In this document: positions 1 to 64,000 of the stretch, piece by piece
Numbering within the stretch: position 1 is the first letter of the stretch
How the letters are laid out: each line of letters opens with the position of its first letter
Assembly: GCA_947570695.1 (NCBI GenBank)
Contig: CANOVB010000005.1
Location: 67,487-131,486, forward strand
Length of the DNA stretch: 64,000 bases
Direction of reading: 5' to 3'
From: an uncultured Clostridium sp.
GTDB taxonomy: Bacteria > Bacillota > Clostridia > TANB77 > CAG-508
Position numbers and translations under genes: made by a program
The notes under the pieces: model-generated
What the model was told of the DNA's origin: nothing
Databases searched by the model: none
Seen by the model: only the letters and a program-made list of their open reading frames with translations

Positions 1-105
1 AGTAAACTCAAGAATTAGTTTTTGAAAGTAGAAAATATTAAAATTAAATTCTATTAAAAATAGAAATGATAGATAATTAGAGAATAAATTAAGGGAGGAA
101 TTTTT

Positions 106-2112
106 ATGAAAAAATTAAATAAGAAGATTATTTCAGCTACAGTATTACTTACATTATTAATTTATACAATGCCAATATTAGCTTTTACAAATGAAGAAAC
201 TGTTTATTCGAAATTAGATTCAAATGGTAAAAAATATAAAACAATAGTAAGTACTTTTTTAAATGAAGATGAAATCGTTCAAAATGAAGTTCAAAAGGAT
301 TTACCAGTTGATTGTAAAGTAAAATATGAATTAGATGGAAAGGAAATTTCGTCAGAAGAATTAGCAGGAAAAAATGGAAACGTAAAAATAACATTAGAGT
401 ATATTAATAAGTTAGAAAATGAAGTCGATATTAATGGAAAAAATGAAACATTGTATACACCATTTTTTGTAATTTCAGGAACAATAATTGATAATGAGAA
501 TAATAAAAATATTAAGATTTCAAATGGAAAACTCATTAATGATGGAAGCAAAACTATAGTAATGGGAATTGCAATGCCAGGAATACAAGAGAGTTTAAAT
601 ATTTCAAAAGAAGAAGTAGAGATTCCAAGTAAAATAGAAATTACTATGGATAGTACAAATTTTGAAATGGGAAACATAATGAGCTATTGCACACCCAAGA
701 TATTGGAAAATGGAGAAATAGATGATATTTTAGAAAAAACAGATGAGCTTTTTGAAAAAGTAAATGACCTTCAAGATGCAACTAACAAAATAGAAGATGG
801 AGCTATAAGATTAAATGATGGAGTTGTAGTTCTAAATGATGGAGCAAAAAAATTAAATAGTGGTGCAAATGAATTAAGTGATGGTGTTGGCACATTAAAA
901 AGTGGAACTTCTAAACTTACAACAGGTGCTAACTCTTTAAAAAACGGTGCAACAGAATATACATCCAAATCAAAAGAATTTAATGGGGCAGTAAATAGTT
1001 TAACTGGTGCAATAGGCACAATGAATTCAAGCTATGATGCTATTAATGGAGGTCTGGCAAGTTTAAATGCAAATGCTCCAACATTATCTGCTGGTGCAAA
1101 TTCTGTTAGCTCTGGTGCACAAGATTTATATAATGGACTAAATGCTCTTAATAGTACATTAAATGGAATACCAGTAACTAAAAGCACTTCAAATACAGTA
1201 TCAGTAACTCCGAACAACTCAGATAAAATATCAAAAATTCAAGGTATAACATCAAATAATGAAGATTTATTAGATACATTAAATGCAAATAATGAAGCAT
1301 TAAAAATAGTAGCAAGTACTTTAACAGATGAGAATGCTAAAGCAAGTATTGAAAGTCAAATAGCTGCAAATACAGCTACAATAGCAGCACTTAGAGGTAA
1401 TGATGCAGAACTAAATGGAGTAGCTACAAGTTTAAATGAACCAATAACTTATACTGCAAATAATACATCAGCAAATACAGATGTTATGAATACAATAAAA
1501 GGAACAATAGGAGTTCTAACAGAAGGTGCAAAAAAAGTTTCAGATGGTGCTTCGGCAGTTGCTAAAGGTGCAGGGGATGCACAAAGTGCTATATCAGCAT
1601 TAAGTGCAGGATCAAGTAATTTTAAAGGAGCATTAGATCAATTAAATTCCTCATCATCACAACTATTGTCAGCAAATAATAAATTAACAGAAGCAGCTGG
1701 AACAATAGCAAGTGGAGCAAATGAACTTGCAAATGGAGCAATAAGCTTAGACCAAGGTGCAAATAAATTATCAGACGGAACAAATAGTTTGAAAAATGGA
1801 ACTAATGATTTAGAATCAGGTACAAATACATTATTAAATGGAAGTAATGAATTAGTAGATGGAATAAAAAAATTTAATAATGAAGGAATAAAAGAAATTA
1901 ATAATTACGTAAATAAAGATTTAAAAAATACAGTAACAAGAATTGAAAAATTAGAAAACTTATCAGCAGACTTTAATAAATTTGGCTCAGAAGAGCAAAG
2001 AGAAGCTATTAAATTTATTAATATATTAGATAGTATAAAAACAAGTGCTAAAGAGGAAAAAGAGGAGGATATAATGTTAACAACTGGTGAAAAAGAAGAA
2101 AAGGAAAAATAA
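106..2112 (+). CDS. YhgE/Pip-domain surface protein; has an N-terminal signal/anchor and a long degenerate repeat array, but lacks the C-terminal multi-TM module of full-length YhgE/Pip
   Basis: ATG at 106 sits 8 nt after GGGAGG (93-98). Hydrophobic N-terminus ISATVLLTLLIYTMPILAF. Repeats such as LNDGAKKLNSGANELSDGVGTLKSGTSKLTTGANSLKNGA are typical of the YhgE/Pip family (recognised from memory). Acidic K/E tail. Confidence 0.7.
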   Translation: MKKLNKKIISATVLLTLLIYTMPILAFTNEETVYSKLDSNGKKYKTIVSTFLNEDEIVQNEVQKDLPVDCKVKYELDGKEISSEELAGKNGNVKITLEYINKLENEVDINGKNETLYTPFFVISGTIIDNENNKNIKISNGKLINDGSKTIVMGIAMPGIQESLNISKEEVEIPSKIEITMDSTNFEMGNIMSYCTPKILENGEIDDILEKTDELFEKVNDLQDATNKIEDGAIRLNDGVVVLNDGAKKLNSGANELSDGVGTLKSGTSKLTTGANSLKNGATEYTSKSKEFNGAVNSLTGAIGTMNSSYDAINGGLASLNANAPTLSAGANSVSSGAQDLYNGLNALNSTLNGIPVTKSTSNTVSVTPNNSDKISKIQGITSNNEDLLDTLNANNEALKIVASTLTDENAKASIESQIAANTATIAALRGNDAELNGVATSLNEPITYTANNTSANTDVMNTIKGTIGVLTEGAKKVSDGASAVAKGAGDAQSAISALSAGSSNFKGALDQLNSSSSQLLSANNKLTEAAGTIASGANELANGAISLDQGANKLSDGTNSLKNGTNDLESGTNTLLNGSNELVDGIKKFNNEGIKEINNYVNKDLKNTVTRIEKLENLSADFNKFGSEEQREAIKFINILDSIKTSAKEEKEEDIMLTTGEKEEKEK

Positions 2113-2164
2113 AATATTTGTAAGTGTTTTGAAAAGATAGAATTTTAAGTTTATAATGGTAAAT

Positions 2165-2197
2165 AAAAAAGTGGGTATTCAGGCTTCCCACTTTTTA
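2165..2197. terminator. Bidirectional rho-independent terminator between convergent genes
   Basis: Hairpin aagtggg-N11-cccactt flanked by an A-run on the left and a T-run on the right. Confidence 0.7.
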
Positions 2198-2218
2198 TTA
2201 CATATTTATTTTAAAAAA

Positions 2219-4564
2219 TTAATTATTATTTGAGTTAAATGATGTTATTGCATCTTCATTATCGAACTTATAAGATAAATTTGATTCATTATTTTGAATT
2301 GGATCCATATCATTTGGATTATCTGGTTTAGCATGGAAATTAATATTTCTTAAATCAAATTTATTTTTGCTATAATCATCATTATCACTACCAGCTGTTG
2401 ATATTCCATTTGTAAATTTATTAAAATTATATTTTTTAATTTTTTGTTTTTCTTTATATCTTGATTCCAAGAAATCGATTTTTGCTTGACCAACAAGGTT
2501 TTTACCTTTTAAATCTTTTGTTTTATATATAATGAATTTAAATTTTAATGCCTGAACCTTACCAGCCTTAAAGTTTGGTATCCATTGCCACTTGATGCTC
2601 TTGTAAGTATCATCATATTTACCTTGATCTGTCTTATAATCATGAGTAAACATCCAACGTCTCTTATCTCCAAGTTCTTTTTCCCACCATTCATTATCTT
2701 CTGGGGTGTTATTACCAAATATAACTTTAGTAGTACAGTTAGCTAAAATTGTTTGTCTAAAGTTATAATCATTTTTAATACCAAATTGTGATAAGTTTTG
2801 AGATGATATAATTGTTCCAACTCTATATTTTCTATATAAAGTAAATATATCTTCTGTTGCTTTACATACAAAAGGTGGAAATTCATCAATATATAGGAAG
2901 TGGGGGATTCTAGTTTTTTCGTTTCCTGGTCTAGATAATACTGATTGTTGCATAAGTAGTATAAAGAATAGACCAAAAGCTTTGTGTATACTAGCTCCTA
3001 AATCGCCACGTCGTGTACATACTAAAGTTACATCTCCATTTACTAAAGCTTTATCATAATTTAAATTATTTGCTCTGTTACATAATATATTTCTAACACC
3101 TGGATACCTAAGTAGATTTTCAAGTTGTGAAGCAGAAGCTTGTAAGTATCTTGCTGTTTCTTCACGACCTTGAGCAGTTTTATAGAATGTTTTCTTAAAG
3201 TATCCAAGCTGAATTTTATATTCTTCAGCAAGTTCTGGATATTGCTTCATTTGTTCTGCCATTTGTTCTATTAAATCAAAATCATTTAATAGTTCTAATA
3301 AATCTTCTAAGTTTGGAAGTAAGCCTTCATGTTCTCTAGGATAAACTTCTTTTAACATTAATACTAAATTTTCAATGGCTTGAGTAACTATATTTTCCAT
3401 AAAAGCTTCATCATGATTTCCAAAATTTGGTACTTCTTCAGATGCGTACATTCTTTTTAGGATAGAAGATATAGCTATTGAAGTTTTCATAGGATCTTCA
3501 TAAGTGAATGGATTTAATCCTATAGAGCTATTGTCATTTGGGTCTATGATATGATATTTAACACCAAAGTTATTTGCAATATCCTTTACATGAGTTATTG
3601 ATTCATAATCAGGAGCCATATAAGTTATACCAAGATTTTTGTAAATTGAATTTTCACCATCATAATTATAAAGCATTTTTGCAAAATATGCTTTGAAAAC
3701 TTTTTCTTTACTTGGTACAGGTGTAATCATATTTAAATTAAAGTTTTCATTTATATAATCATTAGAAAAAGGACAAGAAAGAGTAGCTATATTAGTACGC
3801 AATGCTGTATATCCTAATTCTTTTGAAGTTTCTTTGAAAAAATATTTTTTCTCTAAATCTCTTGCAATCATTGGCTCAAACATCATTGAAGTTTTTCCTG
3901 AACCAGATACACCAACAATTAAAGTAGATTCAAAACGCCTAGATTCTGGAGTTTTGATTGTTTTTCCAGTTTCTCTGTCTCTACATAAGAACATTTCACA
4001 AGTAAATGGACCCATTCCAATAGATTTGTCTGATAAATCTATTCCGCCATAATCCCAAATTGATTCTTTAATGTATAATGTGTCATCAACTTTTGTATAT
4101 AACCATTTAAAAAATGGGAATATTGTACATACTGGAATATACCAAGCAAATGCTGAAAAAGCAGGCTTTATTAAATCCATAAAATTTGCAATAATATAAG
4201 AATAGTTTGGTACAGAGAAAAGTAATAACCATCCTAAATGGTTTATCCATTGAACAATCATTGATATTACTACTATATGTAACGCTGAAGCGTATATATA
4301 AAAGAAAGATGTTTTTGTGTATTTATCTGTAGCAAATTTTGATGAAGGAGAGAAGTAAAATGCAAATACTGGACATGCTAAAGCTAGTGTATATGTTATT
4401 GGACCCCAATAAGATACAGATAATCCAGAGAAAACTATAAATAGTACTTCTACAATTCTGTCAACACAAATATAGATAGAAATCAATGTTAAAATATAAG
4501 TAGCAAAGGTATTCCTATCAGTTTTTAATAATTTCAAAAATTTATCAATGTATTTCATAATCAT
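2219..4564 (-). CDS. Membrane-anchored TraD/TraG/VirD4-like (type IV coupling protein family) P-loop ATPase
   Basis: N-terminal roughly 170 aa is polytopic and hydrophobic. Walker A GVSGSGKTS. Walker B-like FLYIDEFPPF followed by TIISSQNLSQF, resembling the TraG-D_C region. N/D-rich C-terminal tail. Confidence 0.65.
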   Translation of the reverse strand: MIMKYIDKFLKLLKTDRNTFATYILTLISIYICVDRIVEVLFIVFSGLSVSYWGPITYTLALACPVFAFYFSPSSKFATDKYTKTSFFYIYASALHIVVISMIVQWINHLGWLLLFSVPNYSYIIANFMDLIKPAFSAFAWYIPVCTIFPFFKWLYTKVDDTLYIKESIWDYGGIDLSDKSIGMGPFTCEMFLCRDRETGKTIKTPESRRFESTLIVGVSGSGKTSMMFEPMIARDLEKKYFFKETSKELGYTALRTNIATLSCPFSNDYINENFNLNMITPVPSKEKVFKAYFAKMLYNYDGENSIYKNLGITYMAPDYESITHVKDIANNFGVKYHIIDPNDNSSIGLNPFTYEDPMKTSIAISSILKRMYASEEVPNFGNHDEAFMENIVTQAIENLVLMLKEVYPREHEGLLPNLEDLLELLNDFDLIEQMAEQMKQYPELAEEYKIQLGYFKKTFYKTAQGREETARYLQASASQLENLLRYPGVRNILCNRANNLNYDKALVNGDVTLVCTRRGDLGASIHKAFGLFFILLMQQSVLSRPGNEKTRIPHFLYIDEFPPFVCKATEDIFTLYRKYRVGTIISSQNLSQFGIKNDYNFRQTILANCTTKVIFGNNTPEDNEWWEKELGDKRRWMFTHDYKTDQGKYDDTYKSIKWQWIPNFKAGKVQALKFKFIIYKTKDLKGKNLVGQAKIDFLESRYKEKQKIKKYNFNKFTNGISTAGSDNDDYSKNKFDLRNINFHAKPDNPNDMDPIQNNESNLSYKFDNEDAITSFNSNNN

Positions 4565-4731
4565 AATTAAATTCCTCTTTATAAAAAACTATACATATAT
4601 ATTATCTTACAAAATGGGAAAAAAATCAAGCTTTTTGGCAAAAAAACCTTGATTTCCGTAAGAAAAATAAGAATAAAAATATAAATTTTTAATAAAATTT
4701 AATAAAAATTGATTTTGAGAGAGGGAAAGTC

Positions 4732-6288
4732 TTGAAAAAAATAGAAATTACCGATTTTTTTAAAGGAATAATATCATTAGTAATATCTCAAATTCTTATA
4801 AAAATTTTTGGAGTTATTTATAGTTTATATATAACAAATAAAAATGGATTTGGAGATGAAGGAAATGCTATATATATGAGCGGATATCAGATATATGCAT
4901 TATTACTTACAATATCTTCTATTGGAGTTCCGAATGCAATTTCTAAAATTATTTCGGAGAAAAAATCCATAAAAGATTACACAAATTTAGAAAGAATATT
5001 CAAAATATCAGTATTTGTTTTTGCAGTAATTGGATTTTTTGGAACAGTTACATTATTTATTTTTTCTGGTTTTATTGCTGAAAACATTTTACAAATACCA
5101 GAAACAAAATTGAGTTTAATGGTTTTATCGCCAGCAATATTTTTTGTTTCAATAAGTTCTGTTGTTAGAGGATATTGCAATGGAGAGAATAAAATATATG
5201 TTACAGCCAAATCGCAGTTTTTTGAACAAATAATCAAATCAGTATTAACAATTACACTTGTAGAAATATTATCAAGATTTCCAAATTCAAATACAGAAAT
5301 TTTAGCTGCAATCGCAAATTTTGCAACAACTTTAGCGACTTTTTGTAGCCTAATGTACATATTAAAAAAGTATAGAAAAATAAAAAAACAAAATATATAT
5401 TTAAGTAAATATAATTTTCCTAAAGAAAGAATATTTACTATAATAAGAAAAGTTTTGATAATATCAATTCCTATGACTACAAGTGCTATTTTAACATCAT
5501 TAGGAAAAAATGTTGATTCTGTTACAGTAGTTAGAATACTTAAAAATATTTTAGGAGAAGAAACTGCAATTATAAAATATGGAATATTAAGTTCTAAAGT
5601 GGATATATTAATAGCATTACCATTATCATTTAATATTGCAATTTCAACAGCGTTAATACCAGAAATATCCAGAAAGAAGGCAATTAATGATATATCAGGA
5701 ATAGTAAAAAAAATAGAAACTTCTATATTAATTACTATTATAATAGGAATACCATCTACATTTGGAATGTGTTTTTATTCTGAGCAAATTTTTGATTTAT
5801 TATATCCAAGAGCAAATGAAGGAGCAATTTTACTTAGCATAGCATCTTTTAGTATAATATTTTCATTACTTGTACAGACTATAAATGGAATCCTTCAAGG
5901 TCTGGGGAAAAATAATGTACCAGTTTTAGCATCAGTAATTGGATTATTAGTAAAAATATTTTCTAATATAATATTAATAAGAGTAGAGGGAATATATGAA
6001 AAAGGAGCAATTATAGGAAATATATTATCAAATATAGTTTCATTTATAATTGTATATATTGCATTAATAAGAAATATTGATATAAAATTAAATTTGCTTA
6101 AAAAAGGGATAAAACCTATTTTAGCAAGTGCGATTATGATATTTTTTTCATTAAAAATATATAATTTTTTAGTATTAAAAAATATAAATATTAATATTTG
6201 TACAATAAGTTCTATTTTCTTTGCTATACTAATTTATATTTTTTGCTGCTTTTTTATGAAAATTTTAAAGAAAAATGAAATCTCGTGA
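4732..6288 (+). CDS. spoVB: MOP-superfamily polysaccharide/lipid II flippase (SpoVB/MurJ-like)
   Basis: 518 aa with about 14 predicted TM segments. TTG start preceded by GAGAGAGGGAAAG. Size and architecture are typical of SpoVB in spore formers; the symbol is tentative. Confidence 0.6.
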   Translation: MKKIEITDFFKGIISLVISQILIKIFGVIYSLYITNKNGFGDEGNAIYMSGYQIYALLLTISSIGVPNAISKIISEKKSIKDYTNLERIFKISVFVFAVIGFFGTVTLFIFSGFIAENILQIPETKLSLMVLSPAIFFVSISSVVRGYCNGENKIYVTAKSQFFEQIIKSVLTITLVEILSRFPNSNTEILAAIANFATTLATFCSLMYILKKYRKIKKQNIYLSKYNFPKERIFTIIRKVLIISIPMTTSAILTSLGKNVDSVTVVRILKNILGEETAIIKYGILSSKVDILIALPLSFNIAISTALIPEISRKKAINDISGIVKKIETSILITIIIGIPSTFGMCFYSEQIFDLLYPRANEGAILLSIASFSIIFSLLVQTINGILQGLGKNNVPVLASVIGLLVKIFSNIILIRVEGIYEKGAIIGNILSNIVSFIIVYIALIRNIDIKLNLLKKGIKPILASAIMIFFSLKIYNFLVLKNININICTISSIFFAILIYIFCCFFMKILKKNEIS

Positions 6289-6470
6289 AAGCCTTATAAA
6301 TAGCAGACAAACCGGAAAAAAATTCTTAAAAAAGCTGAAAAATAAGTAAATTTTTCAAAAAAAAATAAAAAAAAGAAGGATTTTAGCACATTTTGGCGAA
6401 TAAAAATATTGTAGAACAAATTAATAGATATTCTACATAACACTAAAATCTATTAGGAGGTAATTTTAAA

Positions 6471-6749
6471 ATGAACAAAGCTGAATTAATCGCAGCAATA
6501 GCTGCAAAAACAGGAGAAACAAAAAAATCTGCAGAAGAATCTGTAAACGCATTTGTTAGCGTAGTAACAGAATCTTTAACAAAAGGTGAGAAAGTTCAAT
6601 TAGTTGGATTTGGATCTTTTGAAGTAAGAAAAAGAGCAGCTAGAAAAGGAAGAAACCCACAAACTAAAGAAGAAATCAAAATACCTGCATCAAAAGCTCC
6701 AGTATTTAAAGCTGGAAAAGCATTAAAAGATTTAGTAAATAAAAAATAG
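6471..6749 (+). CDS. hup: DNA-binding protein HU
   Basis: [11 protein letters not shown]...[42 protein letters not shown] is the canonical HU/IHF signature. AGGAGG RBS. Confidence 0.97.
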
Positions 6750-6810
6750 GAATTATATAAAGTTTATATGAATTCATAGGAAAGTAGTGCTAAGGTGGCA
6801 CTGCTTTTTT

Positions 6811-7030
6811 ATTTAGTAGAAAAGAGCTATGCATCATACTAAATAAAAGCTTGCGCTAATTTTACACACAAATTTAATAATGCCAATATTAAAAATATTG
6901 ATATACTGATACTGTAATAGCTAAAACTTAAATAGTATTAGTAATTTTGTGTGAGCGAACATTTCTTAATTATGTGAAATGAGCTACAGATAAGTTATTG
7001 CAGAGGAAAGATGTGGACAATTTAGAAAAG
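6811..7030 (+). repeat. Intergenic repeat family IGR-1, copy R1, with an IGR-2 element nested in its module-C hairpin loop
   Basis: Hairpin atttagta..tactaaat, then aaaagcttgcgctaattt, then stem cacacaaatt(6864-6873)/aattttgtgtg(6943-6953) enclosing about 70 nt homologous to 21241-21312. It is followed by ctacagataagttattgcagag, which is shared with copy R2. Confidence 0.7.
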
Positions 7031-7212
7031 TTTTATCTTTTACATATAATATTTAGGCAATTTAGAAAAAAGTTTATTTTGCATATTAAGTATTTTTAGC
7101 TTTGTTTAAAAAATAAGTTTTATAGTTTTCTTGAAAAAACATATAAGTAATGATAACATAATAAAAAACAATTTATTTGTATTTTATTAAAAATAAAGAA
7201 ATGGTGGATATT

Positions 7213-7704
7213 ATGAAAAAAACTCTAAAAGTTATTTGTATAATTTGTGTAATAAGTTTAATTATTCTATTTACAATTAAAAATTTAAAAAAGAGTAATA
7301 ATTTAGAAAGAGATTTTGAAAAAGAACAGCAGGTTTTAGCAATAATAGAGGAAGATAGAAATAATTATATGGGACAAGGTGATGAATATATATCATATTG
7401 GGCTCCTAAACAAGCTATTTTAGATGAAGAAATAGATAAGCTTTTTATAAGACATTTAGAAGAAAAATACTATGAAGAATTAATGAATAATATTTCTAGT
7501 GAAATGAAAGAAAATTCTAGTGAAATTCCAAAAAGTACAAAAAAATTAGTAAGAGAAGCAATAAATTTATATAATGGAAATAAAATTACAGATTATGAAA
7601 AAGAAGTCTTAAAATATATTTTTGAAGGAATATATTTTACAGTTTCCACTGAAGATAGTAAGCTAGCGGATGAATTAAATACAACTGGAATAGAATTTAA
7701 ATAA
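7213..7704 (+). CDS. Hypothetical membrane-anchored protein
   Basis: Preferred start is ATG 7213 (MKKTLKVICIICVISLIILF signal/anchor) after GGTGGA. The ORF track starts at 7177. Confidence 0.6.
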   Translation: MKKTLKVICIICVISLIILFTIKNLKKSNNLERDFEKEQQVLAIIEEDRNNYMGQGDEYISYWAPKQAILDEEIDKLFIRHLEEKYYEELMNNISSEMKENSSEIPKSTKKLVREAINLYNGNKITDYEKEVLKYIFEGIYFTVSTEDSKLADELNTTGIEFK

Positions 7705-7777
7705 AAGTATTGCAAAAAGAAATTAGTAATAATATAATATAAGTGATTTTACAAAGGATAAATGGAGGTGTAGCAAA

Positions 7778-8218
7778 GTGGAACAATATGAAGTAATTTT
7801 TCTAGATGAAGATAGAAAAACAATTCTTGATCGTCAATTTATAAACAGTGGAGAAGCTGTAAAATATAATGGAAAAACACCTGTTAAAGAACCAACAAAT
7901 CAAGTAAAGTATACTTTTTCTGGTTGGACAGGCGAAGAAAAAATGAGTTCAGTTCAAGAAAAACTTGTATTAATAGCAAAATATTCAGCAGAAACAGTTA
8001 CTGCCTCAAAAGATGAAAATGCAATGTTAGAAGCTTCTTTAGCTAATGCAGAAAATACAAATTTAAATGCTACTATAGAAGCTGGTCAAAAAGTTAATGA
8101 ACAGAGTAAAGCCCTAGAAAAAGATTCAAGAACAGCAGAAGAAATAGTAAATGACGTTTTAGAAAATGGAAAAACAGAAATAGGACAAGAAGTAAATAAA
8201 GATAATATAGAAAGATAA
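7778..8218 (+). CDS. Hypothetical protein; N-terminal segment resembles a single Listeria-Bacteroides (Flg_new-type) repeat
   Basis: GTG start 8 nt after GGAGGTG. YEVIFLDED...VKYNGKTPVKEPTNQVKYTFSGWTG resembles the repeat consensus (from memory). Confidence 0.55.
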   Translation: MEQYEVIFLDEDRKTILDRQFINSGEAVKYNGKTPVKEPTNQVKYTFSGWTGEEKMSSVQEKLVLIAKYSAETVTASKDENAMLEASLANAENTNLNATIEAGQKVNEQSKALEKDSRTAEEIVNDVLENGKTEIGQEVNKDNIER

Positions 8219-8244
8219 ATACAAATGATAGTGAGGGGTTACAA

Positions 8245-8844
8245 ATGAGTGTTGTAATTACGATTGATGACATACGAGCTTATGCAGAAGTTGATTATAT
8301 TATTAATCATATGAATCAAAAATACATAGATAAAGTTCCTAAAAAAATTTTAGCTTTTTTTTCTGAGCTTAAAGATCCAAATTATTATGTAAAAGTTGAC
8401 CCTTATGTGCCACTTCAAAATCAAGGTTTAAAAAGGTATACTTTAGAAATAATTGCATTATTACATTTAAAATATTGGTGTGAAGATGAAGAAAGAAAAA
8501 AAGAATTATATGGTATAATGCTTCGTAATCAAGAAAAATTAGAAGAGCAAATGAGAGATAAATTTAGCGTAGATAAATTATTTGGAAATAATTCATCAGA
8601 TGAAAAGACTGAAGGACAAGAAAAAGAAGATTTTACGAAACCTAGAGTTGTTCAAAGATATAGCCAATATACAGAGCAAAATACTGATATACAAGATTTT
8701 ACTGATCATGTTGAAGAAACTAATATAGCACAATCAGAAAATAATTTAGTTTCAGAAACTAATATTTTAAAAGCAAAAAGTTTTTTTGAAAAAATAAAAG
8801 AAAAGATTTTATCAATTTTTAGCAAAAAAGAAAAAAGTAATTAA
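8245..8844 (+). CDS. Hypothetical protein
   Basis: ATG after GTGAGGGG. 199 aa with host-like codon usage and no recognisable motif. Confidence 0.55.
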   Translation: MSVVITIDDIRAYAEVDYIINHMNQKYIDKVPKKILAFFSELKDPNYYVKVDPYVPLQNQGLKRYTLEIIALLHLKYWCEDEERKKELYGIMLRNQEKLEEQMRDKFSVDKLFGNNSSDEKTEGQEKEDFTKPRVVQRYSQYTEQNTDIQDFTDHVEETNIAQSENNLVSETNILKAKSFFEKIKEKILSIFSKKEKSN

Positions 8845-8876
8845 ATAGTAAAAGAAGAACTTTTTAAAGTTCTTTT

Positions 8877-9072
8877 TTATATTATAGGAAATTGCTAAAA
8901 AATTCTAAAAGCTTCGCCAAAATTTGAGCACAATTTTACTATGTAAAATTGGTGCAAAAACATTTCTTAGATGTAGCAAATGAAATGAACTACAGATAAG
9001 TTATTGCAGAGAAAAGGAGAGGACATTTGCGTTTGTTTTTTGCAATTATCATAATGTACTCTTTTGTTTTTT
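8877..9072 (+). repeat. Intergenic repeat family IGR-1, copy R2
   Basis: Modules: tattataggaaattgc..., aaaagcttcgccaaaattt, hairpin gcacaattttac-tat-gtaaaattggtgc, ctacagataagttattgcagag, and long stem gagaggacatt...aatgtactcttttgtttt. Confidence 0.7.
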
Positions 9073-9150
9073 AGAAGAATATGCAATTAAATAAAATACA
9101 TTTTAAATATTATTTACTTTTATACTTTTGAGAAAAAATATGATAAAGTA

Positions 9151-9179
9151 TTGACAAACATTAAAAAAAGTAGTAATAT
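9151..9179 (+). promoter_or_regulatory. Sigma-A type promoter of the infC-rpmI-rplT operon
   Basis: TTGACA (9151-9156), 17-nt spacer, TAATAT (9174-9179). Confidence 0.6.
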
Positions 9180-9180
9180 A

Positions 9181-9322
9181 TTAATGTTTTAAGAAGAAGT
9201 ATCCACTTCTCACCTTATCTTAAGTTAAGAGCATAAGGTTAGAATTTAAATAGTTATGATTAATATAATTATTGGAATTAGTATGTGGATTTGGCTTTTT
9301 AAAATAAGTCAAATTTTTTTTT
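9181..9322 (+). promoter_or_regulatory. L20 leader-like attenuator upstream of infC
   Basis: Nested hairpins agaagt/acttct and accttat..cttaa-g-ttaag..ataaggt. A terminator atttggctt(9289-9297)/aagtcaaat(9306-9314) plus T9 sits immediately before the infC RBS. Position and layout match the Firmicute L20-controlled leader. The family assignment was not checked with a covariance model. Confidence 0.55.
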
Positions 9323-9333
9323 GGAGGTGTTTT

Positions 9334-9846
9334 ATTATAAAACAAGAATTGCCTATAAATAGACAAATAAGAGAAAAAGAAGTTCAAGTAATTAGTGATA
9401 CAGGAGAAAAATTAGGAGTTCTTTCTTTAGATGCAGCATTAGAGCTTGCAGAAGAAAAGAATTTAGATTTAGTATTAGTTTCACCAAATGCAAGTCCAGT
9501 AGTTTGTAAATTAATGAACTATGGAAAATACAAATTTGAACAAGCTAAGAAAGAAAAAGAGTCTAGGAAGAATCAAAAAACTGTTGAATTAAAAGAAATA
9601 AGGGTTACTCCTAATATAGGAGACCATGACTTTGGATTTAAAAGTAAAAATGCTAGAGCTTTTTTAGAGGCTGGTAATAAAGTAAAATTTACTGTTAGAT
9701 TTAGAGGAAGAGAATTAAATAATGTTAAAGCTGGTGAAACAGTTTTAAATAAATTTGTTGAAGATTTAGCTGATATTTCAACAGTAGAGAAAAAGCCATT
9801 TTTGGAAGGTAAGACAATGTTTGTAATTTTAACAAAAAAAATATAA
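9334..9846 (+). CDS. infC: Translation initiation factor IF-3 (ATT start codon)
   Basis: ATT at 9334 lies 6 nt after GGAGG (9323-9327). An AUU start is the conserved autoregulatory feature of infC. IIKQELPINRQIREKEVQVI...VCKLMNYGKYKFE is typical IF-3. The ORF-track extension back to 9256 is hydrophobic nonsense. Confidence 0.93.
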   Translation: MIKQELPINRQIREKEVQVISDTGEKLGVLSLDAALELAEEKNLDLVLVSPNASPVVCKLMNYGKYKFEQAKKEKESRKNQKTVELKEIRVTPNIGDHDFGFKSKNARAFLEAGNKVKFTVRFRGRELNNVKAGETVLNKFVEDLADISTVEKKPFLEGKTMFVILTKKI

Positions 9847-9870
9847 AAAAATGTGAAGGGAGATTTCAAA

Positions 9871-10074
9871 ATGCCAAAATTAAAAACAAACAAGGCTGCA
9901 AGTAAGAGATACTCTTATACAGCTAAAGACAAAGTAAAAAGAACAAAAGCTAATAGAAGACATCGTTTAGCTACAAAAACAACAAGACAAAGAAAAACAG
10001 GAAAAATTCAAAATGCATATGCAGATAAAACTGTAGAAGCAGGAATTAAAAGATTATTACCATATGGTAACTAG
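9871..10074 (+). CDS. rpmI: 50S ribosomal protein L35
   Basis: MPKLKTNKAASKRY... ATG 9871 follows GAAGGGAG. The track start at 9853 (GTG) is unlikely. Confidence 0.93.
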   Translation: MPKLKTNKAASKRYSYTAKDKVKRTKANRRHRLATKTTRQRKTGKIQNAYADKTVEAGIKRLLPYGN

Positions 10075-10107
10075 GATTAAATTTAGGATAGAAGGAGTTG
10101 AAAATAA

Positions 10108-10458
10108 ATGGCAAGAGTAAAAACAGCAAGAACAACAAGAGCAAGACATAAAAAAGTATTAAAACAAGCAAAAGGATACTATGGAGCAAAACATTATAGA
10201 TTTAGAAATGCTAAACAAGCAGTTATGAAATCTGGAATGTATGCTTATGTAGGAAGAAAAGATAAAAAATCAGATTTTAGAAAATTATGGATAGTTAGAA
10301 TTAACGCAGCAGCTAGAATGAATGGATTAACATACAGCAAAATGATAGCTGGACTTAAAAAAGCTAATGTAACAATAAATAGAAAAATGTTAGCAGAAAT
10401 AGCTGTTTCAGATAGCAAAGCCTTTGCAGAACTTGCAGAGATTGCTAAAAAAGCATAA
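10108..10458 (+). CDS. rplT: 50S ribosomal protein L20
   Basis: [28 protein letters not shown]... is canonical L20. Confidence 0.97.
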
Positions 10459-10524
10459 AATTAAAAAGTAAATTTGGTAAAAAAATCAAAGGTTATTAAA
10501 AATAATTTTTGATTTTTTTTAATA

Positions 10525-10553
10525 TTGCAAAAATGCCTAGAGTGATATATAAT
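10525..10553 (+). promoter_or_regulatory. Sigma-A type promoter of leuS
   Basis: TTGCAA (10525-10530), 17-nt spacer, TATAAT (10548-10553). It follows the rplT terminator aaaatcaaa...tttgatttttttt. Confidence 0.55.
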
Positions 10554-10589
10554 AAAAAACATCATAATAAAGAAAAGGGAGAGAAAGCT

Positions 10590-13502
10590 ATGGGATATAA
10601 TTTTAAAGAAGTAGAAGAAAAATGGCAAAAAAAATGGTATGAAGAAGGAACTTTTAATGCAAAACAAGATTTTACAAATAAAAAGAAATGGTATGGATTA
10701 ATAGAATTTCCTTATCCATCAGGGCAAGGTCTACATGTAGGACATCCAAGATCTTATACAGCATTAGATATTATTGCAAGAAAGAAAAGAATGGAAGGAT
10801 ATAATGTTTTGTATCCTATTGGTTTTGATGCTTTCGGACTCCCAGCTGAAAATTATGCTATTAAAAATCATGTTCACCCAAAAATAACAACAGAAAATAA
10901 TGTAAATCATTTTAGAGAACAATTAAAATCTTTAGGATTTTCTTTTGATTGGTCAAGAGAAGTAAATACAACAGATCCAGAATATTATAAATGGACACAA
11001 TGGATTTTTATTCAATTATATAAACATGGATTAGCTTATAAAGCTACTATGCCAATTAATTTCTGTACTGGTTGTAAAGTTGGATTAGCAAATGAGGAAG
11101 TTGTTAATGGTGTTTGCGAAAGATGTGGAAGCCCAGTAGTGCAAAAAGAAAAATCACAATGGATGCTTAAAATAACAGAATATGCTCAAAGATTAATTGA
11201 TGATTTAGATGATATAGATTATTTAGATAAAATAAAAGCTCAACAAAAGAATTGGATAGGTAGAAGTGAAGGGGCAGAGGTTAATTTTAAAGTTGCCTCT
11301 GATGAAGATATTATATTTAATAAAGATTCAAAAGTAGAGAAAATTAATTCTAGTGAAAATGATTCTTTATTAATTTATACTACTAGACCAGATACAATAT
11401 TTGGAGCAACATATATGGTTGTAGCTCCAGAACATGAATTAATAAAAAAATATGCAGATAAAATTACTAATTTATCAGAAGTAGAAGAATATAAGAAAAA
11501 AGCTGCTTTAAAATCTGATTTTGAAAGATCAGAGTTAAATAAAGAAAAAACTGGTGTTGAAATTAAAGGACTTAAAGCAATTAATCCATTAACAAATGAA
11601 GCTATTCCAATTTGGATTTCTGATTATGTTTTAATTACTTATGGGACAGGTGCTATTATGGCAGTTCCTGCACATGATGATAGAGATTTTGAATTTGCAA
11701 CTAAATTTAATTTACCTATAAAACAAGTTATTGCACCAGTATTTTATGGAACAGGAGATTCAGAAGTAAGACCAGATAAGAAAAATACAGAAAGAAAAGT
11801 CATTAATGTAGTTGTAAAACATCCAACAGAAAAAAAATTCTTATGTGTAAACAATGATAAATTTGGATTTAAGAATTTTGTTATGGGTGGATTTGAAGGA
11901 GAAGAAACGCCAGTAGAAGCAGCAGCTAGAGAGCTTAGAGAAGAAACTGGTTATACTGATTTTAGAGTGGATTATGTTTTTGATTTTATTTATAAATCAA
12001 AATTTTATGCTGCACATAAAGATGTAAATAGAGATATTACTTGTTATACTGTTGCTGTAACTTTAAATTCATTAAAACAAGAAAAAGTATCAGAAGAAGA
12101 ACAAAAAATTCAATATCCAGTATGGGTAAATGCAGATAAATTAAATGAATATTTAACAACAGAAGAACATATATACACATATTCATTATATGAAAAACCT
12201 CAAGCCTTTACAGATGTTGAAAAAGGAGTTGCTATAAATTCAGATTTCCTAAATGGATTATCTTCAAAAGAAGCTATAAAAAAGGCAACAGATTATATTG
12301 AAGAAAAGAAATTAGGAGAAAGAAAAGTAAATTATAAATTACGTGATTGGGTATTTTCTCGTCAAAGATATTGGGGAGAGCCAATACCAATGGTATATTG
12401 CGAAGATTGTGGCTGGAATCCAATTAAAGAAGAAGAATTACCACTCGTACTTCCAGATATAGAAGATTATGAACCGGGAGAAAATGGAGAGTCACCTTTA
12501 GCAAAACAAACAGAATGGATAAAAACAAAATGTCCATGTTGTGGTAAGGATGCTAAAAGAGAAACAGATACAATGCCACAGTGGGCAGGTTCTTCATGGT
12601 ATTTCCTAAGATATATGGATGCTCATAATAAAGAAGCTTTGGCTTCAAAGGAAGCATTAGAATATTGGTCACCAATAGATTGGTATAATGGAGGAATGGA
12701 GCATACAACACTTCACTTATTATACTCAAGATTTTGGCATAAATTTTTATATGATATTGGTGTTGTTCCAACAAAAGAGCCATATCAAAAACGTACTTCA
12801 CATGGTATGATTTTAGGTGGAAATGGTGAAAAAATGTCTAAATCAAAAGGAAATGTTATAAATCCTGATGATATAGTTAAAGAGTTTGGTGCAGATACTT
12901 TTAGAGTATATGAAATGTTTATGGGACCTTTTGATCAAACAGCACCATGGTCTATGGAATCTATTAGAGGATGTGGCAAATTCTTAGATAGAGTATGGAA
13001 TATGCAAGATATTTTGGTAGACGGAGATGAATATTCTAAAGAGCATGAAAAAATGATGCATAAAGCTATAAAAAAAGTTACTTCAGATATTGAGGAAATG
13101 AAATTTAATACTTCAGTTGCAGAATTTATGAAAATGACAAATGAATTTTATAAGGATAAAAAGATTAATAAGGCAGAATATAAAACATTTTTACAATTAT
13201 TAAATCCATTTGCACCACATATGACAGAAGAATTATTTAATATTCTAGGAGAGACTAAGACAATAAATGAAACACCTTGGCCAAAATATGATGAAGCTAA
13301 AACTATTGATGATGAAATAGAAATACCAGTACAAGTAAATGGAAAGGTAAAAGCTGTTATTACTGCTAATAAAGAAGCTTCTCAAGAAGAAGTTAAGGCT
13401 ATAGTAGATAGTAATGAAATAATTAAAAATGCTTTGGCAGGAAAAAATGTAGTAAAAGAAATTTATGTAAAAGGAAAAATATACAATATAGTAGTTAAAT
13501 AA
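10590..13502 (+). CDS. leuS: Leucyl-tRNA synthetase carrying an internal Nudix-domain insertion (11733-12227)
   Basis: Start is ATG 10590 ([16 protein letters not shown]) after AAGGGAGAG. HIGH-type [13 protein letters not shown], two CxxC...CxxC zinc knuckles, and the editing-domain blocks [19 protein letters not shown] and [14 protein letters not shown] Nudix box [23 protein letters not shown] lies at 11886-11954. Confidence 0.95.
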
Positions 13503-13578
13503 TAAAAAAGTGAATTTAAATATTTCAAAATGAACCTAATTGTTAGACGAATCTGTTTAATAAGAAGGGTTCATTTTT

Positions 13579-13920
13579 TATATAATAAAAGATTGCTTTC
13601 AGATTTCTATTATATAAAGCTTTAAGTAAAAGTTGGGCACGATTTTATAAAATAAAATCAGAATATATAGTATTTTTAGATGTAAAAAATGCGCAGATAG
13701 GTTATTGAAGAAAAAAGATGAGGATATTTGCATTTTTACAATTATTATAGTGTCCGCTTTAATCCTATAATAGGAATTTGCTTAGTAATTTCTATTATAG
13801 AATAACTTTTCTAAAATTTGTACACAATTTTACTATGCAAAATTGACACGGAAACAAATACGAGGATATTGGCATTTAGTTTTTACTTTTGCAATTATTA
13901 TAATATTCACTTTTGTTCTT
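13579..13920 (+). repeat. Intergenic repeat family IGR-1, two tandem copies (R3a about 13579-13762, R3b about 13765-13920)
   Basis: Each copy begins with a tataata(g/a)ga...tctattata hairpin. R3b has acaattttac-tat-gcaaaattg and the long stem gaaacaaatacgaggatatt...aatattcacttttgttctt. Confidence 0.7.
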
Positions 13921-13996
13921 ATTTAAATAAAAATATGTTGATACTATGAAAACTGAATTTTAATAGTATAAAATGGAGAATATAAAAATTTATATT

Positions 13997-14572
13997 CTAA
14001 TATTTTAAATTAGGTATTTGCTTTGATATTGATTCAAAATTTGGTTTATATTTTTTTAACATATCATAAAATTTTTTTGAATGTGTTTTATATTTTAAAT
14101 GACAGAATTCATGGAAAATTATATATTCAATAATTTCTTTTGAATACATTACAATATATGGGTTTACAAGAATTGCTTGTAAGTCTTTATCACATGTAGC
14201 AAGATAGCCAGAAATTTTTTGAATTTCATAGTCTTCAGGCGCAAATCCAAAAGTATGTCTTGCTTTTTCCATAACATTTTCTATTTCGTTTTCAGCTATT
14301 TTTGTATACATTTTTAATAAAATGGTATTTAATAATTTTTGATTATTTCTTTTTCTATAATTCATAGGTAAATGAATATTTATAAAATTTTCTTCAAGAT
14401 TTAATTCTGGTTTTTCTATATTTAAATAATATACATTTACAGAGTAATTTAATCCGAAAATTCTAGTGAATTTTGGTAATAAAGTTTCATCTTTTCCTAA
14501 TATGAAATGTTCATTATTACTATATTCAAATTCCTTGATATTATTGCTTTTTACTCTTTTAAAAATATTCAT
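13997..14572 (-). CDS. YgjP-like (DUF45/M48-type, SprT-like) zinc metallopeptidase
   Basis: C-terminal HEFCHLKYKTHSKKFY (an HExxH...H motif in the characteristic DUF45 context). GGAGG RBS. Confidence 0.75.
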   Translation of the reverse strand: MNIFKRVKSNNIKEFEYSNNEHFILGKDETLLPKFTRIFGLNYSVNVYYLNIEKPELNLEENFINIHLPMNYRKRNNQKLLNTILLKMYTKIAENEIENVMEKARHTFGFAPEDYEIQKISGYLATCDKDLQAILVNPYIVMYSKEIIEYIIFHEFCHLKYKTHSKKFYDMLKKYKPNFESISKQIPNLKY

Positions 14573-14621
14573 TTTTTTATCCTCCTACAAAATATATGTT
14601 CGGTAAAACTTTGTTTGTTTT

Positions 14622-14673
14622 ATTTTACAATTTAAAAAATAAAATGTCAATACTTTTTCGAAAAAATGTTCGG
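14622..14673 (-). promoter_or_regulatory. Promoter of the ygjP-like gene with a flanking LexA (Cheo)-like box
   Basis: On the minus strand: TTGACA (14650-14645), 17-nt spacer, TAAAAT (14627-14622). CGAAAAAATGTTCG (14659-14672) matches CGAACnnnnGTTCG at 13 of 14 positions. A second half-site ATGTTCGGTA lies at 14596-14605. Confidence 0.45.
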
Positions 14674-14700
14674 TATTTTTAAAAAATAAAGAAACTTTAT

Positions 14701-14734
14701 AAAATAAAAAACGCGGGGGCGGAAAACCGCCCCC
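14701..14734 (-). terminator. GC-rich rho-independent terminator at the end of island 1
   Basis: gggggcgg-aaaa-ccgccccc (14715-14734) followed on the minus strand by a U-run (plus-strand aaaataaaaaa 14701-14711). Confidence 0.85.
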
Positions 14735-14821
14735 AACATGGTTTGAAGATTGCAATAGTAAGGGATTTGAAAGTGCTAATTTACCGTAATCCGAAGTGCC
14801 AGCATGTGAACATCACGAACG

Positions 14822-16099
14822 TTACGTGATATTCAATGTTTTGCCGTTGGTCAAGACCACTTGTGTTACGAGTCCCAATTTGTTGGTGTTGAAGCTCGCA
14901 GCGTCGTAACAGAACCGATAGCCGTCCTGAGGGCGGTCATAGATGGAACTGACGAACACCTGATTATCCCTGATATAGCAGAACTGCTTATCAGAGATGA
15001 AGCCGAAAGCGGTGATGTTTGACATGTACCACCCTGTATAGATTCTCGAGGCGATAATCGTCCCATTGAGATACAGGGAGCCGTCTGTAAGCATCAGAGT
15101 GTTGCTTTCAACTGTGCCCTTGGTGTACAAGGTAGCATAGGTGTCCTTTACGACAGCGTAGGTTTCCTTAGCAATCCACTTGTCGTTTGTGGAGGTGAAT
15201 TGCTTCAGGGTGTAAGTGGACTTCTCTGTAACGATTTCCGAGAGGAAACCATTGCTGTCAGTCCTGAAGGTCTTGAACTTGCTGTCCAGGGTAACCTTCT
15301 CCGCAGAGTACCAGTTTCCGAAAGTGAAACGGTACAGAGTACCATTGCTTTCGTAGAGGTACACGTTGTAGCTGGTATCGAATCCCAAGAATTTAGCACC
15401 CTTAAGGGTGTCGGACAGCCGGACGCCGTGAGTTGCATTGAGAACGCTCTTTTCGTCTTTGCTCACAATGATGGAAACCTTCAGGTTGCCAAACTCGTAA
15501 GCGTTACGAACGAACTCGCTCTCAGCGTTGGTGTACATTTCAACACGGCTGGTGTTATTTCCCGGCCTCTGAGGAACAGAAGGCTGAGAAGGCTGGCTGG
15601 GTTGAGACGGCTGGGAAGGCTGAGTCGGCGTACTGGGAACGGTGCTACCAGTAAGAGACTGGTTACCACTTGTGGTTTGCACCGAAGTTGCCAGATCGTC
15701 GCTGTTGTAAAGCAGACATGTTACGCCAGAAGCGTACCAAGTCGATTGCTTACCATCGCTTCCAACGCTAATCAGTGCACCAGCGCTGGTGACGTAGAAG
15801 AAATCGCCATTTGTGGCAAAGCCGTTGTAACGGGAACCGGAGCCAGCAGAGTTGCTCGCAAGAACGGTTCCATTGTTGTTATACACGGTGCTGCCGATGC
15901 TGTAAAAGCTTTTGCTGGGAACGTGGGCGTCCTGCCGGCGGTCATAGGTGTACAGCTTGTACCAGGTGCAGCCCGAGGAGGCGTCATCATAGGTAAAGCC
16001 GTACGGCGCTGTGTCGGCGGTCGTGGCGGCGAAAGCAGTGGGGCAGACCCCAAAGAAGCAGCACACAACCAGGAACAATGCGATCAAAGATTTTTTCAT
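14822..16099 (-). CDS. Secreted two-domain protein of unknown function with a (PSQ)n linker; GC-rich and foreign in composition
   Basis: Start is ATG 16099 (MKKSLIALFLVVCCFFGVCPTAFA|ATTAD, a signal peptide) after GAAAGG. The linker is PSTPTQPSQPSQPSQPSQPSVPQRPG. GC3-rich codons differ from all neighbouring genes. Confidence 0.8.
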   Translation of the reverse strand: MKKSLIALFLVVCCFFGVCPTAFAATTADTAPYGFTYDDASSGCTWYKLYTYDRRQDAHVPSKSFYSIGSTVYNNNGTVLASNSAGSGSRYNGFATNGDFFYVTSAGALISVGSDGKQSTWYASGVTCLLYNSDDLATSVQTTSGNQSLTGSTVPSTPTQPSQPSQPSQPSQPSVPQRPGNNTSRVEMYTNAESEFVRNAYEFGNLKVSIIVSKDEKSVLNATHGVRLSDTLKGAKFLGFDTSYNVYLYESNGTLYRFTFGNWYSAEKVTLDSKFKTFRTDSNGFLSEIVTEKSTYTLKQFTSTNDKWIAKETYAVVKDTYATLYTKGTVESNTLMLTDGSLYLNGTIIASRIYTGWYMSNITAFGFISDKQFCYIRDNQVFVSSIYDRPQDGYRFCYDAASFNTNKLGLVTQVVLTNGKTLNIT

Positions 16100-16247
16100 G
16101 TTAGTCAACCTTTCTGTGTTAAAATAAATCTTCAAAACCATGTTAGTTCAACAAATAGCCAAAAGGTCAGCTAAATAAAGTTGAACATCAAATCCCATAA
16201 AATCATTATAGCACAAACTAGTAAAAAAGGCAAATTTATGTAAAGCT

Positions 16248-16287
16248 ATAAAAAGCGTGCCCCAGCTTGCACTGGGGCACATTTTTG
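16248..16287. terminator. GC-rich bidirectional terminator between the two island-1 genes
   Basis: gtgcccca-N8-tggggcac with an A-run upstream and a T-run downstream. Confidence 0.8.
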
Positions 16288-16308
16288 TGAATAAGATTCA
16301 CCTAAAAA

Positions 16309-16749
16309 TTAGAAATTCGCGTTTGGATCATCTGATAATTTGTACAGTAAATAGTCTGGGTCAACCTGAACGATATAGTGACTTCCACTTTTGGTGGTGA
16401 AAAGAAACCAGTCGGGTGCAATTTCTTCAAATGACTCTACTAGAGTCGTATTGAGATATTTTACACTGGTATCTGTAACACTAACAATAACGGAAGCTCT
16501 TTTACCCTTTGTAGGGTAACATAAGCAGACTCCAACTGTGGATTTATGTTTTAACTGAAGTTCAGTTATGTTAACAAACCATTCCACAGGGAAAAAATGC
16601 TCTACGTCGTCAATCTTGACAATGTACCGTTCAAAACCACTCATGTATACTGTCCACGAGGCCTCATATGCTTCTCCAACTTCTAAAAGCCTAAAATTGC
16701 ATTTTGGACCGCCGTGGATATCAATAGAACCATTGTACACGAGTTTCAC
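16309..16749 (-). CDS. Hypothetical 146-aa protein (island 1, intermediate GC)
   Basis: GTG start 7 nt after GAGGTG. It has its own terminator at 16248-16287. No motif recognised. Confidence 0.6.
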   Translation of the reverse strand: MKLVYNGSIDIHGGPKCNFRLLEVGEAYEASWTVYMSGFERYIVKIDDVEHFFPVEWFVNITELQLKHKSTVGVCLCYPTKGKRASVIVSVTDTSVKYLNTTLVESFEEIAPDWFLFTTKSGSHYIVQVDPDYLLYKLSDDPNANF

Positions 16750-16998
16750 AACACATCACCTCTAAATAATAATTTTTGAAATGCTGAGCTTTAGATTTGT
16801 AAATATGAAACTTATCCATAGTATGATAACATGTTTGCATAAAAAGGTCAAACTAGTTTTATTGAGTTTTAATCGTGTGTTTGTATTTTTATGTCACAAT
16901 CTGCATTTAATTGTACAATATTTACAATTAATTTATAAACATAAACTCAATGGTAAGTGTTTTGTATTTTATTAGAAGTTTTAATAACTTGTAAAATA

Positions 16999-17367
16999 TT
17001 ATTGTTTCTTAATCTTAGGTTTAGATACCAAAGAAGCAATATAACCAAAGAAAATTGCTGCTGCGATTCCTCCTGCTGCTGCTTTAATTCCACCAGTAAA
17101 TGCACCAATAAAACCAGAAGAACTAATTTCTGATATTGTTCCTTTAGCAAGTAGATTACCGAATCCTGTTAATGGAACTGTTGCACCACAACCAGCAAAA
17201 TCAATTAAATATTTATACCAGCCAAGACCACCTAAAATAACTCCTAATGTTACATAAGTTACAAGTATACGTGCAGGAGTTAGTTTAGTTTTATCTATCA
17301 AAATCTGTCCAATAATACAAATAACTCCTCCAACAATAAATGCTTTTAAAATCATGTACCAATCCAT
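16999..17367 (-). CDS. spoVAE: Stage V sporulation protein AE (SpoVAE/SpoVAEB-type)
   Basis: MDWYMILKAFIVGGVICIIGQILID...GATVPLTGFGNLLAKG is typical of SpoVAC/AE-family membrane proteins. Start at ATG 17367 is preferred over the track start at 17448. Confidence 0.85.
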   Translation of the reverse strand: MDWYMILKAFIVGGVICIIGQILIDKTKLTPARILVTYVTLGVILGGLGWYKYLIDFAGCGATVPLTGFGNLLAKGTISEISSSGFIGAFTGGIKAAAGGIAAAIFFGYIASLVSKPKIKKQ

Positions 17368-17437
17368 ATTGTTAAATCCTTTTATAATAAATTTAGGTTT
17401 TTTAGGATACCTAGAAACCTTTAATATAAATAATATA

Positions 17438-18451
17438 TTAAATTTCAATACTTATAGCATGAGCTATACCAGGTATTGATTCACCTTGCTGGGTACTGGT
17501 TGAATTCATTAAAGCTCCAGTTGCTATCATTAAAACTTTTTTATATTTTTTTTCTTGTAGCATTTTATAAACATATCCTGAAAATACACTTGCAATACAA
17601 CCACAGCCAGAACCACCAGAATGAGTATCTTGATTTTCTTTATCAAAAATAAGAACACCACAATCATTATAATTTGATTTTATGTTGTACCCTTTGGAAG
17701 AGGCTAAATCTATTAGAATATCTTTTCCAATATGACCTAAATCACCAGTAAATATTGCATCATAATAACTTGGATTTCTTCCTGTATCTTTAAAATGAGA
17801 GATAAGAGTATCTTCAGCAGCACCAGCCATAGCAGCTCCCATATTGTTTGCATCTTTTATACCCATATCAACAATTTTTCCAGGTGTAAAACTTGTTATA
17901 AATGGACCATTTCCATTTTTAGTAAGAACTGCACATCCAGCACCTGTGACAGTCCACTGACTTGAAGGGGGCCTTTGATTTCCTAGTTCTAGTGGAAATC
18001 TGAATTGCTTTTCAGCACTACAAAAATGACTTGATGCAGAACATATTACATTATTTGCAAAATCACCATCTATAAAACTTGAAGCAACTATTAAACTTTC
18101 AACAAAAGTTGAACATGCGCCAAATAAACCTATAAAAGGTATATTAGTTTCTCTTAATCCAAAAGAAGATGCAATACACTGATTTAATAAATCACCAGCA
18201 AAACAAAAATCTATATCACTTGAAGCAATTCCTGATTTAGATATAGCCATATTAACAGTTTCTTTAACTATTTTACTTTCAGCACTTTCCCAACTTTTTT
18301 CACCCCAAAATTCATCATCCAAACATTGATCAAAGAATTGATGAAGTGGACCTTCTTTTTCCTTAGGACCAACTATAGAAGCTGTAGTAGCAATATTTAT
18401 TGGGTTAGATAAAATATAACTTTGATTACCAACTTTTTTTATAAAAATCAC
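17438..18451 (-). CDS. spoVAD: Stage V sporulation protein AD (thiolase-fold, DPA-binding)
   Basis: IVGPKEKEGPL...FAGDLLNQ...GACST...GGSGCGC blocks are typical of SpoVAD. The exact start is uncertain because the GTG at 18451 abuts the AAGGAGA RBS. Confidence 0.88.
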   Translation of the reverse strand: MIFIKKVGNQSYILSNPINIATTASIVGPKEKEGPLHQFFDQCLDDEFWGEKSWESAESKIVKETVNMAISKSGIASSDIDFCFAGDLLNQCIASSFGLRETNIPFIGLFGACSTFVESLIVASSFIDGDFANNVICSASSHFCSAEKQFRFPLELGNQRPPSSQWTVTGAGCAVLTKNGNGPFITSFTPGKIVDMGIKDANNMGAAMAGAAEDTLISHFKDTGRNPSYYDAIFTGDLGHIGKDILIDLASSKGYNIKSNYNDCGVLIFDKENQDTHSGGSGCGCIASVFSGYVYKMLQEKKYKKVLMIATGALMNSTSTQQGESIPGIAHAISIEI

Positions 18452-18476
18452 TCTCCTTAAAAAATAATGACCGATG

Positions 18477-18581
18477 GGGGACGTTTGTTAATGGACATTT
18501 TTGTCCGTTAGGGATAGATATTATTTATTTTTTAAACATCTGTAATAAAGAGGACAAAAATGTCCATTAACAAACGTCCCC
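18477..18581. repeat. Palindromic element PE-30: perfect 30-bp inverted repeats with a 45-bp spacer, inside the spoVAC-spoVAD intergenic region
   Basis: ggggacgtttgttaatggacatttttgtcc (18477-18506) and its exact reverse complement (18552-18581). The same arms recur at 47584-47647. Confidence 0.9.
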
Positions 18582-18590
18582 AAAAGGATA

Positions 18591-19055
18591 TCAAACTAGT
18601 GTTAAACTTTGAGTATTAAATATAATGTAAATTAAACCAACAATAATACTTGAAGAAATACCATACACAAGAACTGGTCCTGCAATAGTAAACATTTTTG
18701 CGCCAACACCCATTACATATCCTTCTGATTTATATTCCATAGCAGGTGAAACAATAGAATTTGCAAATCCAGTTATAGGTACTAAAGAACCAGCACCAGC
18801 AAATTTACCAATTTTGTTAAATATATTTAATCCTGTTAAAAAAGCACTAGCAAATACTAAAAGCATAGATACAATAGTATAAGAATTTGTTTCATCTATT
18901 CCACGGATTTTACACATTTCAAAAATGATTTGACCAATAGCACAAATTAATCCGCCAACCCAAAATGCATTAAAACAATTTTTTAATATTGGAGAATTAG
19001 GCGTTTTTTCATCTACATAGGTTTGATATTCTTCTTTACTTTGAATAGGTTTCAA
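18591..19055 (-). CDS. spoVAC: Stage V sporulation protein AC
   Basis: TPNSPILKNCFNAFWVGGLICAIGQ...GAGSLVPITGFANSIVSPAMEYKSEG is typical SpoVAC. TTG start 7 nt after AAAGGAGA. Confidence 0.9.
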   Translation of the reverse strand: MKPIQSKEEYQTYVDEKTPNSPILKNCFNAFWVGGLICAIGQIIFEMCKIRGIDETNSYTIVSMLLVFASAFLTGLNIFNKIGKFAGAGSLVPITGFANSIVSPAMEYKSEGYVMGVGAKMFTIAGPVLVYGISSSIIVGLIYIIFNTQSLTLV

Positions 19056-19255
19056 AAAATCATCTCCTTTTTATAAATTTTAAACTTATATTTTCCAAAA
19101 AATACATTTGTTATTCATATAAATTTCATAAAATTTTAATAAAATCGTAAAATAGAAAAATATTTTAATATTGAAATAAATCAGAAACTTATATTTTTAC
19201 TAGATTGAAATATTTTCTATCCAAGCTTTCTAAAAAGAAAAAAGGAGATTTAAAT

Positions 19256-21205
19256 ATGGATAAATATTTAAAATTATTAAGTAAAACTTATAAAAATATT
19301 CAAGAAGTTAGTGAAGAAATTATAAATCTTCAAGCAATTTTAAACCTTCCAAAAGGAACAGAATTGTTTTTAAGTGATATTCATGGAGAATATGAAGCAT
19401 TTATACATATTCTTAATAATGGTTCAGGTATAATAAAAAGTAAAATCGAAGATATATATGAAAAAACATTGGATGAAGAAAGTAGAAAAGATTTAGCAAC
19501 TTTAATTTATTATCCAGAAGAAAAACTTAATATGATAAAAAAAGAAAAAAGTAATTTAAATGAATGGTATAAAATTACTTTATATAGATTAATTGAGGTA
19601 ACTAAGGCTGTGAGCTCAAAATATACTCGTTCAAAGGTAAGAAAGGCAATGCCTAAGGGGTTTGATTATATAATAGATGAACTTTTACATCTTCAAGGAG
19701 AAGATGCAAACAAAGAAAAATATTATAAACAGATTGTTGAAAGTATTATTGATTTAAATAGAGCAGATAATTTTATTGTAGCAATTTCTGAATTAATTAA
19801 AAGAATGGCAATAGATCATTTGCATATAGTTGGAGATATTTATGATAGGGGACCAGGAGCCCCGATTATAATGGATAAATTAATGGATTTCCACAGTTTG
19901 GATATAGAATGGGGAAATCATGACATACTTTGGATGGGAGCTGCTACTGGAAATGAAGCATGTATTAGTAATGTTGTAAGAATTTGTAGTAGATATGATA
20001 ATTTAGCAACATTAGAAGAAGGGTATGGAATTAATATTAGACCATTATCAATTTTTGCAACTGAAATGTACAAAGATGATGAATGCAAAGCATTTCTTCC
20101 AAGAAATAAGGAAATGTCTAAATATAGTAATACTGATAAAATTGTTTTATCAAAAATTCAAAAAGCAATATCAGTAATTCAATTTAAAGTAGAAGGACAG
20201 CTTATAAAGAAACATCCAGAATATAAAATGAAAGATAGATTACTACTTGACAAGATTGATTTTGAAAAAGGAGTAGTAAAAATAGATGGTAAAGAATATA
20301 AATTAAATGATATTAATTTTCCTACTATAGATATAAAAAATCCATATAAACTAACAAAAGAAGAAAAAGAAATTATGGAAAGATTAAAAAATTCTTTTAT
20401 GCATAGTGAAAAATTAAATGCTCATGTTAATTTTCTATATTCTAAAGGGCATGTTTATAAAAAATTTAATTCTAATATATTATTTCATGGTTGCATACCA
20501 ATGAAGGAAAATGGAGAATTTGATAAAGTAGAAATTTTAGGCAAATCACTAAAAGGCAAAGAACTATTAGATCATATAGAAAATGTTGCACATAAAGCTT
20601 ATTTTGGAGAGCCAAATGAGGCAAATCAAGAAGCAATAGATTTAATGTGGTATTTTTGGTGCGGTCCAAAATCACCATTATTTGGTAAAGACAAAGCCGC
20701 TACTTTTGAGAGATATTTCCTTGATGAAAAAGAGCTACATAAAGAGCATAAAAATCCTTATTATAGTTTAATAAATAGCGAAGAAATTTGTGATAAAATA
20801 TTAGAAAACTTTGAAACAAGTATTGAAGAGGGACATATAATAAATGGGCATGTACCAGTAAAAGCGAAAGATGGAGAAAGTCCTGTAAAAGCTGGTGGAA
20901 AAATGATAGTTATTGATGGTGGTTTTGCAAAAGCATATCAACCAACCACTGGAATTGCTGGTTATACATTGACTTATAATTCACACGGATTGGTTTTAGC
21001 AATGAATGAACCTTTTGAATCAAAAGCAAAAGCTATAAAAGAAGGATTAGATATTAGAACTCAAACAGTTTTAAAAGAAGATGTTGTAAGTAGAAAAAGT
21101 GTTGCTGATACAGATATAGGAAAAAAATTGCAAGAAGAGATTTCAGATTTAAAACAATTATTAATTGCATATAGAGAAGGTGTTTTAAAAGAAAATTTAC
21201 AATAA
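19256..21205 (+). CDS. fbp: Fructose-1,6-bisphosphatase class 3
   Basis: MDKYLKLLSKTY...LSDIHGEYEAF...VGDIYDRGP...WGNHD are metallophosphatase motifs in the class-3 FBPase context. ATG 19256 follows AAAGGAGA. Confidence 0.92.
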   Translation: MDKYLKLLSKTYKNIQEVSEEIINLQAILNLPKGTELFLSDIHGEYEAFIHILNNGSGIIKSKIEDIYEKTLDEESRKDLATLIYYPEEKLNMIKKEKSNLNEWYKITLYRLIEVTKAVSSKYTRSKVRKAMPKGFDYIIDELLHLQGEDANKEKYYKQIVESIIDLNRADNFIVAISELIKRMAIDHLHIVGDIYDRGPGAPIIMDKLMDFHSLDIEWGNHDILWMGAATGNEACISNVVRICSRYDNLATLEEGYGINIRPLSIFATEMYKDDECKAFLPRNKEMSKYSNTDKIVLSKIQKAISVIQFKVEGQLIKKHPEYKMKDRLLLDKIDFEKGVVKIDGKEYKLNDINFPTIDIKNPYKLTKEEKEIMERLKNSFMHSEKLNAHVNFLYSKGHVYKKFNSNILFHGCIPMKENGEFDKVEILGKSLKGKELLDHIENVAHKAYFGEPNEANQEAIDLMWYFWCGPKSPLFGKDKAATFERYFLDEKELHKEHKNPYYSLINSEEICDKILENFETSIEEGHIINGHVPVKAKDGESPVKAGGKMIVIDGGFAKAYQPTTGIAGYTLTYNSHGLVLAMNEPFESKAKAIKEGLDIRTQTVLKEDVVSRKSVADTDIGKKLQEEISDLKQLLIAYREGVLKENLQ

Positions 21206-21231
21206 ATGTTATATAAAAGATTCAACAAATA

Positions 21232-21335
21232 TTATATGCAAATTAAATGATGTCAATATTAAAATGTTGATATACTGATGCAGGAAAAGTTAAAACTTAA
21301 CAGTATTAGTAACTTGATATACAAACAAATTTTGA
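21232..21335 (+). repeat. Intergenic repeat family IGR-2 (free-standing copy)
   Basis: About 78 nt (21241-21312) align at roughly 80% identity by eye with 6870-6945, e.g. caatattaaaa(t/a)(g/a)ttgatatactgat...taaaacttaa(c/at)agtattagtaa. Confidence 0.7.
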
Positions 21336-21475
21336 AGGAGAATAAAATAAATTATAAATAAATTATGGAAACACAAGTAAATTAATTAAATAAAGCTCAT
21401 ATAAACATAAAATTAATTAGTTAAATAAATTATGGAAAAAAGTAAAATAAAATTGAATGTATAGAAAAATTATTA

Positions 21476-21522
21476 GAAAAGAGAAAAACCCATAAAATAA
21501 GCGAGTTTTTCTCTTTTTTTCT
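21476..21522. terminator. Rho-independent terminator about 270 nt downstream of fbp
   Basis: aaaagagaaaaac-N15-gtttttctctttt followed by a T-run. Confidence 0.7.
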
Positions 21523-21648
21523 AAGTCAAACTATTGACATTTTTTGTAAAAAAAGATATAAATATACATATAAAAGTGAAATAAAATGTGATATTATATG
21601 TTTATGTAAAAAAATGTGTTTTTTTACTGTAAACAAAGGAGAAATGTA

Positions 21649-23262
21649 ATGTTAAGCTGTTTGGGAATTTATGTAGATAAAAACTTAATAAAATACGCAA
21701 AATTAAAAAAGAACAAAGATACATTAAAAGTTGAAGCTTTTAATGTTGAAGCTTTTGAGAATTTAGATGTTGCATTAAAAAAAGTTATAAATGAAACAAA
21801 CAGTTCAAGAATTCCAATAAGTATAAATATATCAGATGAGCTTTACAATTATTTTGAAGTATTCTCAGTTTTAGAAAAAAAGGATATTACAAAATCTTTA
21901 GATATAGAATTTGAAATGTTATGTGATTCAAGAGGATATGATAAAAGTTTGCTTGAATCAAGATATATTTTAATGGAAAACAAAAATAATTATGATAAAT
22001 ATAAATCATTATATATATCTGCAAATAAAAATGAAATAGATAGAAAATTGAGTATTCTTTCAGAGTATAAATTAGCTTCAATGACACCAGTTTCAACAAG
22101 TATAACAAATCTTATTGAACCAAAACAGGGCGAAAATATTGCAATTATTAATATAGAAAATGAAACAAAAATTACAACTATAATAGATGGTCAAATTAGT
22201 AGAGTTGATGTTTTAAATTCAGGAATGGATGAGATATCACAAAAAATAAATAAAATAGAATTATCATGGAAAAAAGCTTATGATGTGTATAAAAATATTA
22301 CAATTTATGCTCATGAAGTTTTAAGCTTAGAAGAAGATGAGAATGAATATATAGATATTGTAATGCCAGTTTTATATAAAATAGCAAATGAATCAAAAAA
22401 AATAATTAATACTTCTAAAGATAGAATAGACAAAGTTTATATAACAGGTACAGGTGCAACAATTAATAATGTTGATTTATATTTCCAAGAGTTTTTTAAA
22501 AAAGCAAAATGTGAAATATTAAAACCATTTTTTATTGATTCTAGTTCTTTAAAAGTACCAGCAAAAGAATATATAGAAGTAAATTCTGCTATTGCACTTG
22601 CCTTAGATGGATTAGGGTATGTAAATAAAGATTTAAATTTTGCACCAGTATCCAAATTTGATAATATAGATATTGAAACAATAATGAATTCTAAAGATAA
22701 TATAGATTTTAAAAATTGGAAAAATTCATTTAAATCACCTTTTGATATACAAGAAAAAATGATAGCAAGAGGAATTGCAGTATTTTTAATAGCAACTATT
22801 GGTTTTTCTGTAATGGGAACTAGTATTATGAATCAAATAAGTTTGCAAAAAGATGAAGCAAAAGAACAGCTAACTCAAACTATTGCTCAAATATCAACAA
22901 TGGAGAGTGAACTTTCAAGAATAGAAAGTCAGACCAATCAATATGCTACTTTGATTAATAGCGTAGATTCTTTAAATGAAGCAAATGCTAGTGTTCAAAA
23001 TAGTAGAATAATATCTAAAGGTGCTATACCAAATTTATTAACAAGAATAATGTTTATAATACCGCAACAAGTACAAGTTATTTCAATAGAAAATAAAGAA
23101 GGTAAACATATTATTATAGAGGCTGTATCAGAAAAATATGAACAATTAGGTTACTTTTCAGCTGCAATAAAAAATGATGGTATGCTTCAAAATATTCAAT
23201 CAACAAGTGCTACAAAAAGTGATTCACTTGTTCAAATTACAATAGAAGGAGATTTACCATGA
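21649..23262 (+). CDS. Type IV pilus assembly protein, PilM-PilN fusion
   Basis: N-terminal actin-like ATPase-fold region (LGIYVDKNLIKYAKL..., ITGTGATINN), then a TM segment (IAVFLIATIGFSVMG) and a coiled coil, as in clostridial PilMN. ATG 21649 follows AAAGGAGA. Confidence 0.7.
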   Translation: MLSCLGIYVDKNLIKYAKLKKNKDTLKVEAFNVEAFENLDVALKKVINETNSSRIPISINISDELYNYFEVFSVLEKKDITKSLDIEFEMLCDSRGYDKSLLESRYILMENKNNYDKYKSLYISANKNEIDRKLSILSEYKLASMTPVSTSITNLIEPKQGENIAIINIENETKITTIIDGQISRVDVLNSGMDEISQKINKIELSWKKAYDVYKNITIYAHEVLSLEEDENEYIDIVMPVLYKIANESKKIINTSKDRIDKVYITGTGATINNVDLYFQEFFKKAKCEILKPFFIDSSSLKVPAKEYIEVNSAIALALDGLGYVNKDLNFAPVSKFDNIDIETIMNSKDNIDFKNWKNSFKSPFDIQEKMIARGIAVFLIATIGFSVMGTSIMNQISLQKDEAKEQLTQTIAQISTMESELSRIESQTNQYATLINSVDSLNEANASVQNSRIISKGAIPNLLTRIMFIIPQQVQVISIENKEGKHIIIEAVSEKYEQLGYFSAAIKNDGMLQNIQSTSATKSDSLVQITIEGDLP

Positions 23263-23927
23263 GAAAATTAGTATTAATTGTTGTACTTATATTAACAGGA
23301 ATATTGTGTTTTTCAGTAATATTTTTTGGAATTAAAATTGGAAATTTTAAAATAAGTAGTTATAGTGAAATTGAAGCTGAAAATGGATTAAGAAAAACAT
23401 TATTAGTAGATTTAAATGAAAAAAATTCAGTTGAATTTACATCTAAACAATCTTCTTTAGACACAGCTGTTAACCAATATGAAACTAAAAAAGCAGAGTA
23501 TGAAGAATTAGTAGCAAAAGGTGAAATAGCAGATATATCAACATATAATTCAGTAGATTTATATGATTTAGATTTTCTATATACAGTAATAGGAAATTAT
23601 GCTACAGAAAAAGGTGTTGCTTTATCATTAGATATTTTTAGAAGTTCTAATGCAACATCAAAATCTGAAGAATATACAATTTGTGATTTGAATTTTACAA
23701 TAACAGGAGACTATATATCAATAACAGAATTTATTTCTAGTTTAGAAGATAATGATCAACTAAGTTTTGAGATAAGGGATTTTATGTTAGAAAAAGGTGG
23801 GGAAAACTTGCAAGCTACTTTTGTAGTAAAAGAAGTCCCTATTAATAGTAAAGACTTATTATCTGTGCCAACATCTGCACAGTCAACTTATGATGAAATG
23901 TTAAATTCAAATGGTTCAAATAATTAA
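23259..23927 (+). CDS. PilO-like pilus assembly protein (N-terminal TM plus coiled coil)
   Basis: Translationally coupled to pilMN by a 4-nt overlap. The call rests on TM plus coiled-coil architecture and gene context only. Confidence 0.5.
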   Translation: MRKLVLIVVLILTGILCFSVIFFGIKIGNFKISSYSEIEAENGLRKTLLVDLNEKNSVEFTSKQSSLDTAVNQYETKKAEYEELVAKGEIADISTYNSVDLYDLDFLYTVIGNYATEKGVALSLDIFRSSNATSKSEEYTICDLNFTITGDYISITEFISSLEDNDQLSFEIRDFMLEKGGENLQATFVVKEVPINSKDLLSVPTSAQSTYDEMLNSNGSNN

Positions 23928-23960
23928 AATTAGATTTGATTTAGAAGGAATGGTAAGAAA

Positions 23961-24563
23961 ATGGGTAGTAAAATAGCAAAAGAGATATTTATAATTGTGT
24001 TACTTCTTATAGTAGTACTTTTTACGATAGGAATTTTATTTTATGAATTTATACCTTCAAAAAATGAAAATATAAGTTCTTCAAAATATACACCAACAGA
24101 TAAGGTTGTTGCAACACTTGCCGAAATACAAGAAAATGGCGGCATCGATTATTCTAAAGGTGATAATACAAATTCATTATTAAAATCTTATAGTATAAAT
24201 AAAAGTGATTTAAGTGGATATCAATCTGAAAATTATTATGAGAGTGGAAAAAAAGATCCTTTTGCAGAATATTCAGAATCAGTTGCAGAAGAAGTAATAA
24301 AAGAACCTAAAGTAAATACAGTAGATAATAATAAAGTAAAAGATAAAAATACAGTTAGTAATACGGTAACAAAAAAAGAACCAAATACTACTAATACAGT
24401 AACAAATACTACCCCAAATAATACTACAAATACTTCTTCAAGCAGTTCAGAATCATTAACAGAATATTTAAAAAATAAAAATAAAAATACAACAAAAGAT
24501 CAAAATAAAACAGACAATAATTCATCTACAGGAATATATTTTGAAAAGAAAGATTCAAAATAA
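23961..24563 (+). CDS. Hypothetical membrane-anchored protein with a T/N-rich tail (pilus cluster)
   Basis: N-terminal TM IFIIVLLLIVVLFTIGILFY. Low-complexity NTTNT C-terminus. Confidence 0.5.
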   Translation: MGSKIAKEIFIIVLLLIVVLFTIGILFYEFIPSKNENISSSKYTPTDKVVATLAEIQENGGIDYSKGDNTNSLLKSYSINKSDLSGYQSENYYESGKKDPFAEYSESVAEEVIKEPKVNTVDNNKVKDKNTVSNTVTKKEPNTTNTVTNTTPNNTTNTSSSSSESLTEYLKNKNKNTTKDQNKTDNNSSTGIYFEKKDSK

Positions 24564-24581
24564 AATTTAAGGAGAATAGTT

Positions 24582-24752
24582 ATGAAATCACAAAAAGGAA
24601 TGGGCAGAGTACAATTTTTAGTAGCAGTAGTGGCATTAATATTAATAGCTGGAGCAGCGACTTATACACTTATAGATAGTTATAATTCTTCAAAAGAAAA
24701 CAGAAAAGTTATACCAAATACAAATACCAGTAATACCAACACATTAAATTAG
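24582..24752 (+). CDS. 56-aa membrane peptide (pilus cluster)
   Basis: ATG 24582 lies 7 nt after AAGGAGA. Sequence MKSQKGMGRVQFLVAVVALILIAGAATYTLIDSY... It is below the ORF-track size cut-off. Confidence 0.45.
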   Translation: MKSQKGMGRVQFLVAVVALILIAGAATYTLIDSYNSSKENRKVIPNTNTSNTNTLN

Positions 24753-24830
24753 ATTTTATATTTAAAACTTATAGGCATGTACATTTGAATATTAATGTAT
24801 ATGCCTATTTATGTAATTAGGTTAAAAAGT

Positions 24831-25856
24831 ATGGAAGAAAAAAATAAGTTTGTTAAAAATAATTTTATATCATTTGATGTTATTTTTTCAATTTTTGTAA
24901 TTTTATCAATAATAGCGATTATTACAATAGTATGTACTAAAATAAATTTGGAACTTCAAATAGTGAGGAAAAAAGCACGAGCTATAATAATAATTACAAA
25001 CATAGTAGAAAATATAAATTCTAGGAATTATACAGAGTTTGAAAAATATATTCAAGAAATTTCTATGATAGGAATTTCTAAAAAGATGGAAACTAATTTT
25101 CAAAATATAATTGTTGATGGAAATGAATGTAATGAAACATTTCTAGGGACACAGATTCCTAATGGCTATGTGCTTGAACTTGAAATTGATGGTTCAAAAG
25201 ATATATTTTCATTAGAAAAACAAATAAAAATAAATATAAAATTTTTAGTAGGTTCTTCAGAATATAATCAGAAAATTACTACAAGTATTGAGAGCGAGAA
25301 AATAAGTGAATGTAATAGCCCAATTATTTCAGATGAGTATTTTGAGCCTTTAGGGATAAGTACATATTATTATAATATTATACCTATTAAATATTCGAAT
25401 GAGGAAAAAGCTTATGTAAAAACAACAATAGGGGATAAAGAGTGGTATAACTATTCCGCAAAAGAATGGGCAAGAGTTTTAGTGTTTTTGAAAGATGGAG
25501 AAGATATAGAGGGAAGATTTATTAATTCTAATGGAGTGGTAAAAAATATAGCAGAATTTGATGGATATAGTATTGACGTAAATAACTATATGTATGTATG
25601 GATACCTAATTTTTCAATAAAGGAAAATACTTCTTATTTTAGATATAAAACAGGAAAAAATGTTATAAAAATGGATTTATCTCATGCTAATGATAAAATA
25701 TTAAATATAAATACAGTAGGAGAAAATGTTGAAGATGTCTCAAAAACTTGTAGTTTTGAAGGAATATATGGAGTTTGGAAAAAGCTTGGAGATGAAACAG
25801 ACGAGTATTATAGTTATTTTAATCTTACAAAATATGCTCCTATAAATATGCATTAA
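24831..25856 (+). CDS. Hypothetical protein with a pilin-like N-terminal hydrophobic helix (possible large minor pilin)
   Basis: KNN-FISFDVIFSIFVILSIIAIIT has an acidic residue at +5 but no Gly at -1. The hairpin ataggcat..atgcctat (24772-24812) covers the alternative ATG at 24795, so ATG 24831 is preferred. Confidence 0.4.
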   Translation: MEEKNKFVKNNFISFDVIFSIFVILSIIAIITIVCTKINLELQIVRKKARAIIIITNIVENINSRNYTEFEKYIQEISMIGISKKMETNFQNIIVDGNECNETFLGTQIPNGYVLELEIDGSKDIFSLEKQIKINIKFLVGSSEYNQKITTSIESEKISECNSPIISDEYFEPLGISTYYYNIIPIKYSNEEKAYVKTTIGDKEWYNYSAKEWARVLVFLKDGEDIEGRFINSNGVVKNIAEFDGYSIDVNNYMYVWIPNFSIKENTSYFRYKTGKNVIKMDLSHANDKILNINTVGENVEDVSKTCSFEGIYGVWKKLGDETDEYYSYFNLTKYAPINMH

Positions 25857-25889
25857 TAAAATAATAAAAAATTAAAGAAAGGAGGAAAT

Positions 25890-27161
25890 ATGGCTAATAG
25901 TTTTATATGTAAAGTTCTTACTCCACAAGGACAAGTAGTAAAAATTAAAATGACTGAAAATGATAAAATTGAATGTTTAAAGAAACTAAAAAGAAATGGA
26001 ATGACACCAATTAGTATAAAGCATTCATTAAGCAAATTTAAAAGTTTAGAAAAAGGAACCGCAAAGATATATTCAAAAAGAAAAAATGTGAAAAAAAATA
26101 ACATAATAATTCAATTATCTAATAGAGTATCTACACAAGAAATAAAAGTATTTACACAAGATTTTTATATGTTAAAGAAATCTAATTTTACTAGTGAACA
26201 TGCATTAAAAACAATTATAAGTAATACCAAAAACCTAGAACTAAAAAGAGTTCTAAATATAATGCTAAAAAGTATACAAAAAGGAATACCTCTGTATAAA
26301 ACTATGGAAGAATATAAAAACATATTTCCTTTAGAATATACGTATTTAATAAAAATGGGAGAGTTAACAGGAAAATTAGAAGTTTCTTTAGAATATGTTA
26401 TTAAATATTTAGATAATGAAGAAAAATTAAAATCAAGAATTAACAAGATTTTAATTCCTAATATTATAATGTTCTTATGCATAATAATACTTACGTTTTC
26501 AGCTATTTTAATAGGAATACCATTACTTAAGAATATATTTATGATAAATGGCAGTATTAATATACCAAAAGGTATTTTAGTGATATCAAATATTTTATCT
26601 AAAGTTTTTAAATACTGGTATATTATAGTATTGCTTATAGCAAGCATAATAGTAATTTTTATTAAATTTATAAATTCAGATGAAGGAAAATATAGGTTTG
26701 ATAAATTTATTTGTACTAATATATTATTTGGGAAGATTATATATTTTTTAAATTTTTCTAGGATATTAAGTTCTTTAGAAATTAACTTAAAAAATAAAAT
26801 GAGGCTTCAAGATGCTTTAGATATTAGTAAGAATGTTATAAAAAATACATATATTTTAAATACACTTGAGAAATCGGCCAATAATATTTATATTGGTAAA
26901 TCTTGGATAGAACCTTTGGAGGAAAATTTAAGTCCAATAATAATTGAATTATTAAAAAAAGGATCAAAAAATAATTTAATTGAAGTTATTGAGAAAGTAA
27001 TTGAATATATAAATATTGAGATTGAAAATGAAATGAATAGATTATTAAAAATTTTGCCAGAAATTTCTTATGGAATAGTGGGAATTTCAATATTGATATT
27101 TGTTATTACAGTTTTATTACCTTGTATACAAATATATTTAAGTGGATTTTTATTTAGTTAA
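25890..27161 (+). CDS. pilC: Type II secretion system F family / PilC platform protein
   Basis: Two GspF-type repeats and 3 TM segments. N-terminus FICKVLTPQGQVVKIKMTENDKIECLKKLKRNGMTPISI is typical of PilC. Confidence 0.8.
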   Translation: MANSFICKVLTPQGQVVKIKMTENDKIECLKKLKRNGMTPISIKHSLSKFKSLEKGTAKIYSKRKNVKKNNIIIQLSNRVSTQEIKVFTQDFYMLKKSNFTSEHALKTIISNTKNLELKRVLNIMLKSIQKGIPLYKTMEEYKNIFPLEYTYLIKMGELTGKLEVSLEYVIKYLDNEEKLKSRINKILIPNIIMFLCIIILTFSAILIGIPLLKNIFMINGSINIPKGILVISNILSKVFKYWYIIVLLIASIIVIFIKFINSDEGKYRFDKFICTNILFGKIIYFLNFSRILSSLEINLKNKMRLQDALDISKNVIKNTYILNTLEKSANNIYIGKSWIEPLEENLSPIIIELLKKGSKNNLIEVIEKVIEYINIEIENEMNRLLKILPEISYGIVGISILIFVITVLLPCIQIYLSGFLFS

Positions 27162-27189
27162 AAAATATTTAAAAGGAGTACAAAAGAAA

Positions 27190-28095
27190 ATGGATATAGG
27201 AATTGATTTAGGTGGAAGTCATATAGGAGTAGGAATAATAGAAGATGGAAATTTGATTTCTACAGTAGATAAGTTTTTTTCTAAAGAAGATAGAGAAAAT
27301 ATAGAAGTTGCAATATTAAAAAATATAGAAGAATTAATTAATAGGATATCATTTGAAAATAATTTATCTTTAGATAAGATAAATAAAATAGGAGTGGCAT
27401 CACCAGGAACGATTACAAATGGACACATAATTTCTTGGAATTTGAACTTAAAAAATTTTGATTTACAATCTAAGCTAATAGAAAAATATAATAAACCTGT
27501 TAAAATAAGAAATGATGGAAAATGTGCAGCATTAGCAGAAAAAAAGTATGGATCAATGAAAAATTATAATGATTGTGTATTTATAAATATTGGAACCGGA
27601 ATAGGTGGAGCGGCATTTATTGGTGGAAAACTTTTAGAACCTAAAAGATATTCTGGTTTTGAATTTGGACATATAACACTTGTAAAAGATGGAATACAAT
27701 GTACTTGTGGAAAAAAAGGATGTTTTGAGAGATATGCATCAATAAAAGCTTTAAAAGACAAAATAACTAATACATTAAATATAGATGGAACAGACATTTC
27801 AGGACAATATTTAAGAGAAGAGATAATGGTAAAATATCATAAACAATTAGAAAAGGATATTAACGAATTTATTGATTATTTAAGAATTGGTGTATGTAAT
27901 TTAATAGATATATTTGAACCAGAAGTAGTTTGTTTTGGAGGTAGTTTTTCGTATTATGAAGGACATCCAGTACTAAATAATTTAATTGAAGAAATAGATA
28001 AAAAAGGCTCAAGGTTTAATGAAGGAAAAACTGAAATTGTAACAGCAAATTTAAAAAATGATGCAGGGATAATCGGTTCAGTAATTGATTTTTAG
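27190..28095 (+). CDS. glk: ROK-family glucokinase
   Basis: MDIGIDLGGSHIGVG..., NDGKCAALAE, and the zinc motif GHITLVKDGIQCTCGKKGCFE. ATG 27190 follows AAAAGGAG. Confidence 0.88.
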   Translation: MDIGIDLGGSHIGVGIIEDGNLISTVDKFFSKEDRENIEVAILKNIEELINRISFENNLSLDKINKIGVASPGTITNGHIISWNLNLKNFDLQSKLIEKYNKPVKIRNDGKCAALAEKKYGSMKNYNDCVFINIGTGIGGAAFIGGKLLEPKRYSGFEFGHITLVKDGIQCTCGKKGCFERYASIKALKDKITNTLNIDGTDISGQYLREEIMVKYHKQLEKDINEFIDYLRIGVCNLIDIFEPEVVCFGGSFSYYEGHPVLNNLIEEIDKKGSRFNEGKTEIVTANLKNDAGIIGSVIDF

Positions 28096-28115
28096 TGCTT
28101 AAGTTAGCTTAAAGG

Positions 28116-28144
28116 TTGACATAATTTGAACAGAATGGTATAAT
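28116..28144 (+). promoter_or_regulatory. Near-perfect consensus sigma-A promoter of the GC-rich cassette
   Basis: TTGACA (28116-28121), 17-nt spacer containing TG at 28136-28137, TATAAT (28139-28144). Confidence 0.75.
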
Positions 28145-28180
28145 AAATATTGACCCAAAAACTTTTAGGAGGAAATTGTG

Positions 28181-28528
28181 ATGAACGGTAGCAACAATCG
28201 CACTATGGAGTTGACGGCAATGAACGAGCAAGGCGTTTTCACCCTGATTTTCCGGGATGACGAGCTGCTGAGAGAGTTCGAGAACATGGTTTCCATGTTC
28301 AACCGGAAGCAGGAAGAGCTGATCGTCACCGAGATCGGCGAAAGCAACGGCAGAATCTTTGAGGTCAAGCGCGTCGAGGGACGCCCCACTTGTTGGGAGC
28401 TGGCTCTGCACAAGTATATGAGCCTGTCCAACACCACAAAGACCAACAAGATTACCGGAAAGAAGTACGAGCCTGTACTGTTTACGCCGCTGCGCTTCGT
28501 GAGTCAGACAGAAGAAGCGGCCTGCTAA
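28181..28528 (+). CDS. Hypothetical 115-aa protein (GC-rich cassette, island 2)
   Basis: AGGAGG (28167-28172), 8 nt, then ATG 28181. About 52% GC in sampled lines. GC3-rich codons. No motif recognised. Confidence 0.7.
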   Translation: MNGSNNRTMELTAMNEQGVFTLIFRDDELLREFENMVSMFNRKQEELIVTEIGESNGRIFEVKRVEGRPTCWELALHKYMSLSNTTKTNKITGKKYEPVLFTPLRFVSQTEEAAC

Positions 28529-28587
28529 TCACAAACCATTGCTGGAGCCAAACAAAAAAGGAGTTTTTAAGGAGATGGCACCAGCAG

Positions 28588-28614
28588 CCCCGCCACTATG
28601 GCGGGGTTTTATTT
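28588..28614 (+). terminator. Rho-independent terminator of the GC-rich cassette
   Basis: ccccgcca-cta-tggcgggg followed by ttttattt. Confidence 0.85.
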
Positions 28615-28615
28615 A

Positions 28616-28870
28616 TATAATAGGAAATTCCTATAGAATTCCTATTATATAAAGCCTTCGGCAACATTTCACAGAAAAATTGCTATGCAATTTTTTGCGG
28701 GCGAACAAAGACGAGCCACTTAAATACACTAAAATGTTTGAGAATTTTAAAAGTGGCTCTTTTGTTCTTTAATAGAAAAGTGCTCTGTACTTTTATTAGA
28801 TAAAGCTTTCATCGACTTTATACAGAAAAACGATAAAGCAATTTTTTATAATATAAAGAAGTTGCCAAAA
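28616..28870 (+). repeat. Intergenic repeat family IGR-1, copy R5a (28616-28770) plus truncated R5b (28771-28870)
   Basis: taataggaaattc..gaattcctatta hairpin, ataaagccttcggcaacattt, gaaaaattgc-tat-gcaatttttt hairpin, and long stem gaacaaagacgagccactt...aagtggctcttttgttc. The second unit begins aatagaaaagtgctctgtacttttatt gataaagctttc. Confidence 0.75.
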
Positions 28871-28924
28871 TTTACAGGAATCCCCAAAATAATACATGAA
28901 ATATAAAAAAATAGAAAAAATATG

Positions 28925-28980
28925 TTGACAATTATTTTTTTTATAACTATAATGAATATATGAACAAATATTCATATATT
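28925..28980 (+). promoter_or_regulatory. Sigma-A promoter overlapping an ArsR/SmtB-type 12-2-12 operator
   Basis: TTGACA (28925-28930), 17-nt spacer, TATAAT (28948-28953). AATATATGAACAAATATTCATATATT (28955-28980) matches the SmtB/CzrA operator pattern aATAxxTGAACAxxTATTCAxxTATt. Confidence 0.75.
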
Positions 28981-29035
28981 CACATATGATAAATTAATAA
29001 AAATCAATAGTTCAAAAAGAGGGGGAAATTTTGCA

Positions 29036-29395
29036 ATGAATGAAGAATTAATTAATGAAGATATTCAGATAGTCGATGAAAGAAAAGTAAAAAAGGTAAA
29101 AGAAACACTACCATCTGATGAATTAATTTTTGATTTAGCTGAATTATTTAAAGTTTTTGGAGATTCAACAAGAATGAAAATAATATGTGCTTTATTAGAA
29201 GAAGAACTTTGTGTAGGGGATATAGCAAGTATAACAAATTCAACACCATCTGCAATTTCACATCAATTAAGAGTGTTAAAACAGTCAAAGCTTGTTAAAT
29301 ATAGAAAAGAAGGAAAAATAGTTTATTATTCACTTGATGATGATCATGTAAAACAAATCTTTGAGAAAGGTCGTGAACACATTGAAGAAGTATAA
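29036..29395 (+). CDS. ArsR/SmtB-family metalloregulator
   Basis: FKVFGDSTRMKIICALLEEELCVGDIASITNSTPSAISHQLRVLKQSKLVKYRKEGKIVYYSL is the ArsR winged-helix signature. Confidence 0.9.
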   Translation: MNEELINEDIQIVDERKVKKVKETLPSDELIFDLAELFKVFGDSTRMKIICALLEEELCVGDIASITNSTPSAISHQLRVLKQSKLVKYRKEGKIVYYSLDDDHVKQIFEKGREHIEEV

Positions 29396-31457
29396 TTTTT
29401 TACTTAAAAATTTAGATTGTGCTAATTGTGCAAATAAAATTCAAAATAAATTAGCAGAAAATAAAGACTACAAAAATGTTAATGTTAATTTTAGTACATT
29501 AAAATTAACATTAGAAAGCGAACTAGAGAATATAAAACAAGATATTGTAAAAATTGTTTCTGAATTAGAACCAGGAGTAGAAGTAATAGATATGCATAAT
29601 CATATTCATGCTAATAAAGAAGATAAAAAAAAGCCAAAAATAAACAAGAATTTTGTAAGATTAATGGTTGGAATAATTTTCATGATATTTGGGCTATTTA
29701 TTAACCTTCCAAGAAATTATAATTTAATATGTACAGTTTTTGCTTATGCAATCTTATTATATAGAACAACAAAAAATGCATTGAAACTATTAAAAAATAA
29801 GGTAATAGATGAAAATTTTTTAGTAACGATTTCTTGTATTGGAGCTTTTTTTATAGGAGAACAAAAAGAAGGACTAATGGTTATAGTTTTATATGAAATA
29901 GGAAAATTATTAGAGGATAAAGCTGTTAATAATACGAGAAAATCAATTACGAATTTAATGGATATAAAGCCAGAGTATGCAAATTTGAAACATGAACATC
30001 ATGAGCATAGGGTAAACCCAGAGGAAGTAAATGTAGGAGACATTATAATTGTAAAACAAGGGGAAAAAGTAGCGTTAGATGGGATAGTAATTTCAGGAGA
30101 AGCTTCATTAAATACAGCATCATTAACAGGAGAAAGTAAACTTTTAAAAGTAAAAGAAAATGATAATATAATTTCAGGTAGTATAAACGAAAAAGGATTA
30201 ATTGAAGTAAAAGTAACAGAAAAATATGAAAATAGTACAGTAAAGAGAATACTAGAATTAGTTGAAAATGCTACTGATAAAAAAGCAAAAACTGAAACTT
30301 TTGTAAATAAAGCTTCAAGAATTTATACTCCAATAGTAGTAGCTTTAGCATTAGCTGTTGCAATATTTTTACCATTAATATTAAATATACAATATTCAGA
30401 AAGTATATACAGAGCTTTAATATTTTTAGTAGTTTCTTGCCCTTGTGCTATTGTTATATCAGTTCCTTTAAGTTATTTTACAGGAATAGGAAAAGCCTCA
30501 AAATCTGGAATATTAATAAAAGGAAGTAATTACTTAGATAGTTTAAAAAATATTGGGGAAATTGTATTTGACAAAACAGGAACTCTTACAAAAGGAGAAT
30601 TTGGAGTAGAAGAAATAAAACCATATTCAAGCAAATATACTGAAAATGAAATATTAGAATATGCAGCATTAGGAGAAAGTCTATCTAATCATCCTATTGC
30701 TATAGCAATATTAAAAGAATATGGAAAAGTTATAGAAAAAGATAAAATAATAAATTTTGAAGAGGTTTCTGGGAAGGGAATAAAATATAAAATTGAAAAT
30801 AAAGAAGTTAAAATAGGAAATTCTGACTTTACGGGAGCTAAAAATGAAGATAAAATTGGAACAGTTATTTATGTAAAAATAGATGATGAAATTGCTGGAG
30901 ATATAGTATTAAATGATATTTTAAAACCAGAGACAAAAGAAGCAATAGGTAAATTAAAATCTTTAGGAATTAAAACAAAAATGTTTACAGGAGACAATAA
31001 AGATATAGCAAAAAAGATTGGGAATGAAATCGAAATAGATGAAATAAGATCAGAAATGCTACCACAAGATAAATATAATGAAGTAGAAAAAATAATAAAT
31101 AAAAAAAGAGAAACAAAAGAAAAAGTAGCATTTGTAGGAGATGGAATTAATGATTCTCCAGTTTTAGCACTATCTGATATAGGAATTTCAATGGGAGGAA
31201 TTGGTGCAAGTTCAGCTATTGAAGCATCAGATGTTGTTATTATGACAGATGATTTAATAAAAATCGAAGAAGCAATCAATATATCTAAAAAAACAAATAA
31301 AATAATAATGCAAAACTTATTGTTTGCTTTATTAATAAAGGTTTTAGTACTAATTTTGAGTATGTTTGGAATAGCACAAATGTGGCAAGCAGTTTTTGCA
31401 GATGTTGGAGTAACACTAATTACAATATTAAATACAATGAGAATATTAAAAAATTAA
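29361..31457 (+). CDS. P1B-type heavy-metal (Cd/Zn/Co-type) translocating ATPase
   Basis: N-terminal HMA-like CANC, CPC motif (VVSCPCAIVISVP), DKTGTLT, GDGINDSP. The start is uncertain: TTG 29361, GTG 29373 or TTG 29382, all overlapping the arsR end. Confidence 0.9.
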   Translation: MRKVVNTLKKYNFLLKNLDCANCANKIQNKLAENKDYKNVNVNFSTLKLTLESELENIKQDIVKIVSELEPGVEVIDMHNHIHANKEDKKKPKINKNFVRLMVGIIFMIFGLFINLPRNYNLICTVFAYAILLYRTTKNALKLLKNKVIDENFLVTISCIGAFFIGEQKEGLMVIVLYEIGKLLEDKAVNNTRKSITNLMDIKPEYANLKHEHHEHRVNPEEVNVGDIIIVKQGEKVALDGIVISGEASLNTASLTGESKLLKVKENDNIISGSINEKGLIEVKVTEKYENSTVKRILELVENATDKKAKTETFVNKASRIYTPIVVALALAVAIFLPLILNIQYSESIYRALIFLVVSCPCAIVISVPLSYFTGIGKASKSGILIKGSNYLDSLKNIGEIVFDKTGTLTKGEFGVEEIKPYSSKYTENEILEYAALGESLSNHPIAIAILKEYGKVIEKDKIINFEEVSGKGIKYKIENKEVKIGNSDFTGAKNEDKIGTVIYVKIDDEIAGDIVLNDILKPETKEAIGKLKSLGIKTKMFTGDNKDIAKKIGNEIEIDEIRSEMLPQDKYNEVEKIINKKRETKEKVAFVGDGINDSPVLALSDIGISMGGIGASSAIEASDVVIMTDDLIKIEEAINISKKTNKIIMQNLLFALLIKVLVLILSMFGIAQMWQAVFADVGVTLITILNTMRILKN

Positions 31458-31461
31458 ATAT

Positions 31462-31516
31462 AAAAAATCAAGGGGACCCGTTTTGTGATTAGCTCACAAA
31501 CGGGTCCCTCTTTTTG
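31462..31516. terminator. Bidirectional GC-rich terminator at the left edge of island 3
   Basis: gggacccgttttgtga-ttagc-tcacaaacgggtccc with an A-run upstream and a T-run downstream. Confidence 0.85.
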
Positions 31517-31527
31517 GAAAAGTTTGC

Positions 31528-32037
31528 TTACAGCAGACTGAGAAACTCAGGGGGACAAAACAGAGGTCTGTAGTCCGTGAAGTCCTTAATCAGCTGTTTC
31601 AGGTTTTCTTGACTGATATTATCAGCCACATAGGCAACCAAAGGCTTGAGTAGATGCTTGCCGGGGGCGTTCTGAACAAGAGCGATTCCGTAAACATCTT
31701 TTTTTACAGTCAGAATCACATCTTTGGAGGTCTTTTCCTTGTAATCACGGATTGCTTTCCAAAACTCATCAAAAGAGGTAACATTGGAAGCTTTGGTGCT
31801 GAAGGAAAGAGACCAAGCGATTTTCTGACCGCGGCTTTTCGGCATTTCAGCCCTGATGACAGAGGGAGCTTTGTTCATTCCGTTGTGCGAAATGTAGAAA
31901 CATTCCCCAATGCTTGCTTGGCAGTTAGTGGATGGGTATCCACATAAAGATGTCCGCAACTCATGACCATCAAATGAAGCTCTAACAGATTCAGAGATTG
32001 TGATGGACATAGGAGATTTCCACAAAAAAACCTGCAT
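31528..32037 (-). CDS. Hypothetical 169-aa protein (island 3, GC-rich)
   Basis: ATG 32037 lies 5 nt after GGAAAGG. About 52% GC in sampled lines. No motif recognised. Confidence 0.65.
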   Translation of the reverse strand: MQVFLWKSPMSITISESVRASFDGHELRTSLCGYPSTNCQASIGECFYISHNGMNKAPSVIRAEMPKSRGQKIAWSLSFSTKASNVTSFDEFWKAIRDYKEKTSKDVILTVKKDVYGIALVQNAPGKHLLKPLVAYVADNISQENLKQLIKDFTDYRPLFCPPEFLSLL

Positions 32038-32336
32038 TCTTACCTTTCCCTACGGTAGCAAAAGGCTACTTTCGTTCCCAAAATTTGGTATAGTAGTATG
32101 TTTTGGGCTAACATTTTGTTGAATTTTTGCCTGAATTGACTTTAAAACATAGGCAGATATATAGTTTCAACATTCCTATTATAACATAGATTAACATAAA
32201 TTTCAATTTTAATATTTAATAGTTTTATACTTTACTATAAAATTGCATATTATATATGTTATAATAAATATAATGTCCCAGAGAGGAACGTATTGCATGC
32301 CTGTAATTAGGCATATGACAACAGGAGGAGATCGCA

Positions 32337-32747
32337 ATGAAAAGACGGAGAAAAAAGCCTAGTCCTATGAGTAAAATTTTGGTATTCGTGGCAGGGGTAC
32401 TTTTGGGAGTATCAGCTACACTGAGCTATTTTACATTTTCTGAGTACCAAAATAGTCCCCCTAAACCCGCCAACCCAAGAATGAACATAGTTGCACACGG
32501 CTCATGGATTCATTCTAATGATGGTGGCAGTTATACTATTTCAGCTTTAGGTTATGGAAAACTGTACTCTAATGTCGCGTTCAGTAATGAGGTTTCAGCA
32601 ACTGAGCACCCTGTCGAGGTTCGTAGTGAGGGATATACGATACAAATCGACATTGTAGGATGGTATAAAAAAACAGTAACTATGACTGCTGGAGAGTCAC
32701 TGCTAATAGGTGTACCTGAGGCTTATCTTTATGTAATTGTTGTCTAA
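32337..32747 (+). CDS. Hypothetical 136-aa membrane-anchored protein (island 3)
   Basis: AGGAGGAG RBS. MKRRRKKPSPMSKILVFVAGVLLGVSATLSYFTF (basic N-terminus plus one TM), followed by a beta-rich domain. Confidence 0.65.
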   Translation: MKRRRKKPSPMSKILVFVAGVLLGVSATLSYFTFSEYQNSPPKPANPRMNIVAHGSWIHSNDGGSYTISALGYGKLYSNVAFSNEVSATEHPVEVRSEGYTIQIDIVGWYKKTVTMTAGESLLIGVPEAYLYVIVV

Positions 32748-32753
32748 GGCAAA

Positions 32754-32793
32754 AGAGCCGGAGTGAATGAGAATTCAAATTCACTCCGGCTCT
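32754..32793 (+). terminator. 15-bp GC-rich hairpin at the right edge of island 3 (no canonical U-tract)
   Basis: agagccggagtgaat-N10-attcactccggctct. Confidence 0.5.
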
Positions 32794-32983
32794 AGACGCT
32801 TTATTATCAAGAGCGACTGATATATTATTATAAAAAATTGTAATTAGTTAGATACCAGAATTTCTAAAAAGATTGATTTTTAACCAAAAGAAGAGTATAA
32901 TGTATAAGTATTTTATATAAGTATAAATAAAATTACATAAACTTGATTTATATAATTTTTTAGCTAAAGATGGAGGAAGTATT

Positions 32984-33979
32984 ATGAAAAAAACAATATT
33001 AAGTGGAATTCAAGCCACAGGCAGTTTAACTTTAGGAAATTATTTAGGAGCATTAAATAATTGGGTAGAAATGCAAGATGAATATGATTGTTATTATATG
33101 ATTGCAGATTTACATACTTTAACAATTAGAAATGATCCAGAAAAATTAAGAGAAAATACTTTAAATTTAATTGCATTATACATTGCAGCAGGATTAGATC
33201 CAGATAAAAATACTATATTTATTCAATCACATATTCCTGCACATACACAACTATCTTGGGTTCTAAATTGTTATACTTATATGGGTGAACTAAATAGAAT
33301 GACACAATTTAAAGATAAGAGTGCAAAACATGCAGATAATATAAATAGCGGATTATATACATATCCAGTATTAATGGCTGCTGATATATTAATATATAAT
33401 GCTGATTTAGTACCAGTTGGAGAGGATCAAAAACAACATTTAGAAATAGCAAGAGATATAGCAGATAGATTTAATTCTTTATATGGAGAAACTTTTAAAA
33501 TGCCAGAGCCTTATATAGGAAAAGTAGGTGCAAGAATAATGGGATTACAAAATCCAACAGCCAAAATGAGCAAAAGTGCGGTAGACCCAATGGATAAAAT
33601 TCTTTTAACAGATGAACCAGATGAAATTAGAAAAAAATTTAAAAAAGCAGTTACAGATTCTGAAAATTGTGTAAGATATAATAGAGAAACAAAACCAGGT
33701 GTAAGTAATTTAATGGCTATCTATGGAATAATAAAAAATAAAACAATGGAGGATATTGAAAAAGAATTTGAAGGTCAAGGCTATGGAGTATTTAAAACAG
33801 CTGTAGCAGAAGCTGTAGTTGAAAGATTAGAACCACTACAAAAAAGATATAATGAGTTATTAGAAAACAAAGAGGAATTAATGGCAATTTGTGAAAAAGG
33901 TGCTAAAAAAGCAACTGAAAAAGCAAATAAATTAGTTAAAGATGTTTATAAGAAAGTAGGATTAGTGGTTAATGAATAA
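32984..33979 (+). CDS. trpS: Tryptophanyl-tRNA synthetase
   Basis: ILSGIQATGSLTLGNYLGA..., GEDQKQHLE, and the KMSKS motif. Confidence 0.95.
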   Translation: MKKTILSGIQATGSLTLGNYLGALNNWVEMQDEYDCYYMIADLHTLTIRNDPEKLRENTLNLIALYIAAGLDPDKNTIFIQSHIPAHTQLSWVLNCYTYMGELNRMTQFKDKSAKHADNINSGLYTYPVLMAADILIYNADLVPVGEDQKQHLEIARDIADRFNSLYGETFKMPEPYIGKVGARIMGLQNPTAKMSKSAVDPMDKILLTDEPDEIRKKFKKAVTDSENCVRYNRETKPGVSNLMAIYGIIKNKTMEDIEKEFEGQGYGVFKTAVAEAVVERLEPLQKRYNELLENKEELMAICEKGAKKATEKANKLVKDVYKKVGLVVNE

Positions 33980-34325
33980 TTATGTAAAAGAATTTTCAAA
34001 TGAACCAAGCTTTACAAGAGATGGATTTGATGGATATATATTAGATATAAAAAATGAAAATATTGTTATAACTTATGAAAAAGTTTATAAAGGGCATGAT
34101 AAATATTGTACAAATACAAAAATTACACACATATATTATGTTTTATCAGGAAATGGAAAATTTAAAATAAAAAATGATATATATGAAGTAAAAAAAGGAA
34201 ATATTATTGAAATCCCACCTAATACAAAATTTATATTTGCAGGTGAAATGGAATTGTTATTAATAATGAATCCTAAATTTAAAGCTGAATATGAAATTGT
34301 AGGAGAGGGTAACGATTTGTATTAA
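33972..34325 (+). CDS. Small cupin-like protein
   Basis: Overlaps the trpS stop by 8 nt. YYVLSGNGKFKIKNDIYEVKKGNIIEIPPNTKFIFAGEM resembles a cupin barrel. Confidence 0.5.
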   Translation: MNNYVKEFSNEPSFTRDGFDGYILDIKNENIVITYEKVYKGHDKYCTNTKITHIYYVLSGNGKFKIKNDIYEVKKGNIIEIPPNTKFIFAGEMELLLIMNPKFKAEYEIVGEGNDLY

Positions 34326-34367
34326 GGTTTATAGGTACCTATTTAAAAATCTAAATATATTAATTAA

Positions 34368-35654
<1,287 letters not shown>

Positions 35655-35716
35655 AAATTAAAAAAATGGTTTCATAATTTATTTAAAATTCATATTATAC
35701 TTCTAGGAGGTGTAGT

Positions 35717-36238
35717 ATGAATTTTGAAGTTTTATACAATAATTTTGATGAAATAGATAATGAACCATATCCTAAAATTCGTGATATAAAACCAGATTAT
35801 AGATTTGGAAAAATGCTATATAATTCATATGCTGGTTCTTATGGAGAACTAACAGCAATAACACAATATGTTTATGAGGATATGACAAATGAAGAAACAA
35901 AAGAATTAAGAAATGTTTTGATGAGAGTATCAATAGATGAAATGCATCATTTAAAAATATTAGGAGAGTTATTAAGTGCACTTGGATTTATACCATATTA
36001 TATGGGAAGTAGAAATAATAAATGGTGCTCAGATAGAGTAAAATATAGATTTAATTCAGTAGAAGAAATGATGAAATATAATATACAGCTTGAAAAGATG
36101 GCAATAAAAGAATATGAGAGATTAATAGAAAATACAGAAGATACATGTATAAAAGAAATACTATCAAGAATTATTAAAGATGAAGAAAATCACATAAGGA
36201 TATTTAAAGTAGTAGGAGGAATAAAAGACAACTGCTAG
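35717..36238 (+). CDS. Ferritin-like di-metal protein (CotJC / Mn-catalase-like)
   Basis: GELTAITQYVYE..., DEMHHLKILGELL and KDEENHIRIF (two ExxH motifs), typical of CotJC-type spore proteins. Confidence 0.7.
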   Translation: MNFEVLYNNFDEIDNEPYPKIRDIKPDYRFGKMLYNSYAGSYGELTAITQYVYEDMTNEETKELRNVLMRVSIDEMHHLKILGELLSALGFIPYYMGSRNNKWCSDRVKYRFNSVEEMMKYNIQLEKMAIKEYERLIENTEDTCIKEILSRIIKDEENHIRIFKVVGGIKDNC

Positions 36239-36328
36239 GGAGTATGTAAAATATAGAAAAACTATAATAATAAAATTATATTAAAATTTTGCGTTTAAAC
36301 ACATAATAAATAAAAAAATAATAAACGC

Positions 36329-36357
36329 TTGCAAAAATAAGAAGCATTTATTATAAT
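36329..36357 (+). promoter_or_regulatory. Sigma-A type promoter ahead of the duplicated mini-ORF modules
   Basis: TTGCAA (36329-36334), 17-nt spacer, TATAAT (36352-36357). Confidence 0.55.
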
Positions 36358-36393
36358 AAAAATGTATTAATAAAAAGAAAAGGAAAAATAAAA

Positions 36394-36462
36394 ATGCATA
36401 AACTTAAAACCATTGCAAGAGTACACACACACACACACACACACACACAAGTAGAATTTTAA
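36394..36462 (+). CDS. Leader-like mini-ORF MHKLKTIARVHTHTHTHTQVEF (22 aa)
   Basis: AGGA lies 9 nt upstream of the ATG. The His-Thr repeat is encoded by the (AC)13 tract. Translation is unproven. Confidence 0.35.
   Translation: MHKLKTIARVHTHTHTHTQVEF
36423..36449. repeat. (AC)13 dinucleotide microsatellite
   Basis: acacacacacacacacacacacacaca, counted directly. The paralogous site 36827-36838 carries only an interrupted short tract (acatacacacaca). Confidence 0.95.
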
Positions 36463-36505
36463 AAGAAGAAAAAAGAGTAGATAACATCTACTCTAAAAGC
36501 AATGT

Positions 36506-36570
36506 AAAAAATAGGTCTTTCCTAAGCAAATATAGAAATATGTTTGTTTAGAAGTGACCTATTTTTTATT
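36506..36570 (+). terminator. Long-stem terminator T1 between mini-ORF 1 and 34-aa ORF 1
   Basis: aaaaaataggtc...gacctatttttt, with an internally paired loop (ctttcctaagcaaa/tttgtttagaag) and a T-run. Confidence 0.65.
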
Positions 36571-36630
36571 TTGAATTTAATTATAAAAAATTAAAGAGTA
36601 GGAAAATAAAAAAGAAAGGAGATAAAATAT

Positions 36631-36735
36631 ATGGAAAATAGCAAAATGCATTATCAAACGCCAGAATTTACATATGGAGTGATGGTGGATATTTATAAAG
36701 AAATAGGAAAAGATAGCCCTTCTATCATAGAATAA
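36631..36735 (+). CDS. 34-aa peptide MENSKMHYQTPEFTYGVMVDIYKEIGKDSPSIIE
   Basis: AGGAGA lies 8 nt upstream of the ATG. It is paralogous to the ORF at 37024 through the shared Y-x-T-P-E-[FL]-x-x-G-x-[MI]-x-D-[IL]-[YF] motif. Confidence 0.55.
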   Translation: MENSKMHYQTPEFTYGVMVDIYKEIGKDSPSIIE

Positions 36736-36767
36736 ATATTGAAAAAACGAAATAAAGTATAAAAGTA

Positions 36768-36895
36768 TAATAACAAAAGAAAAGGAAAAATGAAACATGC
36801 ATAAACTTAAAAACGTTGCAAGAGTACATACACACACAAGTAGAAATTTAAAAGAAGAAAAAGAGTAGATAATATCTACTCTAGAGCTGTTGTAA
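36768..36895 (+). repeat. Direct repeat unit 2 (paralogue of 36368-36500)
   Basis: See unit 1. Contains the mini-ORF at 36797-36868 and the hairpin agagtagat-aat-atctactct (36862-36882). Confidence 0.85.
36797..36868 (+). CDS. Leader-like mini-ORF MHKLKNVARVHTHTSRNLKEEKE (23 aa)
   Basis: Same start context as 36394. The shorter AC tract puts it in a different downstream frame, so it terminates at a TAG inside the hairpin arm. Confidence 0.3.
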   Translation: MHKLKNVARVHTHTSRNLKEEKE

Positions 36896-36916
36896 ATCAA
36901 ATAATATTAAGAATAA

Positions 36917-36960
36917 AGTCTTTAATTAGAAAAAGGTTTTCTAATTGGAGGCTTTTTTTT
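36917..36960 (+). terminator. Terminator T2 between mini-ORF 2 and 34-aa ORF 2
   Basis: tttaattagaaaa-gg-ttttctaattgg followed by aggc and T8. Confidence 0.65.
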
Positions 36961-37023
36961 GCGTGAAAATATATTATTTTGCAATTTAAAAAAGCTTATT
37001 AAATAAAAAGGAGATTATTGATA

Positions 37024-37128
37024 ATGAATGATAAATTTAAAATAGAATATAAAACTCCAGAATTAAAATTGGGAGAAATAACGGATTTATTTATTGCAAC
37101 AGCATGGAAAAGTGAAGATTATATGTAA
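37024..37128 (+). CDS. 34-aa peptide MNDKFKIEYKTPELKLGEITDLFIATAWKSEDYM
   Basis: AAGGAGA lies 9 nt upstream of the ATG. It is a paralogue of 36631-36735. Confidence 0.55.
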   Translation: MNDKFKIEYKTPELKLGEITDLFIATAWKSEDYM

Positions 37129-37161
37129 AAAAGAGAGATAGAAAATAATCTATTATAAGTA

Positions 37162-37189
37162 TTTACATTTTTTAATTTTATGATATAAT
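37162..37189 (+). promoter_or_regulatory. Extended -10 promoter of the T-box operon
   Basis: TTTACA (37162-37167), 16-nt spacer, TGaTATAAT (37181-37189). Confidence 0.55.
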
Positions 37190-37195
37190 ATGTAA

Positions 37196-37435
37196 CATAG
37201 TAAAAAAGGCGTTTGATTAAGAATTAAGTAGTAAATAAACTTTTTAAAAGAGAGCTTATGGTTGGTGAGAATAAGTAAAAGAATTTACGAAATCTACTCT
37301 TAAGAGTTTCTAGAAAACTAGACCGAGTTATTGCAGGTTATAGCAATTTGAAAGATGGATTAGATTAATCTAAAAAAGGTGGTACCGCGATATATTCGCC
37401 CTTATGTATTTTTTACATGGGGGCGTTTTTGTTTA
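37196..37435 (+). promoter_or_regulatory. T-box leader, probable Ser (UCU) specifier
   Basis: T-box sequence aaaaaaGGTGGTACCGCG (37372-37389). Terminator cgcccttatgta-ttttt-tacatgggggcg plus T5 (37397-37430). Stem-I AGAGA and GGTGAGA elements. The specifier-loop candidate is GAAA-TCT-A (TCT at 37293-37295). serS is the third gene downstream. Confidence 0.85.
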
Positions 37436-37483
37436 AAATATTATATTTTACGAAAGATAAATAGAAAAATTAGGAGGTAAATT

Positions 37484-38284
37484 ATGATATTTAATGGAAA
37501 TGATATTAAAAAATTAATTGATGAAGAAAAGATAATTGATAATTGTGATAAGGAATATATTGCTTCAGGTTCGTGTGATATATCAATGAGCAAGGAAATC
37601 TTAAAAATAAAGAAGACTTTTAAACCAATAGATTTATCAAGTCCTGAAAATATAGAAAATATGTATGAAAAAATAGAAATTAAAGAAAGCTACAATTTTA
37701 AACCTAATGAAGTTATTTTTGTAAAATTAAACGAAAAAATAAATTTACCATCAAATATTGTAGCACATATAAGACCTAGAACTTCATTAAGTAGATTAGG
37801 TATAATAATAAATTTTCAACATATTAATGCAGGATATAGTGGTACTTTAAATATAGCAATGTATAATCTATCTCCTAATACTTATAAAATACAGCCAGGA
37901 ATGAGAATAGGGCAGATTGTATTTGAGGAGTTAACAGATGGAATTACTGATGATTTAATATATGGAAACGAAAAGAATCCAAGCTACCAAAACGAAGATG
38001 GGTTAACTGGCTCAAAGATATATGGTGATTTTGTAGGAAAAGTATTTAGACATTTTAAGGGAAACTATTATTTTATAGAAGATGTTAGCACAGATTCTGA
38101 AACTAAAGAAGATATAATAGTTTATAGACCCTTGTATGAGAGACAAGATTCTATGCTTTGGACAAGACCAGCAAAAATGTTTTTTGAGGAAATTGATGAA
38201 AATAGAAAAGATAATGTAACTGGTCAAAAACACAGGTTTGAACTGGTTGAAGATTTAAGTAAAGATTATATAAGTGAAAAATAA
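37484..38284 (+). CDS. dCTP deaminase/dUTPase-fold protein fused to a C-terminal DUF1653 domain
   Basis: N-terminal IRPRTSLSRLGIIINFQHINAGYSGTLNIAMYNLSPNTYKIQPGMRIGQIVFEEL is the Dcd-family signature. C-terminal FRHFKGNYYFIEDV...IIVYRPLY...WTRPAKMFFE...GQKHRFELV is the DUF1653 signature (recognised from memory). Confidence 0.75.
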   Translation: MIFNGNDIKKLIDEEKIIDNCDKEYIASGSCDISMSKEILKIKKTFKPIDLSSPENIENMYEKIEIKESYNFKPNEVIFVKLNEKINLPSNIVAHIRPRTSLSRLGIIINFQHINAGYSGTLNIAMYNLSPNTYKIQPGMRIGQIVFEELTDGITDDLIYGNEKNPSYQNEDGLTGSKIYGDFVGKVFRHFKGNYYFIEDVSTDSETKEDIIVYRPLYERQDSMLWTRPAKMFFEEIDENRKDNVTGQKHRFELVEDLSKDYISEK

Positions 38285-38296
38285 GGAGGAAGCATT

Positions 38297-38530
38297 ATGG
38301 AAAAAGTAGAAGTAGGAAGAAAATATAGACATTTTAAAGGAATTGAAATTGAAGTTTTAGGTATTGCAAAGCACTCCGAGACCTTAGAAAATTTAGTAAT
38401 TTATACTCATTTAGGAACAGGTGATATGTGGGCAAGACCAGAAGAAATGTTTTTATCAGATGAAGATGTAACTAAAAAAGCAGGAAATACAACAGGACAA
38501 AAATATAGATTTGAACTTATAGATGAATAA
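38297..38530 (+). CDS. Stand-alone DUF1653 protein
   Basis: YRHFKGIEIEVLGIAKHSETLENLVIYTHLGTGDMWARPEEMFLS...GQKYRFELI. It is a paralogue of the C-terminus of the preceding gene. Confidence 0.75.
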   Translation: MEKVEVGRKYRHFKGIEIEVLGIAKHSETLENLVIYTHLGTGDMWARPEEMFLSDEDVTKKAGNTTGQKYRFELIDE

Positions 38531-38598
38531 AATTAATATACATAAAATAGTAAATTTTACTAAAAGAAAATTACATATATTAAAATTGGAGGATAAAA

Positions 38599-39882
38599 AT
38601 GATAGATATTAAAATTTTAAGAGAAAATCCAGAAATGGTAAAAGAAAATATAAGAAAAAAATTTCAAGATCATAAATTAGTTTTAGTAGATGAAGTTTTA
38701 GAATTAGATAAAGAAAGCAGAGAGCTAACATTAGTGTGTGATGAGCTTCGTATGAAAAGAAATTCTACTAGTAAAGAAATAGGAAATTTAATGGCAAATG
38801 GGAATAAGGAAGAAGCTGAAAACAAAAAGAAAGAAGTGCAAGAAATTAATGAGAAATTAGAAGCAAATGAGGGCAGAGAAGCAGAATTAAAGGAAGAAAT
38901 AAAATCAAGAATGATGAAAATACCAAATATAATGGATGCATCAGTTCCTATAGGTAAAGATGATAGTGAAAACGTAGAAAATGAAAAATTTGGAGATCCA
39001 GTTGTTCCAGATTATGAAATTCCATATCATGCAGATATAATTGAAAGTTTTAATGGATTGGATAAAGAAAGCGCTGGTAGAACAAGTGGAAATGGATTTT
39101 ATTATTTATTAGGTGATGTAGCAAGACTTCATGAAGCAATGATTGCTTATGCTAGAGATTTTATGATAGATAAAGGATTTACTTATTGTATACCTCCTTT
39201 TATGATTAGAAGTGATGTTGTAAATGGAGTTATGAGCTTTGAAGAATTAGAAGCAATGATGTATAAAATAGAGGGAGAAGATTTATATTTAATTGGAACA
39301 AGTGAACATTCAATGATTGGAAAATTTAAAGGTCAAATTGTAAAAGAAGAAGAATTACCTATTGCTATAACAGGATATTCTCCTTGCTTTAGAAAAGAAG
39401 TTGGATCTCATGGATTAGAAGAGAGAGGCTTGTATAGAGTTCATCAATTTGAAAAACAAGAAATGATTGTTCTTTGTAAACCAGAGGATCAAATGGATTG
39501 GTATAATAAAATGTGGAGTTATACAGTAGAATTTTTTAGAAGTTTAGATGTACCAGTAAGAACTTTAGAATGTTGCAGTGGAGATTTAGCAGACTTAAAA
39601 GTTAAATCTTGTGATGTTGAGGCATGGAGCCCACGTCAAAAGAAGTATTTTGAGGTAGGTAGTTGTTCTACGTTAGGAGATGCACAAGCAAGAAGATTAG
39701 GAATTAGAGCAAAAGGAGATAAAGGAAATTATTTAGTAGCTACTTTAAATAATACTGTAGTAGCAAGTCCAAGAGGTCTAATCGCAGTTTTAGAAAATAA
39801 TTATCAAGCAGATGGAAGCGTATTAGTACCAAAAGCTTTACAAAAATATATGGGTGGAAAAGAAAAAATAATGACCAAATAG
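38599..39882 (+). CDS. serS: Seryl-tRNA synthetase
   Basis: N-terminal coiled-coil arm and class II motifs (YLIGTSEHS, FRKEVGSHG..GLYRVHQFEK, GDAQARRL, LNNTVVASPR). Confidence 0.96.
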   Translation: MIDIKILRENPEMVKENIRKKFQDHKLVLVDEVLELDKESRELTLVCDELRMKRNSTSKEIGNLMANGNKEEAENKKKEVQEINEKLEANEGREAELKEEIKSRMMKIPNIMDASVPIGKDDSENVENEKFGDPVVPDYEIPYHADIIESFNGLDKESAGRTSGNGFYYLLGDVARLHEAMIAYARDFMIDKGFTYCIPPFMIRSDVVNGVMSFEELEAMMYKIEGEDLYLIGTSEHSMIGKFKGQIVKEEELPIAITGYSPCFRKEVGSHGLEERGLYRVHQFEKQEMIVLCKPEDQMDWYNKMWSYTVEFFRSLDVPVRTLECCSGDLADLKVKSCDVEAWSPRQKKYFEVGSCSTLGDAQARRLGIRAKGDKGNYLVATLNNTVVASPRGLIAVLENNYQADGSVLVPKALQKYMGGKEKIMTK

Positions 39883-39897
39883 GGACAAGGAGAAATT

Positions 39898-40488
39898 ATG
39901 ATAGTAAAAAATCCTAGATTTGAAATATCAGCGGTAAGCAAAAAACAATATCCTAATGGAAACTTGCCAGAAATTGTACTTGTTGGTAAATCTAATGTTG
40001 GTAAATCATCTTTTGTAAATACTATGATTAATAGAAAAAAATTAGCAAGAACAAGTAATGTTCCTGGAAAAACTAGGCAAATAAATTTTTATAATATTGA
40101 TGAAAAGTTTTATTTTGTTGATTTGCCTGGATATGGTTTTAGTAAGATGTCTAAAAAAGAGCAGATTATATCTGGTAAATATATTGAAGAGTATTTAGAA
40201 GAAGGAAAAAATATCGCTTTAATAGTATTTCTATTAGATATAAGACATAAACCAACAGAAGATGATATGCTTATGTATGATTATATTTTAAGAAGTAATT
40301 TACCATTTATAGTTGTTACTAATAAAGCAGACAAAATTGCAATAACAAAAGTAGATGGAGAGGTAGAACGAATAAAAGAAGTTTTAGGAATATCATATAG
40401 TACAATATTGCCATTTTCGGCTGAAAGAAAAATATATTCTGATTATGTTTGGAAAGAAATTGAAAAATTTCTTCCAAAATATGAATAA
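39898..40488 (+). CDS. engB: Ribosome-biogenesis GTPase EngB/YsxC
   Basis: GKSNVGKSSFVNTMINRKKLARTSNVPGKTRQINFY, DLPGYG, NKADK. Confidence 0.93.
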   Translation: MIVKNPRFEISAVSKKQYPNGNLPEIVLVGKSNVGKSSFVNTMINRKKLARTSNVPGKTRQINFYNIDEKFYFVDLPGYGFSKMSKKEQIISGKYIEEYLEEGKNIALIVFLLDIRHKPTEDDMLMYDYILRSNLPFIVVTNKADKIAITKVDGEVERIKEVLGISYSTILPFSAERKIYSDYVWKEIEKFLPKYE

Positions 40489-40576
40489 AATTTTAAATTA
40501 TGCATAAAATTATATAAAACTTAAAAAGAGTGTTAGCAAAATTTCTAACATTCTTTTTTGTAAATAAGGAGATTTT

Positions 40577-40813
40577 ATGTATAATGAGTATGTTAGAGAA
40601 GTTAAAATAAATGAGAAAAATGATGAAGAAAAAAATGTAGAACTTTTAAATAATATACATGTAGTAAAAAATGCTTTAACTAATATGTATAATAATTTAC
40701 AGTTTGCTGATAGTGACTTAATTGATTATTATACCTATCAGATAAAAGCAGAAGAAGCAAAGTATAATTATTTAATAAAACAAGCCAAAAAAAGAAATCT
40801 AAATATAATTTAG
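40577..40813 (+). CDS. YaaL/DUF2508-like small protein
   Basis: ...FADSDLIDYYTYQIKAEEAKYNYLIKQAKK resembles the DUF2508 C-terminal signature (from memory). Confidence 0.55.
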   Translation: MYNEYVREVKINEKNDEEKNVELLNNIHVVKNALTNMYNNLQFADSDLIDYYTYQIKAEEAKYNYLIKQAKKRNLNII

Positions 40814-40964
40814 ATTATCAAAATACCGTATAGACAATAATTGTTTTTTGCTTATATATAAGTAAATGTTAAATTCAAGTTACAAATTGATATAAAAAAG
40901 TGATAGCCAAAATTTAAAATATAATAGTATAATAATTATATAAATAAATTTTGGAGAAAATGTT

Positions 40965-41654
40965 ATGAAATTTAATGAAAAAATTTTAGAATTAAGAAAA
41001 GGAAAAGGATATTCACAAGAAGAATTAAGTTTTAAATTAAATGTAGCAAGACAAACTATTTCCAAATGGGAAAGTGGAAGTACAACACCTGATATGGATA
41101 ATCTTATAAAATTATCTAAAATATTTGATATTAGTGTAGATGAACTTATAGGAAAAGAAATTTCAAAAGAAGATAGAACTAATGAAGAATTAGTAAGAAT
41201 AGAATATAGAGACAATGACACATATTATGATATAAATATTACAGATAAAACTTATACAAAAGCAAAATGTGAGTTAGGAAAAGAACTAATTTGCAGTCCG
41301 ACAATATTAAAGATGGAACAAAAACTAGATTATAAATTAAAATTATCAAGTGGGTGGGGAAGATTATTTTTAGCAAGTAATTATTTTTACAAAATATATG
41401 TAAGAGAAATTAATAAAGAACAAAATATTATAGTAGAGCCAAGATATATGGACAGATATAATGATATGCTACAGATAAATGCTTCGTATTTATGTAATTC
41501 AGAACCTCATTTATCTTATTCTATGGACACTTACACATCAGACAATAGATATATTAGAGAAAATTATGATTGGACACAATGGGAAGAAAAGTATGCAAAA
41601 GATTGGCAAATTGAATTACCAGATTTAACTGAATATACTTTAATAGAAAAATAA
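40965..41654 (+). CDS. XRE-family HTH regulator with an uncharacterised 160-aa C-terminal domain
   Basis: ILELRKGKGYSQEELSFKLNVARQTISKWESGSTTPDMDNLIKLSKIFDISVDELIG. Confidence 0.85.
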   Translation: MKFNEKILELRKGKGYSQEELSFKLNVARQTISKWESGSTTPDMDNLIKLSKIFDISVDELIGKEISKEDRTNEELVRIEYRDNDTYYDINITDKTYTKAKCELGKELICSPTILKMEQKLDYKLKLSSGWGRLFLASNYFYKIYVREINKEQNIIVEPRYMDRYNDMLQINASYLCNSEPHLSYSMDTYTSDNRYIRENYDWTQWEEKYAKDWQIELPDLTEYTLIEK

Positions 41655-41695
41655 AATAGAGCCCAATTCAAAATGAATTGGGCTCTATTTTTTAT
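41652..41695. terminator. Bidirectional terminator between the XRE gene and glmS
   Basis: atagagcccaattca-aaat-gaattgggctctat flanked by A and T runs. Confidence 0.85.
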
Positions 41696-43527
41696 TCAAC
41701 AGTAACTGATTTTGCTAAATTTCTTGGCTTATCAACATCTAATCCTTTTTCTTTAGAAATATAATATGCTAAAATTTGAAGTGGCACAACTGAAAGAACA
41801 GGAGAGATAAGTATATTAGTTTTTGGTATTCTAATTACTTCATCAAAATCATGATTTAATTCTTGATTTGTAACTATAAAAGTTTTAGCTCCACGAGTTA
41901 CAACTTCTTGAATATTACTAACTGATTTTTCAACTAAAAGCCTATTAGTTAATACAGAAACAACAGTTACTCCATTTTCAATTAAAGCGATTGCACCATG
42001 TTTTAATTCTCCAGAAGGATAAGCTTCTGAATGAATATAAGAAATTTCTTTAAGTTTTAAAGAACCTTCTAATGCAACTGTATGGTCAACTCCTCTACCA
42101 ATAAAAAATACATCTTTTTCTTTATATATTTTCTGAGCAAAAGCTTTTATTTTATCTGTATTTTTCAAAACTTCTTCAAGTTGTGTAGGAAGAAGTAGTA
42201 TGTCTTTTTTTAGTTCTTCTAATTTTTCTTTATTTAAACCTAATTTTTCCGCAAAATTAATTGCAAGTATTGTAAGCAATACAATTTGAGAAGTATAAGC
42301 TTTAGTAGATGCAACAGCTATTTCTGGACCTGCATGTGTATAAAGAGTATAATCTGCTTCTCTTGAAATTGATGATCCTATTACATTTGATATTGCAATA
42401 GTTTTGGAATTATGAGCTTTAGCAAGTTTTAAAGCTGCGATTGTGTCAGCTGTTTCTCCAGATTGAGTTATAAATAAGCATAAAGTTTTCTCATTTATAA
42501 TAGGGTTTCTATATCTAAATTCAGAAGCAGCTTCAACCTCAACTGGAATTTCACATAAACTTTCAAAAGTAGTTTTGCAGGCCATACCAGCATGCATAGC
42601 TGTACCACAAGCTACTATGAATATTTTATTAATTGATTGTAAGAATTTTTTATCTAAATCTATTTCTGGAAGAACAGAAGCAGATTTTTCTGGAAGTCTA
42701 GAACCTATAGTTTCTCTAATTGATTTTGGTTGTTCATTAATTTCTTTTAACATGAAATCAGGATATCCATCTTTTTCAGCGGCTCCAGCATCCCAAGTGA
42801 TATTTTTCAATTCTTTATCTATTTTATTTAAATTTTCATCATAAAATGTTACATTATTTTTATCTATAAATGCAAATTCTTTATCATTTAATAAATAAAA
42901 ATCTTTTGTAAATGATAATATTGCAGGAATATCAGAGCTTATATAACATTCTCCAGTTCCTTTTCCTATAACTAATGGACTATCTTTACGAACTACAACC
43001 ATATTTTTAGGAAAATCTGAACATAAAATTTCTAATGCGTAACTTCCTTTTAACATTTTACAAGCATCTGTAACTGCATGCATAAATCTTTTTTCATTTT
43101 TTTCTTTTGATGATTCATAATAAAAATGTATTAAATTAGGTATAACCTCAGTATCTGTTTCAGATAGAAAATGATATTTATGAGATTTTAAAAATTCTTT
43201 TAAATCGGCATAATTTTCAATAATACCATTATGAACTACAGCAAATTTTTCTGAGTTATCTAAATGAGGGTGAGAATTAGTGCTAGATGGCTTACCATGT
43301 GTTGCCCATCTAGTATGACCAATTCCTAGCGTTCCTTCTAGTTTTTCTATTCCGTCTATTTTTTCAAGTTCACTAACACGACCTTTATTTTTTATATTTC
43401 TAATACCACTATTTTCCATAGTAGCTATTCCAGCAGAGTCATATCCTCTGTATTCTAGTCTTAAAAGACCATTAATTAATATTGGCTTTGCTTTTTTTTC
43501 TCCTATATAACCAACTATTCCACACAT
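41692..43527 (-). CDS. glmS: Glutamine--fructose-6-phosphate aminotransferase
   Basis: MCGIVGYIG... (N-terminal nucleophile Cys), two SIS domains, and a C-terminal ...KPRNLAKSVTVE. Confidence 0.97.
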   Translation of the reverse strand: MCGIVGYIGEKKAKPILINGLLRLEYRGYDSAGIATMENSGIRNIKNKGRVSELEKIDGIEKLEGTLGIGHTRWATHGKPSSTNSHPHLDNSEKFAVVHNGIIENYADLKEFLKSHKYHFLSETDTEVIPNLIHFYYESSKEKNEKRFMHAVTDACKMLKGSYALEILCSDFPKNMVVVRKDSPLVIGKGTGECYISSDIPAILSFTKDFYLLNDKEFAFIDKNNVTFYDENLNKIDKELKNITWDAGAAEKDGYPDFMLKEINEQPKSIRETIGSRLPEKSASVLPEIDLDKKFLQSINKIFIVACGTAMHAGMACKTTFESLCEIPVEVEAASEFRYRNPIINEKTLCLFITQSGETADTIAALKLAKAHNSKTIAISNVIGSSISREADYTLYTHAGPEIAVASTKAYTSQIVLLTILAINFAEKLGLNKEKLEELKKDILLLPTQLEEVLKNTDKIKAFAQKIYKEKDVFFIGRGVDHTVALEGSLKLKEISYIHSEAYPSGELKHGAIALIENGVTVVSVLTNRLLVEKSVSNIQEVVTRGAKTFIVTNQELNHDFDEVIRIPKTNILISPVLSVVPLQILAYYISKEKGLDVDKPRNLAKSVTVE

Positions 43528-43599
43528 AAAAAATCCACCTTTCTAATTAAATTAGGGTATGTTTTTTAAAGGCAATATATTGCCCCTAAACCTAATTTA

Positions 43600-43788
43600 A
43601 GAATAGGGTGTAAGCTAACTTAATATGATTACTGGTTAAAAATCTGTTATAGTATTGCTACTATTTTTTTTCTTAACCTATGGTAGTAATTACCACTAGA
43701 GCATCCGCCGAATCTTTCGATAACTCTAGACCTCGTCAACTATTTTTAAAATTTATATGTATAAAAATTTTAAAGTAGTCCTGGCGCT
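43600..43788 (-). ncRNA. glmS ribozyme
   Basis: The minus strand reads A|GCGCCAGGACU...GACGAGGUCUAGAGUUAUCGAAAGAUUCGGCGGAUGCUCUAG. This matches the conserved core AGCGCCAGAACU...GACGAGG...GUUAUCGAA..UUCGGCGGAUGCC directly upstream of glmS. The 3' limit is approximate. Confidence 0.9.
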
Positions 43789-44087
43789 AACCTTTGTTTT
43801 AAATAATATACTCCTTTCTAAACTTTTGCTTACAAACTAGAAATTAAAAATTTTTTCTAGTAACCTATTTCTTTTATATAATATTCGAATTTTTTTAAAA
43901 TGTCAATATTATTTTTTGGATGTTAATGAATGTATATATATAAATGCATTCTAAATATTGAGGCTCTAAGAATTAAAATTTAAATAATTCTGGTAAAACA
44001 TTGCTAAAAGGAAATAAATATTCTTTACATGAAAAAGTAATTATAATATAATAGCTATGTATTAAAAATAGATTGGAATTGGTATGT

Positions 44088-44606
44088 ATGGAAGAAAACT
44101 TAAAAGTTATGTATGAGGAAGATGAAATTCAAAAAAGAATTAAAGAAGTAGCTGAAGAGATTGATAGAGATTATGAAGGCAAAGAAGTTGTTGTAGTTTC
44201 AGTCCTTAAAGGAGCAATATTTTTTACTGTTGATTTGGTAAAAAAAATGAAAACTCCAATAGAACTAGAAACAGTACAAATTTCAAGTTATTCTGGAACT
44301 GAAAGTACTGGAAAAATTACTTTAAAAAAAGATTTAGATAGAAGTATAGACTCAAAAGATGTTTTAATAGTTGAAGATATTGTAGACACAGGTCATACTT
44401 TAAAATTCTTAAAAGAATATTTACTTTCTAAAAATCCAAATAGTGTAAAAATAGCTGTTTTTATGGACAAAAAAGAAAGAAGACAAGTAGATATTGATAT
44501 AGATTATACAGGATTTGTAATTCCAAATAAATTTGTTGTTGGTTATGGATTTGACGTAGATGAAAAAGGAAGAAATATTCCTTATGTAGGCTATATAGAT
44601 AATTAA
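44088..44606 (+). CDS. hpt: Hypoxanthine(-guanine) phosphoribosyltransferase
   Basis: VLKGAIFFTVDL..., the PRPP motif VLIVEDIVDTGHTL, FVVGYGFDVDEKGRNIPYVG. ATG 44088 is preferred. Confidence 0.93.
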   Translation: MEENLKVMYEEDEIQKRIKEVAEEIDRDYEGKEVVVVSVLKGAIFFTVDLVKKMKTPIELETVQISSYSGTESTGKITLKKDLDRSIDSKDVLIVEDIVDTGHTLKFLKEYLLSKNPNSVKIAVFMDKKERRQVDIDIDYTGFVIPNKFVVGYGFDVDEKGRNIPYVGYIDN

Positions 44607-44627
44607 ACAAGAAATCAAGGTGAGAAA

Positions 44628-46415
44628 ATGTTTGATATTGAAGAAGAATTAAAAAAGCTTCCAGATAAACCAGGTGTTTATTTAATGCACGATAAAGAAG
44701 ATACTGTTATATACGTGGGAAAAGCTGTTGTTTTAAAAAATAGAGTTAGACAGTATTTTAGAAAAAATAATAAAACACCAAGAATAGAAAAAATGGTTTC
44801 TTTAATAGATCATTTTGAATATATTGTTGTTGGTAGTGAAGATGAAGCTTTAATTTTAGAATGTAATTTGATAAAAAAGTACAGACCAAAATTTAATGTA
44901 TTACTTAAAGACGATAAAACATATCCATATATAAAAATAGATATGAAATCAGATTATCCAAGTGTTTTTATAACTAGAAGGATACAAAACGATGGGGCTA
45001 AATATTTTGGTCCTTATGCAAATGCAGGTGCAGCAAAAGAAATGGTTAATTTTATAAAAGAGAAATTCCAAATAAGACAATGTAAAAATTTTAAAAATCA
45101 AGATAGAGCTTGTTTAAATTACCATATAAAAAAATGTTTAGCACCATGTATGGGATATGTTTCAAAAGAAGAATATAGAAATCAAATTAATCAGATTGCA
45201 TTACTCCTTGATGGAAAAATTGATACTATAATTAAAAATTTACAAGTTGAAATGAATGAAGCATCAAAAAAATTAGAATTTGAAAAAGCAGCTACTATTC
45301 GAGATAGAATTATGGCAATAGAAAGGGTATCTGAAAAACAAAAAGTATCAAATATTTCTGAAAATAATATTGATGTAATTGGATTATTTAAAAACGAAGT
45401 TACAGTATGCATAGAAATGTTTTTTATTAGAAATAGTAAAATGATAGGCAGAGAGCACTATTTTTTTGATGAACTTAAAGATATGGAAGAAAGTGAAATT
45501 GTATCAGGTTTTATAAAACAGTATTATATGGATAAAAAAGATTTTCCAAGTAAGATCATGCTTAGATATAATTTAGAAGAAAAAGAAGTCTTAGAAAATT
45601 GGCTTTCAAATAAGGGAAATAGGAAAGTTGAACTTAAAAGTCCACAAAAAGGTGAAAAATTACGCTTTGTTGAAATGGCAGAATTAAATAGTAGAATTAC
45701 ATTAGAAAATAAAGTAAAAGATAAAACAGATATTTTAATTGAATTAAGAGATGTATTAGATTTAGATTATTTGCCATATAAAATTGAGAGTTTTGATATA
45801 TCAAATATTTCTGGCAATTTTATTGTTGCAGGAATGTGTGTTGCACAAAATGGAGTAATAAAAAGAAATTTATCAAGAAGGTTTAAAATAAAAACTGTTT
45901 TTGGACAAGATGATCCTAGATGTATGCAAGAAGTAGTAACAAGAAGATTAAAACATTCAGTAGGAGAAAATCAAGATGAAGGGTTTGGAAGTTTACCTGA
46001 TTTAATTTTGGCGGATGGCGGTATTACTCAAATTAGAGCAATAAAAAATGCTATGGATGAGGTAGGAGTTAATCTTCCAGTTTATGGAATGGTAAAAGAT
46101 GATAAACATTCTACGAGAGCTTTAATTGATGAAGATAAAACTGAATATAAAATTTCTGAAAATTTATTTAACTTTATTACAAATTTGCAAGATGAGGTTC
46201 ATAAAACGGCTATTGAATATCATAGAAAAGTACGTGACAAAGAAATGACAAAATCAAAGCTAGACTATATTGAAGGAATAGGTGAAAAGAAAAGAACAGA
46301 ATTATTAAAAAAATTTGGTAGTGTTAAAAAAATTAAAGAAGCGTCTATAGAAGAAATTTCTAGCATTAAAGGAATAAATAAAGCTTTAGCAGAGAAAATC
46401 AAAAAGGAATTGTAA
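44628..46415 (+). CDS. uvrC: Excinuclease ABC subunit C
   Basis: GIY-YIG N-terminus (PGVYLMHDKEDTVIYVGKA...), UVR domain (FEKAATIRDRI), and a C-terminal (HhH)2. Confidence 0.96.
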   Translation: MFDIEEELKKLPDKPGVYLMHDKEDTVIYVGKAVVLKNRVRQYFRKNNKTPRIEKMVSLIDHFEYIVVGSEDEALILECNLIKKYRPKFNVLLKDDKTYPYIKIDMKSDYPSVFITRRIQNDGAKYFGPYANAGAAKEMVNFIKEKFQIRQCKNFKNQDRACLNYHIKKCLAPCMGYVSKEEYRNQINQIALLLDGKIDTIIKNLQVEMNEASKKLEFEKAATIRDRIMAIERVSEKQKVSNISENNIDVIGLFKNEVTVCIEMFFIRNSKMIGREHYFFDELKDMEESEIVSGFIKQYYMDKKDFPSKIMLRYNLEEKEVLENWLSNKGNRKVELKSPQKGEKLRFVEMAELNSRITLENKVKDKTDILIELRDVLDLDYLPYKIESFDISNISGNFIVAGMCVAQNGVIKRNLSRRFKIKTVFGQDDPRCMQEVVTRRLKHSVGENQDEGFGSLPDLILADGGITQIRAIKNAMDEVGVNLPVYGMVKDDKHSTRALIDEDKTEYKISENLFNFITNLQDEVHKTAIEYHRKVRDKEMTKSKLDYIEGIGEKKRTELLKKFGSVKKIKEASIEEISSIKGINKALAEKIKKEL

Positions 46416-46542
46416 TTTCTTATAAACATAAAAAATATTTTATAAATTTTATAAAAAATAGTAATAAAAATAAATTCTTTGAATATATATTATAATAACT
46501 AGTTTTTAGTTAAAATTTAATTTTACGAAAGAAGGTATTTTT

Positions 46543-46647
46543 ATGAAGAAAATTTGGTTAGGGATATTATTAATTAGTACAAGCTTAAGTTTTATTATTT
46601 TAGGATATTTATTATATAATTTTGTAGCAACATTACAGATTTTATAA
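46543..46647 (+). CDS. 34-aa hydrophobic membrane peptide MKKIWLGILLISTSLSFIILGYLLYNFVATLQIL
   Basis: ATG follows GAAAGAAGG. It has a single TM segment. It is below the ORF-track cut-off and expression is unproven. Confidence 0.35.
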   Translation: MKKIWLGILLISTSLSFIILGYLLYNFVATLQIL

Positions 46648-46722
46648 AACAGTTTCAAACTTGCTATTTATAAGAAAAAAGTGGTATAATAAATACGTTA
46701 AAAAATTAAAGGATTAGAAAAT

Positions 46723-47586
46723 ATGGAAATAGCAAGTAATTGGAAAGATTATGAAATTTTAGATATGTCTGATGGTGAAAAGCTTGAAAAATGGAATAAT
46801 ATTATTTTAATAAGGCCAGATCCTCAGATAATTTGGAAAGAAAAAACTTTCCCTGAAAAATGGAAAAGTGCTGATGCTAGATATAGCAGAAGTAATACTG
46901 GTGGTGGAGCTTGGCAATATCATAAGAATTTGCCAAAAGCTTGGCAAGTTCATTATAAAGATTTAACTTTTAATATAAAACCAATGGGGTTTAAACACAC
47001 AGGTCTTTTCCCAGAACAGGCAGTTAATTGGGATTGGATGATAAATAAAATAAAAACAGATGGTAGAAAAGATATAAAAGTATTAAATCTTTTTGCATAT
47101 ACAGGAGGAGCAACAGTAGCTTGTAGCTATGCTGGTGCTTCTGTTTGTCATGTTGATAGTTCAAAAGGTATGGTATCATGGGCAAAAGAAAATATTGCAT
47201 CATCAGGACTTAGTGACAGACCAGTTAGATTTATAATTGATGATGTTACAAAGTTTGTTAATAGAGAAATAAGAAGAGGAAATAAATATGATGCAATAAT
47301 AATGGATCCGCCTTCTTATGGAAGAGGAAAAAATGGAGAAGTATGGCAATTTGAAAACAATATATCTGATTTAGTAGAATTATGTGCAAATGTTTTATCA
47401 AATGAACCATTATTCTTTTTGATAAATTCTTATACAACAGGGATTTCATCAAAAGTTTTAGAAAATATTTTAAGTTTAAAATTAAAAATGAAAAACGGTA
47501 AATTATCATCAGGAGAAATTGGTTTACCTATGAAAAATTCAAAATTAGTGCTTCCATGTGGAATATATGGAAGATGGGAGAGATGA
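46723..47586 (+). CDS. Class I SAM-dependent (RlmI/RlmK-like) methyltransferase
   Basis: VLNLFAYTGGATVACSYAG (motif I) and IIMDPPSYGRGKNGEVW (the DPPxY-type motif IV). Confidence 0.8.
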   Translation: MEIASNWKDYEILDMSDGEKLEKWNNIILIRPDPQIIWKEKTFPEKWKSADARYSRSNTGGGAWQYHKNLPKAWQVHYKDLTFNIKPMGFKHTGLFPEQAVNWDWMINKIKTDGRKDIKVLNLFAYTGGATVACSYAGASVCHVDSSKGMVSWAKENIASSGLSDRPVRFIIDDVTKFVNREIRRGNKYDAIIMDPPSYGRGKNGEVWQFENNISDLVELCANVLSNEPLFFLINSYTTGISSKVLENILSLKLKMKNGKLSSGEIGLPMKNSKLVLPCGIYGRWER

Positions 47587-47647
47587 CCCTTAGGGGACGT
47601 TTGTTAATGGACATTTTTGTCCATTAACAAACGTCCCCTAAGGGTCA
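47584..47647. repeat. Palindromic element PE-30, compact copy (64-nt near-perfect palindrome overlapping the methyltransferase stop codon)
   Basis: tgacccttaggggacgtttgttaatggac-atttttg-tccattaacaaacgtcccctaagggtca. The arm sequence is identical to 18477-18502. Confidence 0.9.
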
Positions 47648-47659
47648 AAAGGAGATATA

Positions 47660-48337
47660 ATGAAAGATTTAAAAGTACTATATGAAGATAATCATATAAT
47701 AGTGGTAGAGAAACCTGTGAATATTCCATCACAAGGGGATAAAACTGGTGATGAAGATATGCTTTCTATTATAAAAAAATATTTGAAAGAAAAATATAAT
47801 AAACCAGGAGAAGTGTATTTAGGTCTAGTTCATAGATTAGACAGACCAACAGGTGGTGTAATGGTTTTTGCAAGAACCTCAAAAGCCGCTTCCAGACTTA
47901 GTGAGCAAATAAGAGAAAAACAAATGCATAAAAAGTATTTGTGTATAGTTGATGGGAAAATGGAAAATACAAAAGGAAGTATGAAAGATTTTCTTTTGAA
48001 AAATGAAAAAACAAATACAAGTAAAGTTGTTAAAGAAGGAACTAAAAATGCAAAAGAAGCAATTTTAGATTATGAAGTAGTAAAATATAATGAAGAAATA
48101 AATATGTCAGTTGTAAAGGTTGATTTACATACAGGAAGGCATCATCAAATAAGAGTTCAATTTTCATCAAGAGGTCATAGTTTATCTGGAGATCAAAAAT
48201 ATGGAACAAGGGGGCGAGGAAAAGGACTTGCTCTTTGGGCATATAGTTTAAGCTTTTTACATCCAATAACAAAGGAAAGAATAGAATTTGAAGATTATCC
48301 AGAAGTTACAGGAAGCTGGAAAATTTTAGAAAGTTAA
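47660..48337 (+). CDS. RluA-family pseudouridine synthase (no S4 domain)
   Basis: LGLVHRLDRPTGGVMVFARTSKAASRL and HTGRHHQIRVQF. Confidence 0.88.
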   Translation: MKDLKVLYEDNHIIVVEKPVNIPSQGDKTGDEDMLSIIKKYLKEKYNKPGEVYLGLVHRLDRPTGGVMVFARTSKAASRLSEQIREKQMHKKYLCIVDGKMENTKGSMKDFLLKNEKTNTSKVVKEGTKNAKEAILDYEVVKYNEEINMSVVKVDLHTGRHHQIRVQFSSRGHSLSGDQKYGTRGRGKGLALWAYSLSFLHPITKERIEFEDYPEVTGSWKILES

Positions 48338-48344
48338 AGTACAT

Positions 48345-48385
48345 AATAGAAAGTGCTTTGCACCAATGTAAAATAAAGTTTTAGT
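48345..48385 (+). repeat. Truncated IGR-1 fragment (modules A/B only)
   Basis: aatagaaagtgctttgcac...aaataaagtttt; compare 57601-57640. Confidence 0.5.
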
Positions 48386-48486
48386 GATAATGAAAGTTTA
48401 GAAAAAGTTATTAATTTATTAAAGGTATATTTTTTAAAAATTAGAATACCCTTTACTAAATAAATTTTAGTGGAGGGGATTTTTTT

Positions 48487-49266
48487 ATGGATAAAATAAT
48501 GAGATACAGTTTTGTTGTAGGACTTTTAATAGTTTGCATTTTACAATTCGCATTGTCTTCACAAGCAAATACCTTAAGTAATGAACTTTTGGCTTGGGGA
48601 TTTAGAAGAGGTGAAAATCATAAACAGGCAAGCTTAGATACTGCAAGTGAGAAAGTTATAAGAGAATTTGAAGGAATTTCAATGGGAAATCCAAATAGTC
48701 AAAAAATTTATTTAACTTTTGATTGTGGATATGAAGCAGGATATACAGAAGCAATTTTAGATGCACTTGCTGAAAATGATGTTAAAGCAAGTTTTTTTAT
48801 TACAGCACATTATTTAAATACAGCAGGTGATATTGTAAAAAGAATGATTGAAGAAGGTCATATCGTAGGAAATCATACTGTTAATCATAAATGCTTACCT
48901 AATATTAGTGATGATGAAATAAAAAAGGAAGTTATGGATTTGCATAATAGTTTATATGAAAAATTTGGATATGAGATGACATATTTTAGACCACCAAAAG
49001 GTGAATTTAGTGAGAGAGTTATAAGTGTAGTAAAAGACTTAGGATATACCACAGTTATGTGGTCTTCTGCATATGATGACTGGGATAAAGAAAAACAAGG
49101 AAGAGAAGAATATGGAAAAAAGAAAATAGTAGATAATGTACATAATGGCTGTGTATTATTATTACATGCAACTTCAAGTGATAATAGTAAAATTTTATCT
49201 GATGTAATAAAAGATATAAAAAATATGGGATATGAATTTAAAAATATAAATGAATTTGAATGGTAG
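48487..49266 (+). CDS. pdaA: Polysaccharide deacetylase, PdaA-like (spore cortex delta-lactam biosynthesis)
   Basis: Signal peptide, then YLTFDCGYEAGYT...VKASFFITAHYL...GNHTVNHK...LLLHA (NodB motifs in the PdaA arrangement). Confidence 0.8.
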   Translation: MDKIMRYSFVVGLLIVCILQFALSSQANTLSNELLAWGFRRGENHKQASLDTASEKVIREFEGISMGNPNSQKIYLTFDCGYEAGYTEAILDALAENDVKASFFITAHYLNTAGDIVKRMIEEGHIVGNHTVNHKCLPNISDDEIKKEVMDLHNSLYEKFGYEMTYFRPPKGEFSERVISVVKDLGYTTVMWSSAYDDWDKEKQGREEYGKKKIVDNVHNGCVLLLHATSSDNSKILSDVIKDIKNMGYEFKNINEFEW

Positions 49267-49404
49267 AATAAAAGTAAATAATTAAGAAATAGTAGATAAT
49301 AGATAATTTAATTTTTTTTAAGTTATCTATTTTATTATTTTTAAAAAGATGATATAATGCAAATGAAAATTTAATATGAAATAAAAGGGGTTTTCACAAT
49401 ATAA

Positions 49405-51147
49405 ATGGAAGAAAACGAAAGCAAAAATATATTAAAAAAAATATTCAAAAATGAAAACTTTACTAATTATATAATAATATTAATAGTTAGTATCATAATA
49501 AGTATACCTTTAACAAAAGGATATATTATAGGACATGATTCGGATGCACATATATCAAGAGTTATGAGTACTGTAATTAGTTTAAAGTCACATCAAATTT
49601 TGCCTATGATATCATCAAATTATGTAAATGGATTGGGATATTCTTGGAATTTATTTTATCCACCACTTACAAATTATTTAGCAGTTATTTTAAGGGTGGT
49701 TTGTCAGTCATATACTCAAAGTTTAAATTTATTAGTGTTTTTTAGTATTATAATATCTGGAATATTTATGTATAATTTTGCACAAAAAGTAAGTAAATCT
49801 AAAAAAGTTGGACTACTTTCTGCAGTATTTTATATAACAATTCCATACAGAATATCTGATATTTATGTTAGATATGCAATGGGAGAAATTGTTTCTTTTG
49901 CATTTTTACCACTAGTATTTAATGGATTATATAGTATTTTGGAGGAGAATGGAAAAAGAAATTATTTGCTTACAATAGGTGCAGTAGGACTTTTATTAAC
50001 ACATAATATTACAACACTATTAGTAATTATAGTATGTAACATATTTGTTATTTTACATATAGATAGATTTAAAAAACTTCAAGTTATTAGAGACTTACTT
50101 ATAAATGCGATTTTTATTTTACTTATAGTAGCATGTTTTTATGGACCATTTGTTGAAAGTAAAAATGCGACAGACTATGCTGTATTTGGAGGTTTTACAA
50201 ATGAAGAAACTTTAAGTAAAAATGCAGTAAGTTTATGGGAAATTTTGATTGGAAAATTGTATTTTAAAGATGAGGTAGAAGTAGGATTTAGAATTTCAGT
50301 TGCGATTGGATTAGTAACAATTATTCCATTAGTTTTAACTCCATTTATATATAAAAAGATTGAAAAAAGTAAAAGAAGAATGTATATAATTTCAATAGTT
50401 TTAATTTTACTAACTATATTTGCTTCAAGTAAATATATGGTATGGAACTTTATGCCTGAAATATTTAAGTTTATACAGTTTCCATATAGACTATTAATTA
50501 TAACTAGCTTTTTAATAAGCATTATATCAGCAATTAATTTAGAAAAGATATTTGAAAAATTCACATATAGAAAAATATTAATAATTACTATTATAGCTTT
50601 AGTATATATTACACCATTATTAATTTGTACAAAAGTTGATCAAAATTATGATGAGAATAAATATTATGAAATAGAAAAAAATGAGAATCCTTATCCAGGT
50701 TCAAAATCGGATTTTTCTTCAACTTATGAATATTTACCAAGTAATGGATATAATAATTTGGTTTATTTATTTGAAAGATCAAGAAATCCAGAATTTTTAA
50801 TAGGACCAGGGGCTATTACAGAAGTACAAATTGATAGATTTAATAATTATATTTTCCATGTTGAAAATTTTGGAACTAATATATTAAAAATAGAAATGCC
50901 AATGGTATATTATTTAGGTTATGAAGTTACTTTTGAAGGAGAAAATTTAGGATATGAAGAATCAGATTTAGGTTTAATAATGATAACTACTCCTGATGGA
51001 AAAAGTGGAACAATGACAGTTAAATATACTGGTACAGAACTTGCTAAAAAATGTTTAATAACATCAGTAATCTCAGGTTTTGTATTTGTAATATATATTT
51101 TAATTTCAGAAATTATAATTTATAAAAAACGAAAAAGGAATATTTAA
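49405..51147 (+). CDS. Polytopic membrane protein, GT-C-like (PTPS-related/YfhO-like family)
   Basis: 580 aa with more than 10 TM segments. An early periplasmic-loop motif GHDSDAHISR. C-terminal extracytoplasmic domain followed by a final TM. Confidence 0.6.
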   Translation: MEENESKNILKKIFKNENFTNYIIILIVSIIISIPLTKGYIIGHDSDAHISRVMSTVISLKSHQILPMISSNYVNGLGYSWNLFYPPLTNYLAVILRVVCQSYTQSLNLLVFFSIIISGIFMYNFAQKVSKSKKVGLLSAVFYITIPYRISDIYVRYAMGEIVSFAFLPLVFNGLYSILEENGKRNYLLTIGAVGLLLTHNITTLLVIIVCNIFVILHIDRFKKLQVIRDLLINAIFILLIVACFYGPFVESKNATDYAVFGGFTNEETLSKNAVSLWEILIGKLYFKDEVEVGFRISVAIGLVTIIPLVLTPFIYKKIEKSKRRMYIISIVLILLTIFASSKYMVWNFMPEIFKFIQFPYRLLIITSFLISIISAINLEKIFEKFTYRKILIITIIALVYITPLLICTKVDQNYDENKYYEIEKNENPYPGSKSDFSSTYEYLPSNGYNNLVYLFERSRNPEFLIGPGAITEVQIDRFNNYIFHVENFGTNILKIEMPMVYYLGYEVTFEGENLGYEESDLGLIMITTPDGKSGTMTVKYTGTELAKKCLITSVISGFVFVIYILISEIIIYKKRKRNI

Positions 51148-51170
51148 AATTATAGTAGAAGGGGAAAAAG

Positions 51171-52841
51171 ATGGAAACAAATTCTGAAAAAGAGGAACTT
51201 CAAAATAGTAATGAAGAAATCGAAAATAGCAAACAAGAAGAAACTAAGGATTTAAAGAAAACAGAAGAAAAAAAAGAAAGAAAAAAGATTAGTTTTAAAA
51301 ACATTAATTGGATGACTGTTTTTAAAGAAATTGCTTATTGGGTGTTTGTAGGAATTTTAATATTATTTTTTGATTATTTAGAATTTAAAACTCCAGAAAA
51401 ATTGAGTGCTACAAATTATTTAAGTATGGATCCTAAAAGAGCACAAGCATTTATAGTATTATTTATATTTGCGCTAGTACTGGATATTGCTTTACATATT
51501 ACAAAAATCAAGAAGTTACAAATATATCAAAAATTTATAATATTAGCTGTTTCAATAGGAGTTTGTTATTGGGTAGCAGTTCCTTTTGGACAAGGAACTG
51601 ATGAAGTATCACATTTTTTGAGAGTATATGAAATTTCAAAAAAATATACTACTTTAAATTATCAAGATACAACTGAATTTCCAACAGAATTCGAAAAATT
51701 AGCTGTATTCCAACAAAGTAGAGAGATTTCTTATGATACATATAAAGAACATTTTGGAAGTTTTAATGTAATTTCAACAGAAAAAGCTGATATGGGATAT
51801 GCATATTGGAATATGAGATTATATTCACCAATTCAATATTTTCCACAAGCTGTGGCTCTTACGGTAGGAAGAATAGTAAGTAATAATATTTTAGTAATTG
51901 GAACTTTTGCAAGAGTAGGAGGATTTTTAGCTTGGGTATTACTTTGTGCTTATGCTATAAAAATTGTTCCAAATAGAAAAACTTTATTTATGATATTATG
52001 TTTATTACCAGTTAATATTTTTTCAGCAGTATGTATTTCAGGAGATACATTAACAAATGCAGCTTGTATGGTTTTCGTAGCAATGATTTATAGAAAAGTT
52101 TATTTAAAAGAAAAAATAGAATTAAAAGATAAAATTGTTTTAATTTTATCTGGATGCTTAATGGCACTTTGTAAAATTGTTTATTTACCATTTGTCTTTT
52201 TAGCACTGCTTCTAAAAAAAGAAAACTTTGATAGCAAAAAAGCTTGTATAGTATTTATAATTATTCTTATTGCTCTATCTTGTATAGTTGGAATTGGATG
52301 GTTAAAAATAGGAAATCAAAATTTGGTAGAATCTAATGCTGCTTCTAAAGATCAAGTTAAATTTATATTGCAAGATCCATTACATTATTTTTTAATAATG
52401 TTACATACTTTTGAAGAAAAAGGAACAGATTATATTTATCAATTAACAACAGGATTAGAGTTGATTTGTCATGGAAAAACAACAATATATCCAATAATTG
52501 GATATATAATTAGTATCGTAGTTGTTTTAGGAATATTTGTAAATGAAGATGATAAAGACACAAAAATAAATATTATTAGAAAAGTACTAGTATGGCTTAT
52601 TATATTAGGAGTTTCAGCACTAATTGCTACAGCAATATATGTACAATGGACATCGTTAATGGAAATTGGAAGATATATGATAGCAGGAATTCAAGGAAGA
52701 TATTTTATACCTGTTGTTTTATTATTAATATTTACAATAGATTCAGCAAGATTAAGTATAAAAAATAGAAATTTAATTTCATTTTTAACTATTATGCAAT
52801 TACCAGTTTTAGCGTTAATTATAAATACATTTGTAAAATAG
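51171..52841 (+). CDS. Polytopic membrane protein, DUF2142-like (GT-C-like)
   Basis: Acidic/K-rich cytoplasmic N-terminus, more than 10 TM segments, and a GQGTDEVSHFLRVYE loop motif typical of DUF2142 (from memory). Confidence 0.6.
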   Translation: METNSEKEELQNSNEEIENSKQEETKDLKKTEEKKERKKISFKNINWMTVFKEIAYWVFVGILILFFDYLEFKTPEKLSATNYLSMDPKRAQAFIVLFIFALVLDIALHITKIKKLQIYQKFIILAVSIGVCYWVAVPFGQGTDEVSHFLRVYEISKKYTTLNYQDTTEFPTEFEKLAVFQQSREISYDTYKEHFGSFNVISTEKADMGYAYWNMRLYSPIQYFPQAVALTVGRIVSNNILVIGTFARVGGFLAWVLLCAYAIKIVPNRKTLFMILCLLPVNIFSAVCISGDTLTNAACMVFVAMIYRKVYLKEKIELKDKIVLILSGCLMALCKIVYLPFVFLALLLKKENFDSKKACIVFIIILIALSCIVGIGWLKIGNQNLVESNAASKDQVKFILQDPLHYFLIMLHTFEEKGTDYIYQLTTGLELICHGKTTIYPIIGYIISIVVVLGIFVNEDDKDTKINIIRKVLVWLIILGVSALIATAIYVQWTSLMEIGRYMIAGIQGRYFIPVVLLLIFTIDSARLSIKNRNLISFLTIMQLPVLALIINTFVK

Positions 52842-52861
52842 TTTAGTTTAGGAGAGTTTAT

Positions 52862-53338
52862 ATGAATTTTTTGGATATAGAAATAGATGAAGCATTATTT
52901 AAAAAATTAGTTATAGCTTCATTAGTTCTAATATGTATATATATGGCATTTACAATGAGTTCTATGCTAGTATTTAAAACATATACATTAGGAGCAAACA
53001 CTTCTGCAAATGATGAAAGCATCAATACACATATTGATTTATTGTCAATAGACGGAAAAAAGATTGAAATAACAGGATGGGCTTATGATAAGGATCAACC
53101 TATAAAAAAAGTTAATAGTAGTTTTGTTTTAAAAAATCAAGAAACAGATAAAATGTATTTAATGAGAACTGTTATGGAAAAAAATGAAGGACTAGAACAG
53201 ATAGGATATGCAAATGCTGGAATGCATGCACAATGTTTACGTTTAGGATTACCAAAAGGAAAATATCAAATTTATGTTCTTTATAAAAATGATGGACAAG
53301 ATATTTTGGCAGATACATTAATACCTTTTGAAATATAA
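52862..53338 (+). CDS. Hypothetical membrane-anchored protein
   Basis: One TM (LVIASLVLICIYMAFTMSSMLVF) followed by a beta-rich domain. Confidence 0.55.
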   Translation: MNFLDIEIDEALFKKLVIASLVLICIYMAFTMSSMLVFKTYTLGANTSANDESINTHIDLLSIDGKKIEITGWAYDKDQPIKKVNSSFVLKNQETDKMYLMRTVMEKNEGLEQIGYANAGMHAQCLRLGLPKGKYQIYVLYKNDGQDILADTLIPFEI

Positions 53339-53365
53339 TAAATTGTAAAGGTGGAAGTTTAAGTA

Positions 53366-54742
53366 ATGAAAGAAAATTTTAAAAAATTCATAAGTGATGG
53401 TAGAGGTGTTATTTTAACAATATTTATTTTGCAATTAATATTAGTTATTTTTGTAACACCAAATAGATTTGATGATGAAAGATTCTTAGGGTGGATAAGC
53501 CAAAGACCTATATTTGACGTTCTTGTAGATAGATATACTAATTGGACATCAAGAGTAATTATTGATGGAACAATATTTACTTTACTAAAAATATCAAAAT
53601 ATGCTTGGATGCTAGTTCATGCTGGAATGATGGCTTTAATAGGATATTCAATATTAAAATTATTTTTAAAAAAGGAAAATAGAACTCAGATGAGTTCTAT
53701 GGTATTAATCCTGATTTTAATATATCCTATAAATCTTATGGCAGAAACAGGTTGGGGAGCAACCACTTCAAATTATATGTGGCCACTGGCAACGGCACTT
53801 TTTGCTTTAATTCCAATAAAAAAAGCATGGGATAAAGAAAAATTTAGATGGTTTCAATTTCCACTTTATGCAATAGCTTTAATTTATGCATGTAATCAAG
53901 AACAAACATGTGCAATATTATTTGGAACATATACTTTATTTACAATATTACTTATTATAAAAGATAAGAAGATTCATCCAATGGTTGTAATTCAACTTTT
54001 ATTAACAGTTTTGAGCTTAGTTTTTATATTTACAACACCAGGAAACTATATTAGGCAAAATACAGAGATGGAGATGAATTTTCCAAATTTTGAAATGTTA
54101 ACTTTCCAAGATAAATTATCACTTGGATTTACATCTACAGCTAATGTAATATTTAATAATTATAGCATACCATTTGGAGCATTAAGTTTGTGTATTTTAG
54201 TATATATTTGTATTACATACAAAGAAAGAATATATAAAATAATAGCAGCAATACCATTTGTATCTATTTGTGTGTTAAGTTATTTTAGAGATATTGTTTT
54301 TAATGTATTTCCATATTTTAGAGAATTTATAAAAGTATTTACAACTAGTGATGGAACAATTTTAACAGTAGCAAATAGTAATAATTTATTTAATGTTTTT
54401 CCAATAATTTTTTCATTAATTATATTTATTTGTTTACTACTTAGCATATTAATAATTTTTAAAAATATAAAAAATAATCTTGCTGCTTTAGTATTTTTAG
54501 TTGGACTTGCTTCAAGAGTTATGATGGGATTTTCTCCAACTATATTTGCCTCAGGAGTAAGAACTACAATATTTTTTGATTTTTCTATGTTAATTGTAAT
54601 ATTGTTAATTTGGCAAGAGTTTTCTAAAAAAACAGAAAAAAATGATATAAAAACTCAAAAAAAATTAGGCATAGTACTTGAATGTACGGGAATATTACAA
54701 TATATAAATGCATTATTATATATTTTAATTTCACAAAAATAG
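53366..54742 (+). CDS. Polytopic membrane protein of unknown function (possible third GT-C-like protein)
   Basis: 458 aa with about 11 TM segments. An N-terminal loop reads NRFDDERFLGW. Confidence 0.55.
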   Translation: MKENFKKFISDGRGVILTIFILQLILVIFVTPNRFDDERFLGWISQRPIFDVLVDRYTNWTSRVIIDGTIFTLLKISKYAWMLVHAGMMALIGYSILKLFLKKENRTQMSSMVLILILIYPINLMAETGWGATTSNYMWPLATALFALIPIKKAWDKEKFRWFQFPLYAIALIYACNQEQTCAILFGTYTLFTILLIIKDKKIHPMVVIQLLLTVLSLVFIFTTPGNYIRQNTEMEMNFPNFEMLTFQDKLSLGFTSTANVIFNNYSIPFGALSLCILVYICITYKERIYKIIAAIPFVSICVLSYFRDIVFNVFPYFREFIKVFTTSDGTILTVANSNNLFNVFPIIFSLIIFICLLLSILIIFKNIKNNLAALVFLVGLASRVMMGFSPTIFASGVRTTIFFDFSMLIVILLIWQEFSKKTEKNDIKTQKKLGIVLECTGILQYINALLYILISQK

Positions 54743-54826
54743 GAACAAAAAAATTGAAGGTACATAACGAAGTAAAAATATATAAAAAATAAAATAATGT
54801 TCCTAAATTACGAAGGAGGGTAAAAG

Positions 54827-57511
54827 ATGAATGTTTCAAATTTTACAGAAAAATCTAAAGAGGCAATAACTGCTGCAAGTAATATTACAACAAGAAATAA
54901 TAATCCAGAAATTACAGAATTTCATTTATTAGCAGCGTTTTTAGAAGATAGAGAAAGTTTAATAACTTTATTATTTAAAAAGATGGATGTTGATGTAAAT
55001 TCTTTAAATACATTAATTCAATCAGAAATAGATAAGATGCCTAAAGTTACAGGATCAGTAGCTCTTCGATTTTCTGCTGAAGTTGAAAAAGCACTAGATG
55101 AGGCAGAAAAACAAGCAAGAAATATGAAAGATGATTTTATTTCTGTAGAGCATTTAATGCTAGGAATTTTTGAGTGTGCAACTGAAAATTTAAAAAGAAT
55201 TTTAAAAAACTATAAAGTTGATAAACATAAATTTTTAGTGGCATTAAAAGATATTAGAGGAAATGTATCAGTAAATTCTGATACACCTGAGAATTCTTAT
55301 GATGTATTAGGAAGATTTGGCAAAAATGTAACAGAACTAGCAAAACAGAATAAATTAAATCCTGTTATTGGTAGAGATGATGAAATTAGGAATGTAATAA
55401 GAATTCTATCACGTAAAACAAAAAATAACCCAGTATTAATAGGAGAGCCTGGTGTTGGTAAAACAGCAATAGTTGAAGGATTAGCACAAAGAATTGTTAG
55501 AGGAGATGTGCCAACAAGTTTAAAAGGGAAAACAATTTTTGAATTGGATTTAGGATTATTAATAGCAGGAGCAAAGTATAAAGGAGAATTTGAAGAAAGA
55601 TTAACAAGTGTTTTAAAAGAAATAGATAAAAGTGAAGGAAATATTATATTATTTATAGATGAAATTCACAATTTAGTTGGAGCTGGTAAATCAGATGGAG
55701 CAATGGATGCAAGTAATCTTTTAAAACCACGTTTAGCTAGAGGAGAACTTCACTGTGTTGGTGCTACAACTTTAGATGAATATAGGGAATATATAGAAAA
55801 AGATCCAGCACTTACAAGACGTTTTCAACAAGTGCTAGTTCAAGAGCCAACAGTAGAAGATGCAATTACAATTTTACGTGGAATTCAAGAAAAATTTGAG
55901 ATTTTCCATGGAGTAAAAATACAAGATTCAGCATTGATTGCTGCGGCAACATTATCAAATAGGTATATTTCAGATAGGTTTCTTCCAGATAAAGCAATAG
56001 ACTTAATAGATGAAGCATGTAGTATGATAAGAACAGAAGTGGAATCAATGCCAACAGAGTTAGATGTAATTTCTAGAAAAATAATGCAATATGAAATAGA
56101 AGAAAAATCATTAGAAAAAGAGGACCCAGAGGATGTTAGAGTACAAAAGCAGCTAACAACAATAAGAGGTGAGCTTTCAAAATTAAGAGAAAAATTTCAA
56201 GATATGAAAGCAAAATGGGAAAATGAAAAGAAAAATATATCAAGAATTCAAAAATTGAAAGAGAAAATAGATGATGTAAATGCACAAATTGAAAAAGCAG
56301 AAAGAAATTATGATTTAAACAAAGCAGCTGAATTAAAATATTCAACTTTACCAAATTTAAAAAAGGTTTTAGAGCAAGAAGAAAAAGAAGTAGAAAAAAC
56401 TCAAGGCAAAAATACTTTATTAAGAAATAAAGTTACAGAAGAGGAAATTGCAACAGTTGTTTCAAAATGGACAGGAATTCCAGTATCAAAACTTGCAGAA
56501 GCAGAAAAAGCAAAATTACTTAATTTAGAAAATATATTACATGAGAGAGTTATAGGGCAAGATGAGGCAGTAAAAAAAGTAAGTGAAGCAATAATAAGAG
56601 CAAGAGCTGGGATTGCTAATCCTAATAGACCAATAGGTTCATTCTTGTTCTTAGGTCCTACAGGTGTTGGAAAAACAGAACTTGGAAAAACTTTAGCAGC
56701 AACACTTTTTGATGATGAAAAAAATATGATAAGAATAGATATGTCTGAATATATGGAAAAATTTAGTGTTACAAGATTAATTGGTGCACCTCCTGGATAT
56801 ATTGGATATGAAGAAGGAGGACAGTTAACAGAAGCTGTTAGAAGAAAACCATATTCAGTTGTTTTATTTGATGAGGTTGAAAAGGCACATCCAGATGTAT
56901 TTAATATTTTTTTACAAATACTTGATGATGGAAGAGTAACAGATTCACAGGGGAGATTAATAGATTTTAAAAATACAGTAATTATATTAACTTCAAATTT
57001 AGGTTCTCAATATATATTAAATAGTATTGCAGAACATAAAGAAATTACAGAAGAGGCAAGAGATGCTGTAGATAAAATTTTAAAACAGCATTTTAGGCCA
57101 GAATTTTTAAATAGATTAGATGAAATAATTTGTTTTAAAGCTTTAGATAAAGAAGCAGTATATAATATAGTTGAACTTATATTAAAAGGTGTTATAAATA
57201 GAATAAAAGAAAAGGGAATAGAGCTTTCATTTACTAAAAATTCAATAAGATGGTTAGTAGAAGAAGGATATGATATGGAATTTGGTGCAAGACCATTAAA
57301 AAGAATTGTGCAATCTCAAGTAGAAACTCTTATAGCTAAAAAGCTTATAGCAAATGAAATTGTTGATGGAGATAAAATTGAAGTTTATTATGATAAACGA
57401 ATTGCAGGGCTTAATATTAGACCAAAACAAGAAATTGTCTCTAATGGTAATACGATTAGTAACAAACAAGAAGAAACTTCTAGTAATCAAGGAGATAATA
57501 ATCCAGAATAA
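54827..57511 (+). CDS. clpB: Chaperone/disaggregase ClpB
   Basis: Clp_N repeats, NBD1 GEPGVGKTAIVEGLAQRIV, a long M-domain coiled coil, NBD2 GPTGVGKTELGKTLA. It has a roughly 30-aa N/S-rich C-terminal tail. Confidence 0.96.
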   Translation: MNVSNFTEKSKEAITAASNITTRNNNPEITEFHLLAAFLEDRESLITLLFKKMDVDVNSLNTLIQSEIDKMPKVTGSVALRFSAEVEKALDEAEKQARNMKDDFISVEHLMLGIFECATENLKRILKNYKVDKHKFLVALKDIRGNVSVNSDTPENSYDVLGRFGKNVTELAKQNKLNPVIGRDDEIRNVIRILSRKTKNNPVLIGEPGVGKTAIVEGLAQRIVRGDVPTSLKGKTIFELDLGLLIAGAKYKGEFEERLTSVLKEIDKSEGNIILFIDEIHNLVGAGKSDGAMDASNLLKPRLARGELHCVGATTLDEYREYIEKDPALTRRFQQVLVQEPTVEDAITILRGIQEKFEIFHGVKIQDSALIAAATLSNRYISDRFLPDKAIDLIDEACSMIRTEVESMPTELDVISRKIMQYEIEEKSLEKEDPEDVRVQKQLTTIRGELSKLREKFQDMKAKWENEKKNISRIQKLKEKIDDVNAQIEKAERNYDLNKAAELKYSTLPNLKKVLEQEEKEVEKTQGKNTLLRNKVTEEEIATVVSKWTGIPVSKLAEAEKAKLLNLENILHERVIGQDEAVKKVSEAIIRARAGIANPNRPIGSFLFLGPTGVGKTELGKTLAATLFDDEKNMIRIDMSEYMEKFSVTRLIGAPPGYIGYEEGGQLTEAVRRKPYSVVLFDEVEKAHPDVFNIFLQILDDGRVTDSQGRLIDFKNTVIILTSNLGSQYILNSIAEHKEITEEARDAVDKILKQHFRPEFLNRLDEIICFKALDKEAVYNIVELILKGVINRIKEKGIELSFTKNSIRWLVEEGYDMEFGARPLKRIVQSQVETLIAKKLIANEIVDGDKIEVYYDKRIAGLNIRPKQEIVSNGNTISNKQEETSSNQGDNNPE

Positions 57512-57560
57512 AAAAGAAAATTAAAAGATTACTAAACAAAGGAATTGGGAAGATGAGAAT

Positions 57561-57597
57561 AAAAAAGATATTTACATTTTTGTAAATATCTTTTTTA
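57561..57597 (+). terminator. clpB terminator
   Basis: aagatatttac-attttt-gtaaatatctt followed by a T-run. Confidence 0.8.
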
Positions 57598-57600
57598 TTT

Positions 57601-57808
57601 AATAGGGAAGTGCTTTGCACTTCCCTATTAAATAAAGCTTTCAGCAACTTTGTGCAGAAAAAATTCAAAGAAATTTTTCGCACATCGAACAAAGACGAGG
57701 GCATTTGCAATAAATTTTGTCTTTTTCAATTTTCATAATGCCTTCTTTTGTTCTTATATGACATTTGCTTTTATATTTTTCAATTATAATAATGTCCTTT
57801 TGAGTTCT
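57601..57808 (+). repeat. Intergenic repeat family IGR-1, copy R6 (best-preserved full copy plus an extra module D)
   Basis: Module A: aatagggaagtgc-ttt-gcacttccctatt (57601-57629). Module B: aaataaagctttcagcaactttg. Module C: gtgcagaaaaaattc-aaa-gaaatttttcgcac (57652-57683). Module D: gaacaaagacgagggcatt...aatgccttcttttgttc (57687-57754). Module D': gacatttgc...aatgtccttttgagttct (to 57808). Confidence 0.8.
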
Positions 57809-57825
57809 AATTTAAACATATTTAA

Positions 57826-60800
57826 TTAGTTTCCATCTGAAATTTTATAAACAATATTAAAATATTCAAATTTATCTGTTTCATTATTATATAGACAATC
57901 TAAATAAGAATTTAATTCTACAATATTTTTACAAGCTGTTATTATTGCTGGATTTAGATTAGAAGTAAACATTAAATCTAATCCTAAGTCTATAGCTGCA
58001 CGAATTGATGATTTTTCTTTTACTCTCATAAGAGTATAAGCCTCTTTGAAACGGGCAGATATAGGATTTTTATATACAGAAAGTGGAACAGTATATTCAT
58101 TTTCTATAACATCATCTACTGTTTTATATTTTTCAGAACCATTAAGTTTTTCACCAATTTCTTCTGAAGTATAAGGTAAGTACACTTTTTGAGTTTCTTC
58201 TGAAATTAGAAGAGTATTGCAATCATAAATTGATGAGACTAAAGCTTCTTCTTCATTTTCTAATTTTGAAATTATATCAGATAAAGAATCCATCATTTTA
58301 AATAAATCACTAGCAGGATCATTATCTATATCTATTTCAGAACTAATATCATTTTGGATATCTATTCTGTTTAAAGTATCAATATTATCGAAATTATTTC
58401 CTTCATTAAAGAATTCAGCAACATCAGTATGTTGAACATTAGTTTCTTTATCAATTTCAATATCAATATTTTCTTCACTAAATTCTTCACTAATACCAAA
58501 ATCTTCTTTATTTAAATTTTCACTACAATAGGTGATTTCTTCATTAGCATTGTAAATATCTTCTGAAGAATTATTTTGAATTTTACCATTTTCTTCATTA
58601 ATATTTTTTTCAACTGGTGCTCCAACTGTTAAAATTTCATTTTCAACATCTGATTCAAGCTCTATTTTTTCTGAAGTATTATCTAAGTCAAAAGAAACAT
58701 TTAATGTATTAGAAGACTCAAAAGATAAAACTTCTGTTAATAATTCCTCTTTCATCTTTTCATCAATATCACATTCAGATGAAGAAAGTTTTTCTTCAAA
58801 AATACTTTCTATGCTAGAAGCCTCATCATTAACTATATCTGATTCAGCAATAGTTTCTATATCTTTAATGTAATTTACATTTTCGGCTTCATTATCTAAA
58901 CTAGAGATATCATCATTTATATTGTCTATTTTAGTTGGAACTACGATGTTGTTATAGTAAGTAGCTTCATCATTAAGTGATAAATCATCAGAAATAGGGG
59001 AAGGAGCTACCTGAACTTCTGGTACAGCAACAGTATTAGCTGCAGCTACTTCTTGAATGGCTTCTAATGGTTTGGCAGTTGGTTCAAAATTATTTAAAAC
59101 ATTATGAATATCATTTTTCAATGAATTAACATCTGTTTGTAAGAAACTGTTTCCAAATGGTGTATTTAAGTTTGAATTTATAAAATTAGTTTCATCAAAA
59201 CTGAATTTTTTAAATATATTTGAAAATGCAGGAGTTGAAGATTTAGAACTTTCAGGTTTTGAAAAGCCTATTACATCCGTATTAATACTGCCAGCTACTT
59301 CAAAGGATAATTTATTTGTTAAATTAGTAGATGTTTCATCAATATTATTAAATGGAATAATGTTATCTGCTGCTTCATCTAAAACTACTCCATTTGTATA
59401 GTCATCATTTTCTATAGATGAATTTTCTTTTTCATAAAAATTTTCAGAAGGTAGTATATCATAATTATTAAAGTATATATTTAAATCTATATCTTTATCT
59501 TGAACTTCAACTTTATCTGAAGTTTCAGTTACTTCATCAATATTATCAATAACTTCTTCTTGTGTATCGCTTAAAATTTCATTTGCTTCATAACTAGTTT
59601 CAGAATCGTTTTGTATATCGCCTAAAGTTTTATCTACTTCATAGTTAGTTTTAGAATCTTCTTGTGTATTATCTGAAATTTCATTTGATTCATAATTAGT
59701 TTCATCTTGAATATTATTTGAAACTTCATTTATTTCGGAAATATTTTGTATATAATCATTAACATCATTTATAACTTCATCTTCAGAATTAATAGAATAG
59801 TCGTCAATTTTGTTAGTAATTTCAGCACAATCAGAGCTATTTAAATTGTCTACTTCCTCATCAATAATTTCAACTTCTGAATTAGTTTCAATTAAAGAGT
59901 CATATTCTTTTTCAATTTCTAATTCAGTATCAACATCAGCTTCAGAAACAACAATATCAAGTCCATTATCTATATCTCCAAGTAGAGGAGAATAATCGTT
60001 TCCTATTGAAGTTTTCACTTTACTAATATCAATAATTTTATCTGAATTTATATTTCCATCATTAATAGAATTTTCATTTTCTTCAACAATTTCTCCAGTA
60101 ATGTTGAATATATCTGAAATTTCTGTATCTATAATATTTGTAACATCATCTGAATTTGTTTCATTAATAATAGAATTATCAGAGATTTCTGCTTGATCAT
60201 TTGTTATATCATCAAAAGAGCAAATATCTTCAATTAAATCAGAAGAGTTATCTTCGATTTCTGTAATTACATTATTAATAGCAGATGCAATTTCTGATTC
60301 AATATCATAAGTTTCATCTGTTTTTATATTATCAACTTCTTCGATAGTAGAGGTATAGATATCATCAGTTTCGTTTTCTGAGTCTGTAACTGTAATATCA
60401 AATTTTTTAAATACAGAAGGTTCATAGAAAAATGTTGCATTTTGATTTATAGAAGAATCCTTTTTTGTGGATGCGCTAGAAACAACAGGTGTAACAACTA
60501 GAAGTGGCACATCTTGTAGTGGAACTTCTTTTTTTTCATTTGCAACTCCATTAACAGGTTCTTTAAATTCTTCTTTAACTGTTTCTTTATTTTTCCCTAA
60601 ATTTAAACAAAGATTTCTTTTTCTAGAATTGCCTTTTTTTACTATATCTGGTCTTATAATACTATGCTTAATTGCAGAATTTATAGAGACTGTAGGCAAT
60701 ACTTCAGGCTCTATTTTTACATTTTCTTTTTTTGGTTTAGAGACTTTTTCTGTAGTTTTTTTCTTAGTGTCTACAGTTGTTTTTTTGGCAGTAGTTTTTT

Positions 60801-60891
60801 TACTAATTTTTAATGTTGGTTTTGATTTTGATTTTGCTTTAGATTTTGATCCTGCTTTTTTTTCAACTGCTTTTGCGGATTTTGTTACCAT
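57826..60891 (-). CDS. 1021-aa protein with a lysine-rich N-terminus, a roughly 750-aa D/E/N/S/I-rich low-complexity core and a roughly 150-aa ordered C-terminal domain
   Basis: GGAGG RBS. N-terminus KSAKAVEKKAGSKSKAKSKSKPTLKISKKTTAKKTT. Tandem roughly 16-aa repeats (TNYESNEISDNTQEDSK / TNYEVDKTLGDIQNDSE / TSYEANEILSDTQEE). C-terminus ...YLPYTSEEIGEKL...NPAIITACKNIVELNSYLDCLYN. Confidence 0.75.
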   Translation of the reverse strand: MVTKSAKAVEKKAGSKSKAKSKSKPTLKISKKTTAKKTTVDTKKKTTEKVSKPKKENVKIEPEVLPTVSINSAIKHSIIRPDIVKKGNSRKRNLCLNLGKNKETVKEEFKEPVNGVANEKKEVPLQDVPLLVVTPVVSSASTKKDSSINQNATFFYEPSVFKKFDITVTDSENETDDIYTSTIEEVDNIKTDETYDIESEIASAINNVITEIEDNSSDLIEDICSFDDITNDQAEISDNSIINETNSDDVTNIIDTEISDIFNITGEIVEENENSINDGNINSDKIIDISKVKTSIGNDYSPLLGDIDNGLDIVVSEADVDTELEIEKEYDSLIETNSEVEIIDEEVDNLNSSDCAEITNKIDDYSINSEDEVINDVNDYIQNISEINEVSNNIQDETNYESNEISDNTQEDSKTNYEVDKTLGDIQNDSETSYEANEILSDTQEEVIDNIDEVTETSDKVEVQDKDIDLNIYFNNYDILPSENFYEKENSSIENDDYTNGVVLDEAADNIIPFNNIDETSTNLTNKLSFEVAGSINTDVIGFSKPESSKSSTPAFSNIFKKFSFDETNFINSNLNTPFGNSFLQTDVNSLKNDIHNVLNNFEPTAKPLEAIQEVAAANTVAVPEVQVAPSPISDDLSLNDEATYYNNIVVPTKIDNINDDISSLDNEAENVNYIKDIETIAESDIVNDEASSIESIFEEKLSSSECDIDEKMKEELLTEVLSFESSNTLNVSFDLDNTSEKIELESDVENEILTVGAPVEKNINEENGKIQNNSSEDIYNANEEITYCSENLNKEDFGISEEFSEENIDIEIDKETNVQHTDVAEFFNEGNNFDNIDTLNRIDIQNDISSEIDIDNDPASDLFKMMDSLSDIISKLENEEEALVSSIYDCNTLLISEETQKVYLPYTSEEIGEKLNGSEKYKTVDDVIENEYTVPLSVYKNPISARFKEAYTLMRVKEKSSIRAAIDLGLDLMFTSNLNPAIITACKNIVELNSYLDCLYNNETDKFEYFNIVYKISDGN

Positions 60892-61132
60892 TTCATAACC
60901 TCCATATCGACAAAATAATTCAACTTATCTTATGTTTATACAAGACATTATAATATAAGAAGAAAAAAATGTAAATGCATTTTCGAGTAAAAAATATTAA
61001 ATTGTGTTACATTTTTGTTACAAAAATATTAATAAAATTTATACAAAATGTAACATAAAATTTATTGAATGGGCAAATTTACAATGTTATACTCAAACTG
61101 TCAAGTAAGATAAGCAAAAGGAGCGATTGATT

Positions 61133-61663
61133 ATGGCAGATAGTCCAGAAGTAATAGAGGCAAGAGAGAAAAGGGATGATAGAGATTTTTTCTTAAGTAG
61201 AGTTGAAGAAATGCCAAATTTAATTGAGTGGGCAAATGATCAAATACGTGATGATAAAGAAGTTATTATGAAGGCAATTAAATCTGATGGTGGGGCATTG
61301 GAGTTTGCAAGTAATAGGCTTAAAGATGATAAAGAAGTTTTATTAGAAGCAGTTAGCCAGTCAGGATGGACTTGCTGTTATGCTAGTGAAAAGTTGAAGA
61401 CTGATAAAGATGTTCTTTTAACAGCTTCAAAAAATGATGGACAAGTTTTATATTTTGCAAGCAAAGAACTTAGAGATGATAAAGATGTAGTACTTGCTGC
61501 AGTAGAAAATAAACCTATTATTTTAAAATATGCAAGTTTTAGATTAAGAAATGATAAAGAAGTAGCTATAAAAGCTGTTAGTAAAGCTAAGAAAAAAGTT
61601 TGGGATTATATTTCTCCTGAACTTAGAGAAGACGAAGAGATAAAGAAATTGTTAGAAGAATAG
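61133..61663 (+). CDS. DUF4116 repeat protein
   Basis: Five copies of a roughly 30-aa repeat D(D/K)KEV(I/L/V)..A(I/V)...G.(A/V)L.(F/Y)AS..L(K/R)(D/N)D. ATG 61133 follows AAAGGAG. Confidence 0.75.
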   Translation: MADSPEVIEAREKRDDRDFFLSRVEEMPNLIEWANDQIRDDKEVIMKAIKSDGGALEFASNRLKDDKEVLLEAVSQSGWTCCYASEKLKTDKDVLLTASKNDGQVLYFASKELRDDKDVVLAAVENKPIILKYASFRLRNDKEVAIKAVSKAKKKVWDYISPELREDEEIKKLLEE

Positions 61664-61690
61664 AATAAAAGAGGATATTATAATAATTGT

Positions 61691-61815
61691 AAAAACAAAA
61701 CTAAATGATAATGATGTCATCTTTGTTGTGTGTGCTGATTTTATTTTATAAAATTGTATACAAATTTTGATGAAGCTTTTTTATAGAAATTGCAGAGCAA
61801 TTTACTATAATATAA
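61691..61815 (-). repeat. Intergenic repeat family IGR-1, copy R7 (inverted orientation, short form)
   Basis: The reverse complement reads tattatagtaaattgc-tct-gcaatttctataa aaaagcttcatcaaaatttgtatacaattttataaaataaaatcag...aacaaagatgac...ttttgttttt; compare R3a. Confidence 0.65.
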
Positions 61816-61874
61816 AAAAATAGAATAAACCTTTCTTTTTAGAATATATAATTAAAAAGAGAGGTTTTATTTTT

Positions 61875-62144
61875 ATGAGAGATTATAGTAAAGTTAGTAA
61901 GTTTTTAGAAATACCAAGAGAGGTTATAAGTAATATTCCTAAAATTACTATAACTGGTTTTGATGAAATTTTAATAGAAAATTTTAAAGGAATATTAGAA
62001 TATGAAGATTTTTTTGCTAGAATAAGTACAGAAATTGGAAATATAAACATAAATGGGTTCAATTTAAAATTAAATCAAATGACTGATAATGATATTTTAG
62101 TTAGTGGAAAAATTGAAAATATAGATTTTGAAAATGGAAAATAA
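61875..62144 (+). CDS. yqfC: Sporulation protein YqfC (YabP/YqfC family)
   Basis: LEIPREVISNIPKITITGFDEILIENFKGILEYEDFFARIST is the family signature. It is followed by yqfD, as in other spore formers. Confidence 0.88.
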   Translation: MRDYSKVSKFLEIPREVISNIPKITITGFDEILIENFKGILEYEDFFARISTEIGNININGFNLKLNQMTDNDILVSGKIENIDFENGK

Positions 62145-62154
62145 GGAGTAAATT

Positions 62155-63340
62155 ATGATATTCAAAGTTATATATATGTTTTTTGCTGGCTATGTTAATT
62201 TAGCGATTGAAGGATTTTTTATTGAACGATTTATAAATATTTGTAGAAGCAAAAACATTATTCTTCAAGATTTACATAGAGAAAATAATAGTTACATAAA
62301 GGCTAAAATTTTAAAATCTGATTTTAAAGAGATTAGACATATTGCCAAAAGAACAAAATGTAAAGTAAAAATAGAGAGGAAATTAGGGATCCCATTTTTG
62401 ATTAATAAATATAGAAAAAGAAAGATATTTGCAGTTGCGTTTTTGGTGATTGCAATTTCTATTTTTGCTCTTACAAAGTTTATTTGGAATATAGAAGTTG
62501 TTGGAAATGAAAATATTTCAAGAGAAGAAATCATAAATTTAGTTAGTGAATATGGCATCAAGGTTCGGAAAATTAAAGTCTAATATTAATATAGAAAAAG
62601 CTAGTAATTTAATTAGAATGGAAAGAGATGATTTATCTTGGATAGGAATTAATATAAAAGGGACAAATGCTATAATAACTATTAAAGAATCAATTAAAAT
62701 GCCAGAAATAATAGACAAAAATGAAATTTGCAATATTGTAGCTACAAAAGATGCTTGTATATCAAAATTAGTTGTACAAAATGGTACAGCAAGAGTTAAT
62801 GTTGGAGATGAAGTAAAAAAAGGTGATTTATTAGTGGAAGGAGTTATGGAAAGCGAACTTACAGGAAATAGATTTGTTCATGCAGAAGCTGATGTTTTTG
62901 GAAAAATATATTATCAAAAAGAAAAAAAAGAAACTTTTGTGCAAAATGAAAAAATAAAAACAGGAAATGAGGAACAAAAAAATGAAATTTGTATAAATAA
63001 TTTTAAAATAAATTTTAATAAAGGGGTTTCAAAATTCGAAAATTATGATACAATAACTTCAAGTAAAAAAATCAAGTTATTTTCTAATTTTTATATACCA
63101 ATAGAAATAAAACATATCACTAATGTCGAAATAGAAAATAGAATGAAAACATACTCTGAAGAGGAACTGAAGGAAAAAATACAAAAAGAATTAGAAGAGG
63201 AGTTAGAAAAGGAATATAAAATTTCAGAAATTGATGAGAAAAACAAGAAAAGAGAAGTAATTACAAATACAGAAGATGACGGAATTACTTTAACTTTAAT
63301 GTATGAAATACAAGAAGAAATTGGTATAAAGGCAAATTAG
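62155..63340 (+). pseudogene. yqfD: Sporulation protein YqfD interrupted by a 1-nt frameshift near 62560-62566 (or a sequencing indel)
   Basis: ORF 62155-62583 is the N-terminal half (GYVNLAIEGFFIERFINICRSKNI..., one TM, ...LVSEYGIK). ORF 62546-63340 in the next frame continues FGKLKSNINIEKASNLIRMERDDLSWIGINIKGTNAIITIKES. Skipping one g in atcaagGttc restores a roughly 395-aa YqfD-length protein. Confidence 0.75.
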
Positions 63341-63363
63341 ATTATAGAGGGGATGAGTAAATA

Positions 63364-64000
63364 ATGGTAGAGGAAAGAAGTTTAAAAGTACTTTCAAATG
63401 ATACAACGTTTTTTAATAAGGTTTCAAGAACATTAACAAAACTATTAACACCTACTAAAATAGGTATTAATGGAATGATGATTAATATAAAAAGAAGTTC
63501 TACAATTAAATCATATGAACAATTTAAAAATGCAGAATTAGTAAATGATCTTTCTAAAAAAGAACAATATCAAAATAGATATGAAGAAAGTTATACTTTA
63601 TATTTAGAGGCAATAGATAAACATATTATGGATTCTATTTATAAAAAGGTAAAAAATGATACGGCTTCAAATTTTGAAAAAGAAGCTCTTTCAAATTATT
63701 ATACAATAGTTCATTTAAAGGATAATGAGTATTTAGAATACAAATATAGGAAACAAAAATTTTTATTAGATTTAGATTATGATAGCTTAGTTGCAACTAA
63801 AAAAGAAAAAATATTAAATAAATATACTCCAATATATATTGAAAAATTAGATGTAATTTATAAAGGCTTATTAAAAAATTATTCAGTAAAATTGGCTGAT
63901 GGAATTAAGGCAAAAGTTGTAAATCAACTTGAAATTTATAAAAAAATATTTGAAACTCTTGAAGATTATATAAAAAATATATTACCAATAAAATTAAAAA
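63364..64000 (+). CDS. Hypothetical protein, 5' partial (runs off the window)
   Basis: ATG 63364 follows GAGGGGATGAG. The frame is open to the window end (MVEERSLKVLSNDTTFFNKVSRTL...). No motif recognised. Confidence 0.55.
   Translation, partial: MVEERSLKVLSNDTTFFNKVSRTLTKLLTPTKIGINGMMINIKRSSTIKSYEQFKNAELVNDLSKKEQYQNRYEESYTLYLEAIDKHIMDSIYKKVKNDTASNFEKEALSNYYTIVHLKDNEYLEYKYRKQKFLLDLDYDSLVATKKEKILNKYTPIYIEKLDVIYKGLLKNYSVKLADGIKAKVVNQLEIYKKIFETLEDYIKNILPIKLK

Follow-up and report, generated by a model that had tools for sequence, protein, structure and literature searches.

In a 64,000-nt stretch of DNA from an uncultured Clostridium species (the window), the palindromic element between the sporulation genes spoVAC and spoVAD is a REPIN-like inverted dimer, and a second copy in the same stretch is its fused short form; both belong to a RAYT/TIRYT-type Y1 transposase system of uncultured mouse-gut Clostridia, the gene of which is known from related MAGs. 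We consider it likely that the element is non-autonomous mobile DNA of the REP/REPIN type, deletion-derived from a TIRYT-like Y1 unit and moved by the enzyme of that unit.

The initial annotation of the spoVA junction (locus 1) had described an exact 30-bp inverted repeat around a 45-bp AT-rich core, lying in the 139-nt gap between two minus-strand genes and carrying the sub-palindrome GGAC-ATTTTT-GTCC in each arm. The sequence and its ORFs bear this out (Table 1): dinucleotide-preserving shuffles are expected to yield 0 such matches, the sub-palindrome is present in both arms, and a SpoVAE-like gene follows spoVAD on the same strand. The window has a mean GC content of ~26%. An nhmmer profile of the arm spans 18463-18511 and 18545-18592, and the TGA stop codon of spoVAC (18591-18593) overlaps the final base of the long-form element, with 8 nt separating the opposite end from the first base of the spoVAD ribosome-binding site AAGGAG. 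Pfam labels for SpoVAC and SpoVAD were taken from identical genes.

Table 1 Coordinates of the two element copies in the window and of the genes that flank them. Positions are those of the window; a dot marks features to which no strand applies.
Feature	Position	Strand	Basis
Left 30-bp arm, GGGGACGTTTGTTAATGGACATTTTTGTCC (locus 1)	18477..18506	+	Sequence, inverted-repeat search
Right 30-bp arm, exact reverse complement of the left arm (locus 1)	18552..18581	-	Sequence, inverted-repeat search
AT-rich asymmetric core, 45 bp (locus 1)	18507..18551	.	Comparison with other cores and transposase flanks
Full long-form element, REPIN-like inverted dimer of extended arms and asymmetric core (locus 1)	18467..18591	.	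Arm profile and outer consensus
spoVAC, 154 aa, upstream cistron	18591..19055	-	ORF; PF03862
spoVAD, 337 aa, downstream cistron	17438..18451	-	ORF; PF07451
Short-form element, both arms fused at the GGAC-ATTTTT-GTCC tip (locus 2)	47583..47648	.	Sequence, arm profile
SAM-dependent methyltransferase gene, upstream of locus 2	46723..47586	+	PF10672
RluA-family pseudouridine synthase gene, downstream of locus 2	47660..48337	+	PF00849

The locus-1 element also occurs in L010, a further sample of this species. Window and L010 differ at 4 of 7,014 aligned bases, all of them within the element (window 18507-18565; L010 2901-2959), three in the core and one in an arm; these differences stem either from hypermutation linked to the hairpin or, as coverage is 5.7x, from errors in sequencing. 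The start of spoVAD also varies between genomes (window 18442-18460): where the relative L032 has ATG (AAGGAG-N6-ATG), the window and L029 have ATA, and the start chosen by the ORF finder is a GTG lying 1 nt past the ribosome-binding site.

The same arms had been reported a second time at 47584-47647 (locus 2). This copy is real, and it is organised differently: it forms a single perfect palindrome of 64 nt (arms of 30 nt, loop of 4 nt), in which the two element arms overlap, so that the exact match of the second arm is limited to its outer 20 nt. Judged from the sequences, the short form would correspond to the long form minus the DNA between the two GTCC direct repeats, with the GGAC-ATTTTT-GTCC tip as its loop. 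The sequence of the locus-2 element is identical in four further samples of the species (L038-L041). Here the TGA stop of the methyltransferase gene (47584-47586) is the TGA within the terminal ATGACC of the element, and the ribosome-binding site and ATG of the RluA gene (ATG at 47660) follow the element end by 11 nt. A search of the 64-kb window with the arm profile found no third copy.

Alignment of 22 distinct arm-plus-flank sequences, drawn from the window and related genomes, defines the arm unit as ATG(A/T)CC-N4-GGGGAC-N10-GGAC-N6-GTCC. The length of 30 originally given for the arm therefore holds for the exact repeat, and the full arm extends to ~40 nt, reading ATGWCC-N4-GGGGACGTTTGTTAATGGACATTTTTGTCC in the window when its outer extension is included. 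This conserved extension accounts for the left-hand atgacc that had been pointed out as common to both loci. The accompanying likeness of the right flanks (aaaagga) is, judged from the sequence, a coincidence: at locus 1 these letters are the N4 plus the outer motif (AAAA-GGATAT), and at locus 2 they are the ribosome-binding site of the next gene.

The 45-bp core was compared with the cores of four elements (L005, L007, L006 and L003) and with the flanks of the transposase genes in L002, L021 and L025 (described below). One side of the locus-1 core (GTCC-TCTTTATTACAGATGTTT, minus strand) is similar to TTTTATACATATGTT, a motif found at the border of the transposase gene, and the other side, GTCC-GTTA-GGGATAGAT, represents a degenerate form of the GGGGACAS module. 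The motif ACATA(C/T)GTATAAAA lies on either side of the transposase gene and is found again in the cores of gene-less elements, including that of the window, so the small elements would appear to be deletion derivatives of a transposase-bearing unit. An exact GGGGWSAS module, GGGGACAC or GGGGACAG, occurs 4 nt inside the arm in three loci (L006, L014 and L020), which make up three of the six occurrences in 208 kb.

Beyond the window, the exact 20-mer of the arm was found at 9 loci in two MAGs among 185,579 genomes (species representatives), namely Clostridiales bacterium UBA7001 and the mouse-gut MAG iMGMC-941, a count that rests on MAGs fragmented at repeats; these loci also carry diverged arm copies. 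Related arms (GGGGACGTTTCT..GGACATTTTTGTCC) were recovered by a degenerate pattern search on 8 metagenome contigs, all of low GC, where the GGGGACGTTT and GGACATTTTTGTCC blocks are conserved and the intervening stretch varies, yet agrees between the two arms of an element. The degenerate arm pattern had no match among viral contigs and the element none in a plasmid collection, in which homologues of the transposase are at most 36% identical and annotated only as 'transposase'. Contigs encoding the window proteins come from mouse-gut and other metagenomes.

Assemblies of these genomes carry traces of the repeats. Many transposase-bearing contigs are just 0.9-1.0 kb long (proteins P0020-P0035), as is to be expected if both transposase flanks are multi-copy repeats that break assemblies; together with contig ends located at arms, these contigs indicate that the repeats appear to fragment metagenome assemblies of these mouse-gut Clostridia. 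One contig, L012 (3489-3652), departs from the others inside the element and near its own end; it was taken for an assembly artefact and not for an alternative allele.

The initial annotation had recommended looking for a cognate TnpA(REP)/IS200-like gene, and a class-2 Y1 gene flanked by the arms is indeed present in both related MAGs. In L002 (iMGMC-941), arms at 4431 (+) and 5414 (-) enclose a 262-aa ORF that matches Pfam Y1_Tnp (PF01797) with 52.5 bits (cut-off 23) and scores 53.3 bits against NCBIfam NF047646, REP_Tyr_transpos, under its 80-bit cut-off. In L004 (UBA7001), a homologue 65% identical to the L002 transposase comes after an arm. Arms at 3911 (+) and 4828 (-) surround the Y1 gene of L021, and L025-L027 are arranged alike. 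Homologues with 76% and 83% identity occupy the same position as in L002, between a GH15 gene and radA, and are likewise flanked by inverted arms, the variable 10-mer of which is species-specific (GTTAGTTTTT or GCAGGTTTTT in place of GTTTGTTAAT). The order GH15 - Y1 - radA is common to three lineages, and the gene for protein P0022 lies between these same neighbours in all 24 contigs read. Across four lineages a Y1/HUH transposase is the only gene found between the arms. The window itself contains no homologue of the transposase.

At the L002 gene, two generations of arms can be distinguished (5330-5427 and 4420-4500): the inner arm is degenerate, of the GCTAGTTTTT type, and resembles the arms of L021, and the outer arm is of the GTTTGTTAAT type and identical to the dispersed copies, which suggests a turnover of repeat variants.

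More than 3,000 homologues of the transposase were found, of ~250-260 aa, and the proteins at the related MAG loci measure 254-262 aa. The HUH motif, the catalytic tyrosine and Y---NP do not vary among 24 homologues (H60, H62, Y119, N123 and P124); Y---NP is the signature of all class-2 (TnpA_REP-like) proteins, and IS608 has a Q at this place (Quentin et al. 2018, PMC6006769). Searching the PDB with a single transposase sequence retrieved nothing relevant, and a sequence profile retrieved 4ER8 alone, at a non-significant E-value (0.59). The AlphaFold model (mean pLDDT 91) has as its top PDB fold match this same entry, E. coli TnpA_REP with a bound REP hairpin (E 1.9e-6, target-normalised TM-score 0.67), ahead of the ISDra2, IS608 and IS200 transposases. 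An extra C-terminal domain of ~100 aa is helical in the model; HTH_23 was matched in 6 and HTH_28 in 5 of the 24 homologues, with weak E-values, and PF13384 is annotated on homologue P0102. The enzyme is a class-2 (TnpA_REP/RAYT) Y1 transposase that most resembles the TIRtron/TIRYT variant.

TIRtrons are RAYT-like genes (TIRYT) located between long inverted repeats that often share GGGGWSAS and form moderately abundant families of singles and dimers (Di Nocera et al. 2013, PMC3733652). TIRYT proteins have been equated with subclass 2.1, a group of long proteins bearing an HTH at the C-terminus (Bac_DnaA_C, HTH_23 or HTH_28), and no REP-like sequences were found near their genes (Quentin et al. 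2018, PMC6006769); subclass 2.1 of TnpA_Y1 is probably the same as RAYT group 1, which occurs in Clostridia too (Bertels et al. 2017, PMC5581495). The system described here agrees with TIRtrons in having a RAYT-like Y1 gene flanked by long terminal inverted repeats (~40 nt; L002, L021 and L025) rather than short tagged REPs, a long protein with a C-terminal HTH, a moderately abundant repeat family of singles and inverted dimers, and a repeat that starts with GGGG. It differs in that the arm reads GGGGACGT, matching GGGGWSAS at 6 of 8 positions, and in its hosts, uncultured low-GC gut Clostridia, whereas the text of Di Nocera et al. 2013 (PMC3733652), figures and species tables aside, mentions neither Firmicutes nor Clostridia. 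In contrast to the result reported for subclass 2.1, the association of repeat and gene is clear here. The stop-abutting placement described below and the relation of long and short forms are not described for TIRtrons, subclass 2.1 or RAYT group 1 in the portions of these papers considered here.

Comparison with the REPIN-RAYT systems of Pseudomonas and Enterobacteria (Bertels and Rainey 2011, PMC3116915) and with E. coli REP/BIME elements gives a similarly mixed picture. Shared features are two inverted units with a short spacer that form a long hairpin, a dispersed, extragenic repeat often found as inverted pairs and located between co-directional genes, a repeat-flanked transposase at one fixed chromosomal locus, and a fold closest to that of E. 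coli TnpA_REP. The transposase, placed alike in three lineages, may also be single-copy and vertically inherited. Unlike REPIN-RAYT, however, the unit is ~40 nt long with stems of 20-30 bp instead of 5-13 bp, and the enzyme is ~100 aa longer, carries the HTH domain and falls under the REP_Tyr_transpos cut-off. Membership of the classical tagged REPs, defined by GTAG or an unpaired CGTC, was considered and rejected: the arms begin with GGGGAC and contain no GTAG, and a CGTC-tagged assignment fails because CGTC occurs solely within the paired ACGTCCCC and because such families have 8-9 bp stems.

With IS200/IS605 the system shares the HUH/Y1 catalytic core, the lack of target-site duplication and a subterminal hairpin at the transposase-proximal left end, which in L021 has a 17-bp stem, the right end forming none. 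An IS200/IS605 insertion sequence was nevertheless rejected as a description: Y---NP stands where IS608 has Q, the protein has 254-262 aa, no tnpB was seen beside the Y1 gene, the gene keeps to a syntenic locus instead of occurring in multiple copies, and the ends are symmetric and inverted instead of asymmetric left and right.

We propose that two inverted ~40-nt terminal repeats around a short remnant core would result from internal deletion of a unit in which the same repeats flank the single-locus HUH/Y1 gene. The enzyme, encoded elsewhere in the chromosome, would recognise the repeats as single-stranded DNA hairpins, cut and rejoin them without target duplication, and so move the element into short spacers of co-directional genes, beside the upstream stop codon. 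As single-stranded DNA, the elements at loci 1 and 2 are predicted to fold at about -35 and -37 kcal/mol, respectively. From the arms that flank the gene to an enzyme that mobilises the element, we infer every step by analogy with IS200/IS605 and E. coli TnpA_REP. Most of the REPIN-RAYT and TIRtron systems characterised so far come from Proteobacteria, with a small number of other phyla represented, and no such family from Clostridia is described in the portions of that literature considered here. The present family offers the large subclass 2.1 a clean repeat-enzyme pairing, in which filled sites can be compared with empty ones, and a compact system for testing DNA recognition by HTH-bearing RAYT-like enzymes.

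The HTH domain also allows a different reading, in which the repeats are double-stranded GTCC-N6-GGAC sites for a domesticated Y1-HTH protein or another regulator and are kept as a regulon or as chromosome-organising sites instead of being mobile at present. Conservation of the C-terminal HTH and of the chromosomal locus across species would fit such a role, as would the recurrence of GGAC/GTCC modules at fixed spacing and the identity of the 30-nt arm in the window and both MAGs, the transposases of which are only 65% identical. The distribution of the copies makes this improbable, however, since they lie in unrelated operons of no common function, follow stop codons instead of occupying promoters, and are lineage-specific insertions missing from close relatives.

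A classical MITE, that is, a deletion derivative of a DDE-transposase IS moving by cut-and-paste with target-site duplication, would share the long perfect terminal inverted repeats, the short AT-rich core and the range of element sizes (69 to ~320 bp). Yet no copy read has direct repeats at its ends, the flanks showing inverted symmetry instead, and in the loci read no DDE transposase gene lies between the arms, which in four lineages enclose the Y1/HUH gene only; we regard this origin as very unlikely. Of the dispersed palindrome of REP/MITE type originally proposed, the dispersed REP character stands and the DDE-type MITE does not, owing to the missing target-site duplication. The small palindromic elements Correia (Neisseria), ERIC, RUP and BOX also lie within transcription units, where their long RNA hairpins can be processed or can stabilise mRNA; they are either linked to DDE-type mobilisation that duplicates TA or another target, or no transposase is known for them. 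The element described here differs from them in lacking a duplication and in having an associated Y1 enzyme.

Empty sites in related genomes reveal what the two window loci look like without the element. In relatives with SpoVAD proteins 94, 91, 86 and 82% identical to that of the window, the spoVAC-spoVAD spacer measures 96 (unrelated in sequence), 38, 1 and 10 nt, respectively. At locus 2, in relatives with RluA proteins 95, 91 and 87% identical, the two genes are separated by 18 nt that include a ribosome-binding site, adjoin as TAGATG or overlap in ATGA. All of them lack the element, and the upstream protein is of native length at both window loci. These empty sites show that each of the two copies in the window is a species-specific insertion. 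The initial annotation had named a one-off duplication as the alternative if only two copies existed and relatives carried the sequence as conserved operon spacer; the 9 loci in two MAGs and the spacers of relatives at both loci speak otherwise.

In the relatives L043 and L042 the methyltransferase and rluA genes overlap (ATGA) or abut (TAGATG), junctions that indicate translational coupling; in the window (47583-47662) the 64-nt palindrome lies between them and rluA is preceded by an AAGGAG site of its own. Since ATGA appears on either side of locus 2, the element was suspected of bringing its own ribosome-binding site and ATG. This was rejected as a general rule because the flank with the spoVAD ribosome-binding site is homologous to that of element-free relatives, and because in the closest locus-2 relative the 18-nt spacer itself supplies a ribosome-binding site.

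Nearly all copies sit between co-directional genes. The distance from the upstream stop to the GGGG/CCCC core, taken by hand from arm and ORF coordinates, is 6 or 9 nt in 13 of 14 copies, the stop being supplied by the TGA within the terminal TGACC or else by a stop codon that directly abuts TGTCC. Downstream, 21-27 nt separate the core from the start codon, the ribosome-binding site of which comes immediately after the element. Long copies favour one orientation relative to transcription, the TTTTATACATATGTT-bearing side of the core facing the upstream stop in 7 of 8. This stop-abutting placement could stem from a target preference of the enzyme or from selection that favours harmless sites. 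That the Y1 enzyme truly targets the upstream stop codon and inserts the element precisely there is a tentative proposal that we hold to be rather doubtful; if such targeting were real, this would be a stop-codon-targeting hairpin element that turns tightly spaced or translationally coupled gene pairs into hairpin-separated cistrons.

In the mRNA sense, the spoVA spacer is predicted to fold at -58.5 kcal/mol (z -9.2 against shuffles) and the locus-2 RNA at -57.1 kcal/mol (z -12). The strong stem of the spoVA spacer ends 13 nt ahead of a U6 run, the gap being bridged by weak outer pairs only, and a terminator scan picks up nothing but the small GGACATTTTTGTCC sub-hairpin; a strong stem with a U6 run 13 nt later does not look like a canonical terminator. 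Known RNA families were also considered for the element and rejected: no Rfam family matches it at gathering thresholds, and at E <=1 it matches only sub-threshold, generic miRNA-precursor hairpins. An origin as a cis-regulatory RNA (terminator, attenuator or processing site) that evolved in place in the spoVA operon, with the second copy a one-off duplication, would account for the very stable hairpin and for the weak outer pairs followed by a U6 run ahead of the spoVAD ribosome-binding site, but it is refuted by the empty sites in relatives, has no Rfam family at threshold and only the small sub-hairpin in the terminator scan on its side, and is scarcely credible for a sequence that flanks a transposase and recurs, in other genomes, at 9 or more unrelated loci.

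A mobile element of the REP/REPIN type may nonetheless have acquired a secondary regulatory use. If transcribed, it would form a very stable hairpin between the cistrons (about -58 kcal/mol), which could protect the 3' end of the upstream mRNA, attenuate readthrough or offer a cleavage site to a double-strand RNase; we infer mRNA stabilisation, partial termination and such cleavage as candidate effects. With a 30-bp perfect RNA duplex at a stop-abutting site in an operon required for spore dipicolinate uptake, an effect on expression would be directly testable. The arm and the element end together also create a promoter-like TTAACA-16-CATTAT directed toward spoVAD (18464-18491, minus strand), a weak match, at 9 of 12 consensus positions only, that does not amount to a sign of function.

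Other features of the window lie outside the two elements. A 439-aa ORF (14822-16141, minus strand) has a signal-peptide-like N-terminus and PSQ repeats and lies in a stretch of 51% GC, as against ~26% for the genome; it adjoins a 146-aa ORF (16309-16749), and both are located between spoVAE and a YgjP-like gene. The two genes are absent from the relatives L029, L032 and L036, and L033 has a partly similar 411-aa gene at this place; the segment 14822-16749 looks like a separate acquired insertion. Two structured RNAs were detected in the window at Rfam gathering thresholds, a T-box leader at 37203-37406 on the plus strand and a glmS ribozyme at 43624-43799 on the minus strand.

What the first reader, a model, noticed from the sequence alone, without database searches (positions are those of the whole stretch)
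28096..28614. GC-rich island 2: a self-contained, moron-like expression cassette with consensus promoter, AGGAGG RBS, 115-aa orphan ORF and strong terminator
Seen in sequence:
- Immediately after the glk stop there is a textbook promoter: TTGACA, 17 nt with TG, then TATAAT at 28116-28144.
- AGGAGG follows, with 8-nt spacing to the ATG at 28181.
- The 348-nt ORF is about 52% GC (31/60 in line 28261-28320). Three overlapping shadow ORFs are a symptom of its foreign composition.
- It ends with the terminator ccccgcca/tggcgggg plus a U-run.
- The whole unit is about 520 bp and abuts a copy of the IGR-1 repeat.

Established knowledge: genes bracketed by their own promoter and terminator, with deviant GC content, are the definition of phage morons. 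Here there is no prophage context.

Inference: this is a single-gene cargo built for constitutive high expression. Candidate roles are a small anti-phage, anti-defence or immunity-type protein. Its function cannot be read from the sequence (MNGSNNRTMELTAMNEQGVFTLIFRDDELLREFENMVSMFNRKQEELIVTEIGESNGRIFEVKRVEGRPTCWELALHKYMSL...).
Basis: partly seen in the sequence, partly recalled or inferred. Interest (0 to 1): 0.7.

Follow-up and report, generated by a model that had tools for sequence, protein, structure and literature searches.

The report
Hypervariable GC-rich small-protein gene cassette
This is a real, strongly signalled stand-alone gene for a small protein of unknown function; it is not recently imported cargo but a fixture of one clade of AT-rich gut Clostridia, where it keeps a strangely GC-rich codon usage and diverges about three times faster than its neighbours.

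Summary
The "moron-like foreign cargo" reading does not hold.

- **Conserved position.** Divergent homologues sit directly downstream of the same T2SSF-ROK (glk) operon in at least 23 loci from Candidatus Scatovivens-like MAGs and metagenomes, with the same promoter, SD and terminator layout.
- **Clade-restricted.** The family has 42 clusters among 1.84 billion representatives, no phage, plasmid or viral homologue, and no Pfam, NCBIfam, PHROG, PADLOC or Rfam match.
- **Coding.** dN/dS is 0.1-0.27. AF2 (pLDDT 85) gives a generic ferredoxin-like fold with a disordered tail ending in [LVIM]-[AV]-[AVG], which resembles an ssrA degron.

Three things are unusual:
- GC3 is 0.74 against 0.10 in neighbours, and is held in situ across species. 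CGG occurs 0 times in 14,155 ordinary codons but in 22 of 24 family genes.
- Divergence is confined to the transcribed unit, with dS about 3x that of glk and flanks and promoter conserved.
- ORF types are incongruent with the glk tree.

Function is unknown. My best guess is a highly expressed, short-lived regulator or adaptor. Interest is moderate.

The parts
27190..28095 (+). ROK-family glucokinase-like gene (glk). It is the last gene of the T2SSF/pilus-like operon and the conserved left anchor of the cassette.
   Evidence: Pfam ROK, E = 4.8e-48. T2SSF lies upstream. The same gene precedes the family ORF in every informative locus.
28116..28144 (+). Sigma-70 consensus promoter TTGACA-17-TATAAT with an extended -10 (TGg). 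The transcription start predicted near 28151 is inferred.
   Evidence: 12/12 match. It is one of only 2 perfect matches in 64 kb, where 0.11 are expected. It is conserved in 23 of 24 family loci and is 97% identical between L006 and L007 while the ORF is 82%.
28151..28180 (+). Short 5' UTR carrying the Shine-Dalgarno AGGAGG (28167-28172), 8 nt before the ATG.
   Evidence: Sequence. An SD-like motif is present in 23 of 24 family members.
28181..28528 (+). 115-aa ORF, a member of a clade-restricted orphan family. The predicted protein has an N-terminal helix, a beta-alpha-beta-beta-alpha-beta ferredoxin-like domain, and a disordered C-terminal tail ending in ...EEAAC.
28176..28182 (+). UUGUGAU, overlapping the start codon. 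It is complementary to AUCACAA at 28528-28534, which overlaps the stop codon.
   Evidence: RNAduplex gives dG -14.5 and z -2.1. All 6 type-A orthologues show this start/stop-region pairing with different sequences, for example L001 AAGUGAU/AUCACUU. It also appears in the MFE and centroid structures. It is not seen in the other subtypes, and ensemble accessibility of the initiation region is not consistently low.
28540..28586 (+). 3' UTR hairpin (UGCUGGAGCCA...UGGCACCAGCA) immediately upstream of the terminator.
   Evidence: Folding the 3' UTR gives z = -4.6. The hairpin is retained with compensatory changes in L009, L011 and L008.
28586..28615 (+). Intrinsic terminator (CCCCGCCAC-UAU-GGCGGGG plus a U-run).
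   Evidence: It is conserved, with the variant CCCACC/GGUGGG in L011.
28609..28900 (.). Two units of a dispersed intergenic repeat, containing the palindrome ATAATAGGAA...TTCCTATTAT. It is adjacent to the transcription unit, not part of it.
   Evidence: Repeat families D4, D5 and D12. Alignment of 6 window copies. The palindrome has 2 exact-pattern hits. It is present after the terminator in L009 but absent in L011 and L092.

Best explanation
**Shown.** 28116-28615 is an autonomous, monocistronic, very strongly signalled transcription unit. It encodes a small cytoplasmic protein of a previously undescribed family that is restricted to Candidatus Scatovivens-like, roughly 25%-GC gut Clostridia.
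- It is a resident gene of this clade at a fixed position, directly downstream of the T2SSF-ROK operon. It is not recently imported cargo.
- It is under purifying selection.
- The whole transcribed unit (5' UTR, ORF and 3' UTR) is a divergence island. It evolves about 3x faster than its flanks, exists as several very different allelic types that do not follow the glk tree, and keeps a GC3-rich codon usage in genomes whose ordinary genes have GC3 near 0.1.

**Inferred function (my estimate about 0.3).** The protein is made at a high rate and is short-lived. Its disordered tail ends in a conserved nonpolar tripeptide, [LVIM]-[AV]-[AVG]-COOH, which resembles the ssrA LAA signal read by ClpXP. Its level would then be set by proteolysis, and it would act as a small regulator, adaptor or decoy through its ferredoxin-like domain.

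**Inferred reason for the GC-rich coding sequence (about 0.3-0.4).** The GC-rich synonymous sites and 3' hairpins give a compact, more stably folded mRNA in an organism whose other mRNAs are AU-rich.
For: **Anatomy.**

**Synteny and family.**
- tblastn finds homologues right after glk in relatives.
- Context is the same whether arsR-cadA or RNase J follows.
- Promoter and SD are retained in 23 of 24 loci.
- There are only 28 and 42 database clusters.

**Coding.** dN/dS is 0.09-0.27, similar to glk at 0.07-0.24.

**Divergence island.**
- In three close genome pairs, flanking genes are 91-96% identical and the L006-L007 promoter is 97% identical. The intergenic region downstream of the terminator is 94-98% identical in two of the pairs (53% in L009-L011, where L009 carries a repeat insertion). 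The ORF is 74-82% identical and the UTRs 77-90%.
- dS is 0.89-0.97 against 0.26-0.30 for glk.
- Edges are sharp in distant pairs.
- ORF type is incongruent with the glk tree.

**GC3 held in situ.**
- GC3 is 0.74 against 0.10 in the neighbours; orthologues range 0.26-0.74.
- Synonymous S<->W differences are balanced between orthologues.
- All 24 family loci whose DNA I read are AT-rich contexts.

**mRNA folding.**
- Coding-sequence MFE falls below synonymous-codon shuffles in 19 of 19 orthologues, with mean z = -1.88. The mean is -0.39 for 22 control segments (Mann-Whitney p = 6e-4).
- The 3' UTR hairpin and terminator are conserved with compensatory changes.

**Protein.**
- AF2 gives pLDDT 84.7 with a disordered tail at 103-115.
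- About 50 of 60 members end in [LVIM]-[AV]-[AVG].
- The last three residues, LAA, are the critical part of the ssrA tag, and variants such as LVA and AAV are used to tune degradation (PMC9382460).
- Hydrophobic C-termini are depleted in bacteria and lower protein levels through degradation (PMC7246954).
Against: - There is no experimental or transcriptomic evidence for expression, half-life or ClpXP dependence.
- The window's own tail (...EEAAC) fits the motif less well than ...RKLAA or ...RRLAV in other subtypes.
- No partner gene co-occurs apart from the ROK gene.
- RNAalifold finds no conserved global structure in the coding region; the covariation term is +5.0.
- Accessibility of the translation initiation region is not consistently altered.
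- The excess-folding signal is modest, and the sequences are phylogenetically related.
- Some close relatives lack the cassette entirely, so it is dispensable.
Confidence: 0.5

Rival explanations
1. The locus is under diversifying or frequency-dependent selection, in line with the first reader's anti-phage, anti-defence or immunity idea. The cassette would encode an immunity- or defence-type protein whose alternative allelic types (idiomorph-like) are swapped between lineages by recombination in the conserved flanks.
For: - There are very different ORF types at one conserved locus with sharp edges.
- ORF type is incongruent with the glk tree: L021 glk groups with L018 and L027 at 84-87%, but its ORF is 58-67% identical to L006 and L086 and only 29-32% to L018 and L027.
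- Presence varies among relatives.
- The family is small, orphan and lineage-specific.
Against: - dN/dS is 0.1-0.27, no higher than for glk, so the fast evolution reflects a higher overall rate rather than excess amino-acid change.
- The UTRs diverge as fast as the ORF.
- There is no match in PADLOC or PHROGs.
- There is no toxin or effector neighbour.
- Diversity within the species is essentially zero.
Confidence: 0.2
2. The transcript itself is the functional product, or a second product, as in a dual-function RNA. GC enrichment would then reflect selection for RNA structure, for example the 5'-3' closure and the 3' hairpins.
For: - The whole transcript folds with z = -3.6 and the 3' UTR with z = -4.6.
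- Coding sequences are more folded than synonymous shuffles in 19 of 19 orthologues.
- Start-region/stop-region pairing with compensatory changes occurs in all 6 type-A members.
- In AT-rich genomes, GC islands with a strong promoter and a terminator are typically RNA genes (own knowledge).
Against: - There is no Rfam hit even at E <= 10 and no tmRNA or tRNA.
- The ORF, the SD and purifying selection on the protein are conserved throughout the family.
- There is no conserved coding-region structure across the type-A members I aligned.
- The 5'-3' pairing is confined to one subtype.
Confidence: 0.1
3. The locus is a recombination or mutation hotspot with no adaptive meaning for composition. Frequent gene conversion (GC-biased) or transcription-associated mutagenesis at the strongest promoter in the region would raise both divergence and GC3.
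For: - The divergence island coincides with the transcribed unit, with dS and dN both about 3x glk at an unchanged dN/dS.
- G and C are raised equally at third positions (0.38 and 0.37), and GC skew falls to about 0 in the island.
- Recombination-associated GC3 increase is documented in bacteria (PMC4450053).
Against: - The size of the effect (GC3 0.10 to 0.74) is far beyond what I recall for bacterial biased gene conversion (own knowledge).
- The neighbouring arsR gene has an equally perfect promoter but GC3 of 0.10.
- GC enrichment is concentrated at third codon positions (0.74, against 0.48 and 0.35 at positions 1 and 2), and the rise in GC begins at about the start codon.
- There are no SNPs in the cassette within the species.
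Confidence: 0.12
4. One reading: a recently acquired moron-type cargo gene from a phage, plasmid or GC-rich donor.
For: - The gene has its own promoter and terminator, and its codon usage is foreign-looking.
- One low-coverage contig (L004) carries a 100%-identical 280-nt core next to a DUF3970-like ORF and a ParA-like N-terminus.
Against: - The gene is syntenic in at least 23 loci of many species.
- There is no phage, plasmid or viral homologue.
- There are only 42 clusters worldwide, and the 24 loci whose DNA I read are all AT-rich.
- The 72%-identical orthologue, with dS of 1.4, still has GC3 of 0.71.
- L004 (2x coverage, 554 bp) and L005 look like chimeric contigs with junctions at short shared stretches.
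Confidence: 0.04

Closest known systems
Phage morons (for example lambda bor/lom-type genes)
   Same: A single gene bracketed by its own promoter and terminator, with composition unlike its surroundings.
   Different: It is not in a prophage. It sits at a conserved chromosomal position across species, has no phage homologues, and its deviant composition is maintained over long divergence rather than being a relic of recent transfer.
Small proteins driven by near-consensus constitutive promoters in Firmicutes, such as Bacillus subtilis Veg (own knowledge)
   Same: A roughly 100-aa cytoplasmic protein, monocistronic, with a near-perfect sigma-A promoter and a strong SD.
   Different: There is no sequence or specific fold relationship. 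Veg is broadly conserved and has ordinary codon usage, whereas this family is clade-restricted, hyperdivergent and GC3-rich.
Natural ClpXP substrates with ssrA-like C-terminal signals (C-motif 1; for example B. subtilis Spx, which ends in LAN; own knowledge)
   Same: A disordered C-terminal tail ending in a nonpolar tripeptide resembling LAA, LAV or VAA.
   Different: The resemblance rests only on sequence. Degradation was not tested, and the window's own tail (AAC) is a weaker match.
Polymorphic 'idiomorph'-type loci such as the comQXP/pherotype or agr specificity regions (own knowledge)
   Same: Conserved flanks and promoter surround a sharply bounded, highly divergent segment whose types do not follow the species tree.
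   Different: There is no peptide-pheromone, kinase or processing gene here, and dN/dS is not elevated.
Rare-codon-gated genes (Streptomyces bldA/TTA system; own knowledge)
   Same: The gene uses codons that the rest of the genome virtually never uses (CGG, CGC, CTG).
   Different: Here most synonymous sites are shifted, not a single codon. The tRNA repertoire is unknown, and no regulatory tRNA has been identified.

Membership tests
Phage moron | Lies within a prophage or phage genome between conserved phage genes. | tested here: not met
   The flanks are the T2SSF-ROK operon and arsR-cadA. There is no phage DNA or protein match.
Phage moron | Has its own promoter and terminator. | tested here: met
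Phage moron | Deviant composition together with sporadic, recent-acquisition distribution. | tested here: not met
   Composition is deviant. However, the gene is syntenic across many species, and its GC3 is at steady state.
Known protein families (Pfam, NCBIfam, PHROGs, PADLOC, PDB sequences) | A significant profile match. | tested here: not met
   No match reaches any curated cut-off for the window protein or for 46 family members.
Ferredoxin-like (beta-alpha-beta-beta-alpha-beta) fold | beta1-alpha1-beta2-beta3-alpha2-beta4 topology forming an alpha/beta sandwich. | tested here: met
ssrA-like ClpXP degron (C-motif 1) | An accessible C-terminus ending in a nonpolar tripeptide like LAA. | tested here: met
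   Over 60 members, the last residue is A, V or G in 49, position -2 is A or V in 46, and position -3 is L, V, I or M in 36. The tail is disordered in the model. The window protein itself ends in AAC.
ssrA-like ClpXP degron (C-motif 1) | ClpXP-dependent turnover that is abolished by mutating the tail. | not testable with these tools
   This needs pulse-chase or degradation assays.
Type II toxin-antitoxin or immunity pair | An adjacent, co-transcribed partner gene. | tested here: not met
   The unit is monocistronic, bounded by its promoter and terminator. There is no conserved neighbour other than ROK.
Rfam non-coding RNA, tmRNA | A covariance-model or ARAGORN match. | tested here: not met

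The most novel reading that the evidence does not exclude
The family would be a deliberately "mis-coded" host gene. It is kept in GC-rich codons that the genome otherwise never uses: CGG occurs 0 times in 14,155 ordinary codons but in 22 of 24 family genes, and is conserved at the same Arg position within subtypes. CTG is used about 40x more often.

Under this reading, translation of the gene or survival of its mRNA is gated in one of two ways. It could depend on the supply of rare tRNAs, including phage-borne tRNAs. Or its resistance to AU-directed RNases could let it be expressed when bulk AU-rich mRNAs are being destroyed. Combined with a built-in degron, that would make a codon- or composition-gated sensor switch.
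Probability: 0.1. Interest if true: 0.8.

Novelty: new variant of a known kind. Interest (0 to 1): 0.5.

Why it matters
Taken as a gene, this is one more lineage-specific orphan. Taken as an evolutionary object, it is a clean natural example of a resident gene that maintains a codon usage opposite to its genome. GC3 is 0.74 against 0.10, and it uses codons otherwise absent, across species whose synonymous sites are saturated. The transcription unit alone also evolves about three times faster than its flanks.

This challenges the routine practice of reading a compositional island with its own promoter and terminator as recent horizontal transfer. It also offers a tractable case for asking what can hold GC3 up against strong AT mutation pressure: mRNA folding or stability, rare-codon gating, or biased conversion. 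If the C-terminal tail is a true degron, the cassette is also a compact "strong promoter plus unstable protein" module from uncultured gut Clostridia.

Tried and rejected
- **Known RNA gene.** Rfam at gathering thresholds and at E <= 10, and ARAGORN, found nothing.
- **Phage or plasmid origin.** blastn against phages and plasmids and two viral-contig scans were empty.
- **GTDB scan with the single protein.** It found nothing because its patterns were too specific. Scanning with glk instead recovered the relatives.
- **Locus scan with the 46-member alignment.** It was too divergent to use. The type-A sub-alignment added one locus.
- **Misassembly.** Rejected on the basis of 247 index blocks and identical independent assemblies.
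- **Paralogues in the window.** None.
- **Charge-based ideas (DNA mimic or nucleic-acid binder).** pI ranges from 4.8 to 9.3 with no trend.
- **Conserved global mRNA structure in the coding region.** Not supported.
- **Family-wide sequestration of the ribosome-binding site.** Not supported.
- **tRNA genes in the fetched loci.** Uninformative; only tRNA-Leu UAG and UAA turned up, in a distant relative.
- **Contigs L004 and L005.** They join the ORF to unrelated GC-rich DNA. I treat them as probable chimeras (2x coverage, short, junctions at short shared stretches), but I could not prove it.

Full report
**1. The observation**

The window is about 25% GC. The ROK-family glucokinase-like ORF ends at 28095. 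Twenty nucleotides later lies TTGACA-17-TATAAT (28116-28144), a 12/12 match with a TGn extended -10. Only two perfect matches to this pattern occur in the 64 kb, where 0.11 are expected; the other is the arsR promoter at 28925.

AGGAGG (28167-28172) lies 8 nt before the ATG at 28181. The ORF 28181-28528 encodes 115 aa at 53% GC. A 10-bp, 7-GC hairpin with a T-run at 28586-28608 closes the unit. GC in 300-nt windows rises from 0.20-0.28 to 0.51-0.53.

The three shadow ORFs are present, as is the abutting dispersed repeat.

It is not an assembly artefact. The identical protein is indexed in 247 blocks and 131 contigs. Four independent assemblies from ENA, NCBI and JGI carry the same 8.3-kb context with 0-5 SNPs, none in the cassette.

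**2. What it is: a resident, clade-restricted gene rather than cargo**

A direct protein search found only three relatives. One (P0002, 72% identical) lies on contigs that show the same glk end, promoter, SD and ORF layout in another AT-rich organism.

Fetching the glk neighbourhood from GTDB species representatives showed that the organism belongs with Candidatus Scatovivens-like uncultured Clostridia; the best glk identity is 81%. tblastn and ORF inspection then revealed divergent homologues (17-50% identity) directly downstream of glk in many of these genomes. Each has a TTGAC-N17-TATAAT promoter, an SD, a locally GC-elevated ORF of 95-165 aa, and a GC-rich terminator.

More distant members follow the same T2SSF-ROK operon even where the downstream gene is RNase J instead of arsR-cadA. 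Short metagenomic contigs show the same architecture. Of 24 loci, 23 keep the promoter and 23 keep an SD. Some relatives lack the cassette.

An exhaustive HMMER profile search of 1.84 billion representatives found only 42 clusters. The word-indexed search of 5.8 billion found 28. The following gave nothing:
- phage or plasmid DNA;
- viral contigs;
- BFVD structures;
- Pfam, NCBIfam, PHROGs, PADLOC and PDB sequences;
- Rfam or ARAGORN;
- paralogues in the window.

**3. It codes for a protein**

Between orthologue pairs dN/dS is 0.09-0.27, the same range as for the adjacent glk (0.07-0.24).

The conserved core is the W-x-[IL]-[LM]-x-[HR]-[KR]-[YF] helix, with W72 nearly invariant, plus the G-T-Y hairpin and the EKYYPV strand.

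The rest of the tail is unconserved, but about 50 of 60 members end in [LVIM]-[AV]-[AVG] (...RKLAA...RRLAV...FRMAG; the window has ...EEAAC). The last three residues, LAA, are the critical part of the ssrA tag, and variants such as LVA and AAV tune degradation (PMC9382460). Hydrophobic C-termini are generally depleted in bacteria and lower protein levels through degradation (PMC7246954). I therefore infer a C-terminal degron. This was not tested.

**4. The unusual parts**

*(a) Codon usage.* GC at codon positions 1/2/3 is 0.48/0.35/0.74 in the ORF. In glk, arsR, cadA and the T2SSF gene, GC3 is 0.10-0.13. The median GC3 of the window's large ORFs is 0.10.
- The ORF uses CTG for 9 of 10 Leu codons, CGC or CGG for 6 of 8 Arg, and AAG for 7 of 7 Lys.
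- In 29 ordinary ORFs (14,155 codons), CGG occurs 0 times, CGC once and CTG 9 times.
- In 24 family genes (2,942 codons) there are about 30 CGN and 25 CTG codons per 1000. Twenty-two of the 24 contain CGG, sometimes at the same Arg position within a subtype.

All orthologues have raised GC3 (0.26-0.74). Every family locus whose DNA I read (24 loci) sits in an AT-rich context. The window and L001 genes are saturated at synonymous sites (dS 1.44), yet both have GC3 above 0.7. Synonymous S->W and W->S differences are balanced in most pairs. The composition is therefore maintained in situ rather than being a decaying trace of transfer. One lineage (L086, GC3 0.26) does appear to have decayed.

*(b) Divergence island.* Three independent close genome pairs were compared.

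| Region | Nucleotide identity |
|---|---|
| Flanking genes | 91-96% |
| Promoter (L006-L007) | 97% |
| Intergenic region downstream of the terminator | 94-98% in two pairs; 53% in L009-L011, where L009 carries a repeat insertion |
| UTRs | 77-90% |
| ORF | 74-82% |

dS is 0.89-0.97 against 0.26-0.30 for glk. In more distant pairs the unit aligns at chance level (30-45%), between flanks that are 75-90% identical, with sharp edges just after the -10 and just before the next promoter.

ORF types do not follow the glk tree. L021 groups with L018, L027 and L088 by glk (84-87%) but carries the ORF type of L006 and L086 (58-67%, against 29-32% to L018 and L027). Because dN/dS is not raised, the fast evolution reflects a higher overall substitution or replacement rate, not an excess of amino-acid change.

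*(c) mRNA folding.*
- The predicted transcript folds better than dinucleotide shuffles (z = -3.6), and the 3' UTR has z = -4.6.
- All 19 orthologous coding sequences tested fold better than their own synonymous-codon shuffles. The mean z is -1.88, against -0.39 for 22 control segments of neighbouring genes (p = 6e-4).
- The 3' UTR hairpin and the terminator are kept with compensatory changes.
- In the window's subtype, the start-codon region pairs with the stop-codon region, using different sequences in different species: UUGUGAU/AUCACAA here and AAGUGAU/AUCACUU in L001. This holds for 6 of 6 members, with z from -1.9 to -4.1.
- No conserved global coding-region structure emerges, and ribosome-binding-site accessibility is not consistently altered.

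**5. Interpretation**

*Shown.* This is an autonomous, strongly signalled gene of a new, clade-restricted small-protein family. It is fixed at one chromosomal position, under purifying selection, with an anomalous composition that is actively maintained and a divergence hotspot that coincides with the transcription unit.

*Inferred (about 0.3 each).* The protein is abundant but short-lived through an ssrA-like tail, and it acts as a regulator, adaptor or decoy. The GC-rich synonymous sites serve mRNA compaction or stability.

*Rivals.*
- An immunity- or defence-type locus with swapped allelic types (0.2). The incongruence and the sharp edges favour it; the ordinary dN/dS and the lack of any defence hit count against it.
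- A mutation or gene-conversion hotspot with no adaptive meaning (0.12; compare PMC4450053). Against it, arsR has an equally perfect promoter but a normal GC3.
- An RNA-level function (0.1).
- A recently acquired moron (0.04).

The "foreign cargo" inference is not.

**6. Comparison with known systems, and novelty**

The cassette resembles a moron only in having its own promoter and terminator and a deviant composition. It fails the prophage-context and sporadic-distribution criteria. It resembles Veg-type small proteins in its expression signals, natural ClpXP substrates in its tail, and pherotype-like idiomorphic loci in its divergence pattern. It is not a member of any of these.

I rate it a new variant of a known kind: a lineage-specific hypervariable small-protein locus. 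What is uncommon is its in-situ-maintained "foreign" codon usage. Interest is 0.5. The puzzle is well defined and testable, but function is unknown and a dull explanation, such as a hotspot, remains possible.

**7. Loose ends**

Contigs L004 and L005 join parts of this exact ORF to unrelated GC-rich DNA: a DUF3970-like ORF with a ParA-like N-terminus in one, and an unidentified gene in the other. They are short and low-coverage and are probably chimeric, but this is unproven.

Four other orphan ORFs in the window are also GC3-rich. At least two of them fold far better than their synonymous shuffles, so the phenomenon may extend beyond this gene.

Noticed in passing
window 14822-16141(-), 16309-16749(-), 31528-32037(-), 32337-32747(+): Four more orphan ORFs have raised GC3 (0.64, 0.36, 0.48, 0.31, against a genome median of 0.10) and no Pfam hits. 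One is a 439-aa protein with a signal-peptide-like N-terminus and a PSQ repeat. Their coding sequences also fold better than synonymous shuffles, with z down to -4.5. The 439-aa protein has a 41%-identical homologue in L013. The two ORFs after cadA were not found in relatives within the fetched flanks.
   Followed up: partly
window 28609-28900; also about 6780-7060, 8830-9080, 13570-13930, 57560-57830, 61640-61870: A dispersed intergenic repeat family (units of about 150-200 nt) has internal palindromes, for example ATAATAGGAA...TTCCTATTAT and GAACAAAGACGAG...CTCTTTTGTTC. It is MITE- or REP-like. It is present after the cassette terminator here and in L009, but absent in L011 and L092.
   Followed up: partly
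window, 29 ordinary ORFs (14,155 codons): CGG is never used, CGC is used once, and CTC and CCC four times each. CGG may be poorly decoded or effectively unassigned in this organism. No tRNA genes lie in the window.
   Followed up: partly
window 18477-18581 and 47584-47647: The same 30-nt sequence (GGGGACGTTTGTTAATGGACATTTTTGTCC) forms perfect inverted repeats at two distant loci, with spacers of 45 nt and 4 nt. Its nature is unknown; it could be a terminator, an operator or a mobile-element end.
   Followed up: no
L004 1-554; L005 1-1021: Two short public contigs fuse parts of this exact ORF to unrelated GC-rich DNA. L004 has a DUF3970-like ORF, then a ParA-like start (MCRVIAVANQKG) fused in frame to a 100%-identical 280-nt core. 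L005 has the glk end, the promoter and the first 55 codons, followed by foreign sequence. They are probably assembly chimeras, but this is not proven.
   Followed up: partly
window 28925-28953: The arsR-cadA operon also has a perfect TTGACA-17-TATAAT promoter, the only other one in the window. The same promoter, followed by AGTATTAATGAGATTTATATA, recurs in relatives.
   Followed up: no
window 21616-25856: Five consecutive ORFs upstream of the T2SSF gene (548, 222, 200, 56 and 353 aa) have no significant Pfam match. With T2SSF and ROK they form a conserved operon in the clade, possibly a very divergent pilus or pseudopilus system.
   Followed up: no
window 37203-37406(+), 43624-43799(-): There is a T-box leader (93.8 bits) and a glmS ribozyme (77 bits), consistent with a Firmicutes-type genome.
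   Followed up: no
L090 5405-5860; L021 and L027 about 4930-5400: In one sub-clade an extra conserved gene of about 151 aa, with no Pfam hit, sits between ROK and the cassette promoter.
   Followed up: no

Follow-up and report, generated by a model that had tools for sequence, protein, structure and literature searches.

The stretch of DNA analysed here (64 kb, hereafter the window) has ~26% G+C, carries its genes mostly on the + strand, is identical to the ENA gut-metagenome contig ERZ14864678 NODE_73 and holds ordinary chromosomal genes (clpB, leuS, an HU gene, infC, rplT, serS, obg, spoVA and yabP). What kind of sequence, then, recurs behind its genes, in stems whose paired bases differ from copy to copy while staying complementary? 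A first-pass annotation had described a dense, modular repeat family with structure-preserving substitutions, and had offered as candidates 3'-UTR or small-RNA structures, protein-binding modules and a novel non-autonomous element. We conclude that the repeat forms a new family of a known class, the small structured interspersed repeats of bacteria (compare bcr1, BOX and SPRITE), where it is filed because it fails the tests for a classical MITE, REP, a group II intron, attC and Rfam families; its precise association with terminators is unusual. We consider it likely that the element is a non-autonomous mobile repeat that has expanded in one lineage of spore-forming gut Clostridia with low G+C, and not a discrete RNA gene.

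The census of copies was taken by iterated nhmmer searches with two profiles, one for module ABC (77 nt) and one for module D (68 nt). The ABC profile matched at eight places (6817-6876, 8881-8948, 13582-13656, 13767-13842, 28616-28691, 28770-28840, 57600-57672 and, on the - strand, 61740-61811) and the D profile at seven (9009-9068, 13710-13765, 13853-13919, 28703-28768, 57687-57754, 57760-57807 and, on the - strand, 61662-61727), with E-values in the window between 2e-16 and 5e-4. Run on the window with its filters off, a covariance model scored highest at 57595-57758 (146 bits, E 1e-28), 28613-28772 (123 bits) and 13763-13923 (107 bits) and lower at 61658-61815 on the - strand (76 bits) and at 8923-9074 (47 bits); it gave weaker partial matches at 13578-13677, 13715-13760, 6809-6908, 57760-57796 and 28773-28856, and the same search brought up no further strong copies in the window. 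A 20-mer from the loop of hairpin D has six window matches at ≤3 mismatches versus 0.11 by chance, all of them inside copies. The nhmmer census, the covariance scores and the 20-mer count together establish the family as genuine and well outside what chance would give.

In all, five of the copies in the window are complete or nearly so, three are degenerate or partial and two are fragments (Table 1), which bears out the description of the family as dense and modular. Every copy listed in the first-pass annotation exists where it had been placed, as judged by sequence reading and, for all but the fragment at 48345-48385, by nhmmer and the covariance model, while some of the bounds had to be redrawn: the inverted copy given as 61691-61815 truly extends over 61658-61815, the copy given as 6811-7030 is a degenerate long variant, and 57601-57808, given as a single copy, consists of a full copy (57595-57754) and a solo 3' unit (57760-57808). 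Three window copies (starting at 6809, 8877 and 13578) have an extra module of ~50 nt between C and D.

Table 1 Copies of the repeat in the window, their parts and the adjoining terminator.
Feature	Position	Strand	Details
R1, degenerate long variant, downstream of HU gene	6809..7060	+	Covariance 24.5 bits; loop insertion of ~70 nt in hairpin C; extra module 6959-7005
R2, long variant, between 199-aa gene and infC	8877..9074	+	Covariance 47.5 bits; extra module 8960-9011
R3a, long variant, first of tandem pair behind leuS	13578..13765	+	nhmmer, covariance model
R3b, full copy, second of leuS tandem pair	13763..13923	+	Covariance 106.8 bits, E 2e-20
R5, full copy, directly behind G+C-rich terminator of 116-aa gene	28613..28772	+	Covariance 123.2 bits
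R5b, partial (A-B-C only), tandem behind R5	28770..28856	+	nhmmer ABC E 3e-8
Fragment (module A and start of B) behind RluA-family gene	48345..48385	+	By eye; below every model threshold
clpB intrinsic terminator	57561..57596	+	aaaaaagatatttaca-ttttt-gtaaatatctttttt; fold z -4.3; target site, outside repeat
R6, full copy	57595..57754	+	Covariance 146.3 bits, E 1e-28, model positions 1-164
R6 hairpins	A 57595-57636, B 57637-57645, C 57652-57683, D 57687-57753	+	
Sequence-conserved motif in D loop	57722..57741	+	TTTTTCAATTTTCATAATGC; family consensus TTTTGCAATTATCATAATGT
Solo 3' unit (3' half of D), tandem behind R6	57760..57808	+	nhmmer D positions 14-67, E 5e-4; covariance 22 bits
R7, copy between DUF4116 gene and yabP	61658..61815	-	Covariance 76.3 bits

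In the relatives the unit is sharply bounded, with a length of ~155-160 nt (~160 bases). Its G+C content is 21-35%. From 5' to 3' it comprises TTAT, hairpin A, the small hairpin B, hairpin C, the long hairpin D, whose loop contains a conserved sequence stretch, and ...CACTTTTGTTCT. The 5' consensus end is TTATATAATAGGAAAG, and the 3' end is formed by a stem GTGGACAT.../...ATGTCCAC followed by TTTTGTTCT. No family of Rfam 15 matched the repeat at the gathering threshold, which in the window only a T-box and glmS passed, and neither a single copy at E up to 10 nor a consensus-like tandem pair at E up to 0.1 gave any credible Rfam match; the first-pass annotation had likewise assigned it to no known family and had called for this covariance scan. 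With a classical MITE the element has in common that it is short, non-coding, multicopy and polymorphic for presence and absence, and it is dispersed behind unrelated housekeeping genes. The 5' and 3' consensus ends have no terminal match, however, and hence form no terminal inverted repeats, and a scan of the flanks of 34 copies over all boundary offsets and lengths of 3-8 gave no excess of matching over mismatched flanks that would indicate a target-site duplication (best excess, 3.4 copies at n=3). The lack of both terminal inverted repeats and copy-specific target duplication rules out a classical MITE derived from a DDE transposase, and agrees with the earlier view that this is not a simple MITE.

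The covariance model has four hairpins with 51 pairs, to which 41 copies were aligned. The base pairs that had been quoted for the outer stem of module C (gcac/gtgc, gtgc/gcac and cacac/gtgtg) and for the apex of module D (gcatt/aatgc, cactt/aagtg, atatt/aatat and acatt/aatgt) are present in the sequence as stated. Across the four hairpins and 41 copies, 93.8% of the cells form a standard pair versus 45.6-49.6% in slid controls, both sides have changed in 36 of the 51 pairs versus 17 in shuffles, and the covariation score is 0.282 versus 0.109 in shuffles; none of 500 shuffles reached the observed values. These counts come from an alignment fitted to the structure, and an independent run agrees with them: from a MAFFT alignment of 24 copies, RNAalifold predicted hairpins A, C and D, with compensatory change in 13 of 30 pairs. 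Covariation is found at nearly every pair of hairpins A, B and C and at one main pair of the upper D stem (UA 26, GC 8, AU 3), so that the claim of compensatory substitution holds for A, B, C and upper D. No pair of the basal D stem (GAACAAAG/CUUUUGUUC) shows covariation, and a G.U is kept there in 30 of the 41 copies. The proposal that selection acts on structure and not on sequence is therefore supported in part, since sequence itself is conserved in the basal D stem and over 20 nt of the D loop.

Because G.U cells outnumber A.C cells (116 versus 43) and G.U is the consensus state at two pairs, the data favour that the pairing reflects folding of a single strand, the one shown, and disfavour cruciform DNA, which the first-pass annotation had kept as an option. 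Folding energy was discarded as a way of choosing the strand, both strands being equally stable. The fold of R6 reaches -55.1 kcal/mol with a z of -8.6 (R5 and R6, z ~-8), R3b and R7 have z ~-2, and several window copies are no better folded than shuffles. In the Ga0247611 sample (rumen set), two double changes, GGGGACATT/AATGTCCCC and AAATC/GATTT, are found throughout a subfamily; because they are common to its dispersed copies, these changes were already present in copies that went on multiplying. The repeat is a good illustration that strong covariation alone does not mark an RNA gene: propagating repeats can carry compensatory changes as subfamily markers.

It is true, as stated earlier, that all copies lie just 3' of genes, and the position can be given more exactly: a hairpin and T-tract directly precede the start of each copy. 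In ~28 of 36 distinct full copies (counted by eye), a strong locus-specific hairpin plus T-tract ends 0-5 nt before the TTAT of the element, and the 50 nt upstream of copies have a median fold z of -5.2. Empty clpB sites carry the terminator alone (see below), from which it follows that the hairpin and T-tract upstream belong to the gene as its intrinsic terminator. After the T-tract, the 5' flank closes with TTAT, TTCT, TTGT or a similar tetranucleotide, which cannot be told apart from the tail of the terminator itself. Of the copies between co-directional genes, 43 have the same orientation as the upstream gene and 3 the opposite one, in counts that confound gene orientation with replication direction; a further 14 convergent and 3 divergent intergenic gaps contain copies. 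By gene-corrected G-C skew, the orientation agrees with the inferred leading strand in 6 of 7 convergent cases, too few for deciding between transcription and replication, and in most informative loci the top strand of the element is the inferred lagging-strand template. Judged by its sequence, the 3' end of the element (D stem plus CACTTTTGTTCT) resembles the terminator that is its target, and such mimicry would account for tandem stacking. The enrichment behind terminators could in part arise from tolerance of insertions there and not from targeting.

The first-pass annotation had suggested comparing orthologous intergenic regions, and such a comparison reveals presence and absence between relatives at clpB and yabP. 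The site behind clpB is filled in the window and in the relatives' loci L070-72 and contains only the terminator or terminators in L073, L074/75, L076-78, L079-81 and L082, five lineages whose ClpB proteins are 86-90% identical. The site at yabP is occupied by R7 in the window and is empty in L057 and L074. The empty allele of L074 reads hairpin-ATTC-CACTTTTTAT, which resembles the 3' end of the element; because of this likeness of target and 3' end, we attribute the 11-nt direct repeat that flanks R7 to the likeness and not to a target duplication. L074 is syntenic with the window over 22.6 kb without any copy, and, conversely, a partial copy separates two spoVA genes in L031 at a place that is free of the repeat in the window. 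All these comparisons of filled and empty sites are between species (ClpB 83-92% identical), and the exact ends derive from few sites; in formal terms, precise loss instead of gain could also have produced the differences. L006 was rejected as an empty site for R5, its upstream region not being orthologous, and strains of the window's own species (>=99.2% identical) have no presence/absence polymorphism. The differences at clpB and yabP could serve as lineage markers in the clade.

Incomplete copies are frequent as well. Approximately 25 solo 3' units, which correspond to the last ~45 nt of the element, were found in addition to solo A-B-C pieces, and the solo 3' units lie right after the terminators of housekeeping genes (SpoVT, AlaRS, AspRS, Dus and FolD). 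The unit at 57760..57808 is of the same type as these. Two other readings of such pieces were dropped: the solo 3' units are not right ends of IS605/TnpB elements, as their upstream genes are housekeeping genes, and a lone A-B-C piece in L012, taken up as a clue to an autonomous partner, is merely a remnant. Tandem arrays are common and have a single ...CTTTTGTTAT|ATAATAGG... at each junction, common to both units. Altogether, empty sites, near-identical copies within sister genomes, truncated copies and tandem arrays favour the novel non-autonomous element among the candidates originally offered.

For such an element we suggest the following route. An enzyme encoded elsewhere would act in trans and move the element via a single-stranded folded intermediate, either ssDNA (of the IS200/IS605 or attC type) or RNA (as in group IIC introns). 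The target of the enzyme would be a hairpin followed by CTTTTTTAT, features that the 3' end of the element (D stem plus CACTTTTGTTCT) would copy, hence the tandem arrays. Continued propagation would need intact hairpins, and it is for this reason that compensatory double changes would come to mark subfamilies. After insertion, copies would decay to solo 3' units and solo A-B-C pieces via deletion between T-runs. The window encodes no transposase, recombinase or reverse transcriptase, and an all-against-all BLASTP of the ORFs in the loci found no recurrent protein family beside copies. To our knowledge, terminator-specific targeting is otherwise known only for group IIC introns. It is possible, although we regard it as doubtful, that the element represents an undescribed form of mobility, in which a 160-nt passenger is inserted as a folded single strand at intrinsic terminators, with a mimic of the target at its 3' end and without inverted repeats or target duplication. 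If true, this would call either for a new HUH or tyrosine recombinase that reads structure or for a reverse transcriptase that seeks terminators and mobilises the element in trans. How a tiny element finds terminators is tractable with this repeat, which abuts them exactly and has neither inverted repeats nor duplications.

The alternative that survives best is that the copies are functional RNAs, that is 3'-UTR structures or sRNAs acting as stabilisers, back-up terminators or base-pairing regulators, whose structure is under selection and whose spread as a repeat is secondary; we judge it unlikely. It would account for the strong covariation and for the co-orientation with upstream genes (43 versus 3), yet the copies start after an intrinsic terminator, and a scan for promoter-like sites within the element found none beyond chance when compared with shuffles. 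The idea of a promoter inside module D was rejected on the same grounds, its sites not exceeding shuffles, and inspection by hand found neither a legally spaced -35/-10 pair nor a sporulation-sigma consensus there. Similarly, the G.U excess is on the sense strand of the upstream gene, whereas the folding energy is equal on both strands; and the old, diverged window copies R6 and R5 still fold with z ~-8, whereas several others, such as R3b and R7 (z ~-2), fold like shuffles. The D stem plus UUUUGUU is terminator-like, and transcription has been described for bcr1 and BOX repeats (PMC3184786, PMC3049150), two further points in favour of an RNA. Set against this are the presence and absence of copies at housekeeping loci among close relatives, with none over the 22 kb of L074 synteny, and the frequency of truncated and tandem copies. 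The 3'-UTR or small-RNA candidate of the first-pass annotation is therefore not favoured, as the copies lie behind terminators and are without a promoter of their own, although some of them may have a role as RNA.

We find it very unlikely that the repeat is a host-recruited, REP/BIME-like DNA module in which the D-loop motif binds a nucleoid protein, topoisomerase or regulator while the hairpins act as an insulator between transcription units. What speaks for such a module is the motif itself: a conserved stretch of 20 nt lies in an otherwise variable, unpaired loop, its core AATTATCATAAT is an imperfect 7-1-7 palindrome (read from the consensus), and solo 3' units that retain just this portion of the element persist behind many genes. 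This motif is found only within the repeats, however, which also rules out a DNA uptake sequence, and it has decayed in R5 and in the copy of L070, both of which keep their stems. Compared by eye with known consensus sites, it has no convincing match to the operators of Fur, PerR, CodY, CcpA or Spo0A. In addition, the G.U asymmetry indicates folding of one strand and not a duplex or cruciform, and the hallmarks of REP sequences, a GTAG or CGTC head and a G+C-rich palindrome of 20-40 nt, are absent.

Template-switch mutations are known to occur in long near-perfect palindromes (quasipalindrome mutagenesis), and hairpin A has this geometry, with most of its variation near the apex; that the compensatory pattern is mutational, with intrastrand template switching copying one arm onto the other and producing doubles in one step, is nevertheless improbable, as G.U intermediates that arm-copying would erase are present at pairs 14/51, 18/47, 71/77, 85/124 and 90/119, two pairs have a G.U consensus, the doubles are common to dispersed subfamily copies and so were present while these propagated, and the short helices B and C with their non-palindromic loops covary as strongly as A.

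Returning to the non-autonomous mobile repeat, we compared it with known systems. Group IIC introns, retroelements of ~2 kb that combine a ribozyme with a reverse transcriptase, are similar in behaviour only, namely in oriented insertion just after intrinsic terminators. For these (class C) introns, insertion in one orientation just after intrinsic terminators involves recognition of a DNA stem-loop and of no long sequence (Robart 2007, PMC4424553). Group II intron models did not match the 160-nt element even at permissive E-values, and identity with a group IIC intron is ruled out by the lack of any match to a ribozyme-domain model and by the length of 160 nt. The element also lacks the end consensus of these introns.

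Nearest in kind, together with group IIC introns in the choice of target, are bcr1, SPRITE and BOX. In the B. cereus group, bcr1 is an intergenic repeat of ~155 bp, regarded as a special class of mobile repeat without an enzyme of its own, that undergoes compensatory stem-loop changes (Okstad 2004, Klevan 2007; PMC3184786), and its distribution is not conserved between related strains (PMC3184786). The Clostridia element is like bcr1 in its size, its intergenic position, its occurrence in Firmicutes, its patchy distribution and its independent stem-loops with compensatory changes. It differs in having four hairpins and a sequence-conserved loop where bcr1 has two stem-loops, in lacking a detectable copy-specific duplication where bcr1 is flanked by 5-bp direct repeats, and in its junction with a terminator, which has not been reported for bcr1; it also resides in another host lineage, and the distinction from bcr1 is drawn by description, not by sequence. 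In pneumococcus, SPRITE is AT-rich, terminator-like and enriched near 3' ends and between convergent genes, with target duplication undetermined, while BOX has the modular form A-Bn-C, in which modules may be present or absent and lone modules occur (PMC3049150). The Clostridia element resembles both in being terminator-like, modular and enriched at 3' ends. SPRITE, however, consists of a single 18-bp duplex with a U-rich tract and is ~105 nt long, compared with four hairpins in ~160 nt, and the terminal inverted repeats and target duplications of BOX are not found here. The strand bias of the pneumococcal repeats is ~61-63%, in contrast to 43 versus 3 copies, and the Clostridia element adjoins an existing terminator without taking its place.

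Miniature elements derived from IS200/IS605 (PATEs) and REP/RAYT systems share with the element the lack of inverted repeats and target duplication, subterminal hairpins at both ends and strand specificity, and the position of the top strand on the inferred lagging-strand template in most informative loci is a further likeness. An origin from IS200/IS605 is possible: the short fixed sequence 3' of which such elements insert may have its counterpart in the ...TTAT of the 5' flank, which is also part of what could be the terminator's tail. In contrast, neither a Y1/HUH transposase nor a full-length parent was found in the window or beside copies, no sequence similarity links the left hairpin to the right one, and REP hallmarks are absent. 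REP/BIME sequences are imperfect G+C-rich palindromes that are 20-40 nt long and bear a GTAG or CGTC head (PMC3733652); with 155-160 nt, 21-35% G+C and no such head in the alignment, the element is not a member. Integron attC sites are likewise imperfect hairpins conserved in structure and variable in sequence, folded from one strand, located 3' of genes in one orientation and arranged in arrays with one recombination core per unit. Membership in this group is ruled out by missing R and L boxes (GTTRRRY, which the 3' end GTTCTAT/GTTATAT does not fit), by neighbours that are housekeeping genes (clpB, leuS, the HU gene and infC) and not cassettes, and by the lack of an integrase nearby.

With respect to the host, most copies are probably near-neutral. 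By their added hairpins and terminator-like module they could act as back-up terminators or 3'-end stabilisers, and by analogy with BOX, SPRITE, REP and bcr1, effects such as back-up termination and 3'-end protection are plausible (PMC3049150, PMC3184786). The repeat is also suited for testing whether hairpins stacked behind terminators alter read-through or mRNA stability.

Relatives of the repeat are present in at least 10 related gut and rumen Clostridia assemblies. Its distribution was scanned with a 22-base pattern from module D in one genome per species, which yielded 33 matching places, almost all in a handful of uncultured Clostridia MAGs (2-4 Hadza and human-gut MAGs, MGYG-HGUT-04073, UBA7001 and Ca. 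Scatovivens faecipullorum); the same pattern matched 29 metagenome contigs from human gut and apparently rumen samples. Plasmids, phages and viral contigs had no match to the repeat, and a plasmid, phage or viral origin was therefore dropped. A 131-bp repeat of Fusobacterium (Karpathy 2007), suggested by the G+C content of 26%, was considered and dropped because the matches fall in uncultured Clostridia and the window has SpoVA and YabP. The covariance model and the 41-copy alignment can be used for annotating the repeat in this widespread uncultured gut and rumen lineage, which would keep copies from being mistaken for small ORFs or new sRNAs. Between copies of the same assembly or sample, the identity is 0.85-0.86 (CAKPRG, CABUJR and Ga0247611), versus 0.64 in the window.

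Three window copies of the four-hairpin repeat carry an additional module of ~50 nt between hairpins C and D (see table). This module has small hairpins of its own and was seen at none of the 60-odd loci of relatives; it marks a subfamily specific to this lineage, or else it is a nested insertion.

Immediately upstream of yabP, a perfect hairpin is present at 61829-61869, and the ribosome-binding site (agagagg) lies within its 3' arm. The hairpin is kept in L057 and L074, the loci of relatives that lack repeat copy R7 at this site. Copy R7 used the opposite strand of this hairpin as its 'terminator-like' target. In L046 (about 3455) and L060 (about 2770), further loci of relatives, the distance from the end of one repeat copy to a downstream ORF starting VQNAFGYARLSKDDGS is 46 nt; judged by eye and in this single case, the N-terminus of the encoded protein resembles that of a serine recombinase.

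Two genes of the window have a G+C content of ~50% and ~55% vs 26% for the genome. Both genes, encoding proteins of 439 and 116 aa, have G+C-rich terminators, neither has a match in Pfam, NCBIfam, or Rfam, and both have the appearance of genes acquired recently by horizontal transfer from a high-G+C donor. Directly behind the gene for the 116-aa protein lies copy R5 of the repeat. The 1021-aa ORF facing clpB, likewise without matches in Pfam and NCBIfam, contains tandem repeats of 45-51 nt at 59555-59749, and its orthologs in relatives vary in length from about 1086 to 1263 aa.

Features of the window, with coordinates as window positions
Feature	Position	Strand	Remarks
Extra module, ~50 nt	6959-7005, 8960-9011, 13673-13711		Between C and D in three repeat copies
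Gene for 439-aa protein	14822-16141	-	Signal peptide and PSQ repeats
Gene for 116-aa protein	28178-28528	+	Strong sigma-70-like promoter in front
T-box leader and first downstream gene	37203-38284		T-box, 93.8 bits
1021-aa ORF	57826-60891	-	Convergent with clpB

The first gene behind the T-box leader encodes a dCTP-deaminase-like protein fused to DUF1653, and serS (38599-39882) follows only after it; the first place of this gene is unusual for a T-box unit. Upstream of the T-box, a module of ~400 nt is tandemly duplicated (36340-37130). Each copy contains a promoter-like TATAAT and, behind it, a tiny ORF that reads through a (CA)n tract; next come a terminator hairpin and then a 34-aa ORF. The first of the tiny ORFs is MHKLKTIARVHTHTHTHTHTQVEF, and its (CA)n tract lies at about 36425-36450; the second copy has a shorter tract. 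Rfam gave no match across the duplicated module, which is possibly a leader prone to slippage or a locus for small peptides.

Finally, LeuS (10509-13502) comprises 997 aa vs 845 aa for its ortholog at L016, a locus of a relative, and residues 429-500 have a weak Nudix-like match (TIGR02705, E 2e-5). Together, the length difference and this match suggest that LeuS of the window is a synthetase with an inserted domain.
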